Shown piece by piece: positions 1 to 64,000 of a DNA stretch of 64,000 nt. The translations under genes were made by a program, and so were the position numbers. Each line of letters opens with the position of its first letter. Positions within the stretch are counted from its first letter, which is position 1. The stretch covers positions 693 through 64,692 of the forward strand of contig CANRDI010000010.1 in the NCBI GenBank assembly GCA_947629335.1. Reading direction: 5' to 3'. This DNA is from an uncultured Clostridia bacterium. GTDB lineage: Bacteria > Bacillota > Clostridia > Oscillospirales > Ruminococcaceae. The notes below the pieces were generated by a model. It saw only the letters and a program-made list of their open reading frames with translations, was not told the origin of the DNA and did no database searches.

Positions 1-114
1 CTATAAAAACTTGCTGAAATTCACTAAAATCGCCCTTGTGAAAATTTGTCAAAAATGGCTTTACAATGCGCTTTTTCGGAAGTTACTAAAAGTTACAAAA
101 AGCGTTTCAATATC

Positions 115-137
115 TTCAAATCCTGTCACTCAGACCA
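115..137 (+). other. att-site-like 3' fragment of a tRNA-Pro (T-loop to CCA only)
   Basis: TTCAAATCCTGTCACTCAGACCA looks like the T-loop, acceptor 3' strand and CCA end of clostridial tRNA-Pro. No D or anticodon arm lies upstream. Confidence 0.7.
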
Positions 138-230
138 TATGTTAAACCGCTGTAAACCGTGTGAAACGGCATAATACAGCGGGTTTTGCTTACTTGGAGC
201 CGCAGGCGCAAATTTGCAGTCAAAAATGCC

Positions 231-276
231 GATAATCACACGGAATTCCTAAAAAATCACACGAGATAATCACATG
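231..276. repeat. Three short direct repeats (AATCACAyG), possible integrase arm-type sites
   Basis: GATAATCACACG (231-242), AAAATCACACG (253-263) and GATAATCACATG (265-276), about 95 bp from the att-like site. Confidence 0.45.
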
Positions 277-310
277 GACAGAGTGCGCAAGTGAACCAAA
301 CCAAACAATC

Positions 311-1056
311 AAAACCACGCGTGAAACGTGTGGTTTGCTCTGGCGCTTCAAGCGTCTGGTACCGGCTTGCGCCTGAAGGCGCATTGAATGGTCTGGCAAC
401 CGCATCTCATTCACAAGCAGCCGCTTAAGCGGCTGCTTTTTTGCCTCTTAGTTCTTGCTACCCGTAAACGGGTCTATATACTCTTTCAACGTTAATTGGT
501 CATTCGCTATGTCCTCTGCCAATTGATTGCGTATATACTCTTCTATCGCTTTTTTATTCTTTCCTACCGTATCTACGTAGTACCAGCGTTATTCGCCGCA
601 GGCGAATAATGCGTGCACACAAAAGTGTCGGTTTCCATACTTGTACTTCAAATTCGCGTGCCTGTCAAATATCATCAACGAACTTTTTCCTTTCAGGTAT
701 CCCATAAAACTTGCTACACTTATGTTCGGCGGTATTTCTACTAACATATGTATATGGTCCGGACACGCTTCTGCTTCTATTATGTTTACTTTCTTCTGCT
801 CACATAACTGCCGCAAAATTTTCCCTATGTCCGCTTTTAGCTGTCCATATATTACTTGCCTACGATATTTTGGTGCAAACACTATATGGTACTTGCAATT
901 CCACTAAGAATGTGATAAACTATGATTGTCAATCATTTGACATCCTCCTTTGTTTCTTAGATGTGGTCGCCAAACCTACACCTATTATATCACAGGAGGA
1001 TCTTTTTTCCTTTTATATAAAGACTTTTATTCCACCGCTTCAAGCGGTGGTTTTTT
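311..1056 (-). mobile_element. IS200/IS605-family element (tnpA only), inactivated
   Basis: Terminal hairpins CCACCGCTTCAAGCGGTGG (1032-1050) and AACCACGCGTGAAACGTGTGGTT (313-335) flank a Y1 transposase reading frame. Confidence 0.85.
448..936 (-). pseudogene. tnpA: IS200 Y1 (HUH) transposase with two in-frame stops
   Basis: Reads MIDNHSLSHS*WNCKYHIVFAPKYRR...DHIHML...GNRHFCVHALFACGE*RWYYVDTVG...AIEEYIRNQ...DPFTGSKN*, with an AGGAGG RBS. Stops fall at codon 11 and inside a 27-bp hairpin insertion. Confidence 0.9.
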
Positions 1057-1075
1057 CGCTCTGAAGCTACAATTT

Positions 1076-1133
1076 AGGGGAAAACTTTTTTGTATAAAAG
1101 CTTTCCCCTCAAACTCCCTTTTCAAAAAAACTT
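1076..1133. repeat. Single REP-like palindromic unit of the dispersed GGGGAAAACTTTT family
   Basis: GGGGAAAACTTTTTTGTATAAAAGCTTTCCCCTCAAACTCCCTTTTCAAAAAAACTT matches half of the units at 7.4, 8.6-9.3 and 42.9 kb. Confidence 0.75.
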
Positions 1134-1206
1134 TATATAACAAACGTTGTAATATTTTTTCATAACTGTTCATAGAATTTACAAAAAATTGAAAGGACAA
1201 ACCGTT

Positions 1207-1680
1207 ATGAAAAAATGCAAGATATCCGATCTGCTTATTTTTATTCTTTCGGCAGAGCTTGTGGGCGTTCTGTCAAGTCTGTTTGCAGGAAATATCGGCG
1301 AGGCTTATCAGACGCTTGAAAAACCTCCGCTTTCGCCGCCTGCGATAGTGTTTCCTATAGTATGGACAATTTTATATGCGCTTATGGGAATATCCGCGTG
1401 TATAATATACGGCTCCAACGCCGAGAAAAAGCAGAAAGACAGCGCGCTTCGTACATACCGTATACAACTTCTTGTAAACTTTTTATGGAGTATTGTTTAT
1501 TTCAGATTTCAGGCGCTGTGGACTTCGGTCATTGTAATAACTGCATTGCTTGTGCTGATCGTTGTGATGATAGTGAAGTTTTACAGGATAGATAAAACTG
1601 CCGCGTTTCTTAATATCCCATATCTTGTTTGGGTCTTATTCGCAAGTTATCTGAATGTGGCGACCGCTGTCATCAACTGA
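1207..1680 (+). CDS. tspO: TspO/MBR family tryptophan-rich sensory protein
   Basis: Y..L.KPPLSPP..VFPIVWT.LY.LMG, QL.VNFLWS.VYF and PYLVWVLFASYLN motifs. Start taken at ATG 1207. Confidence 0.9.
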   Translation: MKKCKISDLLIFILSAELVGVLSSLFAGNIGEAYQTLEKPPLSPPAIVFPIVWTILYALMGISACIIYGSNAEKKQKDSALRTYRIQLLVNFLWSIVYFRFQALWTSVIVITALLVLIVVMIVKFYRIDKTAAFLNIPYLVWVLFASYLNVATAVIN

Positions 1681-2251
1681 GCTGAGTAAGCGCAACGGTC
1701 TCATCTGCAAAAGTATCACATTCTTCCATGTCGTGAGTGACAAATATCACGGTCTTTCCTTTGACTTTTGTGCGGACATATTCCAAAACTGTTTCCTTTG
1801 TGTCAGCGTCAAGCCCTTTAAACGGCTCGTCAAGGAATAATATCTCGCTTTCTGCAAGCAGTGCGCGTACAATTGCCGCACGGCGTTTCATTCCCCCCGA
1901 AAGTTCTCGAACGGGTTTTTCGGGGCAATCTTTTAGCCCTACGGCACAAAGTTCTTTTTCAATTTCACTTTTTGTGAACCGTTTTCCCGTTACAAGCCGT
2001 ATATTTGCCGAAACCGTAAGATTTTCGCAAAGCCTGTCCTCCTGAAAAACTGCGCTTATCGGCTTGTCAAAACCGATAAGCGTTCCGCTGTCCGCGGGTA
2101 TAAGTCCCATTAAGACCGACAGGAGAGTTGTCTTTCCACAGCCCGACTGACCGACGAGCGCCGTGATTTTTCCCTCTTTGAAATCATGTGTGAAATTGTT
2201 CAGAACAATTTTATCAGAAAATGACTTACAGATATTTTCCGCTCTCGGCAT
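1673..2251 (-). CDS. ABC transporter ATP-binding protein (nitrate/sulfonate type)
   Basis: Walker A GQSGCGKT, VFQEDRL, LSGGMKRR signature, LDEPF Walker B, VTHD switch. Confidence 0.9.
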   Translation of the reverse strand: MPRAENICKSFSDKIVLNNFTHDFKEGKITALVGQSGCGKTTLLSVLMGLIPADSGTLIGFDKPISAVFQEDRLCENLTVSANIRLVTGKRFTKSEIEKELCAVGLKDCPEKPVRELSGGMKRRAAIVRALLAESEILFLDEPFKGLDADTKETVLEYVRTKVKGKTVIFVTHDMEECDTFADETVALTQLS

Positions 2252-2294
2252 TTTGTTCTCCTTTCGCGCGATCGTATGTTGATGTGAAATAATG

Positions 2295-3041
2295 TCACAT
2301 TCGCTCTATTTTCTTCTGCAAAATGCCGACAACAAGCAAAAACAACTTTTCGCACAATAAACTGAGCAGTATCACCGCCGCTGTCCAAGCAAACAAGTCG
2401 GCTGTTTCAAGGTAAATTTTGGACATAAACAGCTTTTCGCCTATCGAACCGTCGGGTATTCCTATGACCTCCGCCGCTGCTCCGGATTTCCACGAAAGTC
2501 CTATTGCAAGCGCCGACGCAGAGCGAAAATACGGCATAAGCTGCGATAAGTAAACTCCCGAAAATCTGCGTAATGCGGGAATTTTAAAAACTTTAGCCAT
2601 TTCCTTGAGCTTCGGGTCGAGACTGTCAATTCCCGCCTGCATATTTGAGCAGACAATGGGCGTGCAGATAAGAAACGTCACAAGTACCGACAGATTTTCC
2701 GACCTTATCCAAAACAATGCCAAAATAGTGAAAGAAGCAACGGGAATTGATTTCATAACCGAAATGAGCGGAGAAAAAATAATTCGTATAACGCGAAATT
2801 TTCCCATAAACACCGCTAAGACCGTTCCCGTTACAAGTCCTATAAAAAATCCGAGCATTATCCTGCACGAAGAAAACAGTATGCTCTGCCAGAAATCAGC
2901 AGTTATTATAAGCTCTCCGAGCCTTTTTATTACGTCAAGCGGAGATACAAGAAGTATGCTGCTGTCAATAGCGAGCGCCGCAACTTGCCATACTATCAGC
3001 CAGAACAGTATTCCCGCGCTTATCAATAACGCCTTTTTCAC
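2295..3041 (-). CDS. ABC transporter permease (SsuC/TauC-like)
   Basis: Hydrophobic helices with SIPVASF and SWKSGAAAEV motifs; lies between the binding-protein and ATPase genes. Confidence 0.88.
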   Translation of the reverse strand: MKKALLISAGILFWLIVWQVAALAIDSSILLVSPLDVIKRLGELIITADFWQSILFSSCRIMLGFFIGLVTGTVLAVFMGKFRVIRIIFSPLISVMKSIPVASFTILALFWIRSENLSVLVTFLICTPIVCSNMQAGIDSLDPKLKEMAKVFKIPALRRFSGVYLSQLMPYFRSASALAIGLSWKSGAAAEVIGIPDGSIGEKLFMSKIYLETADLFAWTAAVILLSLLCEKLFLLVVGILQKKIERM

Positions 3042-3122
3042 ACATTCGCCTCTTTTGTCATAAAAATCAAAAAATTAAGATAGTGCTTGGGAGAGAATAT
3101 CCCCCAAGCACATTTGTTTTAA

Positions 3123-4184
3123 TTATGCTCCGAAATAGAAATCATCGCTCGGCATAGCCCCTCCGACAGATTCGGGGTTCTGGTCAAAGAGAACTTGAAG
3201 ATAACCCGAAAGCTTTTCTTTCATTTCATTTCCTTTAATGCATACGATATGACAATCGGGAATTGCCTTCTGTGCGACCTCGGCGGTGACTATCTTGTAA
3301 TTTCCGACAAGCTGAGCCGCTTCGGAAATATTGTTGTTTACATACTCTACTGAAGCGCTGTATCTCGCAAGAAACTCGTTTACTGCTTCGGGATACTGCT
3401 CGGCAAATTCTTTTCTTACTATAACAACACCCGTAAGAAGCGAGCTTGAAAGACCAAGATCGTCCCATGCGTCGTTGAGGTCAATTGCTACGCGCATATT
3501 TTTATTTTTGGTCGTTGCAGTTGTTACAAACGGCTGGGGAAGCATCGCCACAGCGTCGGGATTTGCTTCGAGCGCCGCTACGCATTCCGCATGTTCGCTC
3601 TTCCATTCGATATTAACGTCGTCGGAAATGTTGTGGCTTTTAAGAATGAAGTCGAGGGCGTATTGCGGCGTAGCGCCTTTTCCTGCCGAATAAACGGTCT
3701 TTCCTCTGAGGTCTTCGATAGAATTTACGGTATTTCCGTTTTCAACGATATACAGAACTCCGAGCGTATTTACCGCCAGTGTCTGTATATTTCCTTTAGT
3801 TTTGGAATAAAGCACCGCCGCAAGATTTGCGGGAACACACGCTATATCGATTTCACCCTTAATGATATTCGGGGTAATTTCGTCAGCCGCGCCTGCAAGA
3901 GAAAACTCATATCCGTAATCGTTCTTTTCGTTGTCGTCCATAAGTTTTACCATTCCCATTCCCGTAGGACCGTTAAGCGCGGTTATCACAACTTTTTCGG
4001 GAGCATTTGAGATAGTGGGAGTGCTGTTGTCAGACGAGCTTTGAGGGGTGCTGCTCGAAACGCTGCCGGAATTTCCGGCCGAAGAATTTTGCTCTGAGCT
4101 GTTGTTTTCCGAGCTGCATGCGGTGAACGCAAATGCGCAGAGCGCCGCCATAAAAATTGAACCTAACCTTTTTTTCATAACCAT
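3123..4184 (-). CDS. ABC substrate-binding lipoprotein (SsuA/THI5-like)
   Basis: Lipobox AFTAC, Ser-rich linker, LNGPTGMG and GEIDIACVPAN motifs. Real start is MVMKK (4184) or MKK (4178) after AAAGGG, not 4391. Confidence 0.85.
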   Translation of the reverse strand: MVMKKRLGSIFMAALCAFAFTACSSENNSSEQNSSAGNSGSVSSSTPQSSSDNSTPTISNAPEKVVITALNGPTGMGMVKLMDDNEKNDYGYEFSLAGAADEITPNIIKGEIDIACVPANLAAVLYSKTKGNIQTLAVNTLGVLYIVENGNTVNSIEDLRGKTVYSAGKGATPQYALDFILKSHNISDDVNIEWKSEHAECVAALEANPDAVAMLPQPFVTTATTKNKNMRVAIDLNDAWDDLGLSSSLLTGVVIVRKEFAEQYPEAVNEFLARYSASVEYVNNNISEAAQLVGNYKIVTAEVAQKAIPDCHIVCIKGNEMKEKLSGYLQVLFDQNPESVGGAMPSDDFYFGA

Positions 4185-4207
4185 TATCCCTTTCTTCTTA
4201 AATTGTC

Positions 4208-4318
4208 CGCATAGTCCGAAATGCTGTATATTGTGCAGAACGCGCATTGCAGAAAATGCTGTGCATTGTGTGGAACACAGAACGCGCATTGTCCGAAATG
4301 CTGGGTATTGCGCGGAAC
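4208..4318. repeat. Three imperfect tandem repeats of 34-42 bp in the TM1266-SBP intergenic region
   Basis: CGCAT(A/T)G..(G/A)AAATGCTG...ATTG.G..GAAC copies start at 4208, 4243 and 4285. Confidence 0.7.
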
Positions 4319-4418
4319 TACGTTTTTGAAGCGAATTATTTGCAGGACAAGATAATTCGCCGCGGTCATGCACAAAATTGCCGCAAGTCAAACTTCGAGC
4401 GTCTATGCGGACGGCTCT

Positions 4419-4667
4419 TTACTTTGAGTAAACTGTTTTTGACGTTACGCCGTTTAATCTTCCGAGTTTTCCCGAAAGCGCCGAAATACAGTCCGCAGGG
4501 GCGTCAATGACTACGCATATTATGTTTAGTCCTCTTTCGCGGTACGGAAGTCCCATACGGCTTTGAATATACTGTCCATATTTGTGCAGAAGGTCGTTTA
4601 CGCTCGGAATGCTTTCACTGTCGCTTATGATCATTGAAATTATAGCCACACGTTTTTCCTGCTCCAT
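4419..4667 (-). CDS. TM1266-family (iron-only hydrogenase system putative regulator, NikR C-terminal-like) protein
   Basis: RVAIISMII...VNDLLH.YG.YI..RMGLPYR.RGLNII.VVIDAP.D.ISALSGKLGRL.GV..K matches this family. Confidence 0.85.
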   Translation of the reverse strand: MEQEKRVAIISMIISDSESIPSVNDLLHKYGQYIQSRMGLPYRERGLNIICVVIDAPADCISALSGKLGRLNGVTSKTVYSK

Positions 4668-4681
4668 ATATGTTTCCTTTC

Positions 4682-4882
4682 AAAAAAACCGCGCCCTTCG
4701 GGAATTTCCATACCCGAAAGGCGCGAATTTACATGATGACAATACTCGTCAATATATTAATTGTCCCATAAAATCGGCTGTCTTTCGGTTCAAAAAAATT
4801 TCGCCGTCAGAGTTACCCAATATCTTAATACCGCAAAGGCTGACATAAACCTCGGAAGGCCTCGGCTCTGAACGCCTTTGCA
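4682..4882 (-). promoter_or_regulatory. ~200-nt 5' leader with intrinsic terminator (unassigned riboswitch/attenuator candidate)
   Basis: Stem GCAAAGGC/GCCTTTGC. Terminator CGCGCCTTTCGGG-loop-CCCGAAGGGCGCG-GTTTTTT sits just before the RBS. CCGAAAG upstream can pair with the terminator 5' arm. Confidence 0.65.
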
Positions 4883-4888
4883 TATTAT

Positions 4889-4917
4889 ATTATACACTTA
4901 TGCATAAAATATGTCAA
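4889..4917 (-). promoter_or_regulatory. Sigma-A promoter of the TM1266-ABC operon
   Basis: TTGACA-17 bp-TATAAT on the minus strand. Confidence 0.8.
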
Positions 4918-5071
4918 GCGGTTTTTTAAATTTATTTTTCAGGAATATTTTTTTGTTCGATGATGTGAGATAAAAGTGCATTCCTATTAAGGAAAATAAG
5001 TGTTGACATTTCAGGAAAATTGTTAATAATAAAATGAAGAAAGGCTGACAAGCTGTGTTTACAGCATAAGC

Positions 5072-5158
5072 TCAATAAACATATTTTTCATAAGAAGTTG
5101 ATTTTATGTTTTGGGGATAAACTCTTTCGGAACGAAAATTAGTGCAAATGCTGTTCAT
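5072..5158 (-). CDS. 28-aa ORF paralogous to the N-terminus of the adjacent 305-aa protein (small protein or gene remnant)
   Basis: MNSICTNFRSERVYPQNIKSTSYEKYVY vs MNGIISNWRTERFYFGKSSAVSYEN, 11/25 identical without gaps. AGGAAG upstream. Confidence 0.45.
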   Translation of the reverse strand: MNSICTNFRSERVYPQNIKSTSYEKYVY

Positions 5159-5355
5159 AAAAACTTCCTTATAAATAAAGCCTGCTTCTTTGGTTTGATT
5201 ACAACATAGCATTTAAAGATTATCAAGTTCATTTGCAAAACGAAACCGCGCCTTTCTTAACAAACAGTTTAATTCACTTCGTCAATGTTTTTATAAGAAA
5301 AGAGCGTATAAAACCTAATGTACATAGTTGATAAGGAAAAAAAACTTTTTATCAC

Positions 5356-6273
5356 TTAGTTTACTCCAAATATGAGTTCCGACAACTCTCGCCTTTCAAT
5401 TTTTGCCATTTCTACGCTTTTGGACTTCATTTTCTTCATTTCTTCAAGCAAATCGTTGTCATTTCTGTCTTTAGATGAATAGCGTTCTTCCAAGATCTTG
5501 AGCAGTTCATCGGCTGCATCATTGCGCTCGTCCTTGCCGAAATCATCGCCCCAATCCGTTCCGAGCAAGTTCAGCCAATACTCCAGATTCTTTTTCCCTT
5601 GCTTTCCGCCCGAATAGAATATCGGCAAAAAACGAGAGGTGTCATAGCCTGACTGCTTTTCCTTTAACTCGGAAAGCAGCGCGTTGACCTTTTCGGGGTC
5701 GTCGGTTTCTTTCTTAAATACCGCGTATCTTAAAAATGTAGCCAGATCGTCCGCCTGGGATCTTACCGTATCATAGTCCATATTCTGCATTTCATCTGAC
5801 AAGATAATGACACGTCCCTTAGGCATCGAGTCGATCACTTTTCCGGTTTCGGGATCAACCAAAATAATATCCGCGTCGATGCTTCCAACCTCGACAGCAC
5901 CCTCTTCACCGCACTCCCTTGCATATCTGTCTATTCTGTTTTGCAGTATGCTTCTGAGCGTTTCACCCTCTGCAAGACCCTTCTCAATGTCCTCCATAAG
6001 CTCCTTAAGATCTCCTGCCACAGGAACCGACATATAATCGGTATTTTTCCATGGTTTCGTTACGGCATAAATATCCTTTACAGCTTCTTCAGGCGAGTGC
6101 TGATAAGTTCTTACATACATATCCGAAAAATCAAAATCGCTTTCATTGTTTTGGGGCAATTTCTCCGATTTTGAAATTAAGGACGAAAAAGCTCCGGCGT
6201 TTTCATAAGAAACAGCGCTGCTTTTTCCAAAATAAAACCTTTCGGTTCGCCAATTTGAAATGATACCATTCAT
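5356..6273 (-). CDS. Hypothetical acidic soluble protein
   Basis: Long ORF; GGAGG RBS supports ATG 6273; no family recognised. Confidence 0.7.
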   Translation of the reverse strand: MNGIISNWRTERFYFGKSSAVSYENAGAFSSLISKSEKLPQNNESDFDFSDMYVRTYQHSPEEAVKDIYAVTKPWKNTDYMSVPVAGDLKELMEDIEKGLAEGETLRSILQNRIDRYARECGEEGAVEVGSIDADIILVDPETGKVIDSMPKGRVIILSDEMQNMDYDTVRSQADDLATFLRYAVFKKETDDPEKVNALLSELKEKQSGYDTSRFLPIFYSGGKQGKKNLEYWLNLLGTDWGDDFGKDERNDAADELLKILEERYSSKDRNDNDLLEEMKKMKSKSVEMAKIERRELSELIFGVN

Positions 6274-6836
6274 GAAAAGCACCTCCAAGAACTGCTTTGG
6301 CTAACTTACAGTATTGCATCACATCTACAGAGTATGATGTAATTTGCCGATACATACGCACAGAATATGCGAACGAATGTGCGAGGCATATAAAATATTT
6401 GCAATTTTATTTTAGCATATTTTTAATTTTTTGTCAACAAGTTTGGAAAAAATGCAATGCACGATCTTCAAATTTATTCCGCGCAAGCGGATAACATATC
6501 TACAAATTATAATCTCGTATATTGTACAAAAGTTTTCATCGCAGCAGAGACGAAACGTCCCTCACAAATGTACGGAACGTAACGAGTTAAAAAATCAGCG
6601 CAGAACCAAATAGCTGACAGTAAAACTCAATATTCTCCTGAACTGTGATTTCACTTGCGCCGTAGTCTAAGATACTGATACCGGAGCTTAGTGTTACTCT
6701 GAAAGGATACCGGTGTGAACACAAGTACCCCGATAAGAAAAAACTCACCTTATCCGTTGGGATTTGGTGAGGTTTAATATTATGTAATAGTAAGCTAATC
6801 AGAATTTATGAGCATATTATAAAAATGAATCGGCTT

Positions 6837-7310
6837 TTATTTTATCACATAGTCTGTAAACCAGTAAATGCAATGATATAATAACCAATACACAGTGATG
6901 TCGGAAAGCATCAGAACTGCCCGTTCAGAACCGCTTGTATCCTCGTCTTGAACCTTTAACACCTGATAAATAATTGCTCCTACACTGACCAATCCATACA
7001 GTAGCAGCATTATAACAGGATAACCTATCATTCCTATGCAACCGTTTGCAACCACCACAAACACGATTACGATAAGACGTTTTTTCAGATACCGATCTGT
7101 ATGTACGCCAAGCGCGAGCGTCAGAATTGCAGGTAAAATGCCGCCAATGAAAAAAGCGACGATGTACATTAGGTGAAAAGTGTCTCTGCCTGTAAGTCCC
7201 ATTCCTAAAATGAGAATATCGTTTACAAAGCGAATTGCACCCCATAGTAATGTTATAAAAGGACAGACCAGCGAACATATCAGTTCTTTTTTAGTGAAAT
7301 CTTTAAACAT
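6837..7310 (-). CDS. Hypothetical membrane protein (about 5 TM)
   Basis: 157-aa hydrophobic ORF with AAGGAG RBS. Confidence 0.7.
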   Translation of the reverse strand: MFKDFTKKELICSLVCPFITLLWGAIRFVNDILILGMGLTGRDTFHLMYIVAFFIGGILPAILTLALGVHTDRYLKKRLIVIVFVVVANGCIGMIGYPVIMLLLYGLVSVGAIIYQVLKVQDEDTSGSERAVLMLSDITVYWLLYHCIYWFTDYVIK

Positions 7311-7375
7311 AATTGTTTCTCCTTAATACTTCGTCATTTTACAGGGTATATAAAAGATAATAGTTGAAAGACAAA

Positions 7376-7595
7376 CAGCGTTTCCACATTCCGACCGCAC
7401 CGCAAGGCGCGGCACAAAAGTTTTTTGAAAAGGTAGTTTGAGGGGGAAGCTATTTTACAAAAAATTTTTCCCCTCAATTATCACGCAAATTGCCGATTTT
7501 GGAGGGGAAACTTTTTGAAAAAAGTTTCCCCTCCAAACCTCCCTTTTAAAAACTTTTGTACTGCCGACTATGCGTTATTTAAGTTTTTCCATCAA
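7376..7595. repeat. REPIN-like unit (pair of inverted REP-like palindromes), inverted relative to 8660-8867
   Basis: Hairpins GAGGGGGAAGC..TTTTTCCCCTC and GGAGGGGAAACTTTTT..AAAGTTTCCCCTCC, with outer AAAAGTTTTT/AAAAACTTTT arms. Confidence 0.85.
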
Positions 7596-7614
7596 TTGTC
7601 ATGTGAACAACCTT

Positions 7615-8523
7615 TTATCTTCCGTTTATCGCGCTGTAAAGCTCGGAGAGTTCTGAAAAACCGTAGGTCTTTCCCTTATAAACTGCGGAAATGTTTCTGC
7701 ACCACAAAAATGCATTTTCGCCGATCACCTTTATGCTTTCGGGAAGCGTTATTGACGTAAGCTCCAAACAATCTTCAAACGTATGCGCACCGATTTCGGT
7801 CACTCCCGTGCCGATCGTTACTTGTTTAAGTGCTGAACAGTTCGCAAATGCGCTCTCTCCAATCACTTTAACGCTTTCGGGAATAACTATATTTTCGATC
7901 TCCGAACAGTCCCTGAAAGCGTTGTTCCCGATTTTACAAATTCCTTCAGGAAAAACATATTTCGCCGCCTCAGACCGTGGGCAAAATATGACAGTTTTCA
8001 TATCCTTGCTGTATAAAACGCCGTCAGCCGAAGCATAGACGGGATTATTTTCAGAAACACTTATCTTGCACTGACATATATTATTGCCTATTTCTATAAC
8101 GCTTTCGGGAATAATAATTTCTTTAAGACTGTTACAGCGTGAAAATGCATTATCACCTATGCTTATGACGCTGTTCGGGATATTTATTGTCCGCAGGCTT
8201 GTGCAGCAATAAAATGCGTGAGTTCCTATTCTTGTTAAGCTGTCCGGAAGTTCTATCGACGAAAGTTTTTTACAATAGGTAAACGCAAATACCCCAATCT
8301 CCTTTACTCCCTTGTTCAGCGTGACTTCTTTAAGTTCAAAGCAGCACGAAAACGCACGCTCGCCTATTTTTGCAACACCCGCAGGTATAACGACCTTTTT
8401 TACATCATCACAACCGTCAAATGCAAAATCACCGATACAAGTTATGTTATCCGGAACAACGACCTTTGACGCAAGTCCCACATATCTCACTAAAACGCCT
8501 TTTTCAGTCAAAAACGAAGCCAT
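7615..8523 (-). CDS. BspA-type leucine-rich repeat protein (LRR_5)
   Basis: Repeated L..I.IP.SV..IG..AF..C units; AAGGAGG RBS; no signal peptide seen. Confidence 0.92.
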   Translation of the reverse strand: MASFLTEKGVLVRYVGLASKVVVPDNITCIGDFAFDGCDDVKKVVIPAGVAKIGERAFSCCFELKEVTLNKGVKEIGVFAFTYCKKLSSIELPDSLTRIGTHAFYCCTSLRTINIPNSVISIGDNAFSRCNSLKEIIIPESVIEIGNNICQCKISVSENNPVYASADGVLYSKDMKTVIFCPRSEAAKYVFPEGICKIGNNAFRDCSEIENIVIPESVKVIGESAFANCSALKQVTIGTGVTEIGAHTFEDCLELTSITLPESIKVIGENAFLWCRNISAVYKGKTYGFSELSELYSAINGR

Positions 8524-8567
8524 ATTTCCTCCTTATCATATAACTATCAAAAACGACCCTTTTTATT

Positions 8568-8596
8568 ATTATATATCATTTTGTGAATTTTTTCAA
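8568..8596 (-). promoter_or_regulatory. Sigma-A promoter of the LRR gene
   Basis: TTGAAA-17 bp-TATAAT. Confidence 0.65.
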
Positions 8597-8643
8597 GAGG
8601 ATATTCTATATTTAAGGCATTAAAGATAAAAAAGCTCAAATGT

Positions 8644-9282
8644 CGGCTGTTTGTGCAATAGTTGAGGGGAAAACTTAAATAACGCATAGACGACAGTACA
8701 AAAGTTTTTAAAAGGGAGGTTTGGAGGGGAAACTTTTTTCAAAAAGTTTCCCCTCCAATGTCACCGCTTCGCTTGATAGTTGAGGGGAAAACTTTTTTGA
8801 AAAAAAGTTTTCCCCTCAAACTCCCCTTTCAAAAAACTTATGTGCCGCGCCTTACGGCGCGGTCGGATAGCCATTCGGTTTTTTCTCTGCCGCGCAAGCG
8901 GCAGTACAAAAGTTTTTAAAAGGGTGGTTTGGAGGGGAAACTTTTTTCAAAAAGTTTCCCCTCCAATTTCGGCAGTTTGTGCAATAGTTGAGGGGAAAAC
9001 TTTTTTGTAAAAAAGTTTTTCCCTCAAACTCCCCTTTCAAAAAACTTATGTGCCACACCTTGCGGCGCGGTCGGATAGCCCTTCGGTTTTTCCTCTGTCG
9101 CACAAGCGGCAGTACAAAAGTTTTTAAAAGGAAGGTTTGGAGGGAAAACTTTTTTCAAAAAGTTTCCCCTCCAATTTCGGCAGTTTGTGCAATAGTTGAG
9201 GGGAAAACTTTTTTGAAAAAAAGTTTTCCCCTCAAACTCCCCTTTCAAAAAACTTATGTGCCGCACCTTGCGGCGCTGTTCG
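8644..9282. repeat. Tandem array of about three 208-bp REPIN-like palindromic units
   Basis: CAGTACAAAAGTTTTTAAAAGG recurs at 8694, 8902 and 9110 (208-bp period). Each unit holds two GGGGAAA(A)CTTTT..AAAAGTTT(T)CCCC hairpins plus a GC-rich hairpin. Confidence 0.92.
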
Positions 9283-9284
9283 CC

Positions 9285-10226
9285 TCACGTTTTAGCATAA
9301 TTATCGGCATTATCAATATGAATATCAAGTTGTCTGTAAGGTATCTCAATGTCGTTTTCAATAAACGCTTTCCTTATCTGCTCGGTAAGATCGAAATAAA
9401 CTGTCCAATAATCGCCCGTTTTGCACCAAGAACGCGCGGTTATAACTATCGCGCTCTCGCCGTGCTTTTCCATTCTTACGTCAATCGGCAGCGATTTGTC
9501 AACAAGTTTATGAGCCTTTATAACATCAGTTATGACTTTTTGTGCCTTGTCAAAATCGGTATCGTAGGAAATTGAAAGCGAAAGATCAACGCGGCGAGTG
9601 TCGTTTCCGGAATTGTTTATTATAGTAGCATTTACCGCAAGACCGTTCGGAACAAATATCGCCTGATTAGTAACGCTGTCGAGGCGGGTATGGAGAATGG
9701 AAATCTGCGAAACAACTCCCTCAACGCCGTTTGTAACGATATAATCGCCTATCTTAAAGGGCTTTGTTATCATAAGCAGAAATCCGCCCGCAACATTTGA
9801 CAGCGAATTTTGAAGCGCAAGACCTATTGCAACTCCCGCCGTACCTATGACGGTAATTATAGATGTCGAGGGAATGCCGAGAATACTCAGCACCACCGTA
9901 AGTACAAGCACATAAAGCACAATCTTTACAATCTGGGTCGTGAATTTTACAACCGTAACTTCAAGTTTTGTCTTTGAAAGCCCCTTTGACATCAGCTTTA
10001 CCGCGAGCTTTGAAAGAATAAGACCTACTATAAGAACTACTATCGCAAGGATAATCGACGGTATAGCGTTTAAGAAATTCTGCCAAAGAGTGCCGAAAAA
10101 TTCTCCTATATTCCCGATAGCGGCTTCGGGCTCATTTACCAGATCCTGAACAGCGTCGTTCAGGGTAGGCTCGGAATTTACTTCCGAATCAGCCGCTTCG
10201 CTCAGAAGGTATATTAAATTGTTCAT
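9285..10226 (-). CDS. mscS: Small-conductance mechanosensitive channel (MscS family)
   Basis: IGLALQNSLSNVAGG...KPFKIGDYI, T.L......IFVPN and RRVDL..SISY motifs. Start MNNLIY at 10226. Confidence 0.9.
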   Translation of the reverse strand: MNNLIYLLSEAADSEVNSEPTLNDAVQDLVNEPEAAIGNIGEFFGTLWQNFLNAIPSIILAIVVLIVGLILSKLAVKLMSKGLSKTKLEVTVVKFTTQIVKIVLYVLVLTVVLSILGIPSTSIITVIGTAGVAIGLALQNSLSNVAGGFLLMITKPFKIGDYIVTNGVEGVVSQISILHTRLDSVTNQAIFVPNGLAVNATIINNSGNDTRRVDLSLSISYDTDFDKAQKVITDVIKAHKLVDKSLPIDVRMEKHGESAIVITARSWCKTGDYWTVYFDLTEQIRKAFIENDIEIPYRQLDIHIDNADNYAKT

Positions 10227-10227
10227 T

Positions 10228-10674
10228 TTATGACAACTCCTTTTCAAATTCCGCGCATACCGCGTCTGCGTCGGCATTTCTTATCAGCACCGAGATCTCG
10301 TCAACGCCCGTTGTTATCATCAAAATCATCGCCGAAAGCTTGTTTAATATCTCAAAGACCTTTGCCGCATAGCCGACATTGTTTGTCATTTCTCCTGTTT
10401 TTATGACAATCTTGCGGTTTGAGCTGTTTATCATCGGCGAAACGCAGTCTTTTTCCCGAAGCTCTTTTACAACGCCGAGAAGTTTCGGTATCTCATCATC
10501 ATTTACGGTAAACCCGAAACTGAAAATTTCCGAAGTCGGCGCGGTCATTGATATCATATCGACGTTGATGCCCGCTTTTGCAACAATTTTCAGCGTGTCC
10601 TCCATGATAGTCCTGTCAAGAGGGACATTATAAAAAGATACGGCGGATACGTTTTCTGTAACTTCAAGCTTCAT
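10228..10674 (-). CDS. Stand-alone ACT-domain protein (aspartokinase beta/regulatory-subunit-like)
   Basis: AGINVDMISMT and GYAAKVFEIL......ILMITT...EISVLI; sits in the dap operon. Confidence 0.8.
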   Translation of the reverse strand: MKLEVTENVSAVSFYNVPLDRTIMEDTLKIVAKAGINVDMISMTAPTSEIFSFGFTVNDDEIPKLLGVVKELREKDCVSPMINSSNRKIVIKTGEMTNNVGYAAKVFEILNKLSAMILMITTGVDEISVLIRNADADAVCAEFEKELS

Positions 10675-10676
10675 AT

Positions 10677-11435
10677 TCAGTCCTCCTTTATCAGATCACT
10701 CATTGCATAAAGTCCTGCGGGCTTTCCGCTTAAAAATACAGCCGCATTCACAGCGCCCGCCGCGAAAACCTCGCGGCTCTGAGCCGAGTGGCTGAGAGTT
10801 ATCACCTCGTCATGTCCCGCAAATATTACGTCATGTTCTCCGACAATAGTGCCGCCGCGGACAGCGTGCATTCCTATCTCGCTTTTTTCTCTCGGCTTTC
10901 TGACCGAATGTCGGTCGTAAACAAAGTGTTTTGTGTTGTTAAGCTCTTCGTTTATTGCCTCGGCAATCATTATTGCCGTTCCGGAGGGAGCGTCCTTTTT
11001 CTGGTTGTGGTGTTTTTCGACAATTTCAATATCGAACTCGTCGCCCAATATCTGCGCGGCTTTTCTCGCAAGCTCGACAAGCAGATTTATTCCCAGCGAC
11101 ATATTAAACGTAAAGAAAACGGGAATTTCCTCCGCCGCCGAGGTTATCTTTGCGCGTTCTTCGTCGGTATATCCTGTTGTCGCAAGTACAACGGGCGTTC
11201 CGTTTATCTTACAGTATGAGAGCAGATCGTCCAAAGCCGAAGGGTGAGAAAAATCAATTATAACATCGGGCTTTTGCGTCATATCAAAAACGCTTTTATA
11301 CACGGGAAAATCATCATAGACTTCGCCGAGCTTATCTACTCCCGCGACAACAGTACAGTCCTCGCGCTCTTTACACAGGCGGGCGATAACTCTGCCCATT
11401 TTTCCGCAAGCTCCCGATATTGCAATTCCGGTCAT
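10677..11435 (-). CDS. dapB: 4-hydroxy-tetrahydrodipicolinate reductase
   Basis: GACGKMG, DVIIDFSHP, EKHHNQKKDAPSGTA and RGGTIVGEH motifs. Confidence 0.96.
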   Translation of the reverse strand: MTGIAISGACGKMGRVIARLCKEREDCTVVAGVDKLGEVYDDFPVYKSVFDMTQKPDVIIDFSHPSALDDLLSYCKINGTPVVLATTGYTDEERAKITSAAEEIPVFFTFNMSLGINLLVELARKAAQILGDEFDIEIVEKHHNQKKDAPSGTAIMIAEAINEELNNTKHFVYDRHSVRKPREKSEIGMHAVRGGTIVGEHDVIFAGHDEVITLSHSAQSREVFAAGAVNAAVFLSGKPAGLYAMSDLIKED

Positions 11436-11488
11436 ATTAAACTCCTTTTAATTTTAGGAACAATTTCAAATCGCCCCGAATATGCTGT

Positions 11489-12379
11489 TTAAACTCTGCC
11501 TGAAAGCGAAAGCCTTTCCATTTCGGCTCTGAGTTTTTCTTTCATTTCCTCGGTCATAGAGCAAAGAGGCAGTCTGCATTCGCCCGCATTAAATCCGAGA
11601 ATATTAAGCGCTTCTTTTACGGGAATGGGGTTTACGTCCATAAACATAGCCTTGTCGAGAGCGTAGAGCTTTTTTGCAATTTCAAGAGCCTCGTCTCGTT
11701 TTCCCTGAAGATAAAGCGAGATCTCATTATGCTTTTCAAGCGGCGCAACATTTGACGTTACAGAAATAAGTCCCCTTCCACCGAGCGCCATAACGCAAAG
11801 CGCCTCGTCGTCATTTCCCGAATAAATATCGAGGTCGGTCTTTGCGGCAATGCTCATAACTGCGCTCATATTTCCGCTCGCTTCTTTGACAGCCGTTATG
11901 TTTTTGTGTTTTGAAAGTTCTATATAAGTATCTGCCGCGATATTACAGCCCGTTCTCGTAGGAACATTATAGAGCATTATCGGTATGTTCACAGCGTCAG
12001 CTATTGCCGTAAAATGCTTTATAAGACCGCGCTGTGAAGCCTTGTTGTAATAAGGCGTGACCTGTAGCAGCATATCCGCGCCTGCTTTTTCAGCCTCTTT
12101 GGAAAGCTCGACCGCATATGCCGTATCGTTCGAGCCTGCGCCCGCGATAACCGGAACGCGCTTATTTACGCGCTTTATCCCGTAGCGAATGACCTCGATA
12201 TGCTCTTCGTCGGTCATTGTCGCGCTTTCGCCCGTCGTTCCGCAGATAACGAGCGCGTCGATCTTGTTTTCTATCTGATAATCAATAAGTCTGCCAAATT
12301 CCTCATAGTTTATACTTCCGTCTGCGTTCATCGGCGTAGCTATAGCGGTAGCGCAGCCCGTGAAGATAGTTTTGCTCAT
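11489..12379 (-). CDS. dapA: 4-hydroxy-tetrahydrodipicolinate synthase
   Basis: GTTGES, TPYYNK, LYNVPTRTG and VKEASG motifs. Start MSKT at 12379. Confidence 0.96.
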   Translation of the reverse strand: MSKTIFTGCATAIATPMNADGSINYEEFGRLIDYQIENKIDALVICGTTGESATMTDEEHIEVIRYGIKRVNKRVPVIAGAGSNDTAYAVELSKEAEKAGADMLLQVTPYYNKASQRGLIKHFTAIADAVNIPIMLYNVPTRTGCNIAADTYIELSKHKNITAVKEASGNMSAVMSIAAKTDLDIYSGNDDEALCVMALGGRGLISVTSNVAPLEKHNEISLYLQGKRDEALEIAKKLYALDKAMFMDVNPIPVKEALNILGFNAGECRLPLCSMTEEMKEKLRAEMERLSLSGRV

Positions 12380-12439
12380 AATATCACCTTTCTTGTATGA
12401 AAAAGCATAGACCAACAATAATACGTTTTCGGCTGTATA

Positions 12440-13522
12440 TCAGTCCAGATATCCCTTTGCCGCAAGAAGCTCAGCCATTTCAACAGCTCCTCCCGCAGCT
12501 CCTCTCAATGTATTGTGCGACAGGCAGACAAACTTATAGTCATACTGTGTATCTGGGCGCAGTCTGCCGATAGAAATTGCCATACCGTTTTCGAGATTGC
12601 GGTGGAGAGTTGTCTGGGGCATATTGTCCTCTTCAAAATAATTGAGGAACTGCTTCGGAGCAGACGGGAGTTTAAGCGCCTGAGGCTCTCCCGAATATTC
12701 CTTCCAGATTTTCTTTATCTCGTCAATAGACGGTTTGTTTTCAAATCTCACGAAAACTGCCGCAAAATGTCCGTTTGAAACGGGAACGCGCAGACACTGG
12801 GTCGTGATACAAGGCTTTTCGGCGTTTACGATAACGCCGTTTTCTACCTTTCCCCATACCTTAAGCGGCTCTTTTTCCGATTTTTCCTCTTCCCCTCCGA
12901 TAAACGGAATGATGTTGTCGATCATTTCAGGCCATGTTGCAAACGTCTTTCCCGCACCGGAAATCGCCTGATAAGTACACGCCAGAATGTCCGTTATCCC
13001 GAATTTTCTCAGCGGAGAAAGCGCGGGAACATAACTCTGTATCGAACAGTTTGACTTTACCGAGATAAATCCGCGCTTTGTGCCGAGACGCTTTCTCTGC
13101 GTCTCTATAACAGCCGCATGGTCGGCGTTTACTTCGGGAATAATCATCGGTACATCCGAAACTCCGCGGTTTGCGGAATTGTTTGACATAACGGGACATT
13201 CAGCCTTTGCATATTTTTCCTCAAGAGCCTTTATCTCGTCCTTTTTCATATTGACTGCGCAGAAAACAAAGTCAACGGACGAGGCGATCTCGTTTATATC
13301 CGCCTCTGCGTCCTTTATAACCATGTTCTCCATGCTTTTCGGCATCGGAACGTCCATAAACCAGCGCTCGCCTACCGCTTCTTTATAGGTCTTTCCCGCG
13401 GAACGCGATGAAGCCGCAAGGACTTTCACATTAAACCACGGGTGATTTTCAAGCAGTACAGCGAAACGCTGTCCCACCATTCCCGTAGCGCCGATAATGC
13501 CGACATTGTACTTTTCTTTCAT
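12440..13522 (-). CDS. asd: Aspartate-semialdehyde dehydrogenase
   Basis: GATGMVGQRF, KSNCS (catalytic Cys), QAISGAG, RVPV..GH and SHNTLRGAAGG. Start MKEK at 13522. Confidence 0.96.
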   Translation of the reverse strand: MKEKYNVGIIGATGMVGQRFAVLLENHPWFNVKVLAASSRSAGKTYKEAVGERWFMDVPMPKSMENMVIKDAEADINEIASSVDFVFCAVNMKKDEIKALEEKYAKAECPVMSNNSANRGVSDVPMIIPEVNADHAAVIETQRKRLGTKRGFISVKSNCSIQSYVPALSPLRKFGITDILACTYQAISGAGKTFATWPEMIDNIIPFIGGEEEKSEKEPLKVWGKVENGVIVNAEKPCITTQCLRVPVSNGHFAAVFVRFENKPSIDEIKKIWKEYSGEPQALKLPSAPKQFLNYFEEDNMPQTTLHRNLENGMAISIGRLRPDTQYDYKFVCLSHNTLRGAAGGAVEMAELLAAKGYLD

Positions 13523-13562
13523 AACTTGTATCCTTTCCTTTATGTAAAAAATTTTTTCAGGC

Positions 13563-13596
13563 AAAAAATTATCCGATGATATATATTATCATCGGA
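13563..13596 (-). terminator. Riboswitch expression-platform terminator
   Basis: TCCGATGAT-loop-ATCATCGGA followed by a T-run, just upstream of asd. Confidence 0.75.
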
Positions 13597-13616
13597 ACTG
13601 CTTTTAATGCTCGTAA

Positions 13617-13788
13617 AAATGATAGCACTCCATCAAGCAAGCCGATGACAGTCATACGCCTATTAAACGCACAACCGGATAACGCGCATATACGGACTGC
13701 GCGCTCCTCGGCGGTTCTGCCTTTTGCGGCGGCTTTCCGAAAAGCCTTTTTCGCCGCTACTCTTCATCACCGCGCCTCTACCTAAAGT
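13617..13788 (-). promoter_or_regulatory. Lysine riboswitch (L-box)
   Basis: GGTAGAGGCGCG..ATGAAGAGTAG..AAAGG..GCCGAG..AATA..GACTGTCA..TGGAGTGCTA; upstream of asd-dapA-dapB; promoter TTGACA-17-TAGAAT at 13791-13819. Confidence 0.9.
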
Positions 13789-13919
13789 TTATTCTACCAC
13801 ATAACATATCTTTTGTCAATAGATAATAGCAAAAAATTTCAAAAATTTATACTATCGCCGTTGACAAAATTTGTATAAAGTGTTAAAATAATTATATTAA
13901 AATAAAACGAGGTTTAATA

Positions 13920-14930
13920 ATGTTAAAAAGCGATTTTTATTATGAACTGCCAAAAGAGCTTATTGCGCAGACCCCCGCAGAACCGCGCGACAGCTCGCGG
14001 CTTATGGTAGTTTCGCGGGAAAGCGGAGAAATTACTCACGACCGCTTCTATAATATATGCAGTTATCTTAAAAAAGGCGATCTGCTTGTTATGAACGACA
14101 GCAAGGTCTTTCCCGCAAGGCTCTTCGGAACAAAGCGCGAAACGGGCGTTTTATGCGAGTTTTTGCTCTTAAAGCGCAGGAGCCTTAATGAATGGGAAAC
14201 TATGGTAAAGCCCGGACGAAGGCTTAAACCGGGGGTAATAGTGGATTTTCCCGAAGGATTGTCCGCTGAGATAACCGATACTCTTGAGGGCGGAAACAGG
14301 CTCGTTAAATTCTCGTTTGAGGGAGATTTTTTCGACATTCTTGACAGGATAGGACAGATGCCGCTGCCGCCGTACATTTACGAAAAGCTGAAAGATAAAG
14401 ACCGATATAACACGATATACTGCCGCGAAACAGGCTCGGCGGCTGCGCCTACGGCGGGGCTTCATTTCACGGAAAAAGAGCTTTCACAGGCGCGGGAAAT
14501 GGGCGTTGACGAGGCATTTGTGACGCTTCATGTAGGACTTGGTACATTCCGTCCCGTAAAAGAGGACAATATCCTCGACCATAAAATGCACACCGAGCAT
14601 TATACGATACCGCTTGAAACTGCCGAAAAAATAAAAGCCTGCAAAGAGCGCGGAGGACGAGTTATAGCCGTCGGAACGACATCTTGCAGAACGCTCGAAA
14701 GCTATGCTCAGACAGGAAAACTCATTGACGACACAAGTATTTTCATTTATCCCGGCTATGAATTTAAGTGCATAGATGGACTGATAACGAATTTTCATCT
14801 TCCCGAAAGCACGCTTATTATGCTCGTTTCGGCATTTTTGGGGCGCGAGAAAACGCTCAATGCCTATAAGACGGCGATTGAGGAAAAATACAGGTTCTTC
14901 TCGTTCGGAGACTGTACATTTATTGTGTAA
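13920..14930 (+). CDS. queA: S-adenosylmethionine:tRNA ribosyltransferase-isomerase
   Basis: [44 protein letters not shown] and YRFFSFGD; promoter TTGACA-17-TAAAAT at 13861-13889. Confidence 0.97.
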
Positions 14931-14958
14931 AAACATAACGCAAAGGTGATGAACAAAA

Positions 14959-15744
14959 ATGATAATTGACGCACACGTTCATATATACCCCGAAAAGATC
15001 GCGGACAAAGCGGTTTCGGGCATAGAAAATTTCTATAATATGCACATTGAATACGACGGCAGAGTTTCTACCCTGCTGCGCGAGGGAAAAGCCGCGGGAG
15101 TGGACAAGTTTATTGTACAAAGCGTTGCGACAGTATGGGAGCAAGTCAGGTCGATAAACAATTTTATCCACGAAAGTGTTTCGGAAAATCCCGAACTTAT
15201 CGGCTTCGGAACGCTGCACCCCGATTTCCCCGATATTCCGCAAGAGGTGGACAGGATCATTTTGCTCGGACTTAAAGGAATAAAACTGCACAGCGATTTT
15301 CAGCGCTTTGCAATAGACGACGAGCGGGCGTTTCCTATCTACGAAGCGGCGGAAGGCAGACTTCCTATACTTATGCATATGGGCGACGCAAGAAGCGATC
15401 TGTCTGCGCCCGAAAGATTGGTAAAGGTTATTGAAAAATTTCCGAAACTTACGGTCATTGGCGCGCATTTTGCGGGCTGGAGCATGTGGGACAGAGCCGA
15501 AAAAGTCCTCGCGGGAACGGGAATTTATACGGATTGTTCAAGCTCGCTCTATGCGCTTTCACCCGAAAGAACCGCCGAACTTATACGCAAATTCGGCACG
15601 GATAAGGTTTTATGGGGAACGGATTATCCCATGTGGAACTATGCGGACGAAATTGAACGATTTAACAGACTTTTGCTTACTGAAAAAGAGCGAAAGATGA
15701 TTTTGGGGGAAAATGCCGTAAGATTATTGACAAGCGGGAAATAA
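14959..15744 (+). CDS. Amidohydrolase family (amidohydro_2) metal-dependent hydrolase
   Basis: IIDAHVH, GIKLH, LMHMG, AHFAG and LWGTDYP. Confidence 0.88.
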   Translation: MIIDAHVHIYPEKIADKAVSGIENFYNMHIEYDGRVSTLLREGKAAGVDKFIVQSVATVWEQVRSINNFIHESVSENPELIGFGTLHPDFPDIPQEVDRIILLGLKGIKLHSDFQRFAIDDERAFPIYEAAEGRLPILMHMGDARSDLSAPERLVKVIEKFPKLTVIGAHFAGWSMWDRAEKVLAGTGIYTDCSSSLYALSPERTAELIRKFGTDKVLWGTDYPMWNYADEIERFNRLLLTEKERKMILGENAVRLLTSGK

Positions 15745-15815
15745 TGTGGTACAATATTGTTTGTCAGATAAATATAGCAATCTGAAAAAAGTGATTTCTT
15801 TGGAGAAACCTTATT

Positions 15816-17156
15816 ATGAAAATAAACTGGAATACTAAATATCTTACGATAGCGATATACGCGCTTATCACGATAATTCTCGGCGCGCTTGCGATAATGC
15901 TTATATTTAACTTCGACTCGGTTCTGGAAAAGCTCTCCTTTTTTACGGGAATAATCACTCCGATCATTATCGGTATCTTCTGCGCTTATCTGCTTAATCC
16001 TCTTATGACGAAGTTTGAAAACGGATTATTCAGAAAGCTCTCTCATTCCTCCGAGTCTAAGAAAAAAGGTATGGCGAGGGTCTTTTCGCTTACGCTCACC
16101 ATGATAATTATTTTAGCGTTTTTGGCGCTGATAATTATACTCGTCATTCCTCAGCTCGTCACAAACATCATTGCGATTTTCAGCAACATGGACAGCTATA
16201 TCTCAAACTTACGCGAATTTATAATGAAACTATCGGAAGATTATCCGCAGATTGCAAGTTTTTTGGGAAATCCTCTTGACGACTTTTCCGCGTTTATATC
16301 AAACCTCTGGGAACAATATTCCGAGGAATTTATGAACTTTGCGGGAAACGTTGCGGCTGGTATCTGGTCGGTCATAAATATGCTGAGCAATGTTTTTATA
16401 GGACTGGTACTTTCGATCTATCTGCTCGCAAAAAAAGAGATGTTTGTCGGTCAGACAAAAAAGCTGTTATTCGCCTTTGTTAAGGTAGAAAAAGCCCAGC
16501 GCTTTTTGGGAGTATGCAGCGAGGCTTCGGAAAAGTTTTTAGGCTCGATAATCGGAAAGATAATCGAGGCATTGATAGTGGCGATGTTGTATTTCATAGG
16601 GCTTGTATGTATGAATATGCCGTATGCGCCGCTCATTTCCGTAGTAATGTTTGTATTTAACCTTATACCGTTTATAGGTCCGACTATAGGCGCTATACCC
16701 TGCTGTCTGCTGCTTATTTTAAGCGACCACCCGATCATGGCGCTCTGGTTTTTGATATTTGTAGTCATTCTCCAAACTATCGACGGAAATATCATCTGCC
16801 CGTGGATATTGGGCGATCAAACGGGACTGCCTGCGGTCTGGATACTGGTTTCTATCATTATAGGCGGAGGATTTTTCGGCGCTATCGGAATGTTCCTCGG
16901 AGTTCCTGTATGCGCTGTCATATATATGCTCATAAAGGATTTTATAGAAAGCCGCCTGAAAAAGCGTCATCTCCCCCAAAACACCAAAAATTATATCGGA
17001 AAGGTCGATTATATCACGCCCGATTATGTCTACGAAGAACCGACCACAGCAGAACAAATGTCGTCTAAAAATGAGGGCAAAAATCCTAAGCATATATCCG
17101 TAAGTCAGAAAATCAAAGATCTTCACAAGAAAATATCTGAGAAAAACAACAAATAA
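15816..17156 (+). CDS. AI-2E family transporter
   Basis: AYLLNP, NLIPFIGP and QT.DGNII.P.ILG..TGL motifs. Confidence 0.9.
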   Translation: MKINWNTKYLTIAIYALITIILGALAIMLIFNFDSVLEKLSFFTGIITPIIIGIFCAYLLNPLMTKFENGLFRKLSHSSESKKKGMARVFSLTLTMIIILAFLALIIILVIPQLVTNIIAIFSNMDSYISNLREFIMKLSEDYPQIASFLGNPLDDFSAFISNLWEQYSEEFMNFAGNVAAGIWSVINMLSNVFIGLVLSIYLLAKKEMFVGQTKKLLFAFVKVEKAQRFLGVCSEASEKFLGSIIGKIIEALIVAMLYFIGLVCMNMPYAPLISVVMFVFNLIPFIGPTIGAIPCCLLLILSDHPIMALWFLIFVVILQTIDGNIICPWILGDQTGLPAVWILVSIIIGGGFFGAIGMFLGVPVCAVIYMLIKDFIESRLKKRHLPQNTKNYIGKVDYITPDYVYEEPTTAEQMSSKNEGKNPKHISVSQKIKDLHKKISEKNNK

Positions 17157-17388
17157 AAAGCGTCGGCTTTATACATTTAGCAGTTATACGGCGGACAGTA
17201 TCTGTTCTTTCAAAAGCTTTCCACCTGCATTTTGCACTTTTGGATAATAAAAAAACTTTGAGGAGACCCCGAACCGAGGTCTCCTCAGTTGTATCGGAGA
17301 AAAGCAACGGCTTTTCTCCAAAATTTTTCGAAAATTTCAATACTTGTCAGACTATAGCACAAATACCTTATCTCCGACGCACAGCGTT

Positions 17389-17667
17389 TTATGCAAAAAT
17401 CGCTTCCGTAAGCCACACATAAGCTGCGTCGAGCGCCTCGTAAAAGCCGATAAAATCACCTTTGCGCGCTTTGGTTATATCAGCTTCCGGCGACTGAGGC
17501 ACGAGCTGTACCATTATTTTATCGGGAACATCAAGATCAGCTATCTTCTTCGTTTCCTTTATTACCAGTCTCGCCGCAAATGCGTCCCCGCCGCTTCCGT
17601 AATAGATCGTACTGCCGCTTCGTATAAGCGGAAATCCTCTGTAATACATAAGTTTGTTTTCTGCCAT
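17389..17667 (-). CDS. Hypothetical protein (92 aa), last gene of the Gld-like ABC operon
   Basis: AGGAGG RBS; co-oriented, 24 bp after the DUF4340-like gene. Confidence 0.7.
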   Translation of the reverse strand: MAENKLMYYRGFPLIRSGSTIYYGSGGDAFAARLVIKETKKIADLDVPDKIMVQLVPQSPEADITKARKGDFIGFYEALDAAYVWLTEAIFA

Positions 17668-17691
17668 AATTTATTACCTCCTGAAAATAAT

Positions 17692-19137
17692 TTACAAATT
17701 TAATATATCCTCGCCGCTGATAAGCCGCAGAACATTTTCCGAAAGCCGCTCGGCATAAATGGCGCTTACCTTGAAAACCGCGTTCTTATCTATCGCGGCG
17801 ATATTCTTTCTTTCGTCATATTCGTAAAACTCTAAAAGATTTTCCGTACATCCGTACTTTTCGGCATATTCTTCGGCATATATGAACTTTACGGAAAACA
17901 ACGGCTCTCCGTTCAGCTCACCGCTGTAATATTCCTCGCCGTAAGAACCGATAAGCTGTTGATAATAACTTCTGAAATCGGCTATCTCTATCTCTTCTCC
18001 GTTATAGAACACCTCTTTGTTTTCGTCGTCAATGTCGAACGTAAACTCGCCGTCGGGGGTTATTATCTCAATGCTCTCGACATAATAAATATACGGCGAA
18101 AGCGGACGTTTTGAAATTATCTTTTCCGGCACAAAAGTTCTCCATACCGCATCTTCTTTTGCAAGTTCAAAAATTCCGTTCACTCCCTCTAAAACCGTAT
18201 AATATCCTGTCGTTTCAGAATTCTCATTTTTTACCTCATTTCCTATAAGGAGCTTTTTTTCGTCAGTTCCGAGCGTGAATTTTACGACTGTATACGGATC
18301 GAGAAGTCCGCATTTTTCCATATTTTCCTGCGACTGTTCAAGAAAAGCACAGCGGCTCATTGTGAGCGAACACAGATTATTGTAAACTGCCGAACCCGCG
18401 CTTTCGTCAACTTCTGCGGTAAACGGGCTTATGAATTTATGCGTGTTATACGTTGCGGAAACAAAATCTTCATCAGACAATATATCCGACATATATCGTA
18501 TCTCGACCGCGCTTTCAAAATCCTTTCTCTCGATAGTTACGCTTTCAACTGTCGTATCGCTCAAAGATGGAGTAAGAGTAAGTTGTGCGAAATCCTTTAT
18601 ATCGTAAAATACCGCTCCGACAGCTTCCTTATCCGCCGTCATAACGTTTCTGCCGTCTATACGGAAATATACCGCCGACCCCGACGGGTTATCAGCGCCG
18701 AAATAAAGCACAATGCTTGTCTTGTCGTCAAATGATATTTTTGCGGTCGAAAGCGGCTCTTCAAGTTTGTACTTACCGAGATTTTCGGCATTTTCTTCGA
18801 CAAGCGGTTGTCTTGAAAGTCCCGCCAGACAGCCTATAAGCGAGTTTACCAAACTATCGTTTTGTGAAACTCCCAAAAGGTCTCCGCTTGTCCAGTAATA
18901 TTCAGTCTGACCGTCTACGGTTTTTTCAGCGCGTGTAAACAAAAAACTTCCGTATTGGTTTTCTATGGAAACGGACTCGACGTTTTCGCGGTTTTTGGTT
19001 GTTACGCTCACGAGCGTCGTGTCGTTTAAATCGGAACTTTCGTCGGACTGTTTCGGAGCAAATATCAGCAAAACTGCTAAAACCGCTCCCAAAACCAGAA
19101 GCGCCGCCGCGGAGATAACCAGCGTCTTTTTATTCAT
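17692..19137 (-). CDS. DUF4340-like membrane-anchored extracytoplasmic protein
   Basis: N-terminal TM helix, ..YGL..P-type repeats; start MNKKT overlaps the upstream stop (TGATG). Confidence 0.7.
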   Translation of the reverse strand: MNKKTLVISAAALLVLGAVLAVLLIFAPKQSDESSDLNDTTLVSVTTKNRENVESVSIENQYGSFLFTRAEKTVDGQTEYYWTSGDLLGVSQNDSLVNSLIGCLAGLSRQPLVEENAENLGKYKLEEPLSTAKISFDDKTSIVLYFGADNPSGSAVYFRIDGRNVMTADKEAVGAVFYDIKDFAQLTLTPSLSDTTVESVTIERKDFESAVEIRYMSDILSDEDFVSATYNTHKFISPFTAEVDESAGSAVYNNLCSLTMSRCAFLEQSQENMEKCGLLDPYTVVKFTLGTDEKKLLIGNEVKNENSETTGYYTVLEGVNGIFELAKEDAVWRTFVPEKIISKRPLSPYIYYVESIEIITPDGEFTFDIDDENKEVFYNGEEIEIADFRSYYQQLIGSYGEEYYSGELNGEPLFSVKFIYAEEYAEKYGCTENLLEFYEYDERKNIAAIDKNAVFKVSAIYAERLSENVLRLISGEDILNL

Positions 19138-20807
19138 CAGCGGTGCCTCCTGCGCAGATATATCACAATTCCGAATACGATAATGCATATCGGTATAACA
19201 ATGCACAAAACTATCGCCAATATGTTTGCCGTTCCCTCTGTCATTTCAAAGTAAACCGTTTCAAACGACTTCGGAGTTATTGAGATACCTTTGTTTTTTC
19301 CGCATACAGTGTCGAAAACTCCGAGGAAAAATATCTGATTTGCCACGTTTTCATATGACATAAAAAAATTTCCAGCCATTGTGTCCGAACCTATGGCACA
19401 TACTCTGCTAACGCCCTCGGAATTTGTTTTTGAGGACATAACGGCGTCGTTGAAAATTCCAGTTTCAGCGGTATTCGAGTCAAATTCTCCCTCATAGCCG
19501 AGCGGCTTTAAAAACGCTCTGTCATATGTTTTCATAAGGACTTCCGTTTCATTTGACGTTCCGTTTTCTATATAGACAGGACAAAGATCAGAACCTATGA
19601 TATATCCTTTTTGATAAGAGTCCAAGGTGAAATCGGTGTCCTCGATCTGCTGTAAATGGATATACTCGGAGAGGATACGATAGTCGGGGTTTGTCTGACC
19701 TACAACAGAATATCCCACTGACATTCCCCAATCGCTCAAAAACTCATCTATGTTCTTCATTTCAGACCGCTCGGAAGAAGCAAAATAGAAAACATTCTTT
19801 CCGAGAGAACCGTTATTGTCGAGAAATTTATCGATCTTTGAGAGCTGTTGTGAATTATAATCATATTTCGGAGCAAATATGACCAAAACATCCGTATCCG
19901 AAGGAATTTCGCTTGTCATAAGATTTACGTTCTCAACTTCATAGCCGTTTTTATCAAGCAGTTTTTGAAGCGCGTCGCTTGAATGTTCGCCAAATCCCTC
20001 GGTAAAAACTACCTTTGCGGGGTCGTCGTCGGAAACATAAAGCATAGCGGAGACCGCCTCCTGCTCGATAAGCGAACTTCCGATATAGCCGTAATAATAG
20101 TAATAATACATCGCCGTTTCATCATCAAGTCCGAAATAATCCGTAGGAGTTATAACGCGGTATCTTCCCGAATTTTTGTTTTCAACAACGACGCATGCCT
20201 CTGTCAGTTCTTCGTCGGAGAATTTTGCCGCGTAATCGGGATTTTGTTCAAGCTCCAGATAGCCGAGCGATATATGATTGCTGTAGAGGCTGATTTTTTT
20301 AAGAAGCTCGTTTACCTGTTTAAAATATTCTCCGCCGTCCTCGAAATGCTTTTCAGAGCTTGTGACGGTAATTGAAATATCTGTATTCAGGAAATAATCC
20401 AGATAATTTTCGGTCAAACTGCTGAGAGTATAGAGCCTTTGAGCCGTAAGGTCAGCCCTGAGCCCAAACCTGTCCGTAAGTATTCCTACGATAATATTCA
20501 CTACCACTACCGCCGCAGTAAATATTACCGTAAACGCCGCGGACATTGCTTTATATTTTTTGCGGGGATCTAAGCGCTTTTTTTTGACGTCTTCTTTTAC
20601 TGTTTCAGCTTTTTCAGTTTCCGCAGATACAGCTTTTTCCCCGTCCGAAGTTTTATCCTCTGTTATAAAAGGCTTTTCCGTTTCATTTTCTACAGGCTTT
20701 TGCACTTCGTTTTCCAAAGGCTTTCCCGCTTCATTTTCGGCGGAATTTTTTGTATACTTTTCACTGCCGCTTTTTTTGGAGGAAATATTATTTTTCTTTT
20801 TGCTCAT
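19137..20807 (-). CDS. GldG-like ABC transport auxiliary component
   Basis: DLT....YTLS..T..YL, KVVFTEGFGE and P..D.....L.KID.FL..GG-like motifs; C-terminal TM + RRR. Confidence 0.8.
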   Translation of the reverse strand: MSKKKNNISSKKSGSEKYTKNSAENEAGKPLENEVQKPVENETEKPFITEDKTSDGEKAVSAETEKAETVKEDVKKKRLDPRKKYKAMSAAFTVIFTAAVVVVNIIVGILTDRFGLRADLTAQRLYTLSSLTENYLDYFLNTDISITVTSSEKHFEDGGEYFKQVNELLKKISLYSNHISLGYLELEQNPDYAAKFSDEELTEACVVVENKNSGRYRVITPTDYFGLDDETAMYYYYYYGYIGSSLIEQEAVSAMLYVSDDDPAKVVFTEGFGEHSSDALQKLLDKNGYEVENVNLMTSEIPSDTDVLVIFAPKYDYNSQQLSKIDKFLDNNGSLGKNVFYFASSERSEMKNIDEFLSDWGMSVGYSVVGQTNPDYRILSEYIHLQQIEDTDFTLDSYQKGYIIGSDLCPVYIENGTSNETEVLMKTYDRAFLKPLGYEGEFDSNTAETGIFNDAVMSSKTNSEGVSRVCAIGSDTMAGNFFMSYENVANQIFFLGVFDTVCGKNKGISITPKSFETVYFEMTEGTANILAIVLCIVIPICIIVFGIVIYLRRRHR

Positions 20808-20816
20808 AGTTCCCCC

Positions 20817-21536
20817 TTATACATAGCGGCGGCGTTCTATAACGCGTATCGTAAAAAAATTGAATAAAACGATAATGCTCAGAAAGAACACGATATTTTT
20901 CAGACTGAAAATTCCTTGTGTAAACTCGCTGTACTTATAATAGACCGAGAGCGAGTTTATTATGTCCGAAAGCGTTGCGTTTGAAATATATGACGAAATT
21001 ATATCGAAAAGGCATATGACGATATTTACGACGATACTCCCGATAGCGGCTATCATCTGACTTTCCGTAAGCGACGAAATGAATATCCCTATTGAAATAA
21101 AGAGCGCGCCTATCAGAACCAGTCCCGCATAATGCCCCCAAAACATTCCCCATTCAAACTTGCCGTCGACCGAAGCTGTCGCAGCCGATAAAAACACCGC
21201 GTAAATTATCATAACTGTGCTTGCGCACATAAAAACAAAAAATGCTCCTAAAAATTTTCCCGCAACTATCCCGAAGAGGCTTACGGGACTTGTAAGAGTA
21301 AGCTGGTCGGTTTTCTGTCGCTTGTCATCTGCGATCGTCCGCATTGTAAGTACGGGGATAATGATAATGTTCACAAAAAACATCATCTGAAAAACTCCGC
21401 CCATAGCCGAGCTTTCTACCGCCAGACAATCGAGCCACAAGAAAAGCCCCGAAAGCGAGCAGAATACCGCAAGAAAAACAAAACCCAGCGGAGTAGTAAA
21501 ATAAGCCCTTATCTCGCGCTTCAATATAGCCGTCAT
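20817..21536 (-). CDS. ABC-2 permease (GldF-like)
   Basis: KREIRAYF.TP, LTMR.IADDKRQKTDQL.LTSPV and SSLTESQMIAA. Confidence 0.88.
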   Translation of the reverse strand: MTAILKREIRAYFTTPLGFVFLAVFCSLSGLFLWLDCLAVESSAMGGVFQMMFFVNIIIIPVLTMRTIADDKRQKTDQLTLTSPVSLFGIVAGKFLGAFFVFMCASTVMIIYAVFLSAATASVDGKFEWGMFWGHYAGLVLIGALFISIGIFISSLTESQMIAAIGSIVVNIVICLFDIISSYISNATLSDIINSLSVYYKYSEFTQGIFSLKNIVFFLSIIVLFNFFTIRVIERRRYV

Positions 21537-22495
21537 TATCTATCGCCCTCGCTTTTCCCGTAAAAATCGCCTGTCGTAAGTTTTAAGAATATCTCTTCGA
21601 GCGTAAGCTCGGAGTTTCGCATAAGCAATATCGGGTAATTCCTTGCCGCCATACGTCTGAATATCTCTCTGCGTATATCGCTTCCGTTCTTTGCAGAAAT
21701 CTCATATTCCGTCACATTTTTCCCGGCCGATCTTATTTCATATACCCTGTCTGCGGCAGAAATTCCCTCCAAAAGTTCTTTTACCTCTTTCGAGGGTCCT
21801 TCGACCTGAACTACAAGCTTGTTGTCCGAGCCGAGCGAGTGCGAAAGATTTTGCGCAGTATCGTTTGCTATAAGTTTTCCCTTATCTATTACGATTATTT
21901 TGTCGCAGACCGCTTGTACTTCCGAAAGAATATGCGAGGACAAAATGACCGTATGGTTCTTTCCGAGCTTTTTTATAAGCGTGCGTATTTCGATTATCTG
22001 CTTTGGGTCAAGTCCGACCGTCGGCTCGTCAAGTATGAGCGTCTTTGGATTTCCGACAAGCGACTGTGCCAGACCTACTCTTTGCCTGTAACCCTTTGAG
22101 AGATTTCGGATAACTCTCTTCCGCACATCATCTATCCTCGAAAGTTCGCATATCTCTCCCAAATGCGAGCGCTTCGGAAGTCTGCATTTTTTCAGCTCAT
22201 AAACGAAATTCAAATATTCATCTACCGTCATATCCTGATAAAGAGGCGGTATTTCGGGCAGATAGCCTATATTCTTCTTTGCCGCTACAGGATCTTCGAG
22301 AATATCTATGCCGTTTAAGAGAACTTGTCCGCTCGTCGCAGACAGATAACCCGTAAGTATGTTCATTGTCGTGGATTTTCCCGCGCCGTTCGGTCCGAGA
22401 AATCCGAGTATCTCGCCGTTTTCGGCGGTGAAACTTATATTGTCAACAGCTTTTTTCGAGCCGTAATTTTTACACAGTTCTTTTACCTCTATCAT
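21536..22495 (-). CDS. ABC transporter ATP-binding protein (GldA-like)
   Basis: GPNGAGKST, LSKGYRQRVGLAQ, LDEPTVGLDP and SSHILSEV. Confidence 0.92.
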   Translation of the reverse strand: MIEVKELCKNYGSKKAVDNISFTAENGEILGFLGPNGAGKSTTMNILTGYLSATSGQVLLNGIDILEDPVAAKKNIGYLPEIPPLYQDMTVDEYLNFVYELKKCRLPKRSHLGEICELSRIDDVRKRVIRNLSKGYRQRVGLAQSLVGNPKTLILDEPTVGLDPKQIIEIRTLIKKLGKNHTVILSSHILSEVQAVCDKIIVIDKGKLIANDTAQNLSHSLGSDNKLVVQVEGPSKEVKELLEGISAADRVYEIRSAGKNVTEYEISAKNGSDIRREIFRRMAARNYPILLMRNSELTLEEIFLKLTTGDFYGKSEGDR

Positions 22496-22620
22496 AAAGT
22501 TTTTGCCCTCCGCCGAACTATAAGCCGAAGTTATCCGCCGCCTTACAGTCCGAATTTATGAAGATCGTTTACTATAATTGTAATGTGTTTAAGTGAAAAA
22601 TATGTGAGATGAAGGTGAAA

Positions 22621-23508
22621 TTAAAGAGCATTTTTTACATCCCGCGCAATTTGTTCTTTAAGCTCCGCTAAATCGGCAAATTTCTTCTCGCCGCGCAAAA
22701 ATCCGCACAGCGACACCGCTATTTTCTTTCCGTAAAGCTCGCCGGAGAAATTAAGAATATGGGTCTCCATAACGACCCCGCTGTTTTCGACGACTGTAGG
22801 ACGAATGCCGATATTTGTAATTGCGCGCAGATTTTTCCCGTTTACCTGAACAAAACTTTTATACACGCCAAACCGCGGGATAACGTTTGTTGACGGGATA
22901 ATCTGGTTTATTGTCGGAAAAGACAGCTTTCTCCCGATTTGATTTCCATATACGACGGGAAGTCTGAAGCTCAGCTCGTATCCTAAAAGTCGGTTTGCCT
23001 CTTCAATCTTTCCCTCTCGTATAAGCTCACGAATGCGCGTCGAGCTTATCGGTTCTCCGTCGAGGCAGACATTTTCGGCAATATGCGCTTTAAACCCGTA
23101 TTTTTCCGAAAGCGTCAGAAGTTTTTCGGGAGTTCCCTCCCCGCCTTTTCCGAAGCGGAAACTCTCCCCGCAGCACGCAAATCCCACATCGAGCTTTTTT
23201 ACGAGTATCTCGCTCACAAACTGCTCGTAAGTAAGACCGCTCACTTCTGCATAATCGGGTGCGTAAAGATATTTTATGCCCATTTTCGAGAGCATTTCAC
23301 ATTTGTTTTCAAACGAGATTATGTCCTCCTGTTTTTCAAACTTAGGAAGAGTTGTATCACAGTTGAATGTGAAAACCGCAGGAGAAAGCTCATTCTGCGA
23401 CAAAACCTTTTGTATCACATAGACATGTCCGAGATGCAGACCGTCAAAATATCCGAGCGCAACAGCGGTTTTCTTTTCCGGTGAAGCGCCGTATGTTATA
23501 TCTATCAA
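22621..23508 (-). CDS. ribF: Riboflavin kinase/FAD synthetase
   Basis: LGYFDGLHLGH, ISSTRIR, G.QIGRKL.FPT.N, NIGIRPT and METHI. Confidence 0.95.
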   Translation of the reverse strand: MIDITYGASPEKKTAVALGYFDGLHLGHVYVIQKVLSQNELSPAVFTFNCDTTLPKFEKQEDIISFENKCEMLSKMGIKYLYAPDYAEVSGLTYEQFVSEILVKKLDVGFACCGESFRFGKGGEGTPEKLLTLSEKYGFKAHIAENVCLDGEPISSTRIRELIREGKIEEANRLLGYELSFRLPVVYGNQIGRKLSFPTINQIIPSTNVIPRFGVYKSFVQVNGKNLRAITNIGIRPTVVENSGVVMETHILNFSGELYGKKIAVSLCGFLRGEKKFADLAELKEQIARDVKNAL

Positions 23509-23521
23509 AATTTTTCACCTG

Positions 23522-24424
23522 TTAAACCTTAAAACGCTTTACAGACACAAGCTCGTCCAGATCGTTTATTTTTCCCACTCCGAGAAGCGTATCGCCGTCG
23601 TCATAGACAGTAACAAGCTCTCCGCAGGGGATAGTTTTTCTCGGACTTTTAAGCCTTTTTGCGTCAAGCCTTACGCCGTTTAAGTACAGCCTTTGCTGTT
23701 CTTTATCGAGAACTATCGGACAGTATCCCGATAAGCACACGTCAACGTTCCATAATAAAAGCTCTTCGACGGGCTTGTTTTTTATGTCCTCAACCGTCAC
23801 GCACTGTTTAAGCGTAAAACCGCAGCTTTTTGTCCTTAAAAGACTTGTCATTACCGCGCCTGTTCTTAGAGTTTTTCCAATATCATCAATAAGCGAACGA
23901 ATATATGTTCCCTCAGAACAATCGACCTCGATAATTCCGTCCCTGCCGTCAAATTCTTTAAGTTCAAGACGGCTTATGGTTATCTTCCGCGCTTTTCGCT
24001 CTACCTCTATGCCTTTTCTTGCGAGGTCGCAGAGCTTCTGACCGTTTACTTTCAGCGCGGAATACATCGGCGGCACTTGTTCAATTTCACCCATAAATTT
24101 TTCCAAGACCTCTTCGAGCCTGTTTTTTTCAACTCTCAGTTCTTTGTTTTCTTCAATTATCTCTCCCCAGATATCGAGAGTATCCGAGCTTAAACCGAGG
24201 CGAAATCCCGCGCGATAGCTTTTGCTCTTGTCGAAAACAATATCCGAGGCTTTTGTAGCATTTCCGATAAAGACGGGCAGAACGCCTGTCGCCATTGGGT
24301 CGAGCGTACCGCCATGTCCGACCTTTTTTATGCCGAACTTTTTTCTTACAATCGCCACGACGTCAAATGAAGTAAAATTCTGAGGTTTATTTACGGCTAA
24401 TATCCACTCTCCGCGCTCGTTCAT
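23522..24424 (-). CDS. truB: tRNA pseudouridine(55) synthase
   Basis: KVGHGGTLDPMATGVL, QVPPMYSA.KV.G and CSEGTYIRSL. Confidence 0.96.
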   Translation of the reverse strand: MNERGEWILAVNKPQNFTSFDVVAIVRKKFGIKKVGHGGTLDPMATGVLPVFIGNATKASDIVFDKSKSYRAGFRLGLSSDTLDIWGEIIEENKELRVEKNRLEEVLEKFMGEIEQVPPMYSALKVNGQKLCDLARKGIEVERKARKITISRLELKEFDGRDGIIEVDCSEGTYIRSLIDDIGKTLRTGAVMTSLLRTKSCGFTLKQCVTVEDIKNKPVEELLLWNVDVCLSGYCPIVLDKEQQRLYLNGVRLDAKRLKSPRKTIPCGELVTVYDDGDTLLGVGKINDLDELVSVKRFKV

Positions 24425-25386
24425 ATGATCCCCGCTTCGCGGCAGGCTTCTTCACAAGCCTCTACGACCTTTAATGCCGCTTCTTCGATAGTTCCCTCGT
24501 CAAACGAACAGCCCGAAGCTCTCTCGTGACCGCCGCCGCCGAATTTCTGCGCAATTACCGAGCAGTCCACTTTCTGAGAAGAACGCAGGGAAACTTTATA
24601 AAGTCCCTTTTTCTTTTCTTTTACGCAGATACCTATATCTACGCCCTGTATTTTTCTCGGAAAACTTGCAAGAGAACCGATATCGTCGCTGTCGATGCCC
24701 TTAATGCTCTCTACCATTGAAAGAGGAGCGAAAATTACTGCGATATGTCCGTTTGCGTAATAACGTATCGTTTTTAAAGCGGACTGTTCGAGCTGTATCC
24801 TGCCGGGGGTCTTCATATCGAACATTGCATAATTTATGTCTACGAAATCCGCGCCGCGCTCTATCATTTCCGCGGCGAGACGGTGGTTTTGGGGAGTGGT
24901 GTTGCTGAATTTAAAACAGCCCGTATCCGTCGCCATTCCCGTATAGAGAGAGTTTGCGACCGCCTTGTCTATTTCAACGCCAAGCTCTTTTATGATATAA
25001 TATATTATCTCGCACGCCGCGCCGCTTTCAGCGTCAAGGAGCGTCCTTTTCGCATAATCAATATTTGAGACATGGTGGTCGATACAAAGCTCCGCCTTAT
25101 CGCCGACTTCTTTCATATCACCGAGCAGTTTTGTGTCCGCAACATCTACGCATACGACTGTTTTCGGCTCGAACTCCTGTTCTTCAACTGCCTCAAAAAG
25201 ATAATTGAACTTTTCAGGCACGTCGTCGGGGCAAACAGCTTTCGCTTTTTTCCCCATTCTTTGCAGCGCCCCGCAAAGAGCCGTTCCACAGCCCAAAGTA
25301 TCGCCGTCGGGACTTGTATGCATTAAAATAAGATAGTCGTCGTTTTCGCGGAGAAATTCAGCCGCTTCTTTTATGTCAATCCTCAC
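24421..25386 (-). CDS. nrnA: DHH/DHHA1 oligoribonuclease / pAp phosphatase
   Basis: H.SPDGD, IDHH, TDTG.F and GGGGH..ASG. GTG start at 25386 after GAGGTG. Confidence 0.9.
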   Translation of the reverse strand: MRIDIKEAAEFLRENDDYLILMHTSPDGDTLGCGTALCGALQRMGKKAKAVCPDDVPEKFNYLFEAVEEQEFEPKTVVCVDVADTKLLGDMKEVGDKAELCIDHHVSNIDYAKRTLLDAESGAACEIIYYIIKELGVEIDKAVANSLYTGMATDTGCFKFSNTTPQNHRLAAEMIERGADFVDINYAMFDMKTPGRIQLEQSALKTIRYYANGHIAVIFAPLSMVESIKGIDSDDIGSLASFPRKIQGVDIGICVKEKKKGLYKVSLRSSQKVDCSVIAQKFGGGGHERASGCSFDEGTIEEAALKVVEACEEACREAGII

Positions 25387-25744
25387 CGTCTTCACCTCTA
25401 TCCTTTGAAAATCCCGAAATGATCTTGTCGATATGCTCCGCATAATCGAGCGAATTGTCCGAAAGGAAAATAAGCTCCGGCATTTTGCGGATTCGTATTC
25501 TTGCGGCTATCATTTTTTTGAAATAACCGCTCGCGGCTTTCATTCCCTCTACGGCTTTAGCCGTGCGTTCCTCGCCGCCCATGCACGAAACCCATACCTT
25601 ACAGTATGACAGATCGTTCGACAGCTCAGTCCGCGTGACTGTCACAAAACTTTCCGAAACGCGCGGGTCTTTTACCCCCGCGACAGCCGCCGACAGCTCC
25701 CTCAGGATATCTTCATTCAGTCGTTTGATATTAAAATTAGGCAT
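25376..25744 (-). CDS. rbfA: Ribosome-binding factor A
   Basis: KDPRV...V.VTR.ELS.DLS..KV and R.MPEL.F..D.S. Confidence 0.95.
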   Translation of the reverse strand: MPNFNIKRLNEDILRELSAAVAGVKDPRVSESFVTVTRTELSNDLSYCKVWVSCMGGEERTAKAVEGMKAASGYFKKMIAARIRIRKMPELIFLSDNSLDYAEHIDKIISGFSKDRGEDGED

Positions 25745-25774
25745 AATTCTTTCCTTTACTCTACTAAAGGAATA

Positions 25775-28615
25775 CTATTCTCTGTATTCCTCCATTACAT
25801 ACGCCTCGAAAATGTCGCCCTCTTTGATGTCTGTAAACTTTTCAAGACTTATTCCGCACTCAAAGCCCGACGAGACCTCTTTTACCGCGTCCTTAAAGCG
25901 CTGTAGTCCCGCGATCTTGTCGTCACCGACAATAATTCCGTCGCGCACTATGCGTATCTGTGACGCGCGGGAGATCTTTCCGTCGAGGACATATGAGCCT
26001 GCGACAATTCCTACGCTGCTTATCTTATAGACTTGGCGCACCTCTGCCTTTCCGAGAGCAACCTCACGGAATTTCGGCGCCAACATACCCTTCATAGCGG
26101 CAGTTATATCCTCGATAGCGTCGTAAATGACCCTGTACAAGCGCACTTCGACACCGTTTTCCTTTGCCACTTCTTCTGCCGCCGCATTAGGTCTGACGTT
26201 AAATCCGACGATTATGGCGTTACTTGCGTCGGCAAGTTTTACGTCGCTTTCGTTTACCGCGCCTACGCCGCCATGGATAACGCGCACCTTGACTTCTTCG
26301 CTCGATATTTTTTCAAGAGACTGTTTAACAGCTTCTACCGAGCCTTGAACGTCCGCCTTTACGATTATCGGAAGCTCCTTGATTTCGCCCTGTTCAATTG
26401 AGCTGAACAGATTGTCGAGTGTTACTTTCTTGTATGCGGAGAACTGTTCTTCCTTTGCCTCGGTCTTGCGCTTTTCAACAAGCTCTCTTGCAAGCTTTTC
26501 GTCCTCTACTGCCGCGAAAGTATCTCCCGCCGAAGGAACTTCCGAAAGTCCCATTATTTCCACGGGAATAGACGGACCTGCTTCGGAAACGCTTCTGCCT
26601 GTATCATCGCGCATAACTCTTACTCTGCCGACAGCCATTCCCGCGATTATTATATCACCCGTATGGAGAGTACCGTTCTGAACGAGTAAGGTCGCTATAG
26701 GTCCTCTCGACTTATCAAGTCTTGCCTCAATGACTGCGCCTTTCGCAAGCCTGTCGGGATTTGCTTTAAGCTCCATAACATCCGCCGTAAGTCCGACCAT
26801 TTCGAGCAGGTTATCCATTCCCTCGCCTGTTTTAGCCGACACGGGTACGCAGATAACATTTCCGCCCCAATCCTCGCACACAAGATCGTACTTGGTGAGT
26901 TCTTCCTTTATCTTGTCAGGATTTGCGCCCTCTTTATCCATTTTGTTTATGGCGACAATTATCTGTACTCCCGCCGCTTTCGCGTGATTTATTGCTTCTA
27001 CTGTCTGCGGCATAATTCCGTCGTCCGCTGCAACGACAAGTATTGCAATATCCGTTATCATTGCTCCGCGCGCGCGCATTGCCGTAAACGCCTCGTGTCC
27101 GGGCGTATCAAGGAATGTGATGTCGCGGTCATTCAAATGAACGCGGTATGCGCCGATATGCTGGGTAATTCCTCCTGCTTCTGTGGAAGTAACATGAGCA
27201 TGACGGATATAGTCGAGAATAGAGGTTTTTCCGTGGTCAACGTGTCCCATAACGACAACAACGGGCGAACGGGGTTTAAGATCCTCGTCCTTGTCCTCAA
27301 CGTCCTCGAAAAGACGCTCTTCTATTGTCACAACAATTTCTTTTTCGACCTTCGCGCCAAGCTCTTCTGCAACAAGCGACGCGGTATCGAAATCGATCGT
27401 TTCGTTGATGTTTGCCATTACTCCGAGACCGAACAGCTTTTTAATTACCTCGGACGCAGTGACTTTAAGCCTTGTCGCAAGCTCTCCGACAACTATCTCA
27501 TCAGGGATCTGCACCTTTAGCTGCTGCTTTCTTGCGCGTTCAAGCTCAAGCCTTTTCAGCTTCTGGGCTTCGGTCTCGCGCTTGCTTGAATACTGCTGTT
27601 TGCCGCGCTGCTGTGATTTCTGCGTAAATTTCTGCTTGCTGCGGAAATTGTCGCTGTTCATCTTGTCGCCCTTGCCGCCCGCCATTGTTTCATAGCGCTC
27701 GTTATACTTGTCAAGCTCTACATAGCTGCCTCTGGTATCGACCTTTTTCGTTACCTGCTCGCCGTGTTTTACAGCCTCGCCCTTCTGCTTCTGCTGTACG
27801 GGAGGAGTATTTACCTTTATCTTGCTGCTGTCGATAGCGGGCTTTGAAACAGGCTGTTTCATTACGGTCTGCTTATTTGCATTTCCCGACTTTGTACCGA
27901 CAGAAGGCTTCTGCTGATTATTGGGCTTTTGCTGGTTTGCGGAAGGCTTTGGGGCAGTATTGTTCTGCTGACGAATATTATTCTGTTTATTATTATCACG
28001 ATTTGCCGCAAAATTCTGCTTGCTTTCCGAACGGCTGTTCTGAGCAGTTGCACGGCTGTCGCGGTTTGTATCTTCCGCAGCGGCGGTTCTTTGTTCCGAC
28101 TTTTGCTCAGGTCTTGGTTCGGGTTTAGGCTCCGGCTTTGGTTCGGGTTTCGGCTCGGATTTTGGTTCGGATTTTGGTTCAGGCTTTGGTTCTGCCGCTT
28201 TGGGTCTGTTCTCAGCCTTTTGCTCCGCCTTTTCCAAATGCTTTTCCTGAGTCTCAGCCGCGGTCTTTTCCGTAGTTTTCTCCGCATCTTCTGCTGACTT
28301 ATGCGGTTTTTCCTCTGCTGCTCCCGTTTTCTTTGAAGAAGTTTTCTTCTTTGTTTCCTTTTTCTCAGCCGCTTCGGGCTTCGGGGTTTTAATGCTCTTT
28401 GTCTGTGCAAATGCCGAAACAAGGTCTTTTACCTCGTTATCCCTCGTAAACTTTTCAAGAAGATATCCAACCTCGTCTGCGCCGATAGTAGACGCGGCTT
28501 TTCTCGGTGTTTTTACGGGAAAAACCTCGTCAAGAATGCTCAAAAGCTCTGACTTGTCTATGCCCAAATCACTTGCAACTGTTTGGACTTTATATTTTAT
28601 CTGTTTACTTGGCAA
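25775..28615 (-). CDS. infB: Translation initiation factor IF-2
   Basis: [29 protein letters not shown] and NKMD; long low-complexity N-terminus. Confidence 0.98.
28100..28192 (-). repeat. In-frame 12-bp tandem repeat encoding (E-P-K-P/S)n in the IF-2 N-terminal linker
   Basis: [35 protein letters not shown]. Confidence 0.85.
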
Positions 28616-28664
28616 TGTATATTTCCTCCAAACTTTCGGGCGTTATGCCCTTAAAATTTATTGA

Positions 28665-28976
28665 TCATTTTTCGCCTATATGTTTTATGACTGCGCCGTA
28701 AAGTCCCTCATCCTGTATAAGGAACACTCCCGCACGCTTTCCAACGGCGCTTTGCGCCTCGTCCATGGTAAAATCCGCTTTTACGACCCTGCGTCCGTAC
28801 TTGTTTGCCGCAAAGCAAATCTCCTTTTCGGTTTTTTCCGAAATATCCGACGCTAAAACCACTCCGCAGAAATCCTTTCCCGAAAGTCCGCCGCATACCG
28901 CGTCAAACCCTGAAACAAGTTTTCCCGCGCGCCTGCAAAGGCAAACCGTCGAAAGTGTTTTATTCATCTTTTTCAA
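28665..28976 (-). CDS. L7Ae/L30e-family RNA-binding protein (YlxQ-like)
   Basis: LCRRAGKLVSGFDAV and LASDISEKTEKEI; nusA-infB operon position. Confidence 0.88.
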   Translation of the reverse strand: MKKMNKTLSTVCLCRRAGKLVSGFDAVCGGLSGKDFCGVVLASDISEKTEKEICFAANKYGRRVVKADFTMDEAQSAVGKRAGVFLIQDEGLYGAVIKHIGEK

Positions 28977-29229
28977 GCTCCTTTTGGATACTTTCGTAGA
29001 TATCCTCGGAGATAGAGGTCTTTAGCGAACGTTCGAGCTTTTTTCCTTTTCTTGCGGCAGCAAAACAGTCTGTCTTTCCGCAAAGATAAGCGCCTCTGCC
29101 GTTCATTTTTCCCGTTTTGTCGAGAACTATCTCTCCGCTCGGCGTTCGTACAACTCTCAGAGCGATTTTCTTCCCGATCATTTCTCCGCATGCCACGCAC
29201 TTTCGCATAGGGACTTTTTTTTCAGCCAT
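28960..29229 (-). CDS. ylxR: YlxR/RnpM (DUF448) RNA-binding protein
   Basis: PMRKCVACG...K..LRVVR....D.TGK..GRGAYLC; start at 29229. Confidence 0.92.
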   Translation of the reverse strand: MAEKKVPMRKCVACGEMIGKKIALRVVRTPSGEIVLDKTGKMNGRGAYLCGKTDCFAAARKGKKLERSLKTSISEDIYESIQKELEKDE

Positions 29230-29233
29230 AGGC

Positions 29234-30421
29234 TCACTCCGTTTCTTCCGCTTCGGGGGCAGGTTCTTCGAGCGGCACGGTCTCATAGTCCTCCGGCTTT
29301 ACGTTGCTTTCTGCTTTGATATCTATTTTGTATCCTGTGAGTTTAGCTGCAAGCCATGCGTTCTGTCCCTTGTTTCCGATCGCAAGAGAGAGTTGGTTAT
29401 CGGGAACTATCACCTTACACGATCTCTTATCAGGATTTGGATTAGTAATAATTACCTTTACGACGTCTGCGGGTTTAAGCGCCTGTTTGATAAATTCTTC
29501 CGCGTCGTCGCCGTACAAAACAACGTCTACCTTTTCGCCGTTCACTTCTTTTGTGACCGCGTTTATTCTGCTCTTCTGCGGACCTATACAAGCGCCCAGA
29601 GCGTCAACATTCGGGTCATTGCTTTTTACAGCTATCTTGCTTCTGCTTCCGGGAACGCGGCTTACCGACTTGATTTCAACTGTTCCGTCAAATATCTCCG
29701 GACATTCAAGTTCAAAAAGGCGCTTTATGAGCCACTTATCGGTTCTCGAAACCTTGAGATACTGATTTTTCTCGCCTTCTTTATATTCCTTTGAAATTCC
29801 TGAAATATAAACCTTTATGACCTGACCGACTTCAAGAATTTCGCCGGGGATCTGCTCGTTTCTCGGAAGGATTACCTCGTTTTTGTTTATTTCGAGCGTC
29901 GCATGGAGAGTTTTCGGTTCTACCTTTGTAACGACAGCCGAAACCGCCTCATTTTCATACTGACCCCAGATTTCGCTGAGATGCTGGCGCTCGGCATTTG
30001 AAAAGCCCTGTTTGATAAGGTCCTTAGCATTTTTCGCGGCAATTCTCTTAAACAGTTTTGTATCTATCGGGCATTTAACTCTTCCGCCGACCTCCGCTTT
30101 CGGGTCGATCTTAAGCGCCTCTTCGAGAACTATCTCCTTTTCAGGCTCATAAAGAGTATCGACGACCTCTATGACCTCTTTCATAATGCTGACTTCAAAA
30201 ATACTGTTCTTGATGTCGATATTTACAATAACAAATTCTTCTTCGTCATCATCAAAATGCAGATTTGACTTCAGACTTTTTTCGATAGCGTATTTTATTT
30301 TGTCCGCCAGTATCTCGCTTGAGATACCCTTTTCCTGTGCAAGTACCGCAAGGTTTTCAAAAATTTCCTTGTAGAACTCGGTGTTATCTTCCGTAGTCTT
30401 GACTGTTTTTCGTTTAGCCAT
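29234..30421 (-). CDS. nusA: Transcription termination/antitermination factor NusA
   Basis: RIAAKNAK, VSRT, PEI.DG.VEIK.VSR.PGSRSKIAV, IGNKGQNA.LAAKLTGYKIDIK. Confidence 0.97.
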   Translation of the reverse strand: MAKRKTVKTTEDNTEFYKEIFENLAVLAQEKGISSEILADKIKYAIEKSLKSNLHFDDDEEEFVIVNIDIKNSIFEVSIMKEVIEVVDTLYEPEKEIVLEEALKIDPKAEVGGRVKCPIDTKLFKRIAAKNAKDLIKQGFSNAERQHLSEIWGQYENEAVSAVVTKVEPKTLHATLEINKNEVILPRNEQIPGEILEVGQVIKVYISGISKEYKEGEKNQYLKVSRTDKWLIKRLFELECPEIFDGTVEIKSVSRVPGSRSKIAVKSNDPNVDALGACIGPQKSRINAVTKEVNGEKVDVVLYGDDAEEFIKQALKPADVVKVIITNPNPDKRSCKVIVPDNQLSLAIGNKGQNAWLAAKLTGYKIDIKAESNVKPEDYETVPLEEPAPEAEETE

Positions 30422-30427
30422 TTTCCG

Positions 30428-30934
30428 TTATACCTCCGTTATTATTTCATCAAAGTCATCAAAATCATCATAATTCATTGCGGAAATTTCCGTAAGCAAA
30501 AGCTCAGCTTCGCCAAATTCCCCCAAAACGGCAGCTTTCTCGCCGTCGAAGCTCCGAAGCACGCATTTAACGTCCTTTTCGGGCAGTCCCTCACATAGCT
30601 TATAGGTTTTAAGCCTTATTTTTTTGCCGACCGAGGCGTTTATCTGGTCAATTCGCCTTATCGGGCGTTCAAGTCCCGCCGAGCCGACTTCAAGATAGTC
30701 AATCTTGTCCACAAACGGCTGTTCGTCAATTTTTGCGTTTATAAGTCCGTCTATGCTCTCACAGTCGTCTATGGAAATTCCCTCAGGTTTATCTATGAGT
30801 ATCCTCAGATACCATTTTGCCCCTTCCTTTACAAAAACCACATCCCACAATGAAAAGCCGTGGCTCTCGACTATAGGTCTGACTGCTTTTTCCGCAGCCG
30901 CTTCTACTTGATTAAATCCCTTTGCAAATCCCAA
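30428..30934 (-). CDS. rimP: Ribosome maturation factor RimP
   Basis: LRILIDKPEGISIDDCE and YLEVGSAGLERP; first gene of the nusA operon. Confidence 0.93.
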   Translation of the reverse strand: MGFAKGFNQVEAAAEKAVRPIVESHGFSLWDVVFVKEGAKWYLRILIDKPEGISIDDCESIDGLINAKIDEQPFVDKIDYLEVGSAGLERPIRRIDQINASVGKKIRLKTYKLCEGLPEKDVKCVLRSFDGEKAAVLGEFGEAELLLTEISAMNYDDFDDFDEIITEV

Positions 30935-31130
30935 ATAACTGCCTCCCCTGCTTCATAAATATACCGTTTTTCGTCAGATTGCTGTCCGAACAGACTTTCC
31001 GACAGCAGCTTGTACATAATATCATTTGCCGCTCATTTATGCTGCATCTCATGCAGCGCTTCCTAAAGATAATATACCTATCTATATGCACAAATAACCG
31101 TTTATGACCGAAAACAACTCGCTTCTTTGT

Positions 31131-31162
31131 AAAAAGTCGCCGCTCGGATCTCTCCGAGCGGT
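31131..31162 (-). terminator. Intrinsic terminator of rplK-rplA
   Basis: CCGCTCGGA-loop-TCCGAGCGG followed by a T-run. Confidence 0.75.
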
Positions 31163-31185
31163 GAAATTTATGCGCAAAAATCCCC

Positions 31186-31878
31186 TCACACACCAAAACG
31201 CAAAGTATTTACCTTTACGCCGGGGCCCATCGTCGAGGAAACGGTACAGCTCTTGATATACTGACCCTTTGTTGCGGCAGGCTTAGCCTTTGCTACAGCT
31301 TCCATAAGCGCGGAAAAATTCTCATTGAGCTTTTCCTTTCCGAATGAAGCCTTTCCTATCGGGCAGTGGATAATATTAGCCTTATCCAGACGATACTCTA
31401 TCTTACCTGCCTTAGCGTCCTGTACAGCCTTTGCTACATCAGGAGTTACAGTACCCGCCTTGGGGTTAGGCATAAGTCCTCTCGGACCGAGAACCTTACC
31501 GAGACGTCCTACAACGCCCATCATATCGGGAGTAGCTATAACTACCTCGAAATCCATCCAGCCGCCCTGAATTTTAGCGACAGTATCATTGTCCGCGATA
31601 TAATCTGCGCCCGCAGCCTTTGCGTCAGCTTCTTTTTCGGGCTTGCAGAATACAAGCGTTCTTACGGTCTTACCCGTGCCGTTCGGAAGAACGACCGCGC
31701 CGCGAACCTGCTGATCAGCGTGACGCGAGTCAACGCCCAGACGAACATGGATCTCAACTGTTTCGTCAAACTTAGCCTTTGCGGTCTTGCATACAAGATC
31801 AAGAGCCTCTTCAGACTCGTAAATCTTTGCGGAATCTATGAGCTTTGCGCTCTCAACATACTTTTTTCCGTGTTTCAT
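31186..31878 (-). CDS. rplA: 50S ribosomal protein L1
   Basis: [21 protein letters not shown] and [11 protein letters not shown]. Confidence 0.98.
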
Positions 31879-31892
31879 CAATAATCCTCCTT

Positions 31893-31942
31893 GTGGTGAT
31901 CGGCGCGCACCCGCGCCGCATTAGCGGAACATATCCTCCCAC
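31893..31942 (-). promoter_or_regulatory. L1-binding autoregulatory site in the rplK-rplA spacer
   Basis: GTGGGAG...ACCAC flanks a GC stem just before the rplA RBS, as in Firmicute L1 leaders. Confidence 0.65.
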
Positions 31943-31950
31943 TTATTTTT

Positions 31951-32376
31951 TCAGTCAACTACCTCTACGCCCATTGAGCGGCAAGTTCCCGCTATCATAG
32001 ACATAGCCGACTCTACGTTTGCCGCATTAAGGTCGGGCATTTTTGTTTCGGCAATCTCTTTAAGCTGTGCCTTAGTAATCTTCGCAACTTTTGTCTTATT
32101 CGGAACGCCCGAACCGCTCTCTATCTTACAAGCTTTCTTTATAAGAACGCTCGCGGGCGGCGTTTTAGTGATAAACGTAAAGCTCCTGTCAGCGTAAACC
32201 GTTATAACGACAGGTATAACAAGTCCTGCCTGATTCTTTGTGCGTTCATTGAATTCCTTTGTAAACGCCATAATATTAACGCCGTGCTGTCCGAGCGCCG
32301 GACCAACAGGCGGAGCCGGCGTAGCCTTGCCGGCAGGGATCTGAAGTTTAATAAAACCTGTAACCTTTTGTGCCAT
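31951..32376 (-). CDS. rplK: 50S ribosomal protein L11
   Basis: [22 protein letters not shown] and GTCRSMG. Confidence 0.98.
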
Positions 32377-32426
32377 GACAATTGTCCTCCATAAATTTTT
32401 CTGAAAAACGTCCTTGAATTACCGCT

Positions 32427-32987
32427 TCATACCTTCTTGACCGCGGAAAACTCGATCGTCGCGGGAATTATGCCGCCCATCATATTGACGAGATTTACCA
32501 CAAGTGTCTTGTTTTCCTCGTCAACCTCCGTGACTGTTCCCGTAAAGTCTACAAATATACCGCCCGTAATAACGACCTCGTCGCCGACCTTAAACGCGGG
32601 CGCGGCGTTATCCGACTTGTCAAATCTGCCCTGTTCAAGCGCCATTGCCTCGCTTTCGCTGAGCGGAGTCGGCTTCGATTCGGGACCTACAAATCCCGTA
32701 ACGCCTCTCGTGTTTCTACAGATATACCACGACTCGTTGGTTTCAACCATTTTCACGAAAACGTAGCCGGGGTAGACCTTTTCCTCTACCTCAACGGTTT
32801 TCTTTACTGTGTTTCCGTTCTCTTTTACTTCCTTTTCGACCATTTTCTTTGTCGTAGGGATAGTAACATCTTCTATAAGATGCCCAAGATTTCGGTTGTC
32901 AACCAATGTCCTAATATCATCGGCAACTTTTTTCTCATAGCCTGAATAGGTGTGAAGAATATACCATTTTGCTTCTGAATCAGCCAT
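32427..32987 (-). CDS. nusG: Transcription antitermination factor NusG
   Basis: WYILHTYSGYE, YPGYVFVKM, RNTRGVTGFVG and a KOW domain. Confidence 0.96.
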   Translation of the reverse strand: MADSEAKWYILHTYSGYEKKVADDIRTLVDNRNLGHLIEDVTIPTTKKMVEKEVKENGNTVKKTVEVEEKVYPGYVFVKMVETNESWYICRNTRGVTGFVGPESKPTPLSESEAMALEQGRFDKSDNAAPAFKVGDEVVITGGIFVDFTGTVTEVDEENKTLVVNLVNMMGGIIPATIEFSAVKKV

Positions 32988-33002
32988 ATTAACCCCCGTA
33001 AA

Positions 33003-33305
33003 TCACCGGAACAGCAAGTTGTTCAAAAGACCGAAAAGCGAATCAACTCCGAATACCAAAGCTCCCGCAAGCAGACATACGATAATTACCACTATCGTAT
33101 TCCTTGTCGTTTCCTTCGGACCGGGCCAGACGACCTTTTTAAATTCCGACCTCGCGTCTTTAAAGAACTTTACAAATCCCTTTTTGCCCTTTTTCTTAGC
33201 CGCTTTCTTGGAATTTTTCTTATCCTCTGCTTTCGCTTTTTTTGCGGGCTTATCCGCGTCTTCACCCTCAGGAGAGTTTTTCTCAAGCTCTAAATCTTCA
33301 GCCAT
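33003..33305 (-). CDS. secE: Preprotein translocase subunit SecE
   Basis: RSEFKKVVWP followed by one TM helix; position upstream of nusG. Confidence 0.93.
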   Translation of the reverse strand: MAEDLELEKNSPEGEDADKPAKKAKAEDKKNSKKAAKKKGKKGFVKFFKDARSEFKKVVWPGPKETTRNTIVVIIVCLLAGALVFGVDSLFGLLNNLLFR

Positions 33306-33323
33306 AAAAAATCCTCCCAGTTA

Positions 33324-33473
33324 TTACTTTGTTTCCTTGTGAAGAGTGTGTTTCTTGCAAAATCTGCAATACTTAGTCATTTCGAGCCTGTCAGGGTCGT
33401 TCTTCTTGTTCTTCATGGTGTTGTAATTGCGCTGTTTGCACTCTGTACACGCCAGTGTAATTTTTACTCTCAC
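33324..33473 (-). CDS. rpmG: 50S ribosomal protein L33 (Zn-binding form; missed by the ORF track)
   Basis: GTG start; [49 protein letters not shown]; promoter TTGACA-17-TAAAAT at 33652-33680. Confidence 0.96.
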
Positions 33474-33720
33474 TTTCGGCACCTCCTAAGTTTTTTCTAA
33501 GCCTTTTCGGGCTTTTCTGCCTCCCTCTTGCACGATCCCGCTTTGCAATGGGCTTTGCGGAACGCGCACCGTCTGCCTTTCAGACGATTTTTCGGGGAAT
33601 AGATCCCGCGCAAAAATGCACAAAAAAATATACCCCATTCGAGGTATATTTATTTTACCACATTATTTCCGATTTGTCAAGCACTTTTTTAAATTTTTTT
33701 CAATTTTTTCCGTACCCGCG

Positions 33721-34323
33721 TCATTCCGAAAGCATTTCTTCTTCTATGAGCTTTCCGTTTGGGTGAACAATGATGTAAATGTATCCTTTATCGGTCTTAC
33801 CTTTTACCGCTCCTGCGGCGCTTTCCTGCTGTTCGGGATAAAACGCCTCTTCCGAGCTTCGTACAGTGTCAAAATATTCGTTCATTGCGGCTTCTACTGC
33901 GGCTGACTTATCCGCTTTCGGCTTTACTATCATTATCCTGTAGAGCTGGGCACTTATTGTATTTGACATCAGGCAGAAGTCCTCGCAATCTGCGAGGACT
34001 ATTTTATCGCTGAACAAAGCGTCAACGACATTCTGCTCTGCCGCGCTGTCCATTTGCGGCCATTCGTCGGCGTTAAGCGCCTTTTGAGCCATTTTTTCCG
34101 AACTTTCGGACGGTTCGCTGTCGCTTGCCATGCCCGACCCTTCGGAATCAGACTGTGCGCCGGAGTTTTGTGACGAAACGGACGAGCTTGACTGGCTCTG
34201 AACGGCTGAAGAACTGCTTTGCTGTGAAGAAGAGCCCGACGAGCCTTCATTGGTATTGTTTCTGCACCCGCAGAGCGCCAATGCTGCGGATATGCATATT
34301 ATAGTCAGAAATATTTTTCTCAT
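33721..34323 (-). CDS. Lipoprotein with Ser-rich linker (DUF4358-like)
   Basis: Lipobox ALCGC; start MRKIF at 34323. Confidence 0.7.
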   Translation of the reverse strand: MRKIFLTIICISAALALCGCRNNTNEGSSGSSSQQSSSSAVQSQSSSSVSSQNSGAQSDSEGSGMASDSEPSESSEKMAQKALNADEWPQMDSAAEQNVVDALFSDKIVLADCEDFCLMSNTISAQLYRIMIVKPKADKSAAVEAAMNEYFDTVRSSEEAFYPEQQESAAGAVKGKTDKGYIYIIVHPNGKLIEEEMLSE

Positions 34324-34574
34324 AAATTTTCTCCTTTCTTTTCTGTCTGAAATATTCTCTGCACATTTTCTGCAATTATACATTTTACTTGACATTTAAG
34401 ATCTCAGCTTTTATGTACATTCATCGCAGTTTTTCAAATTTTTTGCGAATACTAAAACAGCCGCCGAAGCGGCTGTTCAAGTTTTTTAATGCTCTTAGGA
34501 AAGACGCCCATTATGGTGGATTTATAACTAAATGTACGACCGCTTGAATGCTTCCCGCGCGCATTATTAGGCAA

Positions 34575-34850
34575 TTACTCGCCCTTCTGCTTTGCGAAGC
34601 ACTCGCTGCACAGAACGGGTCTGTCGCCCTTAGGCTCAAACGGAACGCGAGCTACTCCGCCGCATACCGCACAAGTAGCCTCATAAAAAGTCCTTGCGCC
34701 TCTGCCTGCGTTCTTTCTTGCGTCGCGGCAAGCCTTGCATCTCTGCGGCTCGTTCTCGAAACCTTTTTCCGCGTAAAATTCCTGTTCGCCGGCGGTGAAC
34801 ACGAAATCTGCGCCGCAGTCCTTGCATTTCAGTGTCTTGTCAGTGTACAT
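34575..34850 (-). CDS. Zinc-ribbon / CxxC-x17-CxxC domain protein
   Basis: DKTLKCKDCG..F.FT.GEQEFY..KGF.NEPQRCK.CR and C..CG....VPFEP...RPVLC.ECF. Confidence 0.9.
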   Translation of the reverse strand: MYTDKTLKCKDCGADFVFTAGEQEFYAEKGFENEPQRCKACRDARKNAGRGARTFYEATCAVCGGVARVPFEPKGDRPVLCSECFAKQKGE

Positions 34851-34942
34851 AGATATACCCCTTAAAAATAATATTTGCCCTCGCCGGATTTTACCGACAT
34901 CTCAGCGCAAAAGCTGACCCTTTGTGCTGCGCTTTTTTTAAG

Positions 34943-35509
34943 CTATTCGGGACATATTTGACCGTTATATATCCTTCTGAGCTTGTTTCTTGCGCGGAAA
35001 AGCGCATTATCGACGGACTTTCTGTCTACGCCGAGCCTTTTTGAAAGTTCCGCATATGAAAGCCCCATTATAATGCCCTTTATGCAGTTTGCCTCAAGCT
35101 CTGAAAGCTCGTTTTCGATTACCCGAAGTACTTTTTCATTATTTTCCTTTGCAATTATCCGTTCTTCGGGAGAAGGACTTACATCCGCGACATAACTGAG
35201 TTCTTCTTCGTCCGCAAGCCTTTTCGATCTGTTCACACAGCGTCTGACGGCATTTTTGATCTTGTTTTCAACGCAGACCGCCGCAAATGCCGAAAACTCG
35301 CCCTTATTAACATCATAGTTTCTGACTGCGCTCAAAAGACCCGACATTCCGTCGGAAACAAGCTCTTCATAGTCTGCCGTATCGGAATATTTTCCTGCAA
35401 TGGAAAAAACGAGCTTCATATATCTCGATATAAGCTCGGCGACACACCCGCTCTCCGAGCGATTTAGGCAAATCAGCTCGCCGTCGCTCAGCTTTGAAAA
35501 ATCAGCCAC
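34943..35509 (-). CDS. sigH: SigH-like sigma-70 family factor
   Basis: GL..AVR.YD...G.F..FA..C and KSVDNAL.R...KL; synteny near rpmG-secE-nusG. Confidence 0.7.
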   Translation of the reverse strand: MADFSKLSDGELICLNRSESGCVAELISRYMKLVFSIAGKYSDTADYEELVSDGMSGLLSAVRNYDVNKGEFSAFAAVCVENKIKNAVRRCVNRSKRLADEEELSYVADVSPSPEERIIAKENNEKVLRVIENELSELEANCIKGIIMGLSYAELSKRLGVDRKSVDNALFRARNKLRRIYNGQICPE

Positions 35510-35634
35510 CGAATACTCTCCTATCGTTCAATACATTTTATCATAACTCGTTTATTTTGTCAACAATTTCTTAATAATTTTTTTAAAAAATCGACAAAAT
35601 AACGTAAAATTTCAAAAAAATTTAGGCAATTTAA

Positions 35635-36180
35635 CTACTTTCTGAACTGTTCTCTGCCTGACTTGAAAATATTTCCACCTACACAGTCAATTGCAACTAT
35701 CAGCGGAAATTTCTCAAATTTAAGGCGTTTTACACTCTCACAGCCCAAATCTTCAAATGCTGTTACTTCACATTCTGTTATGCATTTACACGCAAGCGCT
35801 CCTGCGCCTCCCACTGCGCAGAAATAAACTGCGCCGTTTCTCTTTATTGCCTCGCAGACAGCCTCGCTTCTTTCCCCTTTGCCTATCATTGCCGAAAGAC
35901 CGAGATCGAGAAACCTCGGAGAATAAACGTCCATTCTTCCCGACGTCGTAGGTCCGCATGAACCAATGACCATTCCGTCTCTTGCCGCGGTAGGACCCGC
36001 ATAATAGACCGCTGCCCCCGAAAGTTTATACGGAAGCTCTCCTCCCTCGTCCAGAAGCGCATTTATCCTTTTATGCGCCGCGTCGCGCGATGTATAGACC
36101 GTTCCCGACAAAAGCACCCTGTCGCCCGCTCTGAGAGTTTTTGCTTTCTCTTTCAGCTCGCAGGTATCCATTTCTATCAT
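35635..36180 (-). CDS. Fe-S hydro-lyase beta subunit (fumarate hydratase/tartrate dehydratase beta)
   Basis: L.AGDRV.LSG.VYT.RDAAH and YYAGPT...GSCGPTTSGRMD..MIGKGER. Confidence 0.92.
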   Translation of the reverse strand: MIEMDTCELKEKAKTLRAGDRVLLSGTVYTSRDAAHKRINALLDEGGELPYKLSGAAVYYAGPTAARDGMVIGSCGPTTSGRMDVYSPRFLDLGLSAMIGKGERSEAVCEAIKRNGAVYFCAVGGAGALACKCITECEVTAFEDLGCESVKRLKFEKFPLIVAIDCVGGNIFKSGREQFRK

Positions 36181-36269
36181 ATTATCCGTACCCTTTTGTA
36201 TATGTAATGTTATGCCGAACTCAAAATCGGGAATTATTCCAAACTCCCGATTTTGTTCATTTCAAAGCA

Positions 36270-37667
36270 TCAGAAGCTGCCGAAAAGGTCTGAGCTCATA
36301 TCGTCGTCATCAGATTCGCTCATATCCGTATCGCCCAGGCTCCAGATGTCGTTTTCGGGATTTTCGTCAGCTCCCGAAGAACTGCTCATATCCTCGTCAA
36401 AGCCGTTATTCTTTTCGAGCGCGTCAAGCTCGTTTTGGAGACTTGACCAGTCGTCCGCCGCTTCGGACACCTCGGAAGTCTTTTCTTCAAACTCCGAAGG
36501 ACCGCTGCCGAACGTAAGCTCCGCCTGTTCGAGAAGTTTCTGCATTTCGTCCATTTCATTTCCAGTACCGAAATCATCCGCGCTGCTGTTTACGTCGTCC
36601 GCTTCGACTGTATCCGAAAGGTCGGAATCAACATCGGCAGAACTGTCTTCGGAAAAACCAGAAAGGAGATCTTCTCCGAAACTGAGGTCAAAAGAGCTGT
36701 CCGGTTCATTATTGCCCGATAAGTCTTCGTCATTCAAGGTCATGCCAGAATCGAGATCGCCGACATCGACAACATCGGGCGAATCGTTTCGGTTATCCGC
36801 TTTAAAGTCGTCCATTGCATCAAAACCGAAGCTCATATTCATGTCGTCGCCGGTTTCGTCCATAACGTCCGCGTTCATTTCTTCGCTCTGTGTGCTGTCC
36901 TCGGTCATGCTCGAAAGAAGCGCATTTATCTCGTCCATTCCGCTCTGATCTCCGCGGTCGGAAGAACCGCCGAAATTGCTCTCATATGCATTTGTTTCGG
37001 GAACATCTGCTTCATACTCGTCAAATGCAGAGAAATCGGGCATTTCCGCCGCTGCTTCTCCGTTTATCTCGGATATTTCAGCCGCTTTGTCCAAAAGCGC
37101 TTTACAGCCGCTGTTTACGCTCTCCGCAAACTCGCGGAGCTTTGCCGTAAAACCGCTCATATCGACCTTTGCACGGCTGACTGCGGAACTTGCCGCCGTT
37201 TCCGAGGCATTACGCTTTGCTTTTTCAACGATCTGCTCTGCCTTTTTGTTTGCGGAAGCTATCGTTTCCTTTGCTTTCTTTTCTGCGGAAGCTATGATCT
37301 CCGCCGCTCTTTTTTCCGCCGCAGCAGTATTTACAGACGCACCCGAAGAAGCTCCCGCCGAAGAACCTGCGTTTTTGAGTTTTCTTTTGAGTTCATCTAT
37401 CTGATCAATCAGACCCTCGGTATTTTTATGTTCATTTCTTATCTGTTCTTCAAGCTGTTCAATCTTCTCGTTTGAAGACTTTTCGACTTCTTTTACTTTA
37501 TCCTCTGCTCCGTCAACGATCTTTTTAACGGATTCGTATTTTTTTTCGATCTCTTTCTTTTCCGACTCAAGCTCGCTCATACGCTTGCTTAGGCTGGCTA
37601 TGTATTCATTAACCTCTTGCTTGTTAAAGCCCATTGGGCTTGTACCGAAGCCTTTACCTGCTGCCAT
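36270..37667 (-). CDS. DivIVA-like N-terminus, coiled coil and long acidic disordered tail
   Basis: GFGTSPMGFNKQEVNEYI; heptad-rich middle; D/E/S/M-rich C-terminal half. Confidence 0.7.
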   Translation of the reverse strand: MAAGKGFGTSPMGFNKQEVNEYIASLSKRMSELESEKKEIEKKYESVKKIVDGAEDKVKEVEKSSNEKIEQLEEQIRNEHKNTEGLIDQIDELKRKLKNAGSSAGASSGASVNTAAAEKRAAEIIASAEKKAKETIASANKKAEQIVEKAKRNASETAASSAVSRAKVDMSGFTAKLREFAESVNSGCKALLDKAAEISEINGEAAAEMPDFSAFDEYEADVPETNAYESNFGGSSDRGDQSGMDEINALLSSMTEDSTQSEEMNADVMDETGDDMNMSFGFDAMDDFKADNRNDSPDVVDVGDLDSGMTLNDEDLSGNNEPDSSFDLSFGEDLLSGFSEDSSADVDSDLSDTVEADDVNSSADDFGTGNEMDEMQKLLEQAELTFGSGPSEFEEKTSEVSEAADDWSSLQNELDALEKNNGFDEDMSSSSGADENPENDIWSLGDTDMSESDDDDMSSDLFGSF

Positions 37668-38070
37668 TGTGATTTTCTCCCCTCAAAAAAATTCGGCGGC
37701 GGTTCGCATATAAACCGCTTTACCGTTATGGTCAATGCCGCAGCACGCAGATGTCCGCGCCGCTACAGTCCTACATTTGGAAAGGTTCTAAAAAAGAAAT
37801 TTCCAAACATAAGGGCATAATGACCACAACAAAATGCTTGCATTTTTATTATACCACAAATATTCAAGATATACAAGTATTTTAGCAAATTTTATAAATA
37901 TGTATATTTTACTTAACTGTTTTTGTGAAAAATAACTAACGATATATTAAAAAATTTGTGCTAATCATAGATTTTAACAGTCAGCTTGTATAAATTCAAT
38001 AAATGTAGTTGTTTTTTGGTTAAAAAAAGTGTATAATATGCTTAACATAAAAAAGAAAGGACTTGATAAA

Positions 38071-38316
38071 ATGACAGATAAGACTATGACATTTTCCGTT
38101 CATGAGGAAAGAGAAAAAGAGATGAAAGAGATCCTTATGACTGTATATGACGCTCTGAAACAAAAGGGCTATAATCCCATTAACCAGCTTGTAGGATATA
38201 TTCTTTCCGAAGATCCTACATACATCACCACGTTCAACAACGCGCGCGGACTTATACGGCATATTGACCGGGACGAGTTGCTTCAGGTGATTGTAAAATC
38301 TTATTTGACCGAGTAG
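38071..38316 (+). CDS. ireB: IreB family (UPF0297) regulatory phosphoprotein
   Basis: [27 protein letters not shown]...AR.LIR.IDRDELL; ATG at 38071. Confidence 0.92.
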
Positions 38317-38377
38317 TTTTAAAAGCCCTGCTTTTGTGCGGGGCTTTGGTTTTTATAAAACGCAGTCAGCATAATTA

Positions 38378-38525
38378 TATGTAACGTGCAGTAAGGGAAA
38401 GGAACTTTCGTTTTCCGACTTTTTCTTACCTCTAAGCGGGGGCTTTGCCCCCGCGCCCCCATTGGGGGAAAACTTTTGAAAAAGTTTTCCCCCAAACCCC
38501 TTTTCAAAACTTTTATGTAACGTGC
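38378..38525. repeat. Divergent REP-like unit bracketed by 12-bp direct repeats
   Basis: TATGTAACGTGC at 38378-38389 and 38514-38525 flanks GGGGGAAAACTTTTGAAAAAGTTTTCCCCCAAACCCCTTTTCAAAACTTTT. Confidence 0.75.
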
Positions 38526-38668
38526 TGTATTGGGAATGCACTTTTGCTCTGCAACCGCAGCACAACAGTTTTTTTGGATTTTTTTGCCAAGTATAATCGT
38601 CTCATTATTCCCGAAAATAAACTTGCGGTTAAACCGCAGCAAGTTTACAATTTTTAAGGAGAATAATT

Positions 38669-38845
38669 ATGGGAACAGAATTTGCAAACAAGCACATCGG
38701 CTGCACTATCCACAACTGTGAACACCACTGCTGCTGTGACGACTACTGCTCGCTCGACAAGATCGAAGTAGGTACTCACGAAGCCAATCCCACTGTTGTT
38801 CAATGCACCGACTGCCTTTCTTTCAAGGCAAAGCCCGGAGTTTAA
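38669..38845 (+). CDS. DUF1540-like small Cys/His-rich protein (missed by the ORF track)
   Basis: AAGGAG RBS; MGTEFANKHIGCTIHNCEHHCCCDDYCSLDKIEVGTHEANPTVVQCTDCLSFKAKPGV. Confidence 0.85.
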   Translation: MGTEFANKHIGCTIHNCEHHCCCDDYCSLDKIEVGTHEANPTVVQCTDCLSFKAKPGV

Positions 38846-39074
38846 CAACAGACAGTTGATAATTTACAGCACATAGCTGTTGACTGTCAACTATCAGCTC
38901 TTTCATTTTATAACATTTTCCGTTAATTTTTCCAAAAACAATGCTCCCGCGCATTTCTGTGCAGGAGCATTTTGGTTTACTGTTGTAAATAATCGGCTAA
39001 GCGATAATTTATCTGCCACGTTTTCCGCTGCCCTTATCGGCAGTTTTAGCGTTCAGCCGCCAATTCTAAACGGT

Positions 39075-40220
39075 TTAAAGGAGCTTCTTATAAAGCTCGG
39101 AAATTTCCTCAACAGATGTATCCCTCGGATTTCCGGGACGACAAGCGTCAGCATATGCCGATTCCGACAAGAACTGAATATCTTCGGGCTTTACGATATC
39201 CTTTAAGTTGTCGGGTATTCCAACGTCTTTCGCAAGCTGTTTAACAGCGTCTACCGCAGCCTTTCTGTATTCATCCTGCGACATTTCATCAACGCCTTTA
39301 ACGCCCATTGCACGAGCTATTTCACGGTATTTCTCGCCCGTTTCGGGAGCATTATATTCCATAACTGTCGGGAGAATAATTGCGTTCGCAATTCCGTGAG
39401 GCGTGTCATAAAGCGCGCCGAGAGGGTGAGCCATAGAGTGTACTATTCCGAGACCAACGTTTGAAAAGCCCATTCCCGCGACATACTGTCCGAGAGCCAT
39501 TCCCTCGCGTCCTTCGGGGGTGTTCTCAACTGCCCCGCGAAGATTTTTAGAGATTATCTCGATAGCTTTCAGGTGGAACATATCGGACAATTCCCAAGCG
39601 CCCTTCGTGATATAGCCCTCAATCGCGTGCGTAAGAGCGTCCATGCCCGTTGCCGCAGTAAGGCTTTTCGGCATTGTACTCATCATATCGGGATCAACTA
39701 CCGCCACAACAGGAATATCATGAACATCTACGCAAACCATTTTACGGTTCTTTTCAACATCCGTTATTACATAGTTTATCGTAACTTCCGCTGCTGTGCC
39801 AGCCGTAGTGGGAACGGCAATTATCGGAACTGCTGGTTTCTTTGTGGGAGCAACTCCCTCCAGACTTCTTACATCGGCAAACTCAGGATTGTTTATGATA
39901 ATGCCGACAGCCTTCGCGGTATCCATGGAAGAACCGCCTCCGACAGCGATAATATAGTCCGCGCCGCTCTTTTTAAACGCTTCAACGCCGCTTTGAACAT
40001 TTTCTATAGTAGGATTGGGCTTGATATTGCTGTAAATTTCATATGCCAGCCCTGCGTTTTCGAGAACGTCCGTCACCTTTTTTGTAACGTTAAATTTGAT
40101 AAGATCGGGGTCGGAGCAAAGCAAAGCCTTCTTAAAGCCTCTTGCCTTAGCCTCGTCCGCAACGGCAGAAAGCGCGCCTTTTCCGTGATAAGACGTTTCG
40201 TTGAGTACAAATCTGTTCAT
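39075..40220 (-). CDS. fucO: Lactaldehyde reductase (Fe-dependent alcohol dehydrogenase)
   Basis: NRFVLNETSYHG.GA, GGGSSMDTAK, VPTTAGT, MDALTHAIE and H.MAH..G; start at 40220. Confidence 0.92.
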   Translation of the reverse strand: MNRFVLNETSYHGKGALSAVADEAKARGFKKALLCSDPDLIKFNVTKKVTDVLENAGLAYEIYSNIKPNPTIENVQSGVEAFKKSGADYIIAVGGGSSMDTAKAVGIIINNPEFADVRSLEGVAPTKKPAVPIIAVPTTAGTAAEVTINYVITDVEKNRKMVCVDVHDIPVVAVVDPDMMSTMPKSLTAATGMDALTHAIEGYITKGAWELSDMFHLKAIEIISKNLRGAVENTPEGREGMALGQYVAGMGFSNVGLGIVHSMAHPLGALYDTPHGIANAIILPTVMEYNAPETGEKYREIARAMGVKGVDEMSQDEYRKAAVDAVKQLAKDVGIPDNLKDIVKPEDIQFLSESAYADACRPGNPRDTSVEEISELYKKLL

Positions 40221-40491
40221 TGGTTTACATTTCCTTTCTAAAGAAGAATTTGAAATTGTGACAATGTAATAAAAGTTTTCATCACATTGTCCTTCACATA
40301 GTATATTATACACTAATTTCCAAATTTTTTCAAGTGCTTTTTTTGTGAAAGTTTTATGTCAAGATAAGAAAAACACACAAGAAAATCGTTAAAAATGCAC
40401 AAAGAAAAAATTCCCGCCATTTATTGACAGAAGTTATTCTATGTGATATAATATTTAAAAGTATATATATCTATAAAAGCGGGGTGATTTT

Positions 40492-41127
40492 ATGGCAATT
40501 TCTCCGATTTCAATGACATCTCTCGGCGCAGTACCACAAAAAACTACGTCTGAAAATCTCGAAAACATTATTTCAAAGCTTGAAAAACAGCGCGACGAGG
40601 TTAGGCGGCAGACTGATTCGGACAACAGAGACAAGATGATGAACGCGCTTGAAGAAAGGCTGAACAATCTTGAAAACCGCCTTTCTAAACTCAAACAGCG
40701 CGAGGAAGAACAAGACGGCGAATGTCAGACCTGCAAAAACCGCAAGTATCAGGACGGTTCCGACGACCCCGGCGTTTCGTTTAAAAACGCGACAAGTATT
40801 TCAAAGGGCGCTGCCGAGTCGGCGGTGCGCGGTCACGAGCACGAACACGTTGTCCGCGAACAGGCTAAGGCAGAGATGACGGGGCGCGAAGTTGTTTCGC
40901 AGAGCGTCCGCATAAAATACGGCATTTGTCCCGAATGCGGAGACAGCTATTGCGCGGGCGGAGAAACCACGACTGTTACCAGAGCAAAACCACCTGCTGA
41001 AATCGAGATCTCAAATGACAGCAGTCAAAAAGCCGACGCGGCAAAAAAGGCGCTTGAAGACCGTTTTGCTGTCGGAATGTATGACGAACAGGAAGAATAC
41101 GGAAAACTTTTGAATGTTGTTGCATAA
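40492..41127 (+). CDS. Hypothetical protein: coiled coil plus CxxC...HExxH...CxxC domain (SprA-related-like)
   Basis: ECQTCKNRKYQDGSDDPGVSFK, V.GHEHEHV and CPECG.SY.AGG.T. Confidence 0.75.
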   Translation: MAISPISMTSLGAVPQKTTSENLENIISKLEKQRDEVRRQTDSDNRDKMMNALEERLNNLENRLSKLKQREEEQDGECQTCKNRKYQDGSDDPGVSFKNATSISKGAAESAVRGHEHEHVVREQAKAEMTGREVVSQSVRIKYGICPECGDSYCAGGETTTVTRAKPPAEIEISNDSSQKADAAKKALEDRFAVGMYDEQEEYGKLLNVVA

Positions 41128-41373
41128 TGATAAATTTTGATCCGCCGAGCTTTTGAGCTTTCGGCGGATCTTAATTTGTTCAAATAACAGTTGATATTCA
41201 GTTATGTCATTTACCGAGACAATATAATTAGGATTAAAGCGCGAACATTTTGTTTCGTTCAAAATCACATACCAATCCGGCATACAATTTTCATCTATCA
41301 GCTTTCATTGATATTGCTTATATTCAGTTCAAATAAACCGCGATACGAGAATTTCGGTTTATGCACACAAGCA

Positions 41374-41772
41374 TTACGTTTTATCCTTGATGCAAAAAAT
41401 GATATGCGCTATAATTCCTAAAATCAAAAGGCAAACTCCGATATAAAGATAAATGAACACAAGACTGTTTGTCGTTCCGTATACTTCGAGAACTCCCTCG
41501 AAAAAGCTCCCTACAGTAAGCGTCGCAACTCCCGAATTGTATAAATTATAAGCGGCTTTATGCGGCTTTGGCGTTCCTCTTATCGCCGCTATACTGTTTG
41601 GGAGTACTCCGCATAAAAGCGGTATCGCAAATGCATAAAGCATATAATACGAATAGACCCCGTGTCCGAAATATTCATATATTCCTCCGCAAAGCGCCGT
41701 TGCTATTGTTATCACAACATAAGCGAGAGTTCTTTTAGACGCCGATTTTGAATTAAATTCCGATGTAGACAA
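41374..41772 (-). CDS. Hypothetical membrane protein (4 TM)
   Basis: Hydrophobic ORF overlapping the upstream gene; YEYFGHGVYS.YM and YNSG.ATL..GS...GVLE.YGT. Confidence 0.75.
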   Translation of the reverse strand: MSTSEFNSKSASKRTLAYVVITIATALCGGIYEYFGHGVYSYYMLYAFAIPLLCGVLPNSIAAIRGTPKPHKAAYNLYNSGVATLTVGSFFEGVLEVYGTTNSLVFIYLYIGVCLLILGIIAHIIFCIKDKT

Positions 41773-42730
41773 TGTCGCTTATTCCCCTTTCCTTTATAAC
41801 TCCCCCGCTTGTTGTCGGCTTATTTATGACCTTTCCGTTGAATACCATTGACGAAGAACCGCCGCCGTCAAGATTATATCCCGTAACAACGCCGAGGTCG
41901 ATCATAAGCTCGCCGAGCTGTACAAGCGAAAGTCCCTTGCTTTCGCTCGTTCTTCCGTCCGAAACTATAAACACATAATGAAGCTCGTCAATTATACCTA
42001 TTGCGGTGCGGGGATTGCTGACCATATGATTTGCGACCTCGCTGCTGTTGTCAACGGATATCTCTCCTCCGTCAACAAGCGCAGGTCCGAAAGAAAACAC
42101 CTGCCATGCACCCTCGTCATAAAGCTCTTGTGCAGTGACATCTTTTTCATATACTATTCCCATTGAGCCGTCGGGATATATAACCAGATCCTCTTGACTG
42201 TTTGTATATTTATTTTCGCGGTAAACCACGCCGTTTCTGATAACATAGCCGCCGTTTCTTATTCCGTAATAATCCCCGTTTATTGCAAATATCGCTCCGA
42301 CGCTTTCGGCTATTTCAGAGGTATATTGCACGATATTCTTTCCGTATTTCCCTTTGGCAAATGCTGTTTTTAAATATTCAGCCGACGACAGTTTCACATC
42401 TGCGATATAACACTCTGTTTCATTTACACGTCTTTGAGAAATAGTTATGGAAATATTGTCGTCAAGATAGCTGTTTTCCGTTATGACAGGTTCCATAGGT
42501 TCGGGAGGAAGTTCGGGTTCGCTGTTGTTATCTGTGCCGCTTTGATGTATTTCGGAACTAAACGAACTCGAATTTTCATTCTGCGACGAACTTGGTCTGA
42601 ACGAAACCTTGTCGGTCGGGATATCGGTCGCTCGTTCAATAACGAACGTATCAAGCGAGATATATACGGTAAATGCTGCAAGGACAACTCCATATAAAAC
42701 GCACCACCAATGTTTTTTTAAAAAGTTCAT
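41753..42730 (-). CDS. Phosphodiester glycosidase (NAGPA) family protein
   Basis: AINGDYY, FSFGPALV, NPRTAIG, DGR...S.G and YNLDGGGSS. Confidence 0.9.
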   Translation of the reverse strand: MNFLKKHWWCVLYGVVLAAFTVYISLDTFVIERATDIPTDKVSFRPSSSQNENSSSFSSEIHQSGTDNNSEPELPPEPMEPVITENSYLDDNISITISQRRVNETECYIADVKLSSAEYLKTAFAKGKYGKNIVQYTSEIAESVGAIFAINGDYYGIRNGGYVIRNGVVYRENKYTNSQEDLVIYPDGSMGIVYEKDVTAQELYDEGAWQVFSFGPALVDGGEISVDNSSEVANHMVSNPRTAIGIIDELHYVFIVSDGRTSESKGLSLVQLGELMIDLGVVTGYNLDGGGSSSMVFNGKVINKPTTSGGVIKERGISDIVYIGI

Positions 42731-42883
42731 AAATATGATCTCCAAAAATTATAGTAGAAAATATGCAAGGCACATTGCAAAACGGCGCCTGCGTTTTTTA
42801 TTTTAACACACATTTGATGATTTGTCTACAATTTTTTCATAATTTTCATAAAAATCACTTTAAATTCAGAAATTTATATAAAA

Positions 42884-43066
42884 GCGAACAGCGTTTCCGC
42901 TTTCCGACCGCGCCGCAAGGCGCGGCACGAAAGTTTTTAAAAGGGTGGTTTGGAGGGGAAACTTTTTTCAAAAAGTTTCCCCTCCAATGTCGGCAGTTAG
43001 CGTAATAATTAAGGGGAAAACTTTCTTCAAAAAAGTTTTCCCCTCAAGATTATTTTTCAAAAACTT
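42884..43066. repeat. REPIN-like unit of the same family
   Basis: CAGCGTTTCC..TTCCGACCGCGCCGCAAGGCGCGGCAC matches 7376-7416, followed by two GGGGAAA(A)CTTT hairpins. Confidence 0.85.
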
Positions 43067-43083
43067 CAAATTGCAAGCGTTTA

Positions 43084-44463
43084 TTAATAATAATAGGTAT
43101 AGCTGTATTTTGCAGGATCGACCGCAACACCGTTTACTCTTACCTCAAAGTGAAGATGATAACCCGTACTCCAGCCCGTCGTTCCTACATATGCGATAAC
43201 ATCGCCCTGATTTACATGCTGCCCTTTTGTAACGTTTATTCCCCATGTATGAGCATACATTGTCGAAATTCCGCCGCCATGGTCAACTATTATGTAATTC
43301 CCATAGCCGCCTCCGCAGCCGCAGCTGTAATTCTTCCCGTAATTGTGTGTACAGCCGTTGTATACCGCGATAACCGTTCCCGACTGCACCGCGTGTATCT
43401 TAGCTCCCGCTATGGACGTGCCAGAACCCGTGATGTCCAGTCCCCTGTGCTGTCCGTTTCTCCACGGATCATACCCGAACTTTGTCGTAATTCTTTGATA
43501 GCTCGCGCTTACGGGCCAGATAAATCCGTCCGCCGAATAAACCGTCTGACCGTTGTTTTTCTGCTGTTCAATGCGTATAAGCTCTTCAAGCTCGTTATTC
43601 AGCTCGTCCATTTTCTTTGCAGACAATTTCGAGTCATATTCAAGAGCGTTTACTTTGTCCGTAAGCTCTTTGTTTTCCGCCGCAAGCTGCTGGAGATATG
43701 CCTTTTGCTGTGCAGCATAGCTGTCAAGCTCATCTTTTGACTCTACGAGAGCCGCCATATCCGCTTCGAGCTTTTTCTTCTCGTTTGCGAGGTCGGTCTT
43801 TTCCTGTTCAAGCACGGCGATCTCCGCATTTAGATCTTCTATCATTTGCTTCTGATCGTCTATATCCGCCAAAAGTTTTTCCATAAAGCGCGCGTTCTGG
43901 CTGCTTATGTTCTTTATTACATCGGAATATACGAAATATTCATACCAGTCGTCCGAGCCGCTCAAAATCGGTATAGTGTCCGAAATGTCATTTATGTACA
44001 TCGCTCTCGCAAGACGTGCAAAACGTTCGAGATTTAACTTATTCTGTGCTTCAAGCTCTGAGATCTTTGTCTTTTTTCCTTCAATTTCAAGCTCTTTATT
44101 CTCGACGGTTTTTTCGACATTTTCGATTTCAAGCTGTTTATCTTCTATGCTCTGCTTCTGCGCAAGAATAAGCTCTCCGTATTTTTCAATTTCAAGATTA
44201 ACGCCGTCTATCTGCTCGTTTATGAGATTTATAGCTTCTTTATTTTTATTAATATCTCCGTTAAGTCCCGCGATCTGGCTTTTACGGGCTTCGTTTTCTT
44301 TTTTTATTTTGTCTATCTGCGCCTGGATGTCGTCTATACTTGAACTTCCGGCAGCACTGTTATTAACGAAATCCGTAATATTCGGCAGAGCAAAAAGTAC
44401 CGCCGCTGCACAGAATGCCGCGCATATCTTTATCACGATCGGCAGCCGTTTTCTGAATGACAT
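43084..44463 (-). CDS. Secreted coiled-coil M23 peptidase (PcsB/EnvC-like murein hydrolase)
   Basis: Signal peptide, long coiled coil, H.GLDI, GYGNYI.VDH, YAH and STGYHLHFEVR; start MSFRK at 44463. Confidence 0.9.
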   Translation of the reverse strand: MSFRKRLPIVIKICAAFCAAAVLFALPNITDFVNNSAAGSSSIDDIQAQIDKIKKENEARKSQIAGLNGDINKNKEAINLINEQIDGVNLEIEKYGELILAQKQSIEDKQLEIENVEKTVENKELEIEGKKTKISELEAQNKLNLERFARLARAMYINDISDTIPILSGSDDWYEYFVYSDVIKNISSQNARFMEKLLADIDDQKQMIEDLNAEIAVLEQEKTDLANEKKKLEADMAALVESKDELDSYAAQQKAYLQQLAAENKELTDKVNALEYDSKLSAKKMDELNNELEELIRIEQQKNNGQTVYSADGFIWPVSASYQRITTKFGYDPWRNGQHRGLDITGSGTSIAGAKIHAVQSGTVIAVYNGCTHNYGKNYSCGCGGGYGNYIIVDHGGGISTMYAHTWGINVTKGQHVNQGDVIAYVGTTGWSTGYHLHFEVRVNGVAVDPAKYSYTYYY

Positions 44464-44941
44464 TTTTATTCCCCTTTCGACATATCGGAAAATTGTTCGT
44501 CCTGTTTCGAAGCGATTTCCCCAAAACGCTCCCAATATACATTTATTATACATTATTTTCGGCAAAATGTCAAGGAGCGTTTATATGAAAAATATATGAA
44601 ATTTAATTGCGGATATTATTGTTTAAAAAAATAAAATTTGAGTTTGCAAAAAAATTGATTATTTTCCGACATACTGTATCAAGCCGTTATTTGAAATTTT
44701 GTACTTTGAGTTTTTTCGGATATTTTCTACAGGAACAGCATTAGGTACTTGCAGTAAAATTAAAATGTTGTTTCATAACAATTCGGAAAACAGCTCGGTT
44801 TTTGTTGAATGTCACTAAAAACAGCAGGATAAATTGTAATAACAGACAAAATCTGTCAGGGATTTTGAGAAAAATTAAAAAAAATCTTGCAAAAATTTGA
44901 ATGCTGTTGTATAATTTAAAAGTAAAATAAATTTTATTTAA

Positions 44942-46309
<1,368 letters not shown>

Positions 46310-46360
46310 TCTTAAATAAAAAACAGCTTGATATTTTTATCAGGCTGTTTTCTTTTTTTC

Positions 46361-46490
46361 AACTAAACAAGCTCAAAAGCACGCGTTAAACGCGTGCTTT
46401 GCTTTGTCGCTTCAAGCCGCCGATACTTATATCTGCTTTTATCTGTGCATATATTGCTTGTCTGCGATATTTCGGCACAAATACTATGAA
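46361..46490 (-). mobile_element. Internally deleted IS200 remnant
   Basis: Right-end hairpin AAAGCACGCGTTAAACGCGTGCTTT (cf. 313-335) is fused to a fragment encoding IVFVPKYRRQAIYAQIKADI. Confidence 0.75.
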
Positions 46491-46807
46491 ATTAAATAAC
46501 CTGTTGATTTACGTTCTTCTTACCTTTTATTTTTATACGGAAAATTGTTCAATACGGGAAACAAGTTTTCGCCCAAACTCTTACCTCTAAATAATAGTGG
46601 TCTTAACTCCACCTCTAAAACAGTAATAATATTAAAAGTCGGTTATCCAAAAATCGGTAATCAAATAAACGCTTTTGGGAGCATTATAATCAGCTTGTAC
46701 TTAACTGTGAAAAACGCAATAGTAACCAATAACATTTCTAAAACAACAAAATCCTCCCCTCTGCATATAATGCATTACTTGCATTATTAATTAAGGAGGG
46801 ATTTACA

Positions 46808-47767
46808 ATGAAACGCTGTGTTCCGTTAGAGCCTGCCGCAGAGGAAGTCTGCAAAGAAAGCGCAGTTCCGCCGCTGATTTTTCAATTGCCGCCAAACCAA
46901 GGCAGGGAAATTCTTGAAAAGGCACAAGATATGCCCGTGTACAAATATCCCGCGGATATATCCTCGACAGAGGTTGACTGCGGAAAATGGGGAACTGTAC
47001 CCGTGTATTTCGTTATGCCGAAATGCAGCCGCATTAAAAATCTGATATTTTATATTCACGGGGGCGGCTGGGTCTTCGGAAGTTTTCATACCCACGAAAA
47101 ATTGGTAAGGGAACTTGCCGCAAGAACAAGCTCTGTCGTTGTGTTCCCTGAGTATACGCGCTCGCCCGAAGCAAAATATCCCGTTGCAGTAGAGCAATGC
47201 TTTTATGTGCTTTCACATATGCATGAGCTAATCGAAAAACGTTTTTCGGAGATATGCCGTAATTCTCTTATAGTTGCAGGCGACAGTGTTGGAGGAAATA
47301 TGGCGGCGGCAATGGTGATCATGTCCGATTTGCGCGGCGGCCCGCATATTAAAAAGCTACTTTTGTTTTATCCCGTGACAAACGCCTGCTTTGACACTCC
47401 GAGCTACAGAAGGTTTGCCGTGAATTATTATCTGTACCGTGAGGAAATGATGTGGTTTTGGCGGCAATACGCGCCTTGTCCGAAAATAAGAAGTAAAATT
47501 ACAGTTTCTCCTCTTATGGCGAATTTAAAGTATTTAAGCTGCTTTCCGCCGACTATGATAATAAACGGGCAGGCAGATGTTCTGTGCAGTGAGGGAGAGG
47601 CGTTCGGAGAAAGACTTCGCTGTGCGGGAGCAGACGTTACGGCCTTGAAAATTCAGGGTATTATCCACGATTTCGTTATGCTCAATTCACTTGACCAAAC
47701 CAATGCCTGCCGCGCCGCAATGTCGGCGGCAACAGAATGGATAAACTGTTACTGCAAAGCAGAATGA
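46808..47767 (+). CDS. Alpha/beta hydrolase (HSL-family esterase)
   Basis: HGGGWVFG, GDSVGGN and IHDFVML. Confidence 0.92.
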   Translation: MKRCVPLEPAAEEVCKESAVPPLIFQLPPNQGREILEKAQDMPVYKYPADISSTEVDCGKWGTVPVYFVMPKCSRIKNLIFYIHGGGWVFGSFHTHEKLVRELAARTSSVVVFPEYTRSPEAKYPVAVEQCFYVLSHMHELIEKRFSEICRNSLIVAGDSVGGNMAAAMVIMSDLRGGPHIKKLLLFYPVTNACFDTPSYRRFAVNYYLYREEMMWFWRQYAPCPKIRSKITVSPLMANLKYLSCFPPTMIINGQADVLCSEGEAFGERLRCAGADVTALKIQGIIHDFVMLNSLDQTNACRAAMSAATEWINCYCKAE

Positions 47768-47839
47768 GTTACTAATTTGGAAACATCTTTTGAAATCTGA
47801 ACGCAGCAGTCGGAACAGTATACAGGATATAGTTTAAAG

Positions 47840-47981
47840 TGTACAGTTAAGGTATTCGCTCCGCGAATGTTATCTGATTGTTTTTGAAGGAAAGAGCGTA
47901 AACAACCCGTTGCGGTGGTTTACGCTCATTTATTTTAAACACAATCTAAATCATTCACGAAGTGAATACCTTAACTGTACA
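47840..47981. repeat. 142-bp segment with perfect 18-bp terminal inverted repeats and an internal hairpin
   Basis: TGTACAGTTAAGGTATTC (47840-47857) / GAATACCTTAACTGTACA (47964-47981); inner GAGCGTAAAC..GTTTACGCTC. Confidence 0.7.
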
Positions 47982-48023
47982 TTCAACAATATAAATTGTA
48001 CACTATTAACCCCCTGCCGATTT

Positions 48024-49181
48024 CTACATTTTCTTTTTTATGCTTTCAAGCCTGTTCAGCGCCTCGGAAAGTGTATCTTCCTTTTTGGCGAAATGCAGGC
48101 GGATAAGGTTGTTTACAGGCTCGCGGAAGAAGCTCGAACCCGGCACTGCTCCAACTCCGACTTTTTCGGCAAGTTTTTCGCAGAACTCAAGGTCGCTTTT
48201 ATATCCGAACTCCGAAATGTCTATAAGCACATAATAAGCTCCCTGCGGCGTGGTGTGCGAAAGCCCTATGAGGTCAAGTCCATTCAGAAACATATCCCGC
48301 TTTTTCGTGTACTTTTCGCGCAGGTCGCTGTAATATTCATCGCCAAATTCAAGACCCGTTACCGCCGCTTCCTGCAAGGGCGCTGCCGCTCCCACCGTCA
48401 GGAAATCGTGAACCTTTTTCGCCGTTTCAATGATATGCGCGGGCGCGATTATATATCCGAGCCTCCAGCCCGTTATCGAGTACGTTTTCGACAACGACGA
48501 GCAGGAAATAGTGCGCTCCCACATATTCGGCAGCGATGCGAAATAAATATGCTCGTTCGGCTTGTATACGATATGCTCGTAAACTTCATCCGTTATCACA
48601 AACGTATCGTATTTCTCAGCAAAGTCGGCTATTATCTGCAATTCTTCAAGCGTGAAAACCTTTCCGCAGGGATTTGAGGGATTGCAGAGAATAAGCGCTT
48701 TCGGGCGCTGTTTAAATGCATTTTCCAAAATGTCCGCGTCGAATTTGAACGTCGGCGGCACAAGCGGAACATAAATAGGTTCTGCTCCCGAAAGTATCGC
48801 GTCCGCTCCGTAATTCTCGTAAAACGGCGAAAATACTATAACTTTATCGCCCGGATCGCAGACTGTCATCATTGCCGCCATCATTGCTTCGGTGCTGCCG
48901 CAGGTAACAACTATCTCGCTGTTCGGGTCAATTTCGCGTTTCATAAGACGCGACTGCTTCCTTGAAAGCGCCTCGCGGAAATTCTGCGCACCCCATGTTA
49001 TCGAATACTGGTGAAAATCCTCTTTTGTGACCTCGGCTAAACGGTCAAGAATTTCTTTGGGCGGCTCAAAATCGGGAAAGCCCTGTGACAGATTTACCGC
49101 GCCGTATTTCAGCGATATTCTCGTCATTCTGCGTATCACCGAATCGGTAAAGCCGTCTGTTCTTCGGGAAAGCTTCGGCAT
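48024..49181 (-). CDS. PLP-dependent aminotransferase class I (YbdL/glutamine transaminase K-like)
   Basis: AVNLSQGFPDF, NPSNPCGKV, DEVYEH and SLSKTYSITGWRLGY. Confidence 0.9.
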   Translation of the reverse strand: MPKLSRRTDGFTDSVIRRMTRISLKYGAVNLSQGFPDFEPPKEILDRLAEVTKEDFHQYSITWGAQNFREALSRKQSRLMKREIDPNSEIVVTCGSTEAMMAAMMTVCDPGDKVIVFSPFYENYGADAILSGAEPIYVPLVPPTFKFDADILENAFKQRPKALILCNPSNPCGKVFTLEELQIIADFAEKYDTFVITDEVYEHIVYKPNEHIYFASLPNMWERTISCSSLSKTYSITGWRLGYIIAPAHIIETAKKVHDFLTVGAAAPLQEAAVTGLEFGDEYYSDLREKYTKKRDMFLNGLDLIGLSHTTPQGAYYVLIDISEFGYKSDLEFCEKLAEKVGVGAVPGSSFFREPVNNLIRLHFAKKEDTLSEALNRLESIKKKM

Positions 49182-49194
49182 TTTGTCACCTCCG

Positions 49195-50535
49195 TTAAAT
49201 CACATAGTCGAGTTTGCGCTCGTCGATAATGCGCCTTGATTTATGCTCTGAGCGGGTATCAAGTCCGCCGTCGGGGTGAACGACAACGCTGTACGGCTTT
49301 ACGCCTATTCTTGCTTTCAGCGCGTCTGAAACCTCTTTTGAAACCTCCTCGTCGGACTTTGGATTATCGGAATTCTTTTCTATCTCGACCGAATATTTGC
49401 AGGTGAAATCTTTCTCAAAAACGCGGATAAGATATTCGCCCGTAATTCCCGACATATCGCGTATTACTGCCTCTATATCGCTTGGGAAAACATTTACGGC
49501 GGACACTATAAACATATCGTCCTTTCTGCCGCTTATATGTATTCTTCCGTGAGTGCGTCCGCACGAGCAGGGCGTGTTGTCGATCCAGCCTATATCGCCC
49601 GTGCGGAAGCGGATAAGCGGACGGGCATGCTTGCGGAGCGTTGTAAATACAAGCTCTCCGACCTGTCCCGGCTCTAAAACTTCTCCCGTATGTATATCAA
49701 CGGTTTCAACAAGAATGTGATTTTCCGCGATATGAAGTCCGTCCTTTGCTTCGCACATTGCAGCGCAAGCTCCGAAAATGTCCGAAAGTCCGTAAAAGTC
49801 GTAAACCTCCGCGCCCCACAAATCCTCAATCGCCTTTCTTGTAGCGTCGATTGAGCCGCCAAGCTCTCCCGCGACAATTATCTTCTTTATGTTCAAGTCC
49901 TTTTTCGGGTCAATACCGCTTTTCAGAGCCTTTTCGCCGAGCTGCCACGCGTATGACGGCGAAGTCCAGATTATAGTCGGCTGATAGGTTTTAAGCACGA
50001 ACAGAAGTCTTTCGCTCGGAAGCGTTCCGCCCCATATGCAGAGCGCGCCGAGGTTCTGCGCTCCGATAACGTCGGGACCGCCGACGTACAGCGAAAAGTT
50101 CAGCGCGTGGACGTATCTGTCCTTCGGGCGCATACCTATCTGCCAAAACCAGCGGCTTTCGGTGTCCTGAAACTCGTCAAAATCCTTTTTGGTAAACGGG
50201 CTCATTGTCGGCACTCCCGTAGAACCCGACGAGGTTGAGATAAACACAACGTCCTCTTCGGGAACGGCGCACAATTCACCGAGGAAAGAACCTTTCCCCT
50301 GAGTGTCGCGCTGGGTTTTCTTGTCGATAAACGGAAACTTCTGAATGTCCTTTAAGGTCTTGATGTCCTCAGGTTTAACTCCCGCCTCGTCAAAAGAGCG
50401 CTTGTAATACGGCGCATTTTCATACGCGAACTTTACTATCTCTTTCAGATCTTCAAGCTGATGTTTTTCCAGCTCCCCGCGGGGCATTGTTTCAAGTTCC
50501 TCGTTCCAGAATTTGCTGTTTAAATCTCTACCCAT
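49195..50535 (-). CDS. Phenylacetate-CoA-ligase-like (PaaK family) acyl-CoA ligase
   Basis: STSSGSTG.P, YGLSDI.G, LIRFRTGD and GRKDDMFIV. Confidence 0.9.
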   Translation of the reverse strand: MGRDLNSKFWNEELETMPRGELEKHQLEDLKEIVKFAYENAPYYKRSFDEAGVKPEDIKTLKDIQKFPFIDKKTQRDTQGKGSFLGELCAVPEEDVVFISTSSGSTGVPTMSPFTKKDFDEFQDTESRWFWQIGMRPKDRYVHALNFSLYVGGPDVIGAQNLGALCIWGGTLPSERLLFVLKTYQPTIIWTSPSYAWQLGEKALKSGIDPKKDLNIKKIIVAGELGGSIDATRKAIEDLWGAEVYDFYGLSDIFGACAAMCEAKDGLHIAENHILVETVDIHTGEVLEPGQVGELVFTTLRKHARPLIRFRTGDIGWIDNTPCSCGRTHGRIHISGRKDDMFIVSAVNVFPSDIEAVIRDMSGITGEYLIRVFEKDFTCKYSVEIEKNSDNPKSDEEVSKEVSDALKARIGVKPYSVVVHPDGGLDTRSEHKSRRIIDERKLDYVI

Positions 50536-51443
50536 TATAATTTTTCCTCCTGATTGAATTTATAATTTTTGTCAATATACCCCCACTTTATGTCGCGGGA
50601 AGTTATTATCGTCTGAATATCCTCGTCCGTCAAATGACGAAAACGGCTTTGCTTTTTAAGATAATCGGCGGGGTTTGAGAAGTTTTTTGGGCGGTAGTTC
50701 AGTTTATATTCTCCGTTTTCATATTCCGCAAGCACCCACAGCCCGCAGTTTACTATCTCTTTTGCAATCTCCACCGTTTCGTCGGACGGTATTCCCCAGC
50801 CTGTCGGGCAGGGCGCGATTATGTGAATGAATTTCGTCCCCTTTATCTTTGAGGCTTTCTCGACCTTTCGCATAAAGTCCTGCAAAAATCCTACGTTTGC
50901 CGTAGCGGCGTACGGAATATCGTGCGCGGCGACTATCTCGAACATATTCTTTTTCGGCCGGAGATTTCCTCGGATGTTTTTTCCCGCAGGAGTTGTAGTC
51001 GTCCGCGCCCCGAAAGGCGTAAGCGAGCTTTTCTGAATACCTGTGTTCATATAAGCCTCGTTGTCATAGCAGATGTAGAGAATGTCGTCGTTTCGGTCAA
51101 TTGCTCCCGAAAGAGCCTGCAATCCTATGTCGGCAGTTCCTCCGTCGCCCGCGAAACCCACCGCCTGAAAGTCGGTTATGCCCTGCGCGCGAAGTCCCGC
51201 TTCTATTCCCGTAAGCATTGACGCTGTTCCCGCAAATGTGGAAATAATGGCGTTGTTTGAAAAGCACAGCTGCGGGAAATTGAACCCGACCGCCGACATA
51301 CAACCCGCAGGAAGTACTGCGACAGTCCGCTCTCCAAGAACCTTCAGCGCTATCCTCACGGCAAGACTTCCTCCGCAGCCCGCGCAAGCCTTGTGTCCGT
51401 AAAAATATTCGTTTTCGTCAAGCGTTTTTGCGGTAATGCTCAA
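50535..51443 (-). CDS. porB: 2-oxoacid:ferredoxin oxidoreductase beta subunit (TPP-binding)
   Basis: GHKACAGCG, GDGGTADIG, YDNEAYMNTG.Q and IIAPCPTGW. Confidence 0.9.
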   Translation of the reverse strand: MSITAKTLDENEYFYGHKACAGCGGSLAVRIALKVLGERTVAVLPAGCMSAVGFNFPQLCFSNNAIISTFAGTASMLTGIEAGLRAQGITDFQAVGFAGDGGTADIGLQALSGAIDRNDDILYICYDNEAYMNTGIQKSSLTPFGARTTTTPAGKNIRGNLRPKKNMFEIVAAHDIPYAATANVGFLQDFMRKVEKASKIKGTKFIHIIAPCPTGWGIPSDETVEIAKEIVNCGLWVLAEYENGEYKLNYRPKNFSNPADYLKKQSRFRHLTDEDIQTIITSRDIKWGYIDKNYKFNQEEKL

Positions 51444-52603
51444 ATCCCCTCGCCTCCTGTCCCGATAAATTCCGTCTTTTGAGTTTCGACTTTCATTTCA
51501 CTGAAAATCCGCTCGATTTCAGTCTGGGCAATATCCTGCCCGCCGAGCCCGCCGATATAGTCCGACACGGGCAGCGTAAGTCCCGCTTTTTTCAATGCTG
51601 AATTTACGTTTGTATAAACCGTGCCCTCATTCCCGAACGAAATGTCTTTTTCCAGCACCGCCGCCGCTTTCGCATTGTTAAGCGCCTTTGCGATTTCGTC
51701 ATTCGGAAAAGGTCTTATGTACCTGAGCCGCAGAAGTCCGACTTTATCGCCGTTTTCCCTCAGCTTGTCAACGGTTTCGCGTACAAGCCCCGCGATACTC
51801 CCCAAGGTGATTAAAATATACTCCGCGTCATCTGTTTTGTAATTCTCGACAAGCCCCGTGTATTCCCTGCCGAATATTTTCTTGAATTTCAGCTCCGCTT
51901 CTTTTATAACGTCAACTGCCGCCAACATTCCCAGATGTTCTTTGTACTTAAACAGCGCGTTGTATTCCGGACCTGCCGAGAATGCGAGATTTTTCGGGTT
52001 TGAAAAATCAAGTTTGTTTTCCGTTTCAAATTTCGGCAATAACTCGTCAGCCTGTTCTGCTGTAGGAACATCAACCACTTCATAAGTGTGCGTCAGCACA
52101 AAGCCGTCAAGGTTTGCCATAAACGGCGTTGAAACATCTTTGTGTTCGGAAATGTAATAGCTCATAAGCGCCAAGTCAAGCGCTTCCTGAGCATTTTCGG
52201 CGTATGCCTGTATCCACCCGCAGTCAAGAAGCGAAAGCGAATCGCGTTGGTCGCCGTAGATATTCCACGGGAGTGCGGTAGAGCGGTTTGCGTTCATCAT
52301 CACTATCGGAAACCGCCCGCCCGACGCATACACAAGGCACTCAGCCATATAGAGCAGACCCTGCGAGGAAGTGGCGGTAAAGGCTCTCGCGCCGACCGCC
52401 GACGCGCCTATAGCACAGGACAGCGCGGAATGTTCGGACTCAACGTGAATAAACTGAGAATTAAGGCTTTTGTCCTCGACCATTTCGGAAAGCCGCTCGA
52501 CAACAATTGTCTGCGGGGTTATGGGGTAAGCGGAAATGACCTGCACACGCGCAAGCCGTATTCCCTCGGCAAACGCCTCGTTTCCCGACAAAAACTTTCT
52601 CAT
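51440..52603 (-). CDS. porA: 2-oxoacid:ferredoxin oxidoreductase alpha subunit
   Basis: SAYPITPQT, ESEHSA, TATSSQGL and DGF.LTHT.E. Confidence 0.9.
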   Translation of the reverse strand: MRKFLSGNEAFAEGIRLARVQVISAYPITPQTIVVERLSEMVEDKSLNSQFIHVESEHSALSCAIGASAVGARAFTATSSQGLLYMAECLVYASGGRFPIVMMNANRSTALPWNIYGDQRDSLSLLDCGWIQAYAENAQEALDLALMSYYISEHKDVSTPFMANLDGFVLTHTYEVVDVPTAEQADELLPKFETENKLDFSNPKNLAFSAGPEYNALFKYKEHLGMLAAVDVIKEAELKFKKIFGREYTGLVENYKTDDAEYILITLGSIAGLVRETVDKLRENGDKVGLLRLRYIRPFPNDEIAKALNNAKAAAVLEKDISFGNEGTVYTNVNSALKKAGLTLPVSDYIGGLGGQDIAQTEIERIFSEMKVETQKTEFIGTGGEGI

Positions 52604-52890
52604 ATTTCCGCCTCCATTTCAATTGCGCCGAGTTTGCAGGTCTTGGCGCAAATGCCGCACCCCTTGCAGAAATCATAGTCTATAGCTATCTTTCCGTCCT
52701 GCTTTGCGATAACTCCGTCGGGACAGCAGAGATAACACTTAAGACAACCGACGCATTTTGCCTTGTCAACCGTCGGTCGGACGTTTCTCCAGCCCGCGTT
52801 TTTGCTTACGAGATAACCTGCTTCAAAAACGGTGTATTCGGGGATTTCGGAAAGCGTTTTCGGAACTTTTTCCCTGAGATACGGTTTCAT
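52600..52890 (-). CDS. porD: 2-oxoacid:ferredoxin oxidoreductase delta subunit (2x[4Fe-4S])
   Basis: GWR..RP, CVGCLKCYLCCPD and DYDFCKGCGICAKTC. Confidence 0.9.
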   Translation of the reverse strand: MKPYLREKVPKTLSEIPEYTVFEAGYLVSKNAGWRNVRPTVDKAKCVGCLKCYLCCPDGVIAKQDGKIAIDYDFCKGCGICAKTCKLGAIEMEAEI

Positions 52891-53420
52891 TTTTTCAGCT
52901 CCTTTCCGACTATCTCCGCCGCCGCGCGGACGACCTCGGCGTTCTTTTTCTGCAATTTTTCGGGCATTCCTAAAAATATCGCGTTTTCAATATACTCTGC
53001 GGTGATTTTCGGAAAAACCGCCGAAATTGCTCCGAGCATAACGGTGTTTGCGACGGGAAGTTTTGCCCGCTCGGCGATTTCATTCGCGTCAAATGCGACA
53101 ACTCGCCTGTCGTTTACGGGTTTTCTCGTATTCAGAAGAATAACGCCGCCGTCTTTAAGCTCGTCAAATGCCTTTTCCGAAAACAGAGTATCGTCAAGAA
53201 ACACGCTTATGTCGGCTTTTTTAATTTCGCTGCGGTTTCCCAAAGGCCTGCCGTCAAGTTTTGTAAACGCGCGGATAGGCGCGCCTCGGCGCTCAGGTCC
53301 GAAAGACGGAAACGCAAGCGCGTAATTGTTTTCACTTTTCAGCGCATAAGCTGCTCCCAAAAGCCGCGCGGCGGTAAACGCTCCCTGACCGCCCCTGCCG
53401 TGCCATAAAATTTCTGTCAT
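52887..53420 (-). CDS. porG: 2-oxoacid:ferredoxin oxidoreductase gamma subunit
   Basis: WHGRGGQGA, FPSFGPERRGAP and NTVMLGA. Confidence 0.9.
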   Translation of the reverse strand: MTEILWHGRGGQGAFTAARLLGAAYALKSENNYALAFPSFGPERRGAPIRAFTKLDGRPLGNRSEIKKADISVFLDDTLFSEKAFDELKDGGVILLNTRKPVNDRRVVAFDANEIAERAKLPVANTVMLGAISAVFPKITAEYIENAIFLGMPEKLQKKNAEVVRAAAEIVGKELKK

Positions 53421-53430
53421 AATTCATCTC

Positions 53431-54351
53431 CTATCGTTTATAGCGCAGAAAAAAGCGCTGTAATTTGTTGAACAAAAACGAAATAATAACCACGACTATT
53501 CCTATAACAAGCAGACCGACAATCGTTCTGGTGTAATCTCCGAAGTCGGAGTAGTTTTTGACGTAATAGCCCATTCCGCTGTTCGCGCCTATCATCTCGG
53601 CGGAGGTAAGCAGGATAAACGAAACGCTTAAACCCTGATTGCAGCCGACAAAGATTTCCGAAAGCGACGCGGGAAGTATTACCGAAAACAGCATCGAAAA
53701 TTTCCCGACATTCAGTACTCTTGCGGAATCTATTACCCTTTTGTCAACGTTAAGCACTCCGCTCATTGTTCCCGATAGCACGGGCCAGAATGACGCAAGG
53801 AAGATAACGAAAACCGAAACGCTTCTAAATGTTGGCAAAAGTGCAATTCCGTAAGGTATGTACACGATAGGCGGAATTGAACCCAAAAATTTGGAAATAT
53901 AAGTCGCGGCATTTCCAAGGCGCACGCTGTATCCCAGAAACAATCCGAGCGGGATTTCGATAACCAGCGCCAGAAGATAACCCTGAACGATAATTGCGAG
54001 CGAACTTCCGATATTCAGCAATATCTTGCTTATGTCCTCAATGAACTGTCTGAAAACATCTCCGGGCGGAGGAAAAAGAGCCTTGTCTAAAATATCGGAC
54101 TTTGCCGAAGCTATCGTCCACAAAATCAAAAGCGCATACAAAAACGAGATTATGTCCGAAAAGAGGTTTAGTCCCTGTTCTTTTTTTGAAATCAGCGAAA
54201 CGAGAATTACCGCCGCTTCGGCGATAAGCGAAAACCATATCACATATATTCCGTTGTCCTCTTTCAATTCGCTGTTCGGAAGAAACTGAACCGCGATAAG
54301 CACTATAAACAGAAAATTTACGGCGCGGAGAAACCTTTTCTTTGCCGTCAT
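53431..54351 (-). CDS. ABC transporter permease (SsuC-like, extra N-terminal helices)
   Basis: SIPPIVYIP, ASFWPV, GV.NVD...IDSAR.L and AEMIGA.SGMG. Confidence 0.88.
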   Translation of the reverse strand: MTAKKRFLRAVNFLFIVLIAVQFLPNSELKEDNGIYVIWFSLIAEAAVILVSLISKKEQGLNLFSDIISFLYALLILWTIASAKSDILDKALFPPPGDVFRQFIEDISKILLNIGSSLAIIVQGYLLALVIEIPLGLFLGYSVRLGNAATYISKFLGSIPPIVYIPYGIALLPTFRSVSVFVIFLASFWPVLSGTMSGVLNVDKRVIDSARVLNVGKFSMLFSVILPASLSEIFVGCNQGLSVSFILLTSAEMIGANSGMGYYVKNYSDFGDYTRTIVGLLVIGIVVVIISFLFNKLQRFFLRYKR

Positions 54352-55151
54352 CAGAGAACCACCTCCTCGCCGCCTATCCTGCCTGTTATGTCGTTGTAGA
54401 AATAAGAGATAATGCTGTTGCGGAAAGTGGTGTATTCCTGCGTCTGAACAAGCTGTACGCGGTTTCTCGGACGGGAAAACGGAACGTTTATTTCCTTATA
54501 AACTCTCCCCGGACTTGCCGTCATCATTACTATCCTGTCGGAGAGAAGAATTGCCTCGTCAATGTCGTGAGTTACAAACACAACAGTCTTTCTGCTTTCT
54601 TCCCACAACTCTAAAAGCAGCTCCTGCAATGCCGTTCGGTTTACCGCGTCAATTGCGCCGAACGGTTCGTCCATAAGCAGTATTTCCGTGTCCATTGCAA
54701 GCGCTCTCGCAATAGCAACGCGCTGCTGCATTCCGCCCGAAAGCTGAGAGGGATATTTGTTTTTGAATTTGGTTAGTCCGACTTTATCCAGAAAGCTGTC
54801 CGCAAGCTCCATTCTTTCGGCTTTTGAAAGCGTTTTTTGGGTCTGCTTTATCCCAAACGCAACATTTTTCCGCGCCGTAAGCCACGGGAACAGCGAATAA
54901 TGCTGAAACACAACTCCGCGGTCTGTGCCCGTTCCCACAACGGGTTTTCCGTCGATAAGAACGCTTCCGTCCGTCGGCGGGTTTATGCCCTCAAGAACGC
55001 TCAGCAGGGTGCTTTTTCCGCACCCGCTGAACCCTATAACGCTTACAAATTCGCCCGAATTTACCTTAAACGAAACATCCTTTAAAGCCGTGAAATTCTT
55101 GTTCTTTTCGACATAATCCACCGTTAAATTATTTATTTCTATCGTACTCAT
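54351..55151 (-). CDS. ABC transporter ATP-binding protein (SsuB/TauB-like)
   Basis: GFSGCGKST, FQHYSLFPW, LSGGMQQRV, LMDEPFGA and VTHD; start MSTIE at 55151. Confidence 0.92.
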   Translation of the reverse strand: MSTIEINNLTVDYVEKNKNFTALKDVSFKVNSGEFVSVIGFSGCGKSTLLSVLEGINPPTDGSVLIDGKPVVGTGTDRGVVFQHYSLFPWLTARKNVAFGIKQTQKTLSKAERMELADSFLDKVGLTKFKNKYPSQLSGGMQQRVAIARALAMDTEILLMDEPFGAIDAVNRTALQELLLELWEESRKTVVFVTHDIDEAILLSDRIVMMTASPGRVYKEINVPFSRPRNRVQLVQTQEYTTFRNSIISYFYNDITGRIGGEEVVL

Positions 55152-55188
55152 TATAAACCCTTTCAAATCCGCCGAAATTTTGTATGAA

Positions 55189-56277
55189 TTACTCAAACTG
55201 CTCAAAATGCTCTGAAAGCTGTTTATATATCTCGTCATTCGGATTTTCTTCGATAAGAGAATTTAAAGCGCTTTCGTAAATCGAAATGTTGTAAAGTGAA
55301 TTTATGTCATAATCGTTTGTATATCCAAGCGCCACAATTTCATCTTTAAGTTTCGCAGTTCCGATCTTGTCGGGGTCGGGATTTGACGTGCCGTAACCGC
55401 CGTAGACCTCTGTGCGGATAAAATCTTCGTCAATGTCAATGTAGACCTTTACGTCCTCTATTGTCTGCTCCTGATTTTCCTGCGAGAATTTGTATGCCTT
55501 TATAAGCGCGCGTTCAAACGCGGTGTAGCTGTCGATATGTTCGGAAAGAGCGGCAGTCGGCGCAACTTGTCGGCAGCAAGGCTGATTTGCAAGCGCTTCT
55601 TCCTCTGAGCAGCGATAAACTATCGAATATCCCTCGCTTTCGGCAAGCGACGCATACGGCGAATACACGGAAGCCGCGTCTATGCTGTCATTTTTGATTG
55701 CATTATAAGCGTCTTTCTGGCTGTCAAAGTAAACGATATTTACCTTGTCCTCTCCATCGCCTATTTCAATTCCCGCGTTTTTCAGCAATATCTGCAACTC
55801 CGCGTCCTGAACGCTGTTTTTGACCGAAGCGACGTTTTTGCCTTTGAGAATGTTTATATCCCAATCCGTCAGCCCATCGGTGAATTTTTTCTTTATGACA
55901 TAGCCGTGACCGTTTGTCATTGCACCGCCGAAAATGGTCAGATCCTGCCCGTTGCTCTGGAATGTGATTATCGGAACAGAGCCGATAAACGCAACATCAA
56001 GTTTTCCCGAAGTAAGACCGTTTGAAAGCTCCGCAGCGCTTGAAAACTGAGTGAGCGTTACATTCAGCCCCTCTTCTTCAAAATATCCTTCTTCCTTTGC
56101 TACAAACGCCAAAAGATGCGCTGTGGAATTTAAATGTCCTATCTGAAAATCAGTCTTTGAAAGAGACGATTGCCCGCTTTGATCTGCAGGATTTTCCGAA
56201 TTGCTGCACCCTGTAAATAATAGTGAAAGCGCGAGAATTCCCGCCGCGATTTTATTGTTTATAATTTTTTTGTTCAT
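55189..56277 (-). CDS. ABC substrate-binding lipoprotein (SsuA/NrtA-like)
   Basis: Lipobox LFTGC; A.EEGYFEEEGL.V.L, G.LDVA and NQPCCRQV. Confidence 0.88.
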   Translation of the reverse strand: MNKKIINNKIAAGILALSLLFTGCSNSENPADQSGQSSLSKTDFQIGHLNSTAHLLAFVAKEEGYFEEEGLNVTLTQFSSAAELSNGLTSGKLDVAFIGSVPIITFQSNGQDLTIFGGAMTNGHGYVIKKKFTDGLTDWDINILKGKNVASVKNSVQDAELQILLKNAGIEIGDGEDKVNIVYFDSQKDAYNAIKNDSIDAASVYSPYASLAESEGYSIVYRCSEEEALANQPCCRQVAPTAALSEHIDSYTAFERALIKAYKFSQENQEQTIEDVKVYIDIDEDFIRTEVYGGYGTSNPDPDKIGTAKLKDEIVALGYTNDYDINSLYNISIYESALNSLIEENPNDEIYKQLSEHFEQFE

Positions 56278-56406
56278 TTTATGTTGTCCTTTCTGTCTGT
56301 TTAGTTGTTGTTGTCAAAAAGCGTGATTTTTGTTTACGATGTGTTCTCTTTCATCATTTATAACGCCCCCTTTTCTTAATTATATCACGGAGCGTTTAAA
56401 ATGTCC

Positions 56407-56429
56407 AATATCATATATGAATAGTAGGC
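56407..56429 (-). promoter_or_regulatory. Putative sulfur-regulon operator, copy 1
   Basis: GCCTACTATTCATATATGATATT abuts the -35 (TGGACA-17-TATAAT) of the ABC-POR operon. Confidence 0.55.
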
Positions 56430-56481
56430 TATAAATAAAATCTATATCTTTTATATTTTTCAAAGCTTTTTGCTATACTCT

Positions 56482-57399
56482 TTATACATCAAGCGAACCA
56501 AGATAGTTCTTCATTTCCTCAATGTAGAGATTGCCCATTTGGCTTATTATAAGGTCGCGTTTTACGATATAGCCTATCTCCATTTTGTCGCTTTCGCCGT
56601 CTGAAAACGGAATTGCGGTATAATCCCCGCCGTTGAGTTCAGAGCAGATAATTCCCGAGCAAAGCGTATATCCGTTAAGTCCTATCATAAGATTTAACAT
56701 TGTGGCGCGGTCGTTTGCCTTTATCGTTCGGGAATAGTTTTTCGTGCTGAAAATTTCCTCGACGTAATAATCCGAGCTTTCGTTTCCTTGTTCAAAGGAA
56801 AGGCAGGGATACGGTTCAAGTTCTTTTAATCCTATGGTTTTATTTTTCGCAAGAGGATGTCCTTTCCAAAGATAAACATAGGCTTTGCAGTCCACAAGGC
56901 GGTGAAATTCAAGGTTATTTGCTTTCAATACCTTTGTGAGAAACTTTCTGTTAAAGCCGCTCATAAAGATTATGCCTATCTCGCTTTTCATCGTGCGAAC
57001 GTCCTCTATGACCTCTCTTGTCTGAGTTTCGCGGACGGCAAATTCATATTCTGTGGTGTTGTATTTTTTCACAAGCTCGACAAAGCATTTTACCGCAAAC
57101 GAATAGTGCTGTGAAGAAATTCCGAATTTCTTCTTTACCGCGCCGTTTTTCCCATAGCGTTCAATAAGCTGTTCATAGCGGTAGTAAATTTCTCGTGCAT
57201 AGGAGATAAATTCAATTCCGTCATTTGTAAGCGTCATTCCTTTCCCGCCGCGGTAAAACAATGTAACGCCGAGCTCCGATTCAAGCTCGCGCACAGCCGC
57301 CGTAAGCGACGGCTGTGAAATGTACAGCTCTTCGGCGGATTTACTCAAAGAGCCCGTTTTCGCAATGGTTAAGATATAATGCAGTTGTTGTAATGTCAT
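56482..57399 (-). CDS. LysR family regulator (CmbR/CysL-like)
   Basis: MTLQQL.Y...IA..GS.SK.AEEL.ISQPSL helix-turn-helix; sulfur gene context. Confidence 0.92.
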   Translation of the reverse strand: MTLQQLHYILTIAKTGSLSKSAEELYISQPSLTAAVRELESELGVTLFYRGGKGMTLTNDGIEFISYAREIYYRYEQLIERYGKNGAVKKKFGISSQHYSFAVKCFVELVKKYNTTEYEFAVRETQTREVIEDVRTMKSEIGIIFMSGFNRKFLTKVLKANNLEFHRLVDCKAYVYLWKGHPLAKNKTIGLKELEPYPCLSFEQGNESSDYYVEEIFSTKNYSRTIKANDRATMLNLMIGLNGYTLCSGIICSELNGGDYTAIPFSDGESDKMEIGYIVKRDLIISQMGNLYIEEMKNYLGSLDV

Positions 57400-57468
57400 A
57401 AAAATTCTCCTAGTTCCGCACTTGAAAATAAGCGGAATAAGTGTTATAATATATCCGAGGTGAAAAAA

Positions 57469-57891
57469 ATGAAAATTTCGACAAAAGGGCGCTATGCTCT
57501 GAGAATGTTGATTGACCTTGCCGAAAACGGCAATTCGGGTTATGTAGCGCTTAAAGATATTGCCGAAAGGCAGGGAATATCAAAAAAATATCTCGAACAG
57601 ATCGTGCCTATTTTAAGCCGCGGGAAAATTCTCAAAACAACGCGCGGATTTCAGGGCGGGTATATGCTGTCAGCTCCGCCCGAAAATTTCACGGTCGGAC
57701 AGATTTTAAGGCTTACAGAGGGAAGTCTTGCGCCCGTCGCGTGCGCGGAGTGTCCCGAAGATTGCGAGCGCAGCGGCGAATGTAAAACGCTTTGCATATG
57801 GCAGGGACTTAACCGCGTTATAAATGAATACCTTGACGGCATTACGCTGTCAGACGCCGTAAATCAAAACATAGCAATTGACGAAATTTAA
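57469..57891 (+). CDS. Rrf2 family transcriptional regulator with a Cys cluster
   Basis: MKISTKGRYALR, I...YLEQI, RG..GGY.L, EG.LAPV.C..C...C.....C; promoter TTGAAA-17-TATAAT at 57422-57450. Confidence 0.92.
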   Translation: MKISTKGRYALRMLIDLAENGNSGYVALKDIAERQGISKKYLEQIVPILSRGKILKTTRGFQGGYMLSAPPENFTVGQILRLTEGSLAPVACAECPEDCERSGECKTLCIWQGLNRVINEYLDGITLSDAVNQNIAIDEI

Positions 57892-57901
57892 AACGCGCTT
57901 T

Positions 57902-58810
57902 TTATTTATACAGCCCTTTTGTAAAATAACGGTCGCCGCGGTCGGGAAGAATTATCACGATATTGCCGACAGCGCCCGAATTTATAAGCTTTTTCGCCGC
58001 CGCAAGCGCACCGCCCGATGATGAGCCTGCAAATATTCCCTCTTTTTTCGCAAGCTCCCTCGCGCAGTCGAAAGCCTCGCCGTCGGTTATCTTTACGACC
58101 TTATCGACAAGCGACATATCCATTGTTTCGGCGATAAAATCGTTTCCTATGCCCTCGATATCGTAATCTCCGTGTTCTCCGCCGCCCATTGTAGAGCCGA
58201 CGGGGTCTGCAAGTACGCCGACGATACGGGGGGTTTTCTGTTTGAGATAACGCACAGCTCCCGTATAAGTGCCGCCGCTGCCCGCTCCCGCAACAAAATA
58301 GTCTATATTTCCGCTCAGATCGTCATAAATTTCCCGTCCCGTTGTGTTGTAGTGTACAAGCGGGTTTGCCTGATTTTTAAACTGGTCAAGAGTTATCGCA
58401 CCATCTATTTTATCACGCAGCTTTGCCGCTTCTTCGGACGCAAGTTTCATTCCTCCCTCGCGGGGAGTGTTGATTATTTCCGCACCTAAAGCGCGCAGGA
58501 GTGTTTGTTTTTCCTCCGAAAATTTTGTCGGAACAACAAATATTATCCGATAGCCCTTGTTCAGTGCCGCAAACGCTATCCCAAGTCCCGTGTTTCCCGC
58601 TGTTGCGTCAACTATCGTTCCTCCAGCTTTTAACAGCCCTTTTTCCTCCGCGTCCTCTATCATTGCTTTGCCTGTTCTGTCCTTGACGCTGCCCGACGGG
58701 TTGTAAAGCTCAAGCTTTGCGAAAATATGCGCGTTTTTGTCTGCGCTTATTTGCGTAAGCTCTACAAGCGGAGTGTTTCCGATAAGCTCCTGCATTGAAT
58801 GATAAAGCAT
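57902..58810 (-). CDS. mccA: O-acetylserine-dependent cystathionine beta-synthase (cysteine synthase family)
   Basis: AKLELYNPSGSVKDR, ATAGNTG, GAGSGGT and EGIG; coupled to the cystathionine lyase. Confidence 0.8.
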   Translation of the reverse strand: MLYHSMQELIGNTPLVELTQISADKNAHIFAKLELYNPSGSVKDRTGKAMIEDAEEKGLLKAGGTIVDATAGNTGLGIAFAALNKGYRIIFVVPTKFSEEKQTLLRALGAEIINTPREGGMKLASEEAAKLRDKIDGAITLDQFKNQANPLVHYNTTGREIYDDLSGNIDYFVAGAGSGGTYTGAVRYLKQKTPRIVGVLADPVGSTMGGGEHGDYDIEGIGNDFIAETMDMSLVDKVVKITDGEAFDCARELAKKEGIFAGSSSGGALAAAKKLINSGAVGNIVIILPDRGDRYFTKGLYK

Positions 58811-59970
58811 TATTTTACCTCGCTTTCTTCAATTGCCCGCGACAGGTCGGCGATAATGTCGTCTGCGCTTTCAATTCCCACCGACAGCCTTATTAAGCCG
58901 TCTGTTATTCCGACCTTCTGACGCGTTTCATACGGAATTGACGCGTGCGTCATACTCGCGGGGTGGCAGATAAGGCTTTCCGCTCCGCCAAGGCTTTCCG
59001 CAAGCGCGATAAGTTTAAGCGACGAAAAGAACTTTTTGATGTCGTAATTTTCGTACAGCTCAAATGAGAGCATTGCGCCGCCGTTTTTCGCCTGTTTTTT
59101 GTTTATTTCATAGCCTTGCGCGTCGGGAAGTCCGGGATAGTACACCTTTTTCACAGCCTTGTGCTGTTTTAAAAATTCCGCAGCTTTTTTCGCATTTTCA
59201 ACGTGTCTGTCAAGCCTTACGCCGAGCGTTTTTATTCCTCTTATCAGCAAAAATGAGTCAAACGGACCGAGAACTCCTCCCGTTGCATTCTGAATAAACG
59301 CAAGTCTTTCGGAAAGGTTTTTGTCGTGTACAACAACTAATCCCGCGACAAGGTCGCTGTGACCGCCGAGATATTTTGTCGCGCTGTGAACGACAATGTC
59401 TATCCCCTGCTCTATAGGTCTTTGAAGATATGGCGTCATAAAGGTGTTGTCGGCAATTGACAGAATGTTGTGCCTTTTGGCAATGTCGGCTATTCCCTCA
59501 AGGTCTGTAATTGTAAGCAGAGGATTTGCGGGAGTTTCAATAAGTATCGCCTTTACGTCGGGCGTTATTTTTTTGTCCAACGCTTCAAGATCGGTCGTGT
59601 CCTCAATTGAATAGCCAATGCCGAAATTGCTGAATATTTTGTCGAGAACGCGGAAAGTACCGCCGTAGACGTTGCTTGAAATAAGTATCTTATCTCCCGT
59701 GTGAAACAGGCTTAAAACAGCCGTTATCGCCGCCATTCCAGAGCCGAACGCAAATCCCGCAGTTCCTCCCTCAAGCTCCGCGATAAGCGCCTCAAGCGCC
59801 GCGCGGGTGGGATTTCCCGTGCGCGAATATTCCCAGCCCGTGTTGTGTCCGAGTTCGGGCTGTTCAAAAGTCGAGGTCTGATAGATAGGGACGTTCACCG
59901 CGCCCGTCTTTTCGTCGCCGTAGATCCCGCCGTGAATAAGCGCGGACTCAATATCATTGTAGTTCTTCAT
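58810..59970 (-). CDS. mccB: Cystathionine gamma-lyase
   Basis: PIYQTSTF, YSRTGNPT, SGMAAI, ETPANP, DNTF, HSATKYLGGHSD and IRLSVGIE. Confidence 0.85.
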   Translation of the reverse strand: MKNYNDIESALIHGGIYGDEKTGAVNVPIYQTSTFEQPELGHNTGWEYSRTGNPTRAALEALIAELEGGTAGFAFGSGMAAITAVLSLFHTGDKILISSNVYGGTFRVLDKIFSNFGIGYSIEDTTDLEALDKKITPDVKAILIETPANPLLTITDLEGIADIAKRHNILSIADNTFMTPYLQRPIEQGIDIVVHSATKYLGGHSDLVAGLVVVHDKNLSERLAFIQNATGGVLGPFDSFLLIRGIKTLGVRLDRHVENAKKAAEFLKQHKAVKKVYYPGLPDAQGYEINKKQAKNGGAMLSFELYENYDIKKFFSSLKLIALAESLGGAESLICHPASMTHASIPYETRQKVGITDGLIRLSVGIESADDIIADLSRAIEESEVK

Positions 59971-59987
59971 AAAATTTCCTCCTGTTT

Positions 59988-60923
59988 TTAAATGTAAAGA
60001 GCATAGCTGTGATTGAAGCTGTCGCCCTTTTGTGCAAGCATAAAATGTACGTTTTCAAACGCCGTAAGGCTGTCGTTTCTGTCGCTGAAAAAACGACGCT
60101 GTATGTTTTTGGGAGGTTCGTGGGTGTTGATGATAAAGCCGTTTTGAGTTATCATCTCGCTTATTTCCTCCGCCGAATAACCGTATTTCATAGGTTCTCC
60201 GAGAAATGCCGTTATTTTTGAAAGCTCATAAACGCGCTCTGCGGCGTTTTCACCGAATGTTGTTTCATCGGGAAAATCAAAGCATAACATACTCCCGAAT
60301 GACGATGCGGACGCTATTTTACAAAGCGTTTCCGAAAGCGCATTCGGAGCAAGATAATACAAAACTCCGAGAAGCGCGAAAAACGACGGCTTTGACGGGT
60401 CAAATCCCGCTTTTATTAGCTCGGTAGGCATATCGTCTTTCATAAAATCGACCGCGGCAAATCGGACGTTTTTAGGGATATTCCAGCCGAGCTTTTTTAT
60501 CCTGTCCAGCTTATATTGCTGAGTATCGGGGTGGTCAATCTCAAAAACGAAGATTTTGTCGTTTGTGTTTCTGAAAGCAAAGGTGTCCATTCCCGCGCCG
60601 CAGATTACATACTGACAACTCCCGCGCTCAAATGCGAACCTTAAAAGCTCTCTTTCGGCAAACGCCGCCCTCGAAAGCGGAATAGGCGAAATAAGCCTGT
60701 CTAACTTTTCGCGGATATCCGCCCCGCAAAACGTATGCGACGGGTCGAAAAGCTCCGAGTGAAAATCGTGTTCTATAAGCTGTCCAATATCCTCGTATTC
60801 GTCCTTTCCCATTAAATCAAAAGCTAAATAGTCGTCGAAAATCTTTGCCTTTGCGAAATTCGAGTGATACGCCCGCGCGAAAGAGCAGAGCTTTGCGGTC
60901 GCGCTTTCCTGCAATTCAATCAT
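59988..60923 (-). CDS. Class I SAM-dependent methyltransferase (LCM/TIGR00027-like)
   Basis: SRAAFAE, QYVICGAG.DT.A.R, FEIDHP.TQ..K and F.AVDF; ATG at 60923 after GAAAGGA. Confidence 0.88.
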   Translation of the reverse strand: MIELQESATAKLCSFARAYHSNFAKAKIFDDYLAFDLMGKDEYEDIGQLIEHDFHSELFDPSHTFCGADIREKLDRLISPIPLSRAAFAERELLRFAFERGSCQYVICGAGMDTFAFRNTNDKIFVFEIDHPDTQQYKLDRIKKLGWNIPKNVRFAAVDFMKDDMPTELIKAGFDPSKPSFFALLGVLYYLAPNALSETLCKIASASSFGSMLCFDFPDETTFGENAAERVYELSKITAFLGEPMKYGYSAEEISEMITQNGFIINTHEPPKNIQRRFFSDRNDSLTAFENVHFMLAQKGDSFNHSYALYI

Positions 60924-60934
60924 AAAATTCCTTT

Positions 60935-61063
60935 CCGAACACAAAATTCCCGCTCGTTTCGTGCAATCCGATTTTGCAGAAAGAGCGGGAATTTCAGAGT
61001 TCATTCATTTGTCCTGTTTACTCAAAAAATGCCCGCTTGTATTTTTTACAACAACAAACGGGC
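60935..61063 (-). promoter_or_regulatory. Four-segment attenuator (1:2, 2:3 antiterminator, 3:4 terminator)
   Basis: Minus strand: seg1 GCCCGTTTGT (61054-63), seg2 ACAAGCGGGC (61031-40), seg3 AAATTCCCGCTC (60983-94), seg4 GAGCGGGAATTT (60944-55) then TGTGTT. AGCGGG of seg2 pairs with CCCGCT of seg3. Confidence 0.75.
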
Positions 61064-61131
61064 GCAGCAATGCCGCCGAGAATTTTACCCTCGGTTGTCG
61101 ATATTGCTAAAGCGGAAATTTTCATAGTCAT
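61018..61131 (-). CDS. Cys-rich leader peptide (37 aa, CCC at codons 26-28)
   Basis: AAGAGGT RBS right after the cysK stop; MTMKISALAISTTEGKILGGIAAPVCCCKKYKRAFFE; TGT TGT TGT at 61048-61056. Confidence 0.75.
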   Translation of the reverse strand: MTMKISALAISTTEGKILGGIAAPVCCCKKYKRAFFE

Positions 61132-61144
61132 AACAGTACCTCTT

Positions 61145-62062
61145 TTATTCGGAAAACATCGGAGTTGAAAGATAGCGTTCGCCTGTGTCGGGCAAAAGCA
61201 CAACGATTGTTTTGCCCTTGTTTTCGGAACGTTTGGAAAGTTCCGAAGCCGCGTAAACTGCCGCTCCGGATGAAATTCCAACAAGCAGACCCTCTTTTCT
61301 CGCGAGCATTCTGCCCGTTTCAAAAGCGTCCTCGTTTTCAACGGCGATTATCTCGTCGTATACGGACGTATTGAGCGTATCGGGAACAAATCCCGCGCCT
61401 ATGCCCTGAATTTTGTGAGGACCGGAAGTTCCCTTTGACAGCACGGGCGAACCCGCAGGCTCAACAGCGACGACCTTGATTTCGGGATTTTTGGATTTAA
61501 GATACTCGCCAACTCCCGTAACAGTGCCGCCCGTGCCTACTCCCGCGACGAAAATATCGACCTTTCCGTCGGTATCCTCCCATATTTCGGGACCCGTTGA
61601 AGCACGATGCGCGGCAGGGTTTGCGGGGTTTGTAAACTGGCTCGGAATAAAGCTTTTCGGCGTATTTTCGGCAAGTTCGCGCGCTTTTTCAATTGCGCCT
61701 TTCATGCCCTTTGCGCCCTCTGTCAGCACAACCTCCGCGCCATATGCTTTAAGCAAATTTCTGCGCTCAATGCTCATGGTTTCGGGCATTGTGAGGATTA
61801 TTCTGTATCCTCTCGCCGCCGCGACCGCCGCAAGCCCTATTCCCGTATTGCCGCTTGTCGGCTCGATAATGACCGAATCGGGTTTAAGAAGTCCTTTTGC
61901 CTCGGCGTCATCGATCATCGCCTTTGCAATTCTGTCCTTAACGCTGCCCGCGGGATTGAAATATTCAAGCTTTGCGTATATCTTCTTGTCTTTTCCAAGG
62001 CTTGAAAGCTTTAAAAGCGGCGTTTTGCCTATAAGGTCGGTTATTTTTTCATAGATTTTCAT
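61145..62062 (-). CDS. cysK: Cysteine synthase A
   Basis: [41 protein letters not shown] and [10 protein letters not shown]. Confidence 0.96.
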
Positions 62063-62086
62063 AGCAATTTCTCCTTATTAGCCTAT

Positions 62087-62137
62087 AATACCTATCTGTA
62101 TAGTAGTTATTATAGCACAATATATCAATTTTGTCAA
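62087..62137 (-). promoter_or_regulatory. cysK sigma-A promoter with operator copy 2 over the start site
   Basis: TTGACA-17-TATAAT (62109-62137) followed by AACTACTATACAGATAGGTATT (62087-62108). Confidence 0.7.
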
Positions 62138-62215
62138 TACCTAAATATAAATTTTCACATATTTTAGAAAATTTTTAACTGAAATGCAGTCGGGCTCGGG
62201 TTTAAGCCTGATTTT

Positions 62216-63298
62216 TTAATTGCAGGCGGCAGGAACGGGAAGCGCAGCTATTCGCCGCCTTAATTCCTCTTTTGAAACGTTGCAGGCGCGGCAATTCGGG
62301 TTTTTGCGACGGATATTTATTGTTCTCTCTTGCATTGAAAGTCCGTTTATTGTCCACAATTTTCCCGAAAGCAGCTCTCCCGCTCCTGTCAGATATTTTA
62401 TACATTCAAGTGCCTGAGTGCTGCCGATTATTCCCGCGATTGCTCCTATAACTCCCGCCTGAGAGCAATTCGGGACGTCGCCCGGAATGTCCTCGAACAA
62501 GCACCTTAAACACGGCGTATTTTCGGGAACATATGTCATAACCTGCCCGTCAAATCTTAAAATTCCGCCGAAGCAAAACGGCTTATCCAGAAGCACGCAC
62601 ACGTCGTTTATCAGAAACTTGGTTTCAAAATTGTCCGAGCCGTCGATAACGAAATCGTATTCGCTTATCAAATTTTCAGCGTTTTTCGGTGTAAGGCTGA
62701 AAGGATACGCCGTGATTTCAATCCCGGAATTCAGCGCAAGCAGATTTTCTTTTGCGGAGAGTGCTTTGTTTTTTCCTTCAAACGAAGTTTTGTGGAGGAT
62801 TTGACGCTGAAGATTTGAAATGCTCACAAAATCGCCGTCGATAATTCCGAGCTTGCCGACTCCCGCTCCTGCAAGATACAGCGCGGCAGGCGACCCAAGA
62901 CCTCCTGCCCCGACAATAAGCGCCGAGGAGTTTTTCAGCTTTTGCTGACCCTTATCGCCTATTTCGGGCAGAATTATCTGACGGTCATAACGCAAAAGTT
63001 CATTTTCCGAAAGGCTGTCAGAGCTGCCCGCAAGCCATTTCCGATAGCCTCCCGCAAGACTTTTTGCGTTAAATCCCTTCTCCGCTAACTTTTCGGCAAA
63101 CTCCGCACTTCTTTCGCCGACAGCGCAGTATAAAATTATGACTTTATTTTCGGGCAGGCAGTTGAAAACGTCCTCCCACAATACGGCGTTTGGAAGATGT
63201 CCGTTTTCAAACGCAGTCCTCCCGCGAATGTCAGCTAAAATATACTCGCTTTCATCAAGCCGCGAAAGCTCGTCACAAGTTATCTCAATAACGCTCAT
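62216..63298 (-). CDS. N-terminal rhodanese fused to a ThiF/MoeB adenylyltransferase
   Basis: ILYCAVGERS rhodanese loop; RYDRQI, VGAGGLG, D.V..SNLQRQ, DG.DNF, CLRC and CRAC Zn motifs. Confidence 0.9.
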   Translation of the reverse strand: MSVIEITCDELSRLDESEYILADIRGRTAFENGHLPNAVLWEDVFNCLPENKVIILYCAVGERSAEFAEKLAEKGFNAKSLAGGYRKWLAGSSDSLSENELLRYDRQIILPEIGDKGQQKLKNSSALIVGAGGLGSPAALYLAGAGVGKLGIIDGDFVSISNLQRQILHKTSFEGKNKALSAKENLLALNSGIEITAYPFSLTPKNAENLISEYDFVIDGSDNFETKFLINDVCVLLDKPFCFGGILRFDGQVMTYVPENTPCLRCLFEDIPGDVPNCSQAGVIGAIAGIIGSTQALECIKYLTGAGELLSGKLWTINGLSMQERTINIRRKNPNCRACNVSKEELRRRIAALPVPAACN

Positions 63299-63313
63299 TT
63301 CGTCAACACCCTA

Positions 63314-63378
63314 AATTCATATATACTTAGTAGATTAATTGCAAATTTAATTATACAATAATTATCAGGATTTGTCAA
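63314..63378 (-). promoter_or_regulatory. Promoter of the rhodanese-ThiF gene with operator copy 3
   Basis: TTGACA-17-TATAAT (63350-63378) and downstream ATCTACTAAGTATATATGAATT (63314-63335). Confidence 0.7.
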
Positions 63379-63602
63379 GAGGGGTGATAGTTTTATAATT
63401 GTAAGAAATAAGAGTTTGTACAAAAGCTTGTTACCATAATTGGGCAAATTCCTGTATAAAAGAAATAAGAGATAAGAATTTAAATTCTTACCTCTTAATT
63501 TCTAAATGTCTAACCTTTACAAAAAAGATTTTTTCGGTCGAGCCAAAAGAAATCGTCCCGCAACAGCGTGCGGGACGTACCGGCTGCAGGGCATTGCCCT
63601 GC

Positions 63603-63627
63603 TGGAGCTGGTGAACGGACTCGAACC
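63603..63627 (-). other. att-site-like 3' fragment of a tRNA-Thr
   Basis: GGTTCGAGTCCGTTCACCAGCTCCA = T-loop, acceptor 3' strand and CCA; 5' part of the tRNA absent; GC hairpins follow as expected for a tRNA 3' flank. Confidence 0.75.
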
Positions 63628-63673
63628 CCGACCATGTGTTGTTGGTAAGGAGACTCAATTCTTGATGTTCGCT

Positions 63674-64000
63674 TTATGGCGTGTTCAATTTTCCGATAAA
63701 CCTGTAAAATATCTCGATTTGCTGATATGTTCTGCCGTCATCGGATTTTTCCTTGTGGTGAACCACAATTTTATCGATCAACTCGTTGAGGATTGCCGCG
63801 TCAAGCTTTTCGACATTTGTATACTTGCGTATCACATTGATGAACTTAGCCGCACAGTCGGAATTGCTTTTCAGCTTCTCAAGCCGTACTGAAAGTTCCG
63901 AGAGAGACTACCTGATTTCTGCTTGTTCGGTTTCGTATTCGCTTGCCATACGTTCATAACGGCTGTCGGGTATTTTGCCAAGCGCGTTGTTCTCATACAG
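63674..64000 (-). pseudogene. C-terminus of a large serine recombinase (TnpX/DUF4368-like) with a premature stop; truncated by the window edge
   Basis: LYE....G.I...RY..M...YE.EQ..I R* ...KYT.VEKL...ILNELIDKIVVH.....G..YQQIEIFYRFIG; TAG at 63908-63910. Confidence 0.85.

Follow-up and report, generated by a model that had tools for sequence, protein, structure and literature searches.

The window analysed here is a stretch of 64,000 nucleotides from an uncultured Clostridia bacterium. It contains a structured leader RNA in front of a gene of the TM1266 family and the genes of an ABC importer, and the whole element is located on the minus strand of the window (Table 1). Behind the promoter the leader comprises a stem (P1) enclosing hairpin 1, a linker of approximately 20 nt, a hairpin here named P3, a spacer, an intrinsic terminator and a ribosome-binding site, followed by the start codon of the first gene. 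We infer that transcription starts near 4882.

Table 1. Features of the leader and the operon, in window coordinates.
Feature	Position	Strand	Details
Sigma-70-type promoter	4889..4917	-	TTGACA 4917-4912, 17-nt spacer, TATAAT 4894-4889; 12/12 consensus matches
Upstream domain	4833..4881	-	P1 4881-4874/4840-4833 around hairpin 1 (P2)
P3, conserved core hairpin	4782..4810	-	R2 score 54.4 bits
Antiterminator strand CCGAAAGAC	4780..4788	-	P3 3' strand plus 2-nt tail; can pair with 4714-4722
Intrinsic terminator	4682..4725	-	13-bp stem 4725-4713/4702-4690, 10-nt loop, U7 4688-4682; in minimum-energy and centroid folds
Ribosome-binding site GAAAGGA (~4681-4675) and TM1266-like gene	4419..4680	-	ATG 4667, 82 aa
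Substrate-binding lipoprotein of ABC importer	3123..4391	-	NMT1/SsuA/phosphonate-binding superfamily
ABC importer permease (BPD_transp_1)	2295..3041	-	Profile matches
ABC importer ATPase	1673..2251	-	192 aa, without C-terminal regulatory domain

The first gene, which an earlier note made from the sequence alone had already named as TM1266, matches TIGR03959 over its full length (104.6 bits against a cut-off of 60.8, positions 1-76 of 76) and PF21699 with 103.2 bits against 27 (E = 7e-30). The protein is a regulator-like ACT/NikR-C fold without a DNA-binding domain and is related to PDB entry 2NZC (E = 1.9e-14), which holds four chains. The host genome has one copy of it. The start codon of the substrate-binding lipoprotein may lie downstream of 4391. 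The importer had been described as SsuA-type, which stands at the superfamily level, as the binding protein passes the Pfam profiles NMT1 (27.7 against 20.5) and Phosphonate-bd (27.9 against 27), but not at the level of the aliphatic sulfonate family SsuA, for which TIGR01728 gave 67.7 bits against a cut-off of 163.5. Just past the 3' end of the ABC operon there is an IS200/Y1-type transposase ORF (589-882, minus strand), and a TspO/MBR-family gene (1189-1680, plus strand) converges on the ATPase gene with an overlap of 8 nt. A 310-aa ORF upstream of the leader promoter (5356-6288, minus strand) has no Pfam or NCBIfam match.

The features of the leader picked out by eye in the earlier note were largely recovered. 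The promoter is a perfect one of the sigma-70 type and is kept in relatives of the leader. The leader, approximately 200 nt long, folds more stably than every one of its shuffled versions (200/200, z = -3.6). The 8-bp closing stem is P1, formed by GCAAAGGC and GCCUUUGC, and the strong terminator, an equivalent of which is found in relatives, ends its U-run 15 nt ahead of the ATG. Structural conservation, on which the proposal of a regulatory RNA had been made to depend, is evident as well: homologous leaders occur in at least 64 of the 101 genomes of the genus and in other families, and their stems carry compensatory changes. By BLAST, leaders from genomes of the same genus are 72-74% identical over the first 150 nt, and a covariance model of the whole leader (R1) has matches in 39 of the 101 genomes.

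The upstream domain is the less constant part of the RNA. In the window, CAGAGCC (4870-4864) pairs with GGUUUAUG (4851-4844) to form P2, the interior of which (4863-4852) holds GA/GA mismatches, two GG-CC pairs and a CCUU loop. Among the aligned R1 matches the P1/hairpin-1 domain is variable, and in several relatives it is missing or a mere stem-loop. P1 is represented by many pair types across relatives in an alignment that is itself model-fitted, and P2 covaries, the second position of the CAGAG pairing being A-U, G-C or C-G. An alternative TCAGAG/CTCTGA pairing had also been suggested. The complementarity is present in the window, but it is not conserved and is gone in the leaders of hydE-hydG operons. 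A UCAGAG/CUCUGA pairing or pseudoknot was rejected, as hairpin 1 of the hydE leaders begins with CUGA and CAGAG pairs locally with covariation; the complementarity in the window reflects simply two conserved motif halves, CAGA and CUGA. Leader-peptide attenuation was likewise rejected. An AUG-initiated frame of approximately 43 codons starts at 4883 without a ribosome-binding site, and in relatives it is absent or stops early.

No known RNA class was recognised in the leader. None of the 4227 models of Rfam 15, among them lysine, TPP, FMN, cobalamin, SAM-I, purine, glycine, T-box, Moco, NiCo, ykkC, NMT1/xanthine and the PyrR site, matched it at the gathering score, and at E<=10 the region 4400-5400 gave chance-level snoRNA, CRISPR and sRNA matches only (14-22 bits against thresholds of 39-70). 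The failure of the earlier note to fit the leader by eye to ten of these classes (lysine through NiCo) is thereby borne out. A search of 20 related loci returned no relevant family either, while the same scan found the genuine lysine riboswitch of the window (RF00168, 13615-13788, minus strand) at full length with 94.6 bits. That the leader is a divergent member of a known riboswitch class (lysine, TPP, SAM, cobalamin, Moco, NiCo, guanidine, T-box etc.) overlooked by cmscan is therefore hardly credible: it shares with these classes the general layout of a leader plus a terminator and nothing more, and its consensus architecture is unlike any of them. Literature searches covering TM1266, riboswitches together with HydE/HydG, and maturase-free hydrogenases yielded nothing relevant. 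The RNA family is uncatalogued, being absent from Rfam 15 and unmentioned in searchable papers.

The P3 hairpin and the terminator switch

In the window P3 reads CU-GA-CGGC-GA-AA[UUUUU]UU-GA-ACCG-AA-AG, and its consensus is CU-GA-CGGY-GA-AA[loop]UU-GA-RCCG-AA-AG with near-invariant loops. The hairpin is a two-fold symmetric duplex, with UGA-N4-GAAA on both strands and a 4-bp helix between two UGA/GAA purine-purine internal loops. An alignment of 30 distinct P3 sequences (A6), in which leaders of hydE-hydG operons and of other families are included, shows pairing in 98.7% of cells and compensatory changes on both sides in four of the eight pairs (24 cells). The helix occurs as CGGC/GCCG, CGCU/GGCG, CACG/CGUG and CACA/UGUG, and the covariation score was reached by no shuffle. 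There are one to three hairpins of the P3 type per leader; in one genome (G494) a lone P3 stands directly after the promoter. Scanning for UGA/GAA hairpin units with regular expressions produced an excess of false positives in AT-rich coding DNA. A covariance model of P3 alone (R2) has a single strong match in the host genome, which is P3 itself. The runner-up has an E value of 0.99, so that this search revealed no second strong match that would indicate a wider P3 regulon in the host.

The 3' strand of P3 has a second possible pairing partner in the terminator, namely its 5' arm. The earlier note had pointed to a CCGAAAG segment complementary to this arm; the segment lies at 4788-4782 and its partner is CUUUCGG at 4720-4714. 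The contiguous pairs of CCGAAAGAC number seven here and nine in many relatives, in which the terminator arm carries GUCUUUCGG in place of CUUUCGG. Across 39 distinct leaders, the longest contiguous complement of the P3 strand has a mean length of 7.4 nt, compared to 4.9 nt in shuffled sequences, and the complement in the terminator arm sits 13-33 nt ahead of the U-run. The pairing also covaries among relatives: AAAGAC/GUCUUU is replaced by AAAGGC/GCCUUU, and CCG/CGG by GUG/CAC in the hydE leaders. Since the 3' strand of P3 is complementary to the terminator 5' arm and both covary, P3 and the antiterminator are mutually exclusive, and stabilising P3 should therefore switch the operon off. With P3 closed the terminator would form and the operon of TM1266 and the ABC importer would be off; with P3 open the antiterminator would form and transcription would read through. 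Attenuation by terminator and antiterminator is a classical type of mechanism.

The hairpin also occurs with a second kind of expression platform. At two Lentisphaerae loci the 3' strand of the equivalent hairpin (GAAAGGAG) serves as the Shine-Dalgarno sequence for TM1266, which is the same OFF logic at the level of translation, and sequestration of the ribosome-binding site is found at L037, L038 and L126. In addition, a second P3 is located between hydE and hydG at L126 (1501-1535, genome G566) and in genome G066 (C106:52378-52412), its 3' strand running into the ribosome-binding site of hydG. This internal copy suggests translational control gene by gene.

Genes behind the leader in the genus and beyond

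Searches with R2 gave 66 matches in 64 of the 101 genomes of the genus, and by comparison of coordinates all checkable matches are directly upstream of TM1266, of the binding-protein gene of the importer or of hydE/hydG. The order P3, TM1266, binding protein is found in about 40 genomes, and in about 19 others, each a species, P3 is followed directly by the binding-protein gene and TM1266 is elsewhere. Several HydG-positive genomes (G052, G055, G065 and G069) have the promoter, a two-hairpin leader and the terminator directly before hydE-hydG with no TM1266 between, and G065 and G055 have two leaders each.

Matches at the level of the order show the same neighbours, as 11 of the 14 outside the host genome adjoin TM1266, hydE or hydG. 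Outside the genus, the motif precedes TM1266-hydE-hydG (L036, L098, L108, L127, L128, L132, L138), TM1266-hydG (L135, L136, L037, L038) or hydG without TM1266 in cis (L129, L133, L134). A different arrangement is seen in another genus of the same family, in a genome without HydG (G535; with loci L130 and L144). Here, at L145 (C7:42774-46001), the P3 leader is followed by a free TM1266, a FecCD-type permease, an ABC ATPase and a NifH/frxC-family protein, and the ATPase has a TM1266-like domain fused at its C-terminus (residues 274-347).

In other families of Clostridia, TM1266 leaders contain two or three related hairpins of the form CCUGA...GAGGG or AAGGG, again without an Rfam family. Such CCUGA-type leaders stand before hydG, hydE, hydF, an AspA-like lyase or an MTA/SAH nucleosidase. 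TM1266 is followed by a homologue of aspartate-ammonia lyase (AspA-like) at L088, L096, L101 and L106, by HydF at L107 and L110 and by a 5'-methylthioadenosine/SAH nucleosidase at L103, and these neighbours widen the set of genes linked to TM1266 and the leaders. Between TM1266 and the AspA-like gene of L106 there is also a match to the TwoAYGGAY RNA (1841-1906, plus strand; 46 bits against a gathering score of 43).

The leader is best explained as a member of a widespread RNA family governing a regulon for the supply of the [FeFe]-hydrogenase cofactor, the H-cluster. Nothing in the context of the RNA is more informative than this link to [FeFe]-hydrogenase maturation, which was absent from the earlier note; there, the ligand was expected to reveal the substrate of the transporter. 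The expectation gains ground here: because the same RNA controls hydE-hydG in relatives, the sensed signal should bear on the substrate of the importer. New are the comparisons made across the genus, in which one and the same leader stands on either hydE-hydG or the importer, TM1266 in its single copy changes place between these loci, the leader is kept in two genomes without detectable TM1266 and the antiterminator covaries along with P3.

What may hold P3 closed

The candidates for the factor that closes P3 are a protein, a small molecule or some other trans-acting factor. As background, PyrR of the Bacillus pyr operon (RF00515) acts by attenuation at leader hairpins, and TRAP is responsible for trp attenuation in Bacillus subtilis. 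By analogy to PyrR with UMP or TRAP with tryptophan, a ligand-loaded dimer or tetramer of TM1266 would hold P3 closed. The ligand would be a product or an intermediate of H-cluster supply, and one signal would then repress hydE/hydG or, in the host genome, the importer once the supply is sufficient. We regard attenuation by TM1266 and its ligand through P3, with a purely putative RNA binding of TM1266, as quite possible if not quite probable. P3 is two-fold symmetric and present in one to three hairpins per leader, and the extra hairpin between hydE and hydG recalls the several binding loops of PyrR. The gene next to the leader is usually TM1266. Of the 64 genomes of the genus that bear the motif, 62 contain the protein, as do 59 of the 61 HydG-positive members of the order sample and all 11 genomes there with the motif. 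TM1266 is a regulator-like domain related to 2NZC without a DNA-binding part, and its fusion to the C-terminal end of an ABC ATPase whose operon is under P3 control (G535) fits a role as a ligand sensor. Two features expected for protein-mediated attenuation are found. A regulator is encoded within the operon or close to it and shares the distribution of the RNA site (TM1266 in 96/101 genomes of the genus and in 11/11 motif-bearing genomes of the order sample), and there are multiple or symmetric sites fitting an oligomer (the symmetry of P3, one to three hairpins, the internal hydG copy and the four chains of 2NZC).

Several observations fit less well with TM1266 as the RNA-binding partner. 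An intact leader is found without TM1266 detectable by HMM and protein searches in G052 (92% complete) and G094 (90%). In about 19 species the leader is directly on the binding-protein gene with TM1266 elsewhere, and the hydE-hydG leaders of G052, G055, G065 and G069 have no TM1266 in cis. In some species of the genus, G009 among them, TM1266 conversely stands alone and is leaderless: in G009 this monocistronic gene (L118, C87) has its own promoter and no leader motif and lies just upstream of rpsO and pnp. The adjacency of TM1266 and rpsO is also seen in G095 but not in G081, G059 and G089, and synteny with rpsO is not conserved. The ATPase fusion, furthermore, means that a protein can be the target of the domain, so that contact with RNA is not required of the free form. 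The median pI of TM1266 proteins is 8.1, which is not markedly basic and says little about RNA binding.

Some of these observations would be accommodated by a true riboswitch. In this reading a small molecule or a metal complex linked to H-cluster supply would bind to P3, alone or together with the upstream hairpin, and the stabilised P3 would lead to termination; TM1266 would be a separate sensor or carrier for that compound and would work on the transporter or the maturases. We consider this conceivable, leaning to the doubtful side. Like a riboswitch, the leader contains a structured 5' element supported by covariation, and the mutually exclusive pairings overlap the presumed sensor in both the terminator and the Shine-Dalgarno variants. 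The internal loops are invariant in sequence, covariation is seen in the helices, both expression platforms occur (the terminator here and sequestration of the ribosome-binding site in L037, L038 and L126), and a single P3 right behind the promoter suffices in G494. The leader persists in the two genomes without TM1266 and controls operons without TM1266 in cis, and the fusion in G535 gives TM1266 a role free of RNA. On the other hand, the universal element of approximately 30 nt is dyad-symmetric, variably repeated and of low complexity, which is more typical of the site of an oligomeric protein; TM1266 co-occurs nearly everywhere, and both genomes lacking it are incomplete metagenome-assembled genomes. 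Protein-mediated attenuation of the PyrR or TRAP kind is at least as likely as a true riboswitch. Of the new or divergent ligand-sensing RNA proposed in the earlier note, a new, conserved and structured attenuator leader without an Rfam match is what stands, and the ligand-sensing part is subject to this alternative.

Another RNA-binding protein or a small RNA could also act on P3, or the hairpin could be a mere processing or stability element that owes its association with hyd genes to shared leader ancestry. The tandem G-A loops do resemble generic motifs of protein recognition. However, TM1266 is the one gene that follows the motif so closely, and in 101 genomes the motif occurs in this regulon alone. 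The competition of P3 with the terminator arm, in which both covary, also speaks for a switch and against a passive element. We regard these options as quite improbable.

Comparison to known systems brings out the likenesses on which a protein such as TM1266 can be considered. As in the PyrR system, the operon begins with a small regulator gene, stabilisation of a conserved leader hairpin sequesters the antiterminator strand and frees the downstream terminator, and extra hairpin copies lie between operon genes. The RNA here, however, differs in sequence and fold (cmscan gave no RF00515 match), and TM1266 is an ACT/NikR-C-like domain of 82 aa instead of a PRTase fold, with RNA binding putative. 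With TRAP the proposed system would share a ligand-loaded oligomer of a small protein acting on repeated short RNA motifs in favour of the terminator, and a regulator gene away from the target operon, as mtrB is and as TM1266 is in about 19 species. TRAP binds 11 single-stranded GAG/UAG triplets, whereas the motif here is a structured, dyad-symmetric duplex with purine-purine loops, and no relationship between the proteins is evident.

A likeness also exists to small-hairpin riboswitches. Guanidine-II/mini-ykkC and the tandem NAD+-I/nadA RNAs show that very small repeated RNA can truly sense a ligand, and they too are short conserved tandem hairpins before a terminator or a ribosome-binding site. 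They differ from the present leader in that there is no match of sequence or structure, the conserved nucleotides here are in internal and not in terminal loops, and the gene context here is H-cluster maturation plus importers. Finally, the TM1266-like domain of G535 occupies the position at the ATPase C-terminus that is held in MetNI and ModBC by the C2/NIL domain of MetN and the regulatory domain of ModC, which recalls trans-inhibition; in the window, TM1266 is instead encoded as a separate protein and such a domain is missing from the ATPase of 192 aa.

Hydrogenases without maturases and the importer

The host, a gut bacterium with a genome rated 100% complete, has four HydA-type genes (PF02906). 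At least two of them keep the cysteine motifs of the H-cluster, which in one read TSCSP, MPCTAK and EIMACPGGCVNG. The best scores for the maturases in this genome all fell below the cut-offs, with 146 against 254.6 for HydE (TIGR03956), 87.5 against 325.55 for HydF (TIGR03918) and 183.8 against 312.15 for HydG (TIGR03955). Among the 101 genomes of the genus, HydA-type proteins are found in 98 (52/52 of high quality), HydG in 18, the binding protein of the importer in 94 and TM1266 in 96, always in single copy; the genomes of the genus, as those of the order sample, are related to one another, and all such counts are therefore descriptive and not statistical tests. The sample of the order (151 genomes) contains TM1266 in 79 genomes and HydG in 61, with 20 of the 79 lacking HydG and 2 of the 61 lacking TM1266. 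One genus of this kind (g305 of family f168, given as an example) has TM1266 in 5/5 and HydG in 0/5 genomes. Several TM1266 matches of the order sample lie in open frames of 330-520 aa (G543, G625, G589, G615) and may be fusions.

A strict either/or of importer and maturases was rejected, as 13 of the 18 HydG-positive genomes of the genus also carry the importer. The binding protein is missing from seven genomes, of which five are HydG-positive and the other two are 82% and 87% complete, and a weaker pattern thus holds: five of the seven importer-less genomes have HydG. It might be speculated that the gut community supplies a ready-made [2Fe]-subcluster precursor, or some other product of HydE/HydG, which the importer scavenges, that HydA could mature without HydE/F/G, and that the leader, alone or with TM1266, senses the organometallic compound. 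We consider this unlikely, if in line with the presence of the same RNA on hydE-hydG in relatives, with the genus counts for HydA, HydG and the importer and the HydG of the importer-less genomes, and with an importer of the FecCD (metal-chelate) type in another genus, which lies behind the same RNA and includes a fused TM1266 domain.

To our knowledge, the regulation of H-cluster assembly in [FeFe]-hydrogenases is essentially unknown, and we know of TM1266 only as a "putative regulator" whose structure has been solved but to which no function is assigned. An RNA switch before operons of hydE, hydG, hydF and TM1266 offers a concrete and testable regulatory mechanism, and TM1266 gains from it either an RNA target or a shared ligand. 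The same switch stands on an importer while most species of the genus have H-cluster-binding hydrogenases without maturases, which raises the question of how those enzymes are matured. The operon is a candidate route for the uptake of the cofactor or a precursor, and such a route, if true, would bear on hydrogen metabolism in the gut and the rumen and on the engineering of maturase-free hydrogenase expression.

Follow-up and report, generated by a model that had tools for sequence, protein, structure and literature searches.

Reductive carboxylation supplies methanogens with aromatic amino acids, which they make from arylacetates via a PaaK-like ligase, IOR and an aminotransferase, and it supplies rumen bacteria with leucine, isoleucine and valine from branched-chain acids. 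These routes have an AMP-forming ligase, a ferredoxin-dependent 2-oxoacid synthase and a transaminase in common with the nine-gene operon considered here, and the habitat as well. The operon lies in a window of 64,000 nucleotides (the whole stretch of DNA that was analysed) from an uncultured gut or rumen Clostridia bacterium, and it departs from these routes in having a four-subunit Por/Vor-type 2-oxoacid:ferredoxin oxidoreductase (OFOR) rather than IOR, in its apparent control by methionine and cysteine, and in its setting among sulfur-amino-acid genes. We lean modestly towards reading it as a methionine/cysteine-starvation module that would lengthen a carboxylic acid by one carbon into a sulfur amino acid; the overall product would most likely be methionine, with CO2 fixed by the ferredoxin enzyme. 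A literature search found no described pathway that yields methionine or homocysteine by reductive carboxylation, and no paper describing the module. If this reading is true, the operon would represent an undescribed anaerobic route to methionine.

Two described pathways handle the proposed intermediates. KAT/GTK-type enzymes (B. subtilis MtnE is one) perform the closing step of the canonical methionine salvage (MTA) cycle, in which 2-keto-4-methylthiobutyrate (KMTB) is made from methylthioribose via an O2-dependent dioxygenase. KMTB transaminases (E. coli YbdL, KAT/GTK) are the nearest solved relatives of the operon's aminotransferase and the proposed last step, KMTB to methionine, is alike, but KMTB would here come from the CoA thioester of 3-(methylthio)propionate (MMPA) and CO2. 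The DMSP demethylation pathway (DmdB, DmdC, DmdD) likewise has CoA-thioester formation from MMPA as its first step, catalysed by the FadD-type MMPA-CoA ligase DmdB. That pathway goes on to degrade MMPA-CoA to methanethiol and acetaldehyde, whereas the operon would carboxylate the thioester and retain it as methionine.

Gene content of the operon

The nine genes are co-oriented and nearly gapless, running from 56277 down to 48024 on the minus strand with gaps of 38, -1, 10, -4, -4, -4, -1 and 13 nt between successive genes. They encode an ABC importer of the NMT1/SsuA fold, a complete four-subunit OFOR, a PaaK-family CoA ligase and a YbdL-like aminotransferase. The tight coupling and the gene families proposed in the initial annotation are all confirmed by ORFs, domain matches and gaps, every ORF lies where it had been placed, and the catalytic motifs, read from the translations, are intact. 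In a profile search, none of the operon proteins reached the curated equivalog cut-off for PaaK, PorA/VorA, SsuA or methionine aminotransferase.

The first gene (55189..56277, minus strand) encodes a substrate-binding lipoprotein with a lipoprotein signal and the NMT1/SsuA/TauA/NrtA fold (Pfam NMT1_2, 3.7e-20). Its 112 bits against TIGR01728 (SsuA_fam) are under the 163.5 cut-off, which places it in the family only. With an AF2 model (pLDDT 77.6), the top Foldseek matches are TauA, SsuA, NrtA/CmpA, ThiY and THI5. The binding-protein fold is thus like that of the SsuABC/TauABC importers, NrtA, CmpA and ThiY (Foldseek E about 1e-17), as is the subfamily of the ATPase and permease, but identity to any of these matches is at most 21%, and the protein is further set apart from SsuA and TauA by its score and by an invariant PCC motif. 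This vicinal cysteine pair, NQPCCRQVA (C234-C235, nt 55573-55578), is invariant among 34 binding-protein orthologues. No sulfonate monooxygenase is encoded near the operon. The ATPase gene (54351..55150, minus strand; PF00005, 7e-34) has its longest ORF from 55238, but the ATG at 55150, with the Shine-Dalgarno sequence GAAAGGG ahead of it, is likely the true start; the closest NCBIfam models are of the NtrCD, SaoA and TauB types. The permease (53431..54351, minus strand; PF00528) comes closest to SaoP, NtrB and TauC, all under cut-off.

The OFOR resembles the pyruvate and 2-ketoisovalerate enzymes PorABCD and VorABCD in its subunit set, its cofactor motifs and its matches to the gamma and delta models. 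The gamma subunit (52887..53420, minus strand) scores 147.9 bits against TIGR02175 (PorC_KorC; cut-off 81.1), and the delta subunit (52600..52890, minus strand), with two [4Fe-4S] motifs, scores 85.3 bits against TIGR02179 (PorD_KorD; cut-off 60). It differs in that alpha and beta miss the POR and VOR equivalog cut-offs. Alpha (51440..52603, minus strand; POR_N and PFOR_II domains) reaches 434.8 against the 550 cut-off of PorA_Arch and 350 against the 646 of the VOR alpha model, and, being under both, qualifies as neither a POR nor a VOR by the curated models. Beta (50535..51443, minus strand; TPP and proximal cluster, TPP_enzyme_C domain) scores 357 with the VorB-type model and 347 with PorB, each against 405; it has GDG at residue 99 along with Cys 20/23/48/212. 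The operon's OFOR is the sole Por/Vor-type enzyme in the genome, the others being a separate NifJ-type PFOR and IOR, and as such it may have extra substrates.

PaaK provides the best structural and sequence matches of the ligase (49195..50535, minus strand; TIGR02155; 2y4n, 2y4o, 4r1l), with the P-loop and the catalytic C-terminal Lys conserved, but this putative AMP-forming acyl-CoA ligase reaches only 286 bits against the equivalog cut-off of 646 and has no paa catabolic genes nearby. Its best PDB matches take in PaaK 2y4o and 4r1l and the 2-hydroxyisobutyryl-CoA synthetase 6hdw; the PaaK family also extends beyond aryl acids, as this synthetase illustrates (PMC8388817). The ligase is the module's most conserved gene, at least 89% identical in the best 80 of 326 public-genome relatives. 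The last gene (48024..49181, minus strand; PF00155, 4.6e-69) encodes a class I aminotransferase of the YbdL / KAT / glutamine-transaminase-K group with the PLP lysine motif SLSK. Among solved structures E. coli YbdL comes closest (1u08, 6e-74) and KAT/GTK enzymes next, which upholds the earlier YbdL/GTK-like assignment; the top NCBIfam matches, PRK08912, PRK07777 and PRK09082 (methionine aminotransferase), are each under cut-off. A terminator hairpin with a T-rich tail closes the operon at 47888..47927 (minus strand); it was read by eye as GAGCGTAAAC ... GTTTACGCTC, then TTTCCTT, and was missed by a consensus scan.

Promoter region and genome context

The best promoter match in the region (11/12) is of sigma-70 type, TGGACA-17-TATAAT with an extended -10 TG (56379..56407, minus strand), and its position is kept in relatives. 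A LysR-type box (T-N11-A) at 56408..56446 (minus strand) adjoins the -35 and takes in an operator site at 56407-56429; the footprint over about 25 orthologous promoters is ATAGG-N5-CCTAT plus ACCTAT-N7-ATAGGA immediately 5' of TTGGACA. The operator had been described as shared with cysK, and the pattern does occur in both promoters, with the same type of box conserved in relatives. The 2.48 Mb genome has four copies of CTACTA-N3-A-N-ATA-N-G, three of them at the operon, cysK and moeB promoters, a count that is partly circular because the pattern was built from those three. The related box lies just 3' of the -10 of the cysK promoter (62087..62108, minus strand), where relatives' cysK promoters carry CCTAT-N7-ATAGG too; in relatives this T-N11-A box adjoins the operon's -35 but sits 3' of the -10 at cysK. 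A LysR-type promoter box apparently common to operon and cysK in relatives argues for a sulfur-amino-acid regulon. Between promoter and first gene, at the site of the 30-codon Met/Cys-rich leader peptide of relatives, the window has a seven-codon mini-ORF, MMKENTS (56334..56357, minus strand), probably a leader-peptide remnant. The window operon's leader shows no significant fold (z -0.9) and no attenuator, leaving only the LysR-type promoter, so that the case for Met/Cys sensing here is built on promoter-box homology and synteny.

The LysR, Rrf2 and mccAB neighbours named in the initial annotation are in place. Directly upstream of the operon is a LysR-family regulator (56482..57399, minus strand; HTH_1 and LysR_substrate domains), which is likely the activator of the operon; its gene is kept beside the module in 26/41 loci, with a conserved box downstream of LysR. 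Divergent from it is an Rrf2-family regulator (57460..57891, plus strand; TIGR00738, 120 bits) with the Cys cluster CAECPEDCERSGECKTLC, for which the IscR and CymR models stay under their cut-offs. Beyond these, domain matches identify an operon for methionine-to-cysteine conversion (57902..61004, minus strand) made up of an LCM methyltransferase (59988-61004), an mccB-like gene (58810-59970) and an mccA-like gene (57902-58810), all on the minus strand. It is of the same type as the clostridial ubiG-mccBA type operon, and most relatives keep its three genes in synteny with the module. Genes for cysK (61145-62062) and a MoeB/ThiF-rhodanese protein (62216-63298), both likewise recognized by domain matches, follow. 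Elsewhere in the genome, contig 5 carries the IOR-PaaK-ACT version of the reductive-carboxylation route as a separate cluster, which by its gene content can serve aromatic acids and so counts in favour of a sulfur role for the operon.

Orthologous loci and their regulatory signals

The ligase/OFOR/aminotransferase core is found at more than 80 Clostridia loci, and its gene order is repeated at every fetched locus having enough flank; the arrangement is far from chance. The initial annotation had expected such clusters to co-occur with sulfur genes, and among the 41 loci having at least 4.5 kb of upstream flank, which are mutually related and hence not independent counts, 35 have mccA, mccB, cysK, luxS or LCM methyltransferase within 10 kb, so an absence of linkage does not stand against the sulfur reading. 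More distantly, copies from other families at 59-63% identity, and likewise those of Acetobacterium, Lachnospiraceae KM106-2 and a Thermoplasmata MAG, keep ligase and aminotransferase together, usually with the OFOR, and the distant Acetobacterium and Lachnospiraceae KM106-2 copies are likewise linked to sulfur genes. The loci were probably spread by transfer. Of the Clostridia and Bacillota genomes sampled, only about 1-3% have the module, and its carriers include many Ruminococcus-like organisms from the rumen. The importer varies across orthologous operons, being SsuA-like, a genuine MetQNI methionine importer (whose binding protein retains the conserved motifs and matches MetQ of N. meningitidis at 4e-60) or, in many, absent. 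An importer that is swapped or missing need not carry the ligase's substrate, and it is a poor argument for the anabolic direction, for which it had earlier been used.

Relatives share the classical attenuation logic of leader-peptide and T-box amino-acid operons, whereas the window copy is without such a leader. Behind the conserved promoter, 31 distinct leader peptides occur in at least 31 relatives. Met makes up 15.8% and Cys 17.6% of these peptides, compared with 2.3% and 2.0% for long ORFs of the genome; no Thr signal was seen in the leaders. One relative's leader, the one folded, has a terminator 3' of it (z -3.0). A Synergistaceae operon with the ligase and an SsuA-fold importer has a KMMMCMMR leader followed by a terminator, and the Acetobacterium copy has a leader reading MTKSMCCLM. 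In one genome only, that of a Finegoldia, OFOR-ligase-aminotransferase is immediately preceded by a T-box (129 bits); we read the T-box specifier as AUG (Met), a reading calibrated on the same genome's tyrS, pheS, cysES and trpE T-boxes. The literature search did not find dual Met/Cys leader peptides ahead of an OFOR operon. In the relatives, sensing of sulfur-amino-acid limitation thus appears to be encoded in cis, through leader peptides with terminators, a Met T-box and the LysR-type box, and a lack of methionine or cysteine is predicted to turn their operons on. Such signals speak for an anabolic module within the methionine/cysteine regulon, and together with the linkage they support the sulfur-amino-acid anabolic role that the initial annotation had suggested.

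Proposed pathway and competing readings

We propose that an organosulfur acid, most likely MMPA, enters through the SsuA-fold importer or by diffusion, and that the PaaK-family ligase, judging from its family, would use ATP to form the CoA thioester. The OFOR, acting as a synthase, would then combine the thioester with CO2 and reduced ferredoxin to give KMTB, which the YbdL-like aminotransferase would convert to L-methionine; the adjacent LCM-methyltransferase/mccB/mccA genes and cysK could pass the sulfur onward to cysteine. In the window genome, transcription would start from a promoter activated by the neighbouring LysR, a view based on conservation of promoter and box, while many relatives would add a Met/Cys-codon attenuator and one a Met T-box. 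Better grounds for the anabolic direction than the importer are the AMP-forming ligase and the predicted induction by methionine shortage. Given the three reaction types and methionine as the sensed end product, MMPA would be the sole acid fitting by chemistry. The original choice among MMPA, 3-mercaptopropionate and thioglycolate is narrowed towards acids leading to methionine or homocysteine, though not down to a single acid.

The same three steps could act on a free-thiol acid, turning 3-mercaptopropionate into homocysteine or thioglycolate, via 3-mercaptopyruvate, into cysteine; homocysteine would then go to cysteine via mccAB and to methionine via MetH. Cys and Met codons are about equally frequent in the leaders, which makes homocysteine, the branch point to both amino acids, a plausible product as well, mccA and mccB directly adjoin the operon in most genomes, the window genome encodes MetH (as well as MetA), and the Finegoldia genome with the T-box holds two short MetE-like genes. 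We nevertheless think this unlikely, since the T-box specifier reads Met, the Synergistaceae leader is Met-dominated, the alternative importer takes up methionine and the aminotransferase is closest to Met/KMTB-type enzymes. Free-thiol CoA thioesters and 4-mercapto-2-oxobutyrate are, moreover, reactive and cyclise, and the thioglycolate-to-cysteine version leaves the Met sensing unexplained. The Met/Cys regulation would still be sensible, and the enzyme logic identical, if the operon made a sulfur-free skeleton, from 3-hydroxypropionate via 4-hydroxy-2-oxobutyrate to homoserine (usable by MetA and by a MetY-like gene on contig 5, identified by eye only) or from glycolate via hydroxypyruvate to serine. 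We find this very improbable: the pairing with SsuA-fold or MetQ-type importers would go unexplained, the YbdL/GTK-type aminotransferase is a poor fit, and homoserine feeds threonine too, yet the leaders lack a Thr signal.

It is also conceivable, if quite improbable, that the operon serves general assimilation of volatile fatty acids or arylacetates, making Leu, Val, Ile or Phe out of isovalerate, isobutyrate, 2-methylbutyrate or phenylacetate, as rumen Ruminococcus does, with an incidental sulfur-gene neighbourhood. Cultured rumen Ruminococcus species do need branched-chain or aryl acids, and the Ruminococcus-like carriers, the PaaK-family ligase, the OFOR's closeness to POR/VOR models and its being the genome's only one of that type would all suit such a role. 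But the signals in relatives are for Met and Cys (leader codons, a Met T-box) and not for Leu, Ile, Val or Phe; the linkage to mccAB, cysK and MetQNI holds across orders and phyla; aryl acids have their own IOR-PaaK-ACT cluster; and the module is rare among the sampled genomes. Least probable, in our view, is a catabolic operon that takes in methionine or another sulfur amino acid, subjects it to transamination and oxidative decarboxylation, and gains ATP from the ligase working backwards. OFORs and aminotransferases are reversible, AMP-forming ligases are reported to run in reverse in some syntrophs, and MetQNI importers lie within some orthologous operons; induction upon shortage of charged tRNA-Met, as the T-box and Met-codon leaders predict, is however the opposite of what methionine degradation would need, and archaeal peptide fermenters carry out the acyl-CoA step with ADP-forming synthetases (PMC3942289).

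Gene content and distribution of the module

Between 56277 and 48024 we find nine head-to-tail ORFs on the minus strand, in agreement with the nine-gene operon proposed in the initial annotation, and they are separated by 38, -1, 10, -4, -4, -4, -1 and 13 nt. Pfam and NCBIfam assign the first seven as a lipoprotein binding protein of the NMT1/SsuA family (55189-56277), an ABC ATPase (54351-55238, with a probable start at the ATG at 55150 behind GAAAGGG), a permease (53431-54351) and the gamma (52887-53420), delta (52600-52890), alpha (51440-52603) and beta (50535-51443) subunits of a 2-oxoacid:ferredoxin oxidoreductase (OFOR). A PaaK-family AMP-forming ligase (49195-50535) and a class I aminotransferase (48024-49181) complete the series. 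The OFOR subunit set is complete and its TPP and Fe-S site motifs are intact, including two cluster motifs in delta and a GDG and four Cys in beta; the ligase has AMP-binding and AMP-binding_C_2 domains with an intact P-loop (TSSGSTGVPT) and C-terminal Lys, and the aminotransferase retains its SLSK PLP motif. Given that the aminotransferase gene begins 13 nt after the ligase gene, and adjoins it in most fetched loci with enough flank, the two are probably co-transcribed. A hairpin with a T-rich tail follows the aminotransferase gene. This terminator is flanked by a 17-nt inverted repeat, GTACAGTTAAGGTATTC / GAATACCTTAACTGTAC (47840-47989), which is similar to REP-like elements in other parts of the window. 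The reported neighbors are likewise all present: LysR, a Cys-rich Rrf2, an operon of an LCM methyltransferase (LCM) with mccB and mccA, cysK, and a MoeB/ThiF-rhodanese gene. The leader of the LCM-mccB-mccA operon contains three adjacent TGT codons (61005-61144, minus strand).

None of the operon's proteins reaches a curated equivalog cut-off, which means that the family labels are right and that the models do not fix specificities. The ligase scores 286.4 bits against 646.3 for PaaK (TIGR02155), OFOR alpha 434.8 against 550 for PorA_Arch and 350 against 646 for Vor alpha, OFOR beta 357 and 347 against 405 for VOR/POR-type models, and the aminotransferase 333.8 bits against 420 for methionine aminotransferase (PRK09082, YbdL type). 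The only OFOR models passed are the NCBIfam subfamily models for gamma and delta. PaaK-family ligases are not limited to aryl acids (PMC8388817), and the PDB matches of this ligase point the same way.

The ligase is very highly conserved: its best database matches, from Oscillospiraceae, Ruminococcus and Anaerotignum, share 85-91% identity, and across gut and rumen Clostridia the best matches range from 85 to 98%. When one genome per prokaryotic species was scanned, 326 ligase relatives turned up; the best 80 of these 326 loci, at 89% ligase identity or more, belong to several families of Clostridia from rumen and gut. Across the best loci, annotated with the window's proteins, the core of OFOR gamma-delta-alpha-beta, ligase and aminotransferase is invariant. 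The initial annotation, which proposed salvage of a thio acid, had named a link of orthologous clusters to sulfur genes as a check on that idea, and such a link is common: in the set of 41 loci whose upstream flank is 4.5 kb or longer, mccA, mccB, cysK, luxS or LCM lies within 10 kb of the module in 35, and the LysR gene is kept in 26. The spread of the module is patchy. A near-identical ligase occurs in four other genomes among 399 evenly sampled Clostridia and in two other genomes among 401 evenly sampled Bacillota, the gene being scattered over families and not found in sampled close kin. The G+C content of the core is 49.5%, versus 44.2% for the genome, placing it in the top 1% of 8-kb windows. 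Patchy distribution and G+C fit a horizontal spread of the module, and with such spread the locus counts are non-independent observations.

Ligases of a second tier, at 59-63% identity, are again accompanied by the aminotransferase and by one or other type of importer, and in most cases by the OFOR too. Acetobacterium has MetQNI-OFOR-ligase-aminotransferase among Cys/Met genes, Lachnospiraceae KM106-2 has LysR-ligase-OFOR-aminotransferase followed by LCM-mccB-mccA, and the core also occurs in a Thermoplasmata MAG. Ligase homologues of 51-58% identity were considered as members of the same system and left uncounted because they are solitary, in unrelated contexts and without Met/Cys leaders; on these contexts the boundary of the system would lie near 59% ligase identity. 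One such homologue (56% identity; L103:7659-10678, L numbers denoting loci from relatives' genomes) adjoins a COG1900-type homocysteine-biosynthesis gene (PF01837, HcyBio).

Predicted control at methionine and cysteine shortage

Three unrelated sensing devices, in different lineages, are predicted to activate the module at a shortage of Met (and Cys). Relatives have leader peptides and a Met T-box; the window's copy has the conserved LysR-type box shared with cysK, which may act in this way as well. In 31 distinct relatives, a leader peptide of about 31 codons lies downstream of the conserved promoter, with a pattern of roughly MT..MCMNxCMCMTQKAVFCVKACCAFRM-stop and a typical end of ...CCAFRM-stop. 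Of the residues in these leaders, 15.8% are non-initiator Met and 17.6% are Cys, versus 2.3% and 2.0% in the genome's long ORFs. A strong terminator follows the leader peptide in Ruminococcus sp. JE7B6, the one example that was folded, and the leader there folds better than each of 200 shuffled versions (z -3.0). The same layout occurs in Anaerotignum, in one Ruminococcus MAG and in further genomes. Members of this leader family, which is absent from the window, include L062:3766-3861 and those of L018, L028, L041, L065, L092 and L105, among others. The Acetobacterium leader is short (MTKSMCCLM). A Synergistaceae MAG (L110:447-6341) has a leader with KMMMCMMR and a terminator ahead of the ligase, where the ligase is accompanied by an ABC importer of the SsuA fold and a protein of the HpaB/AbfD family and an OFOR is missing, an arrangement that may represent a different fate of the same CoA thioester. 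We also considered the Cys-rich mini-ORFs as RiPP precursors and rejected this, as they lie between the conserved promoter and a terminator (folded in one case) and the annotated contexts hold no maturase-like gene.

In an uncultured Finegoldia, a T-box (L089:6661-6885, 129 bits) lies directly upstream of OFOR-ligase-aminotransferase. With the specifier position calibrated on T-boxes of the window's genome (tyrS UAC, pheS UUC, cysE-cysS UGC, trpE UGG), its specifier loop, GAAUAUGG, reads as AUG, the methionine codon. Among the distant copies, L087-L092 contain no riboswitch beyond this one T-box, and L097, L098 and L105-L111 contain none. A scan of the window at Rfam gathering thresholds finds no riboswitch or T-box near the operon, the sole match being an unrelated lysine riboswitch at 13615-13788. 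The window's own leader does not fold significantly (z -0.9) and encodes just a 7-codon mini-ORF; lacking an attenuator, this copy would have the LysR-type promoter as its sole control.

That promoter, TGGACA-17-TATAAT (56407-56379), is the best in the region. About 25 aligned equivalent promoters share a footprint of ATAGG-N5-CCTAT followed by ACCTAT-N7-ATAGGA, which touches the -35 element; this is the T-N11-A arrangement of LysR-type sites, and the LysR gene lies immediately upstream of it. In the window, the copy of this footprint (56408-56446) contains the operator that the initial annotation had described as shared with cysK. The operator pattern occurs four times in the genome, three times in the promoters of the operon, cysK and moeB, a count that is partly circular because the pattern was built from these three previously listed sites. 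The cysK promoters of relatives, which do not depend on this count, carry CCTAT-N7-ATAGG right after the -10 element, and so support a box common to operon and cysK. Its position suggests activation at the operon and repression at cysK. The fourth occurrence (contig 39 of the window's genome, G000:C39:8322) is located ahead of an ECF-type S-component gene, upstream of a promoter and a leader that looks structured, and could be due to chance. A second operator-like repeat, CATAGTAAACAWAT, follows the -10 element in some module promoters (L016, L024, L038, L078 and, twice, L090) and may be a site of the Rrf2 regulator.

Direction, product and rival readings

Gene content, conservation, linkage and cis-regulatory signals are directly established; all substrates, the ligand bound by the importer and the direction in which the OFOR runs are inferred. 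The line of evidence that carries most weight, predicted induction at Met/Cys shortage, speaks for a biosynthetic or acquisition module and not a catabolic one, and it contradicts a role in methionine catabolism. Together with the AMP-forming type of the ligase, methionine-shortage induction in relatives suggests that net flux runs in the synthase (CO2-fixing) direction. Ligase, OFOR and transaminase in series would then turn R-COOH into R-CH(NH2)-COOH, the added carbon coming from CO2. For methionine as the product, the starting acid can only be 3-(methylthio)propionate (MMPA), and the intermediate 2-keto-4-methylthiobutyrate (KMTB); the neighboring LCM-mccB-mccA would hand sulfur on to cysteine, which would account for the Cys codons in the leaders. 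In a PDB comparison, the closest solved relatives of the aminotransferase are E. coli YbdL, a methionine aminotransferase, and then KAT/glutamine-transaminase-K enzymes, which fits the conversion of KMTB to Met. The window contains none of the mtn genes of canonical methionine salvage (the MTA cycle). Weighing all of this, we find the case about evenly balanced for an undescribed anaerobic route to methionine, in which a dedicated ferredoxin-dependent KMTB synthase fixes CO2 onto 3-(methylthio)propionyl-CoA. This synthase would form a module with a ligase and a transaminase of its own and with importers that can be exchanged; the module would spread horizontally among gut, rumen and acetogenic anaerobes, under the control of a new family of dual Met/Cys leader-attenuators, a Met T-box or a LysR activator.

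It is possible that the product is instead homocysteine, made from 3-mercaptopropionate, as the leaders contain Cys and Met codons at equal frequency and two short MetE-like genes occur in the Finegoldia genome with the T-box. That genome lacks MetH; methionine synthases were sought there as a check on Met versus homocysteine as product. The protein families and the habitat would suit a general assimilation of branched-chain or aryl acids, yet the regulatory signals and the persistent sulfur linkage contradict it, and aromatic acids are apparently served by a separate IOR-PaaK-ACT cluster on contig 5. Supply of a sulfur-free skeleton (homoserine or serine) explains less than does methionine synthesis from MMPA. 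The contig 5 cluster (G000:C5:30610-38189, IOR-alpha/beta-PaaK-ACT) holds the genome's second PaaK-like ligase, and lies tail to tail with MetY-like, CysK-like and Rrf2 genes.

That an OFOR can serve to make an amino acid from an acid is known in principle; its use for methionine, under a dedicated regulon, appears to be new. MMPA is a product of methionine fermentation and of DMSP demethylation; to our knowledge, its anaerobic fate is poorly mapped and oxygen-independent routes for regaining methionine are only partly known. If our reading of methionine synthesis is true, it would add a CO2-fixing methionine salvage route to anaerobic metabolism and define a new class of substrates both for PaaK-type ligases and for OFORs of the Por/Vor type, and it would explain a highly conserved ligase currently annotated as phenylacetate-CoA ligase. 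Products of methionine fermentation would be cross-fed back into methionine, suggesting Met cross-feeding in rumen and gut communities with a bearing on ruminant methionine supply. Full-text literature searches brought up no account of the module or of MMPA being reductively carboxylated, and both are absent from a 2026 PFOR review. The existence of cultured carriers (Acetobacterium wieringae, Ruminococcus sp. JE7B6, Bianquea renquensis NSJ-32, Anaerotignum sp. MB30-C6 and Lachnospiraceae bacterium KM106-2) makes the idea directly testable.

Importer and binding protein

The importer had initially been taken as a sign of the anabolic direction, an argument that proves weak, since orthologous operons exchange or lack it: the same 41 loci have an SsuA-like importer in 31 cases, a MetQ/MetN/MetI-like one in 3 and none in 7. 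This swapping and loss, and the importer's position behind its own copy of the module promoter in one Ruminococcus MAG, mark it as a separable unit. The MetQ-type binding protein of relatives matches the N. meningitidis methionine-binding protein at 4e-60 with its conserved motifs kept, and the MetQ-type importer is thus a real methionine importer. The pairing of ligase and SsuA-fold importer in the Synergistaceae MAG lends some support to the view that the importer may carry the ligase's substrate.

The AF2 model of the window's binding protein is of moderate confidence (pLDDT 77.6), and by Foldseek its fold is like that of TauA, SsuA, NrtA/CmpA, ThiY and THI5, at no more than 21% identity. 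A PDB sequence search returned only weak NMT1-family matches, and structure comparison gave the fold family only. We rejected an identity as an SsuA sulfonate-binding protein: the score for SsuA_fam (TIGR01728) is 112 bits against a cut-off of 163.5, the match is one of fold only and no sulfonate-use genes are linked, the window region having no ssuD- or tauD-like gene. In many relatives, a gene absent from the window lies directly upstream of the SsuA-fold binding protein (L062:3946-4182; also L066, L070, L053, L050 and L020) and encodes a small lipoprotein of about 60-80 aa in which (V/I)PDCC motifs recur and which matches no Pfam family. The binding protein itself has a vicinal Cys pair, in NQPCCRQVA (55573-55578, minus strand), that is invariant across 34 orthologues and presumably sits roughly at the place of the CCCFC motif of THI5/NMT1 enzymes.

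Follow-up and report, generated by a model that had tools for sequence, protein, structure and literature searches.

The window, i.e., the whole stretch of 64,000 nucleotides analyzed here, is from an uncultured Clostridia bacterium of the Ruminococcaceae and carries on its minus strand a gene cluster in the order of cysK, a short leader, a methyltransferase gene, mccB and mccA. The genes behind the leader make cysteine from methionine. The features of the locus are as follows:

62109..62137, minus strand: cysK promoter, TTGACA-17-TATAAT with TG (consensus match 12/12)
61145..62062, minus strand: cysK (O-acetylserine sulfhydrylase), upstream of the proposed attenuator; TIGR01139 cysK, 476.9 bits, above the cut-off
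61139..61144, minus strand: leader ribosome-binding site AAGAGG, which begins directly after the cysK stop codon
61018..61131, minus strand: leader open reading frame (ORF), 37 codons plus stop, peptide MTMKISALAISTTEGKILGGIAAPVCCCKKYKRAFFE; ATG 61131, stop TAA 61020-61018
61048..61056, minus strand: three adjacent Cys codons TGT TGT TGT, the only Cys codons of the ORF and the proposed sensing codons
61031..61063, minus strand: hairpin 1:2, segment 1 GCCCGUUUGU (61063-61054) and segment 2 ACAAGCGGGC (61040-61031)
60984..61037, minus strand: predicted antiterminator 2:3, AGCGGGCAUUUU (61037-61026) with GAAAUUCCCGCU (60995-60984)
60938..60993, minus strand: predicted intrinsic terminator 3:4, stem-loop 60993-60945 and U-rich tail UUGUGUU 60944-60938
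60939..61068, minus strand: match to the family covariance model R2, 34.3 bits, E 2.1e-7, full model 1-145
60936-60929, minus strand: methyltransferase ribosome-binding site GGAAAGGA
59988..60923, minus strand: SAM-dependent methyltransferase (LCM/TIGR00027 type), ATG 60923, the first gene proposed to be gated
58810..59970, minus strand: mccB-like cystathionine gamma-lyase/homocysteine desulfhydrase; PF01053, best NCBIfam NF005810
57902..58810, minus strand: mccA-like cystathionine beta-synthase-type PLP enzyme; PF00291, best NCBIfam cysta_beta

The mccB-like gene matched NF005810 with 559 bits, which is under the equivalog cut-off of 594, and the mccA-like gene matched cysta_beta with 333.6 bits, under the cut-off of that model. 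A promoter scan found the cysK promoter to be the only strong promoter from which the leader and the operon behind it can be transcribed. Given that this is the sole strong promoter upstream and that the 21 nt between the end of the terminator and the ATG of the methyltransferase gene are too few for any promoter, expression of the methyltransferase, mccB and mccA genes should need read-through.

A previous sequence-only reading of this DNA placed a 37-codon ORF and its ribosome-binding site right after the cysK stop codon, and both were confirmed, with AAGAGG at 61144-61139 and the ATG, at 61131, 13 nt past the stop codon. The three adjacent TGT codons are, as that reading also stated, the only Cys codons of the ORF, and their run overlaps segment 1, in which the first TGT falls. 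A crude scan of the genome of the window found 94 short intergenic ORFs with at least three Cys in eight codons. None of the six Cys-run ORFs inspected in this genome had a sulfur gene downstream or the anatomy of an attenuator, and no Cys ribulon was found in the genome by the scan for Cys-run mini-ORFs. Because intergenic ORFs with three Cys are not rare alone, the significance of the leader lies in its position, structure and conservation.

Helix 1:2 is the 10-bp stem described before, with one G-U among its pairs (-16.3 kcal/mol), and is directly followed on its 3' side by A+U6 (61030-61024). For helix 2:3, which had been given as AGCGGG/CCCGCT, the mutual exclusion with both 1:2 and 3:4 held, while the length did not: the helix extends over 11 bp with one mismatch (-15.2 kcal/mol). 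The stem-loop of 3:4 (-25.3 kcal/mol) and the U-rich tract ahead of the methyltransferase gene were found as claimed. When compared with 200 dinucleotide shuffles, the fold of a 236-nt stretch had a z of -5.4. The first Cys codon and the start of the 2:3 arm are 19 nt apart in the window, compared to 21-30 nt in the family described below. With an assumed ribosome footprint of ~12-15 nt beyond the A site, a ribosome stalled on the Cys codons of the window would mask segment 1 and leave segment 2 free. The antiterminator of the window is far weaker than its terminator, which counts against the attenuator reading. Masking of segment 1, a check proposed in the sequence-only reading, did not give the expected change, as the full leader still folded into the terminator at equilibrium. 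This fold was not counted as support, and because it keeps the terminator, the switch must be kinetic if it operates. It should be noted that hairpin 1:2 of the window lineage, with U6 behind it, could itself terminate or pause; only a few lineages have a U run after 1:2, and that of the window is part of the antiterminator.

A DNA search of 61 related genomes with the 301-nt spacer as query matched the 3' end of cysK only, and no DNA similar to the leader of the window was found in these genomes. The orthologous loci were thus collected via the methyltransferase protein. Among the loci from named genomes, about 68 of 80 contained a Cys-rich mini-ORF, and the family model R1 matched 67 of these as well as L015, L016 and L021-L023. 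The orthologues from the same genus and the same order also have Cys-rich mini-ORFs in place, with DNA similarity limited to cysK. At least four Cys in eight codons of a short ORF were found in 59 of the 78 orthologous upstream regions, compared to none of the 78 reverse complements and 5 of 1560 shuffles. Most of the collected orthologous operons have a Cys-cluster mini-ORF and a terminator at the equivalent place, and in most of 73 loci the terminator and its U run lie ~20-50 nt ahead of the gene. An immediately upstream cysK is the norm of the family (53 of the 80 related loci). In most members the leader ATG is 12-25 nt past the cysK stop codon, which often overlaps the Shine-Dalgarno sequence (TAAGAGGT); the motif AAGAGGTA, found ahead of the leader ATG in 25 relatives, frequently shares nucleotides with the cysK stop codon. 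In the relatives, segment 2 is preceded by 3-7 Cys codons (median, 5), and in the examined members of the family the frame of the UGY triplets is that of the conserved ATG with its Shine-Dalgarno sequence. The leader peptide of the window can be aligned with those of its relatives, e.g., ..FGGIAAPSVCCCMCCTDTGG...

The impression that the element is peculiar to this genome was not borne out. The covariance model R2, which was built from 68 sequences with the window and its sister L020 excluded, matched the window over its full length. The window scored 34 bits, compared to 50-120 bits for typical members, and has three Cys codons only. The element in the window is a true but divergent, Cys-poor member of a large and widespread family, of which carriers were identified in Ruminococcus, Oscillospiraceae, Lachnospiraceae and Christensenellales, with two copies in Treponema MAGs. 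Cultured carriers include Ruminiclostridium sufflavum DSM 19573 (L064), Eubacterium oxidoreducens DSM 3217 (L049), Bianquea renquensis NSJ-32 (L056) and Ruminococcus sp. JE7B6 (L065). Typical members have an additional hairpin between segments 2 and 3. The median energies of the family are -13.2 kcal/mol for 1:2, -21.4 kcal/mol for 2:3 plus the inner hairpin and -21.2 kcal/mol for 3:4, and the relative helix energies resemble those of trp. The full-length minimum-energy fold of L083 pairs 2:3 and 1:4, because segment 1 resembles segment 3 and segment 2 resembles segment 4, and was not used as a structure. Among the loci without the leader, L040, L044, L045, L090 and L092 had no match to R2 or Rfam, nor did L059 and L103, in which cysK abuts the methyltransferase gene. 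The Selenomonas loci L097, L105 and L108, whose longer ORF contains 2-3 Cys and which also have a terminator, gave no model match and were not included in the family.

All three helices are maintained in the family alignments of 58-68 sequences. Helix 1:2 is paired at 87.5-94.6%, helix 3:4 at 84.9-87.8% with 10 covarying pairs and helix 2:3 at 84.7-86.3% with double changes in 7 of its 10 pairs; the MAFFT alignment gave 87.5, 84.9 and 84.7% for 1:2, 3:4 and 2:3, respectively, and the value of 86.3% for 2:3 came from an alignment whose model omitted this helix. With slid partners, pairing was 32-51% (32-48% for 2:3), and none of 500 shuffles reached the observed percentage paired or the covariation score, although the contrast with both controls is somewhat inflated because the compared sequences share ancestry and one of them was the source of the helices. 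Segments 2, 3 and 4 co-vary in a three-way manner in L049 (GGUGG/CCACC), L062, L080, L099 and the window lineage (AGCGGG/CCCGCU). Further comparisons indicate that conservation is at the RNA level rather than the peptide level: a frameshift directly after the Cys codons makes the C-termini of the window and L020 leaders different, segment 2 is retained where the ORF stops before it (L052 and L104) and the N-terminal leader codons show no third-position periodicity.

Neither a T-box nor an S-box was identified as an alternative. Searches for the T-box (RF00230) at the gathering score in the window, with E up to 10 in 59800-64000 and in 20 related loci were negative, as were those for the S-box here and in the 20 related loci, and these readings were rejected for lack of a covariance-model match. 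We found no such family in Rfam 15, Pfam or NCBIfam and no published description of it, and the Cys-leader family of rumen and gut Clostridia is apparently undescribed. The window contains each of the sequence elements of a classical attenuator, i.e., an ORF with a ribosome-binding site, Cys codons, a terminator, an exclusive antiterminator and the appropriate placement of the codons. The trp/his-type interpretation of the sequence-only reading, for which missing conservation of Cys codons or hairpins in orthologous loci would have been damaging, is supported by the comparison, in which the Cys clusters recur and the three helices (~85-88% paired) show compensatory changes. Thus, the element is most likely a ribosome-mediated transcription attenuator of the leader-peptide kind, with charged tRNA-Cys as the signal, and lies within one transcription unit extending from cysK to the Met-to-Cys genes.

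Several other explanations were weighed against this interpretation. Were the hairpins simply tandem intrinsic terminators of cysK, the Cys ORF would be a chance frame, and expression of the genes behind it would depend on unregulated leak-through or on a promoter that was not recognised. Both hairpins are terminator-like, with A+U6 behind 1:2 and a U-rich tail behind 3:4, and short intergenic ORFs with CCC recur several times by chance in this genome. This explanation is nevertheless scarcely credible, as the ORF, the AAGAGG site and the in-frame Cys cluster recur in ~70 orthologous loci that are otherwise diverged in sequence, the complementarity of 2:3 is kept with compensatory changes that plain terminators do not need, a promoter has no room after the terminator and the U run after 1:2 has the limited distribution and the antiterminator role given above. 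It is also very unlikely that the ORF encodes a functional Cys-rich small peptide, such as a metal or redox binder, a modified-peptide precursor or a methyl acceptor for the methyltransferase, with the hairpins having ordinary roles in transcript ends or stability. The leader peptides share residues outside the Cys cluster (AE.., F/S-G and TGG), and 14 members are annotated as hypothetical proteins in public data. However, the TGG corresponds to RNA segment 2, which is kept even outside the ORF (L052 and L104), a frameshift gives the window and its sister species different C-termini, the position of the stop codon relative to the end of segment 2 varies from 16 nt upstream to 65 nt downstream and the N-terminal codons lack third-base relaxation. 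In addition, four leader peptides had no match in Pfam or NCBIfam, SCIFF included, and no gene for a maturation enzyme is adjacent. A SCIFF/ranthipeptide precursor in particular was rejected given that there is no SCIFF match and that the neighbors are cysK and the methyltransferase gene, not a radical-SAM maturase gene; the genome's own SCIFF-type peptide (GGCGKCQSSCQSACKTSC motif) is located elsewhere.

The remaining two explanations retain a regulatory RNA. If the RNA were a switch that works without ribosomes, with tRNA-Cys, a metabolite or a protein (e.g., the local Rrf2 regulator) as its ligand, the UGY strand would be structural only, and its pairing with the ACAGGCGG strand would require UGY repeats anyway; T-boxes or riboswitches are, moreover, usual for such Firmicutes operons (PMC2566862). 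We consider such a switch highly improbable, given that there was no Rfam match here (E up to 10) or in 20 related loci (gathering thresholds), that there are no conserved loops or junctions for a ligand pocket, with conservation concentrated in four mutually complementary strands, and that the UGY triplets keep the frame of the conserved ATG and Shine-Dalgarno sequence. Somewhat less improbable, but still unlikely, is an ORF that senses Cys-tRNA with an output other than intrinsic termination, i.e., Rho access, mRNA decay or downstream translation. Translation is the target of the Cys short ORFs of mycobacteria (bioRxiv 10.1101/834739), and the actinobacterial Cys leaders have no terminators (PMC1262725). 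Against this, a G+C-rich stem with a U run immediately behind it is kept in most of the 73 loci, and the methyltransferase ribosome-binding site of the window is outside the 3:4 stem and is therefore not sequestered.

In the proposed attenuator, transcription would start at the cysK promoter and run on into the leader. When cysteine is plentiful, the ribosome would pass the three Cys codons, and 1:2 would re-form behind it and sequester segment 2; alternatively, a ribosome at the stop codon, 10 nt downstream, would cover segment 2. In either case segment 3 would pair with segment 4, and transcription would terminate near 60944-60938, ahead of the methyltransferase gene. When Cys-tRNA is scarce, the ribosome would stall with a Cys codon in the A site and cover segment 1, while segment 2, 19 nt downstream, would remain free to pair with the emerging segment 3, such that no terminator forms and the operon is transcribed. 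Ribosome stalling, a competition in time of 2:3 with 3:4 and an effect of cysteine are predictions of this scheme, while the anatomy and the conservation of the Cys-codon cluster, ribosome-binding site, terminator and three helices are seen in the sequences. In an untranslated leader 1:2 and 3:4 would both form, and termination would be the default.

The mechanism itself is textbook leader-peptide attenuation. Classical attenuators include E. coli trpL, Salmonella hisL, thrL, leuL and pheL, and Rfam contains Trp_leader, His_leader and others. Like them, the Cys leader has a short ORF, predicted to be translated, with codons for the end product in segment 1, the helices 1:2, 2:3 and 3:4 and an intrinsic terminator. 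Unlike them, it would sense cysteine, is found in Clostridia and relatives instead of Proteobacteria, has neither sequence similarity nor an Rfam match, is usually inside an operon after cysK instead of at the 5' end and, in typical members, has the extra hairpin between segments 2 and 3. The ubiG-mccB-mccA operons of Clostridium acetobutylicum and C. perfringens are under the control of a Cys-specific T-box and S-box antisense control (PMC2566862, PMC2940859). The comparison with C. acetobutylicum made in the sequence-only reading is correct for the Cys T-box; the first genes are not homologous, as the LCM/TIGR00027-type methyltransferase is only analogous to UbiG. The pathway, the tRNA-Cys charging signal and antitermination before the first gene would be common to both systems, while the proposed sensor here is the translating ribosome and not a tRNA-binding RNA.

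Short ORFs with Cys runs before cysteine-metabolism genes are also known from mycobacteria, as poly-cysteine leaderless short ORFs (Canestrari et al., bioRxiv 10.1101/834739), and from actinobacterial Cys leaders (PMC1262725), and stalling on Cys codons, which relieves repression there, is proposed here. These ORFs are leaderless, have no intrinsic terminators and unmask a downstream ribosome-binding site, in contrast to the leader of the window with its Shine-Dalgarno sequence, terminator and U tract, unsequestered downstream ribosome-binding site and location inside an operon. The uORFC-8-2 motif before cysS of Rhodobacterales, a predicted ribosome-mediated attenuator (PMC8632094), likewise has tandem Cys codons within the first stem and a 3' terminator, but it belongs to another phylum, precedes a tRNA synthetase gene, has two Cys codons and is unrelated in sequence. 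In Firmicutes, ribosome-mediated attenuators were shown or predicted for bmrB-bmrCD (PMC4191407), vmlR (PMC9226507) and mef/mel (PMC4335068), and a His leader was predicted for hisZ/hisS paralogues in bacilli (PMC2965389). All of these share with the Cys leader the Firmicutes setting and a leader ORF that controls an intrinsic terminator. The drug-responsive ones, however, sense antibiotic-stalled ribosomes and not an amino acid, and the bacillar His leader is specific for a different amino acid and has no sequence relationship to the Cys leader.

Textbook accounts of amino-acid control in Firmicutes center on T-boxes and riboswitches, and leader peptides that sense amino acids are considered rare among them. 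A conserved Cys-specific leader with covarying helices in dozens of rumen and gut Clostridia would show that the same operon is under a T-box in C. acetobutylicum and under a ribosome-read switch in other lineages. In Bacillus subtilis, the RNA polymerase outruns the ribosome, which would disfavor attenuation if it were also so in Clostridia; the uncoupling of transcription from translation reported for B. subtilis should disable a leader-peptide switch. It is possible, though rather doubtful, that the attenuator is built for the interior of an operon, where ribosomes that finish cysK could pass to the leader by termination-reinitiation and so stay close behind the RNA polymerase. If this hand-over occurs, the family would be natural evidence for functional transcription-translation coupling in these Clostridia, unlike the runaway transcription of B. 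subtilis, and the leader would be a ready-made reporter of coupling. More generally, the Cys leader would be a natural system in which to test how transcription and translation are coupled in anaerobic Firmicutes.

The family would also improve annotation, as most of the mini-ORFs are either missing from gene calls or annotated as hypothetical and Rfam has no entry for the RNA. For the sulfur amino-acid economy of rumen bacteria, we propose that a single promoter serves both parts of the operon, with cysK being constitutive or repressor-controlled and the Met-to-Cys salvage released only when charged tRNA-Cys falls; with the hand-over, this would amount to two tiers of sulfur assimilation, i.e., cysK always and salvage only when Cys-tRNA is short. 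The relative L083 encodes the methyltransferase as a fusion with MetK, with LuxS, mccB and mccA next in order.

In the window, a methyltransferase-mccB-mccA operon follows cysK, and the intervening spacer contains a short leader ORF with its own ribosome-binding site and three adjacent TGT codons, which the sequence-only reading had noticed and which were confirmed here. The features concerned are as follows.

62137-62109, minus strand: promoter of cysK, a sequence match to the consensus TTGACA-17-TATAAT
62062-61145, minus strand: cysK (TIGR01139, 476.9 bits, above the cut-off)
61147-61145, minus strand: cysK stop codon TAA
61144-61139, minus strand: ribosome-binding site AAGAGG of the leader ORF, immediately after the cysK stop
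61131 (ATG) to 61020-61018 (stop), minus strand: leader ORF of 37 codons, translated as MTMKISALAISTTEGKILGGIAAPVCCCKKYKRAFFE
61056-61048, minus strand: TGT TGT TGT, the sole Cys codons of the leader ORF
61063-61054 with 61040-61031, minus strand: hairpin 1:2 (segment 1 with segment 2), -16.3 kcal/mol
61037-61026 with 60995-60984, minus strand: antiterminator 2:3, AGCGGGCAUUUU with GAAAUUCCCGCU, -15.2 kcal/mol
60993-60945, minus strand: terminator 3:4, followed by UUGUGUU, -25.3 kcal/mol
60923-59988, minus strand: SAM methyltransferase, LCM/TIGR00027-type (protein family search)
59970-58810, minus strand: mccB-like cystathionine gamma-lyase (protein family search)
58810-57902, minus strand: mccA-like PLP enzyme (protein family search)
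57460-57891, divergent from the operon: Rrf2 regulator gene beyond the mccA-like gene

The terminator lies 21 nt from the methyltransferase ATG, so the downstream operon is expressible solely by read-through from upstream. The 236-nt spacer folded at -74.5 kcal/mol (z = -5.4 against 200 dinucleotide shuffles). The 2:3 pairing proposed in the sequence-only reading is present, but the helix is longer than was claimed; because it spans 61037-61026, the U run behind hairpin 1:2 belongs to the antiterminator. When a ribosome footprint over the Cys codons was masked, the equilibrium structure did not switch to the antiterminator, and the choice between 2:3 and 3:4 must therefore be kinetic. The structural choice is likewise kinetic in classical leader-peptide attenuators.

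A DNA search of 61 related genomes with the spacer found no similarity to the window past the cysK end, and relatives were therefore collected by anchoring on the methyltransferase. Within the same genus and order, all loci that combine the methyltransferase with mccB carry a Cys-rich mini-ORF a short way upstream, as in these leader peptides.

L020, sister species of the window: ..APVCCCCKNTSG..
L015: ..NNCCLCCNDTGGCLLCA
L016: ..NNICCSACCKCSGG..
L022: ..SCCLCCCCGTGG..
L024: ..ACCFCRNSTAYCC..

The peptide of the window can also be aligned with those of relatives (..LGGIAAPVCCC.. versus ..FGGIAAPSVCCCMCCTDTGG.. of locus L073). A methyltransferase profile scan with one genome per species yielded 80 named loci, about 68 of which have a Cys-cluster ORF ending roughly 75–135 nt 5' of the methyltransferase gene. 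At least four Cys in eight codons were found in 59 of 78 upstream regions, compared to 0 of 78 reverse complements and 5 of 1560 shuffles. The carriers are mainly rumen or gut MAGs of Ruminococcus, Oscillospiraceae, Lachnospiraceae, and Christensenellales; four are cultured (Eubacterium oxidoreducens DSM 3217, Bianquea renquensis NSJ-32, Ruminiclostridium sufflavum DSM 19573, and Ruminococcus sp. JE7B6). Two Treponema MAGs of rumen or faecal origin (L101, 2328-2457, plus strand; L114, 2223-2354, plus strand) share the leader (MLQKMFSCCCFCCCKGRRVCCA) and the operon, which suggests cross-phylum transfer of the regulated module, or mis-binning. In L059 (1442-1528, plus strand) and L103 (1099-1119, plus strand), cysK adjoins the methyltransferase gene with gaps of ~85 and ~20 nt that contain neither leader nor terminator; they are natural variants without the attenuator. 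Three Selenomonas loci (L097, L105, and L108; about 2080-2390, plus strand) have a longer ORF (..MCCMCSWYSCRSGG.., ~80 codons), with a strong terminator ~120 nt 5' of the methyltransferase. The family covariance model does not match these loci, whose ORF may represent a Cys leader that arose independently or has diverged very far.

The covariance model R2, built from 68 leaders with the window and L020 left out, matched the window at 60939-61068 (minus strand) over its whole length with 34.3 bits (E 2.1e-7), while the next-best window matches had E values of 0.03 or worse; L020 scored 47.5 bits. Given that typical members score 50–120 bits with the companion model R1, the window copy is a divergent, Cys-poor member. 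Comparison with relatives supports the interpretation first drawn from the sequence alone, with classical leader-peptide attenuation as the probable mechanism. The L020 leader is intact, with four Cys codons versus three in the window. It should be noted that the L020 methyltransferase is cut after ~54 codons and its mccB begins at about residue 164 (1400-1700, minus strand), which looks like deletion or misassembly.

In most of 73 loci, a G+C-rich stem with a U run behind it lies ~20–50 nt 5' of the gene. In A2, a MAFFT alignment of 58 leaders, helix 1:2 was 87.5% paired, helix 3:4 was 84.9% paired with double changes at 10 pairs, and an extra hairpin between segments 2 and 3 had double changes at 8 of 8 pairs. 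Antiterminator 2:3 was 84.7% paired in A2; in A4, an alignment of 68 leaders guided by a model without this helix, it was 86.3% paired. Double changes affect 7 of the 10 pairs of 2:3. None of 500 shuffles reached the A2 values, and slid partners were 37–51% paired for the other A2 helices and 32–48% for 2:3; these controls err somewhat on the generous side, given that the leaders share ancestry and that one of them supplied the helices. Segments 2, 3, and 4 have changed jointly in several lineages: L049 has GGUGG/CCACC, different variants occur in L062, L080, and L099, and AGCGGG/CCCGCU is peculiar to the window lineage. The check proposed in the sequence-only reading, conservation of the Cys run and stem covariation in orthologous loci, was borne out by the Cys clusters at 59 of 78 loci and the retention of 1:2, 2:3, and 3:4.

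Four observations point to constraint at the level of the RNA and the Cys codons rather than of a peptide product. The conserved TGG behind the Cys run corresponds to strand ACAGGCGG, i.e., segment 2, which is retained in L052 and L104 although their ORFs stop before it. A frameshift directly 3' of the Cys codons sets the window apart from L020, and the hairpins are kept in both. No third-position relaxation was found in the N-terminal codons of 25 close relatives. Just 14 leader-type peptides are called in a collection of 5.8 billion proteins; all named ones are hypothetical, and none of the 14 has a Pfam domain. None of four leader peptides matched a Pfam or NCBIfam model, SCIFF included. 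A SCIFF-type six-cysteine peptide (..GGCGKCQSSCQSACKTSCTVANQKC..), unrelated to the leader, is encoded in the same genome outside the window (contig C15, 31031-31231, plus strand).

Across the family, the first Cys codon lies 21–30 nt (median 24) and the last ~9 nt 5' of segment 2, and median energies are -13.2 kcal/mol for 1:2, -21.4 kcal/mol for 2:3 including its inner hairpin, and -21.2 kcal/mol for 3:4. The position of the leader stop codon varies from before to well past segment 2. This geometry and these energies are consistent with a model that makes ribosome stalling at the first Cys codons the decisive event; after read-through, hairpin 1:2 would re-form behind the ribosome. cysK is immediately upstream in 53 of the 80 loci, with a median of 17 nt between the cysK stop and the leader ATG (13 nt in the window). 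In many loci the junction reads TAAGAGGT, and the cysK stop overlaps the Shine-Dalgarno site. Given the order cysK-leader-salvage genes, the attenuator would divide one transcription unit; cysK would always be transcribed, and the salvage route only when Cys-tRNA is short. In locus L083 of a Ruminococcus MAG (2495-5133, plus strand), a single 704-aa fusion protein combines the LCM-type methyltransferase with a complete MetK (SAM synthetase); LuxS, mccB, and mccA come next. The MetK fusion and LuxS confirm that the gated genes run from Met via SAM, SAH, homocysteine, and cystathionine to Cys. Nearly the whole Met-to-Cys route is behind a single Cys leader in L083; in many other loci, 0.5–1.7 kb separate the methyltransferase and mccB.

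Cys leader ORFs were predicted without terminators in Actinobacteria (PMC1262725), shown to act on translation in mycobacteria (bioRxiv 10.1101/834739), and predicted with a terminator ahead of cysS in Rhodobacterales (PMC8632094). For bacilli, a His leader was predicted (PMC2965389), and terminators controlled by drug-sensing leader ORFs are found in Firmicutes (PMC4191407, PMC9226507, PMC4335068). In C. acetobutylicum, control of the analogous ubiG-mccBA operon falls to a Cys T-box together with an antisense system based on an S-box (PMC2566862). Neither T-box nor S-box was found with Rfam 15 at the window attenuator or in 20 related loci; no Rfam 15 family matched the attenuator at gathering thresholds or at E up to 10, or the 20 loci. 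Full-text literature searches, whose coverage leaves out most subscription journals, turned up no account of Cys-specific leader-peptide attenuation in Firmicutes; the Cys-leader family is apparently undescribed, and a prior description is possible.

A rhodanese-ThiF/MoeB fusion gene (62216-63298, minus strand) with its own consensus promoter (63378-63350) is directly upstream of cysK and, with the Rrf2 and LysR regulators, makes up a sulfur-metabolism neighbourhood around cysK. The only Rfam family at gathering score in the window is a lysine riboswitch (13615-13788, minus strand, 94.6 bits). The motif CTACTA-N3-4-(C/T)A(T/G)ATA(T/G)G(A/T)A is common to three promoter regions of the window (56400-56436, 62080-62115, and 63307-63342, minus strand), which belong to a binding-protein operon, to cysK, and to the ThiF/rhodanese gene, respectively; the cysK copy is just downstream of the -10 box. 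This motif may serve as operator of the neighbouring Rrf2 or LysR regulator, in which case control of initiation would come on top of the attenuator.
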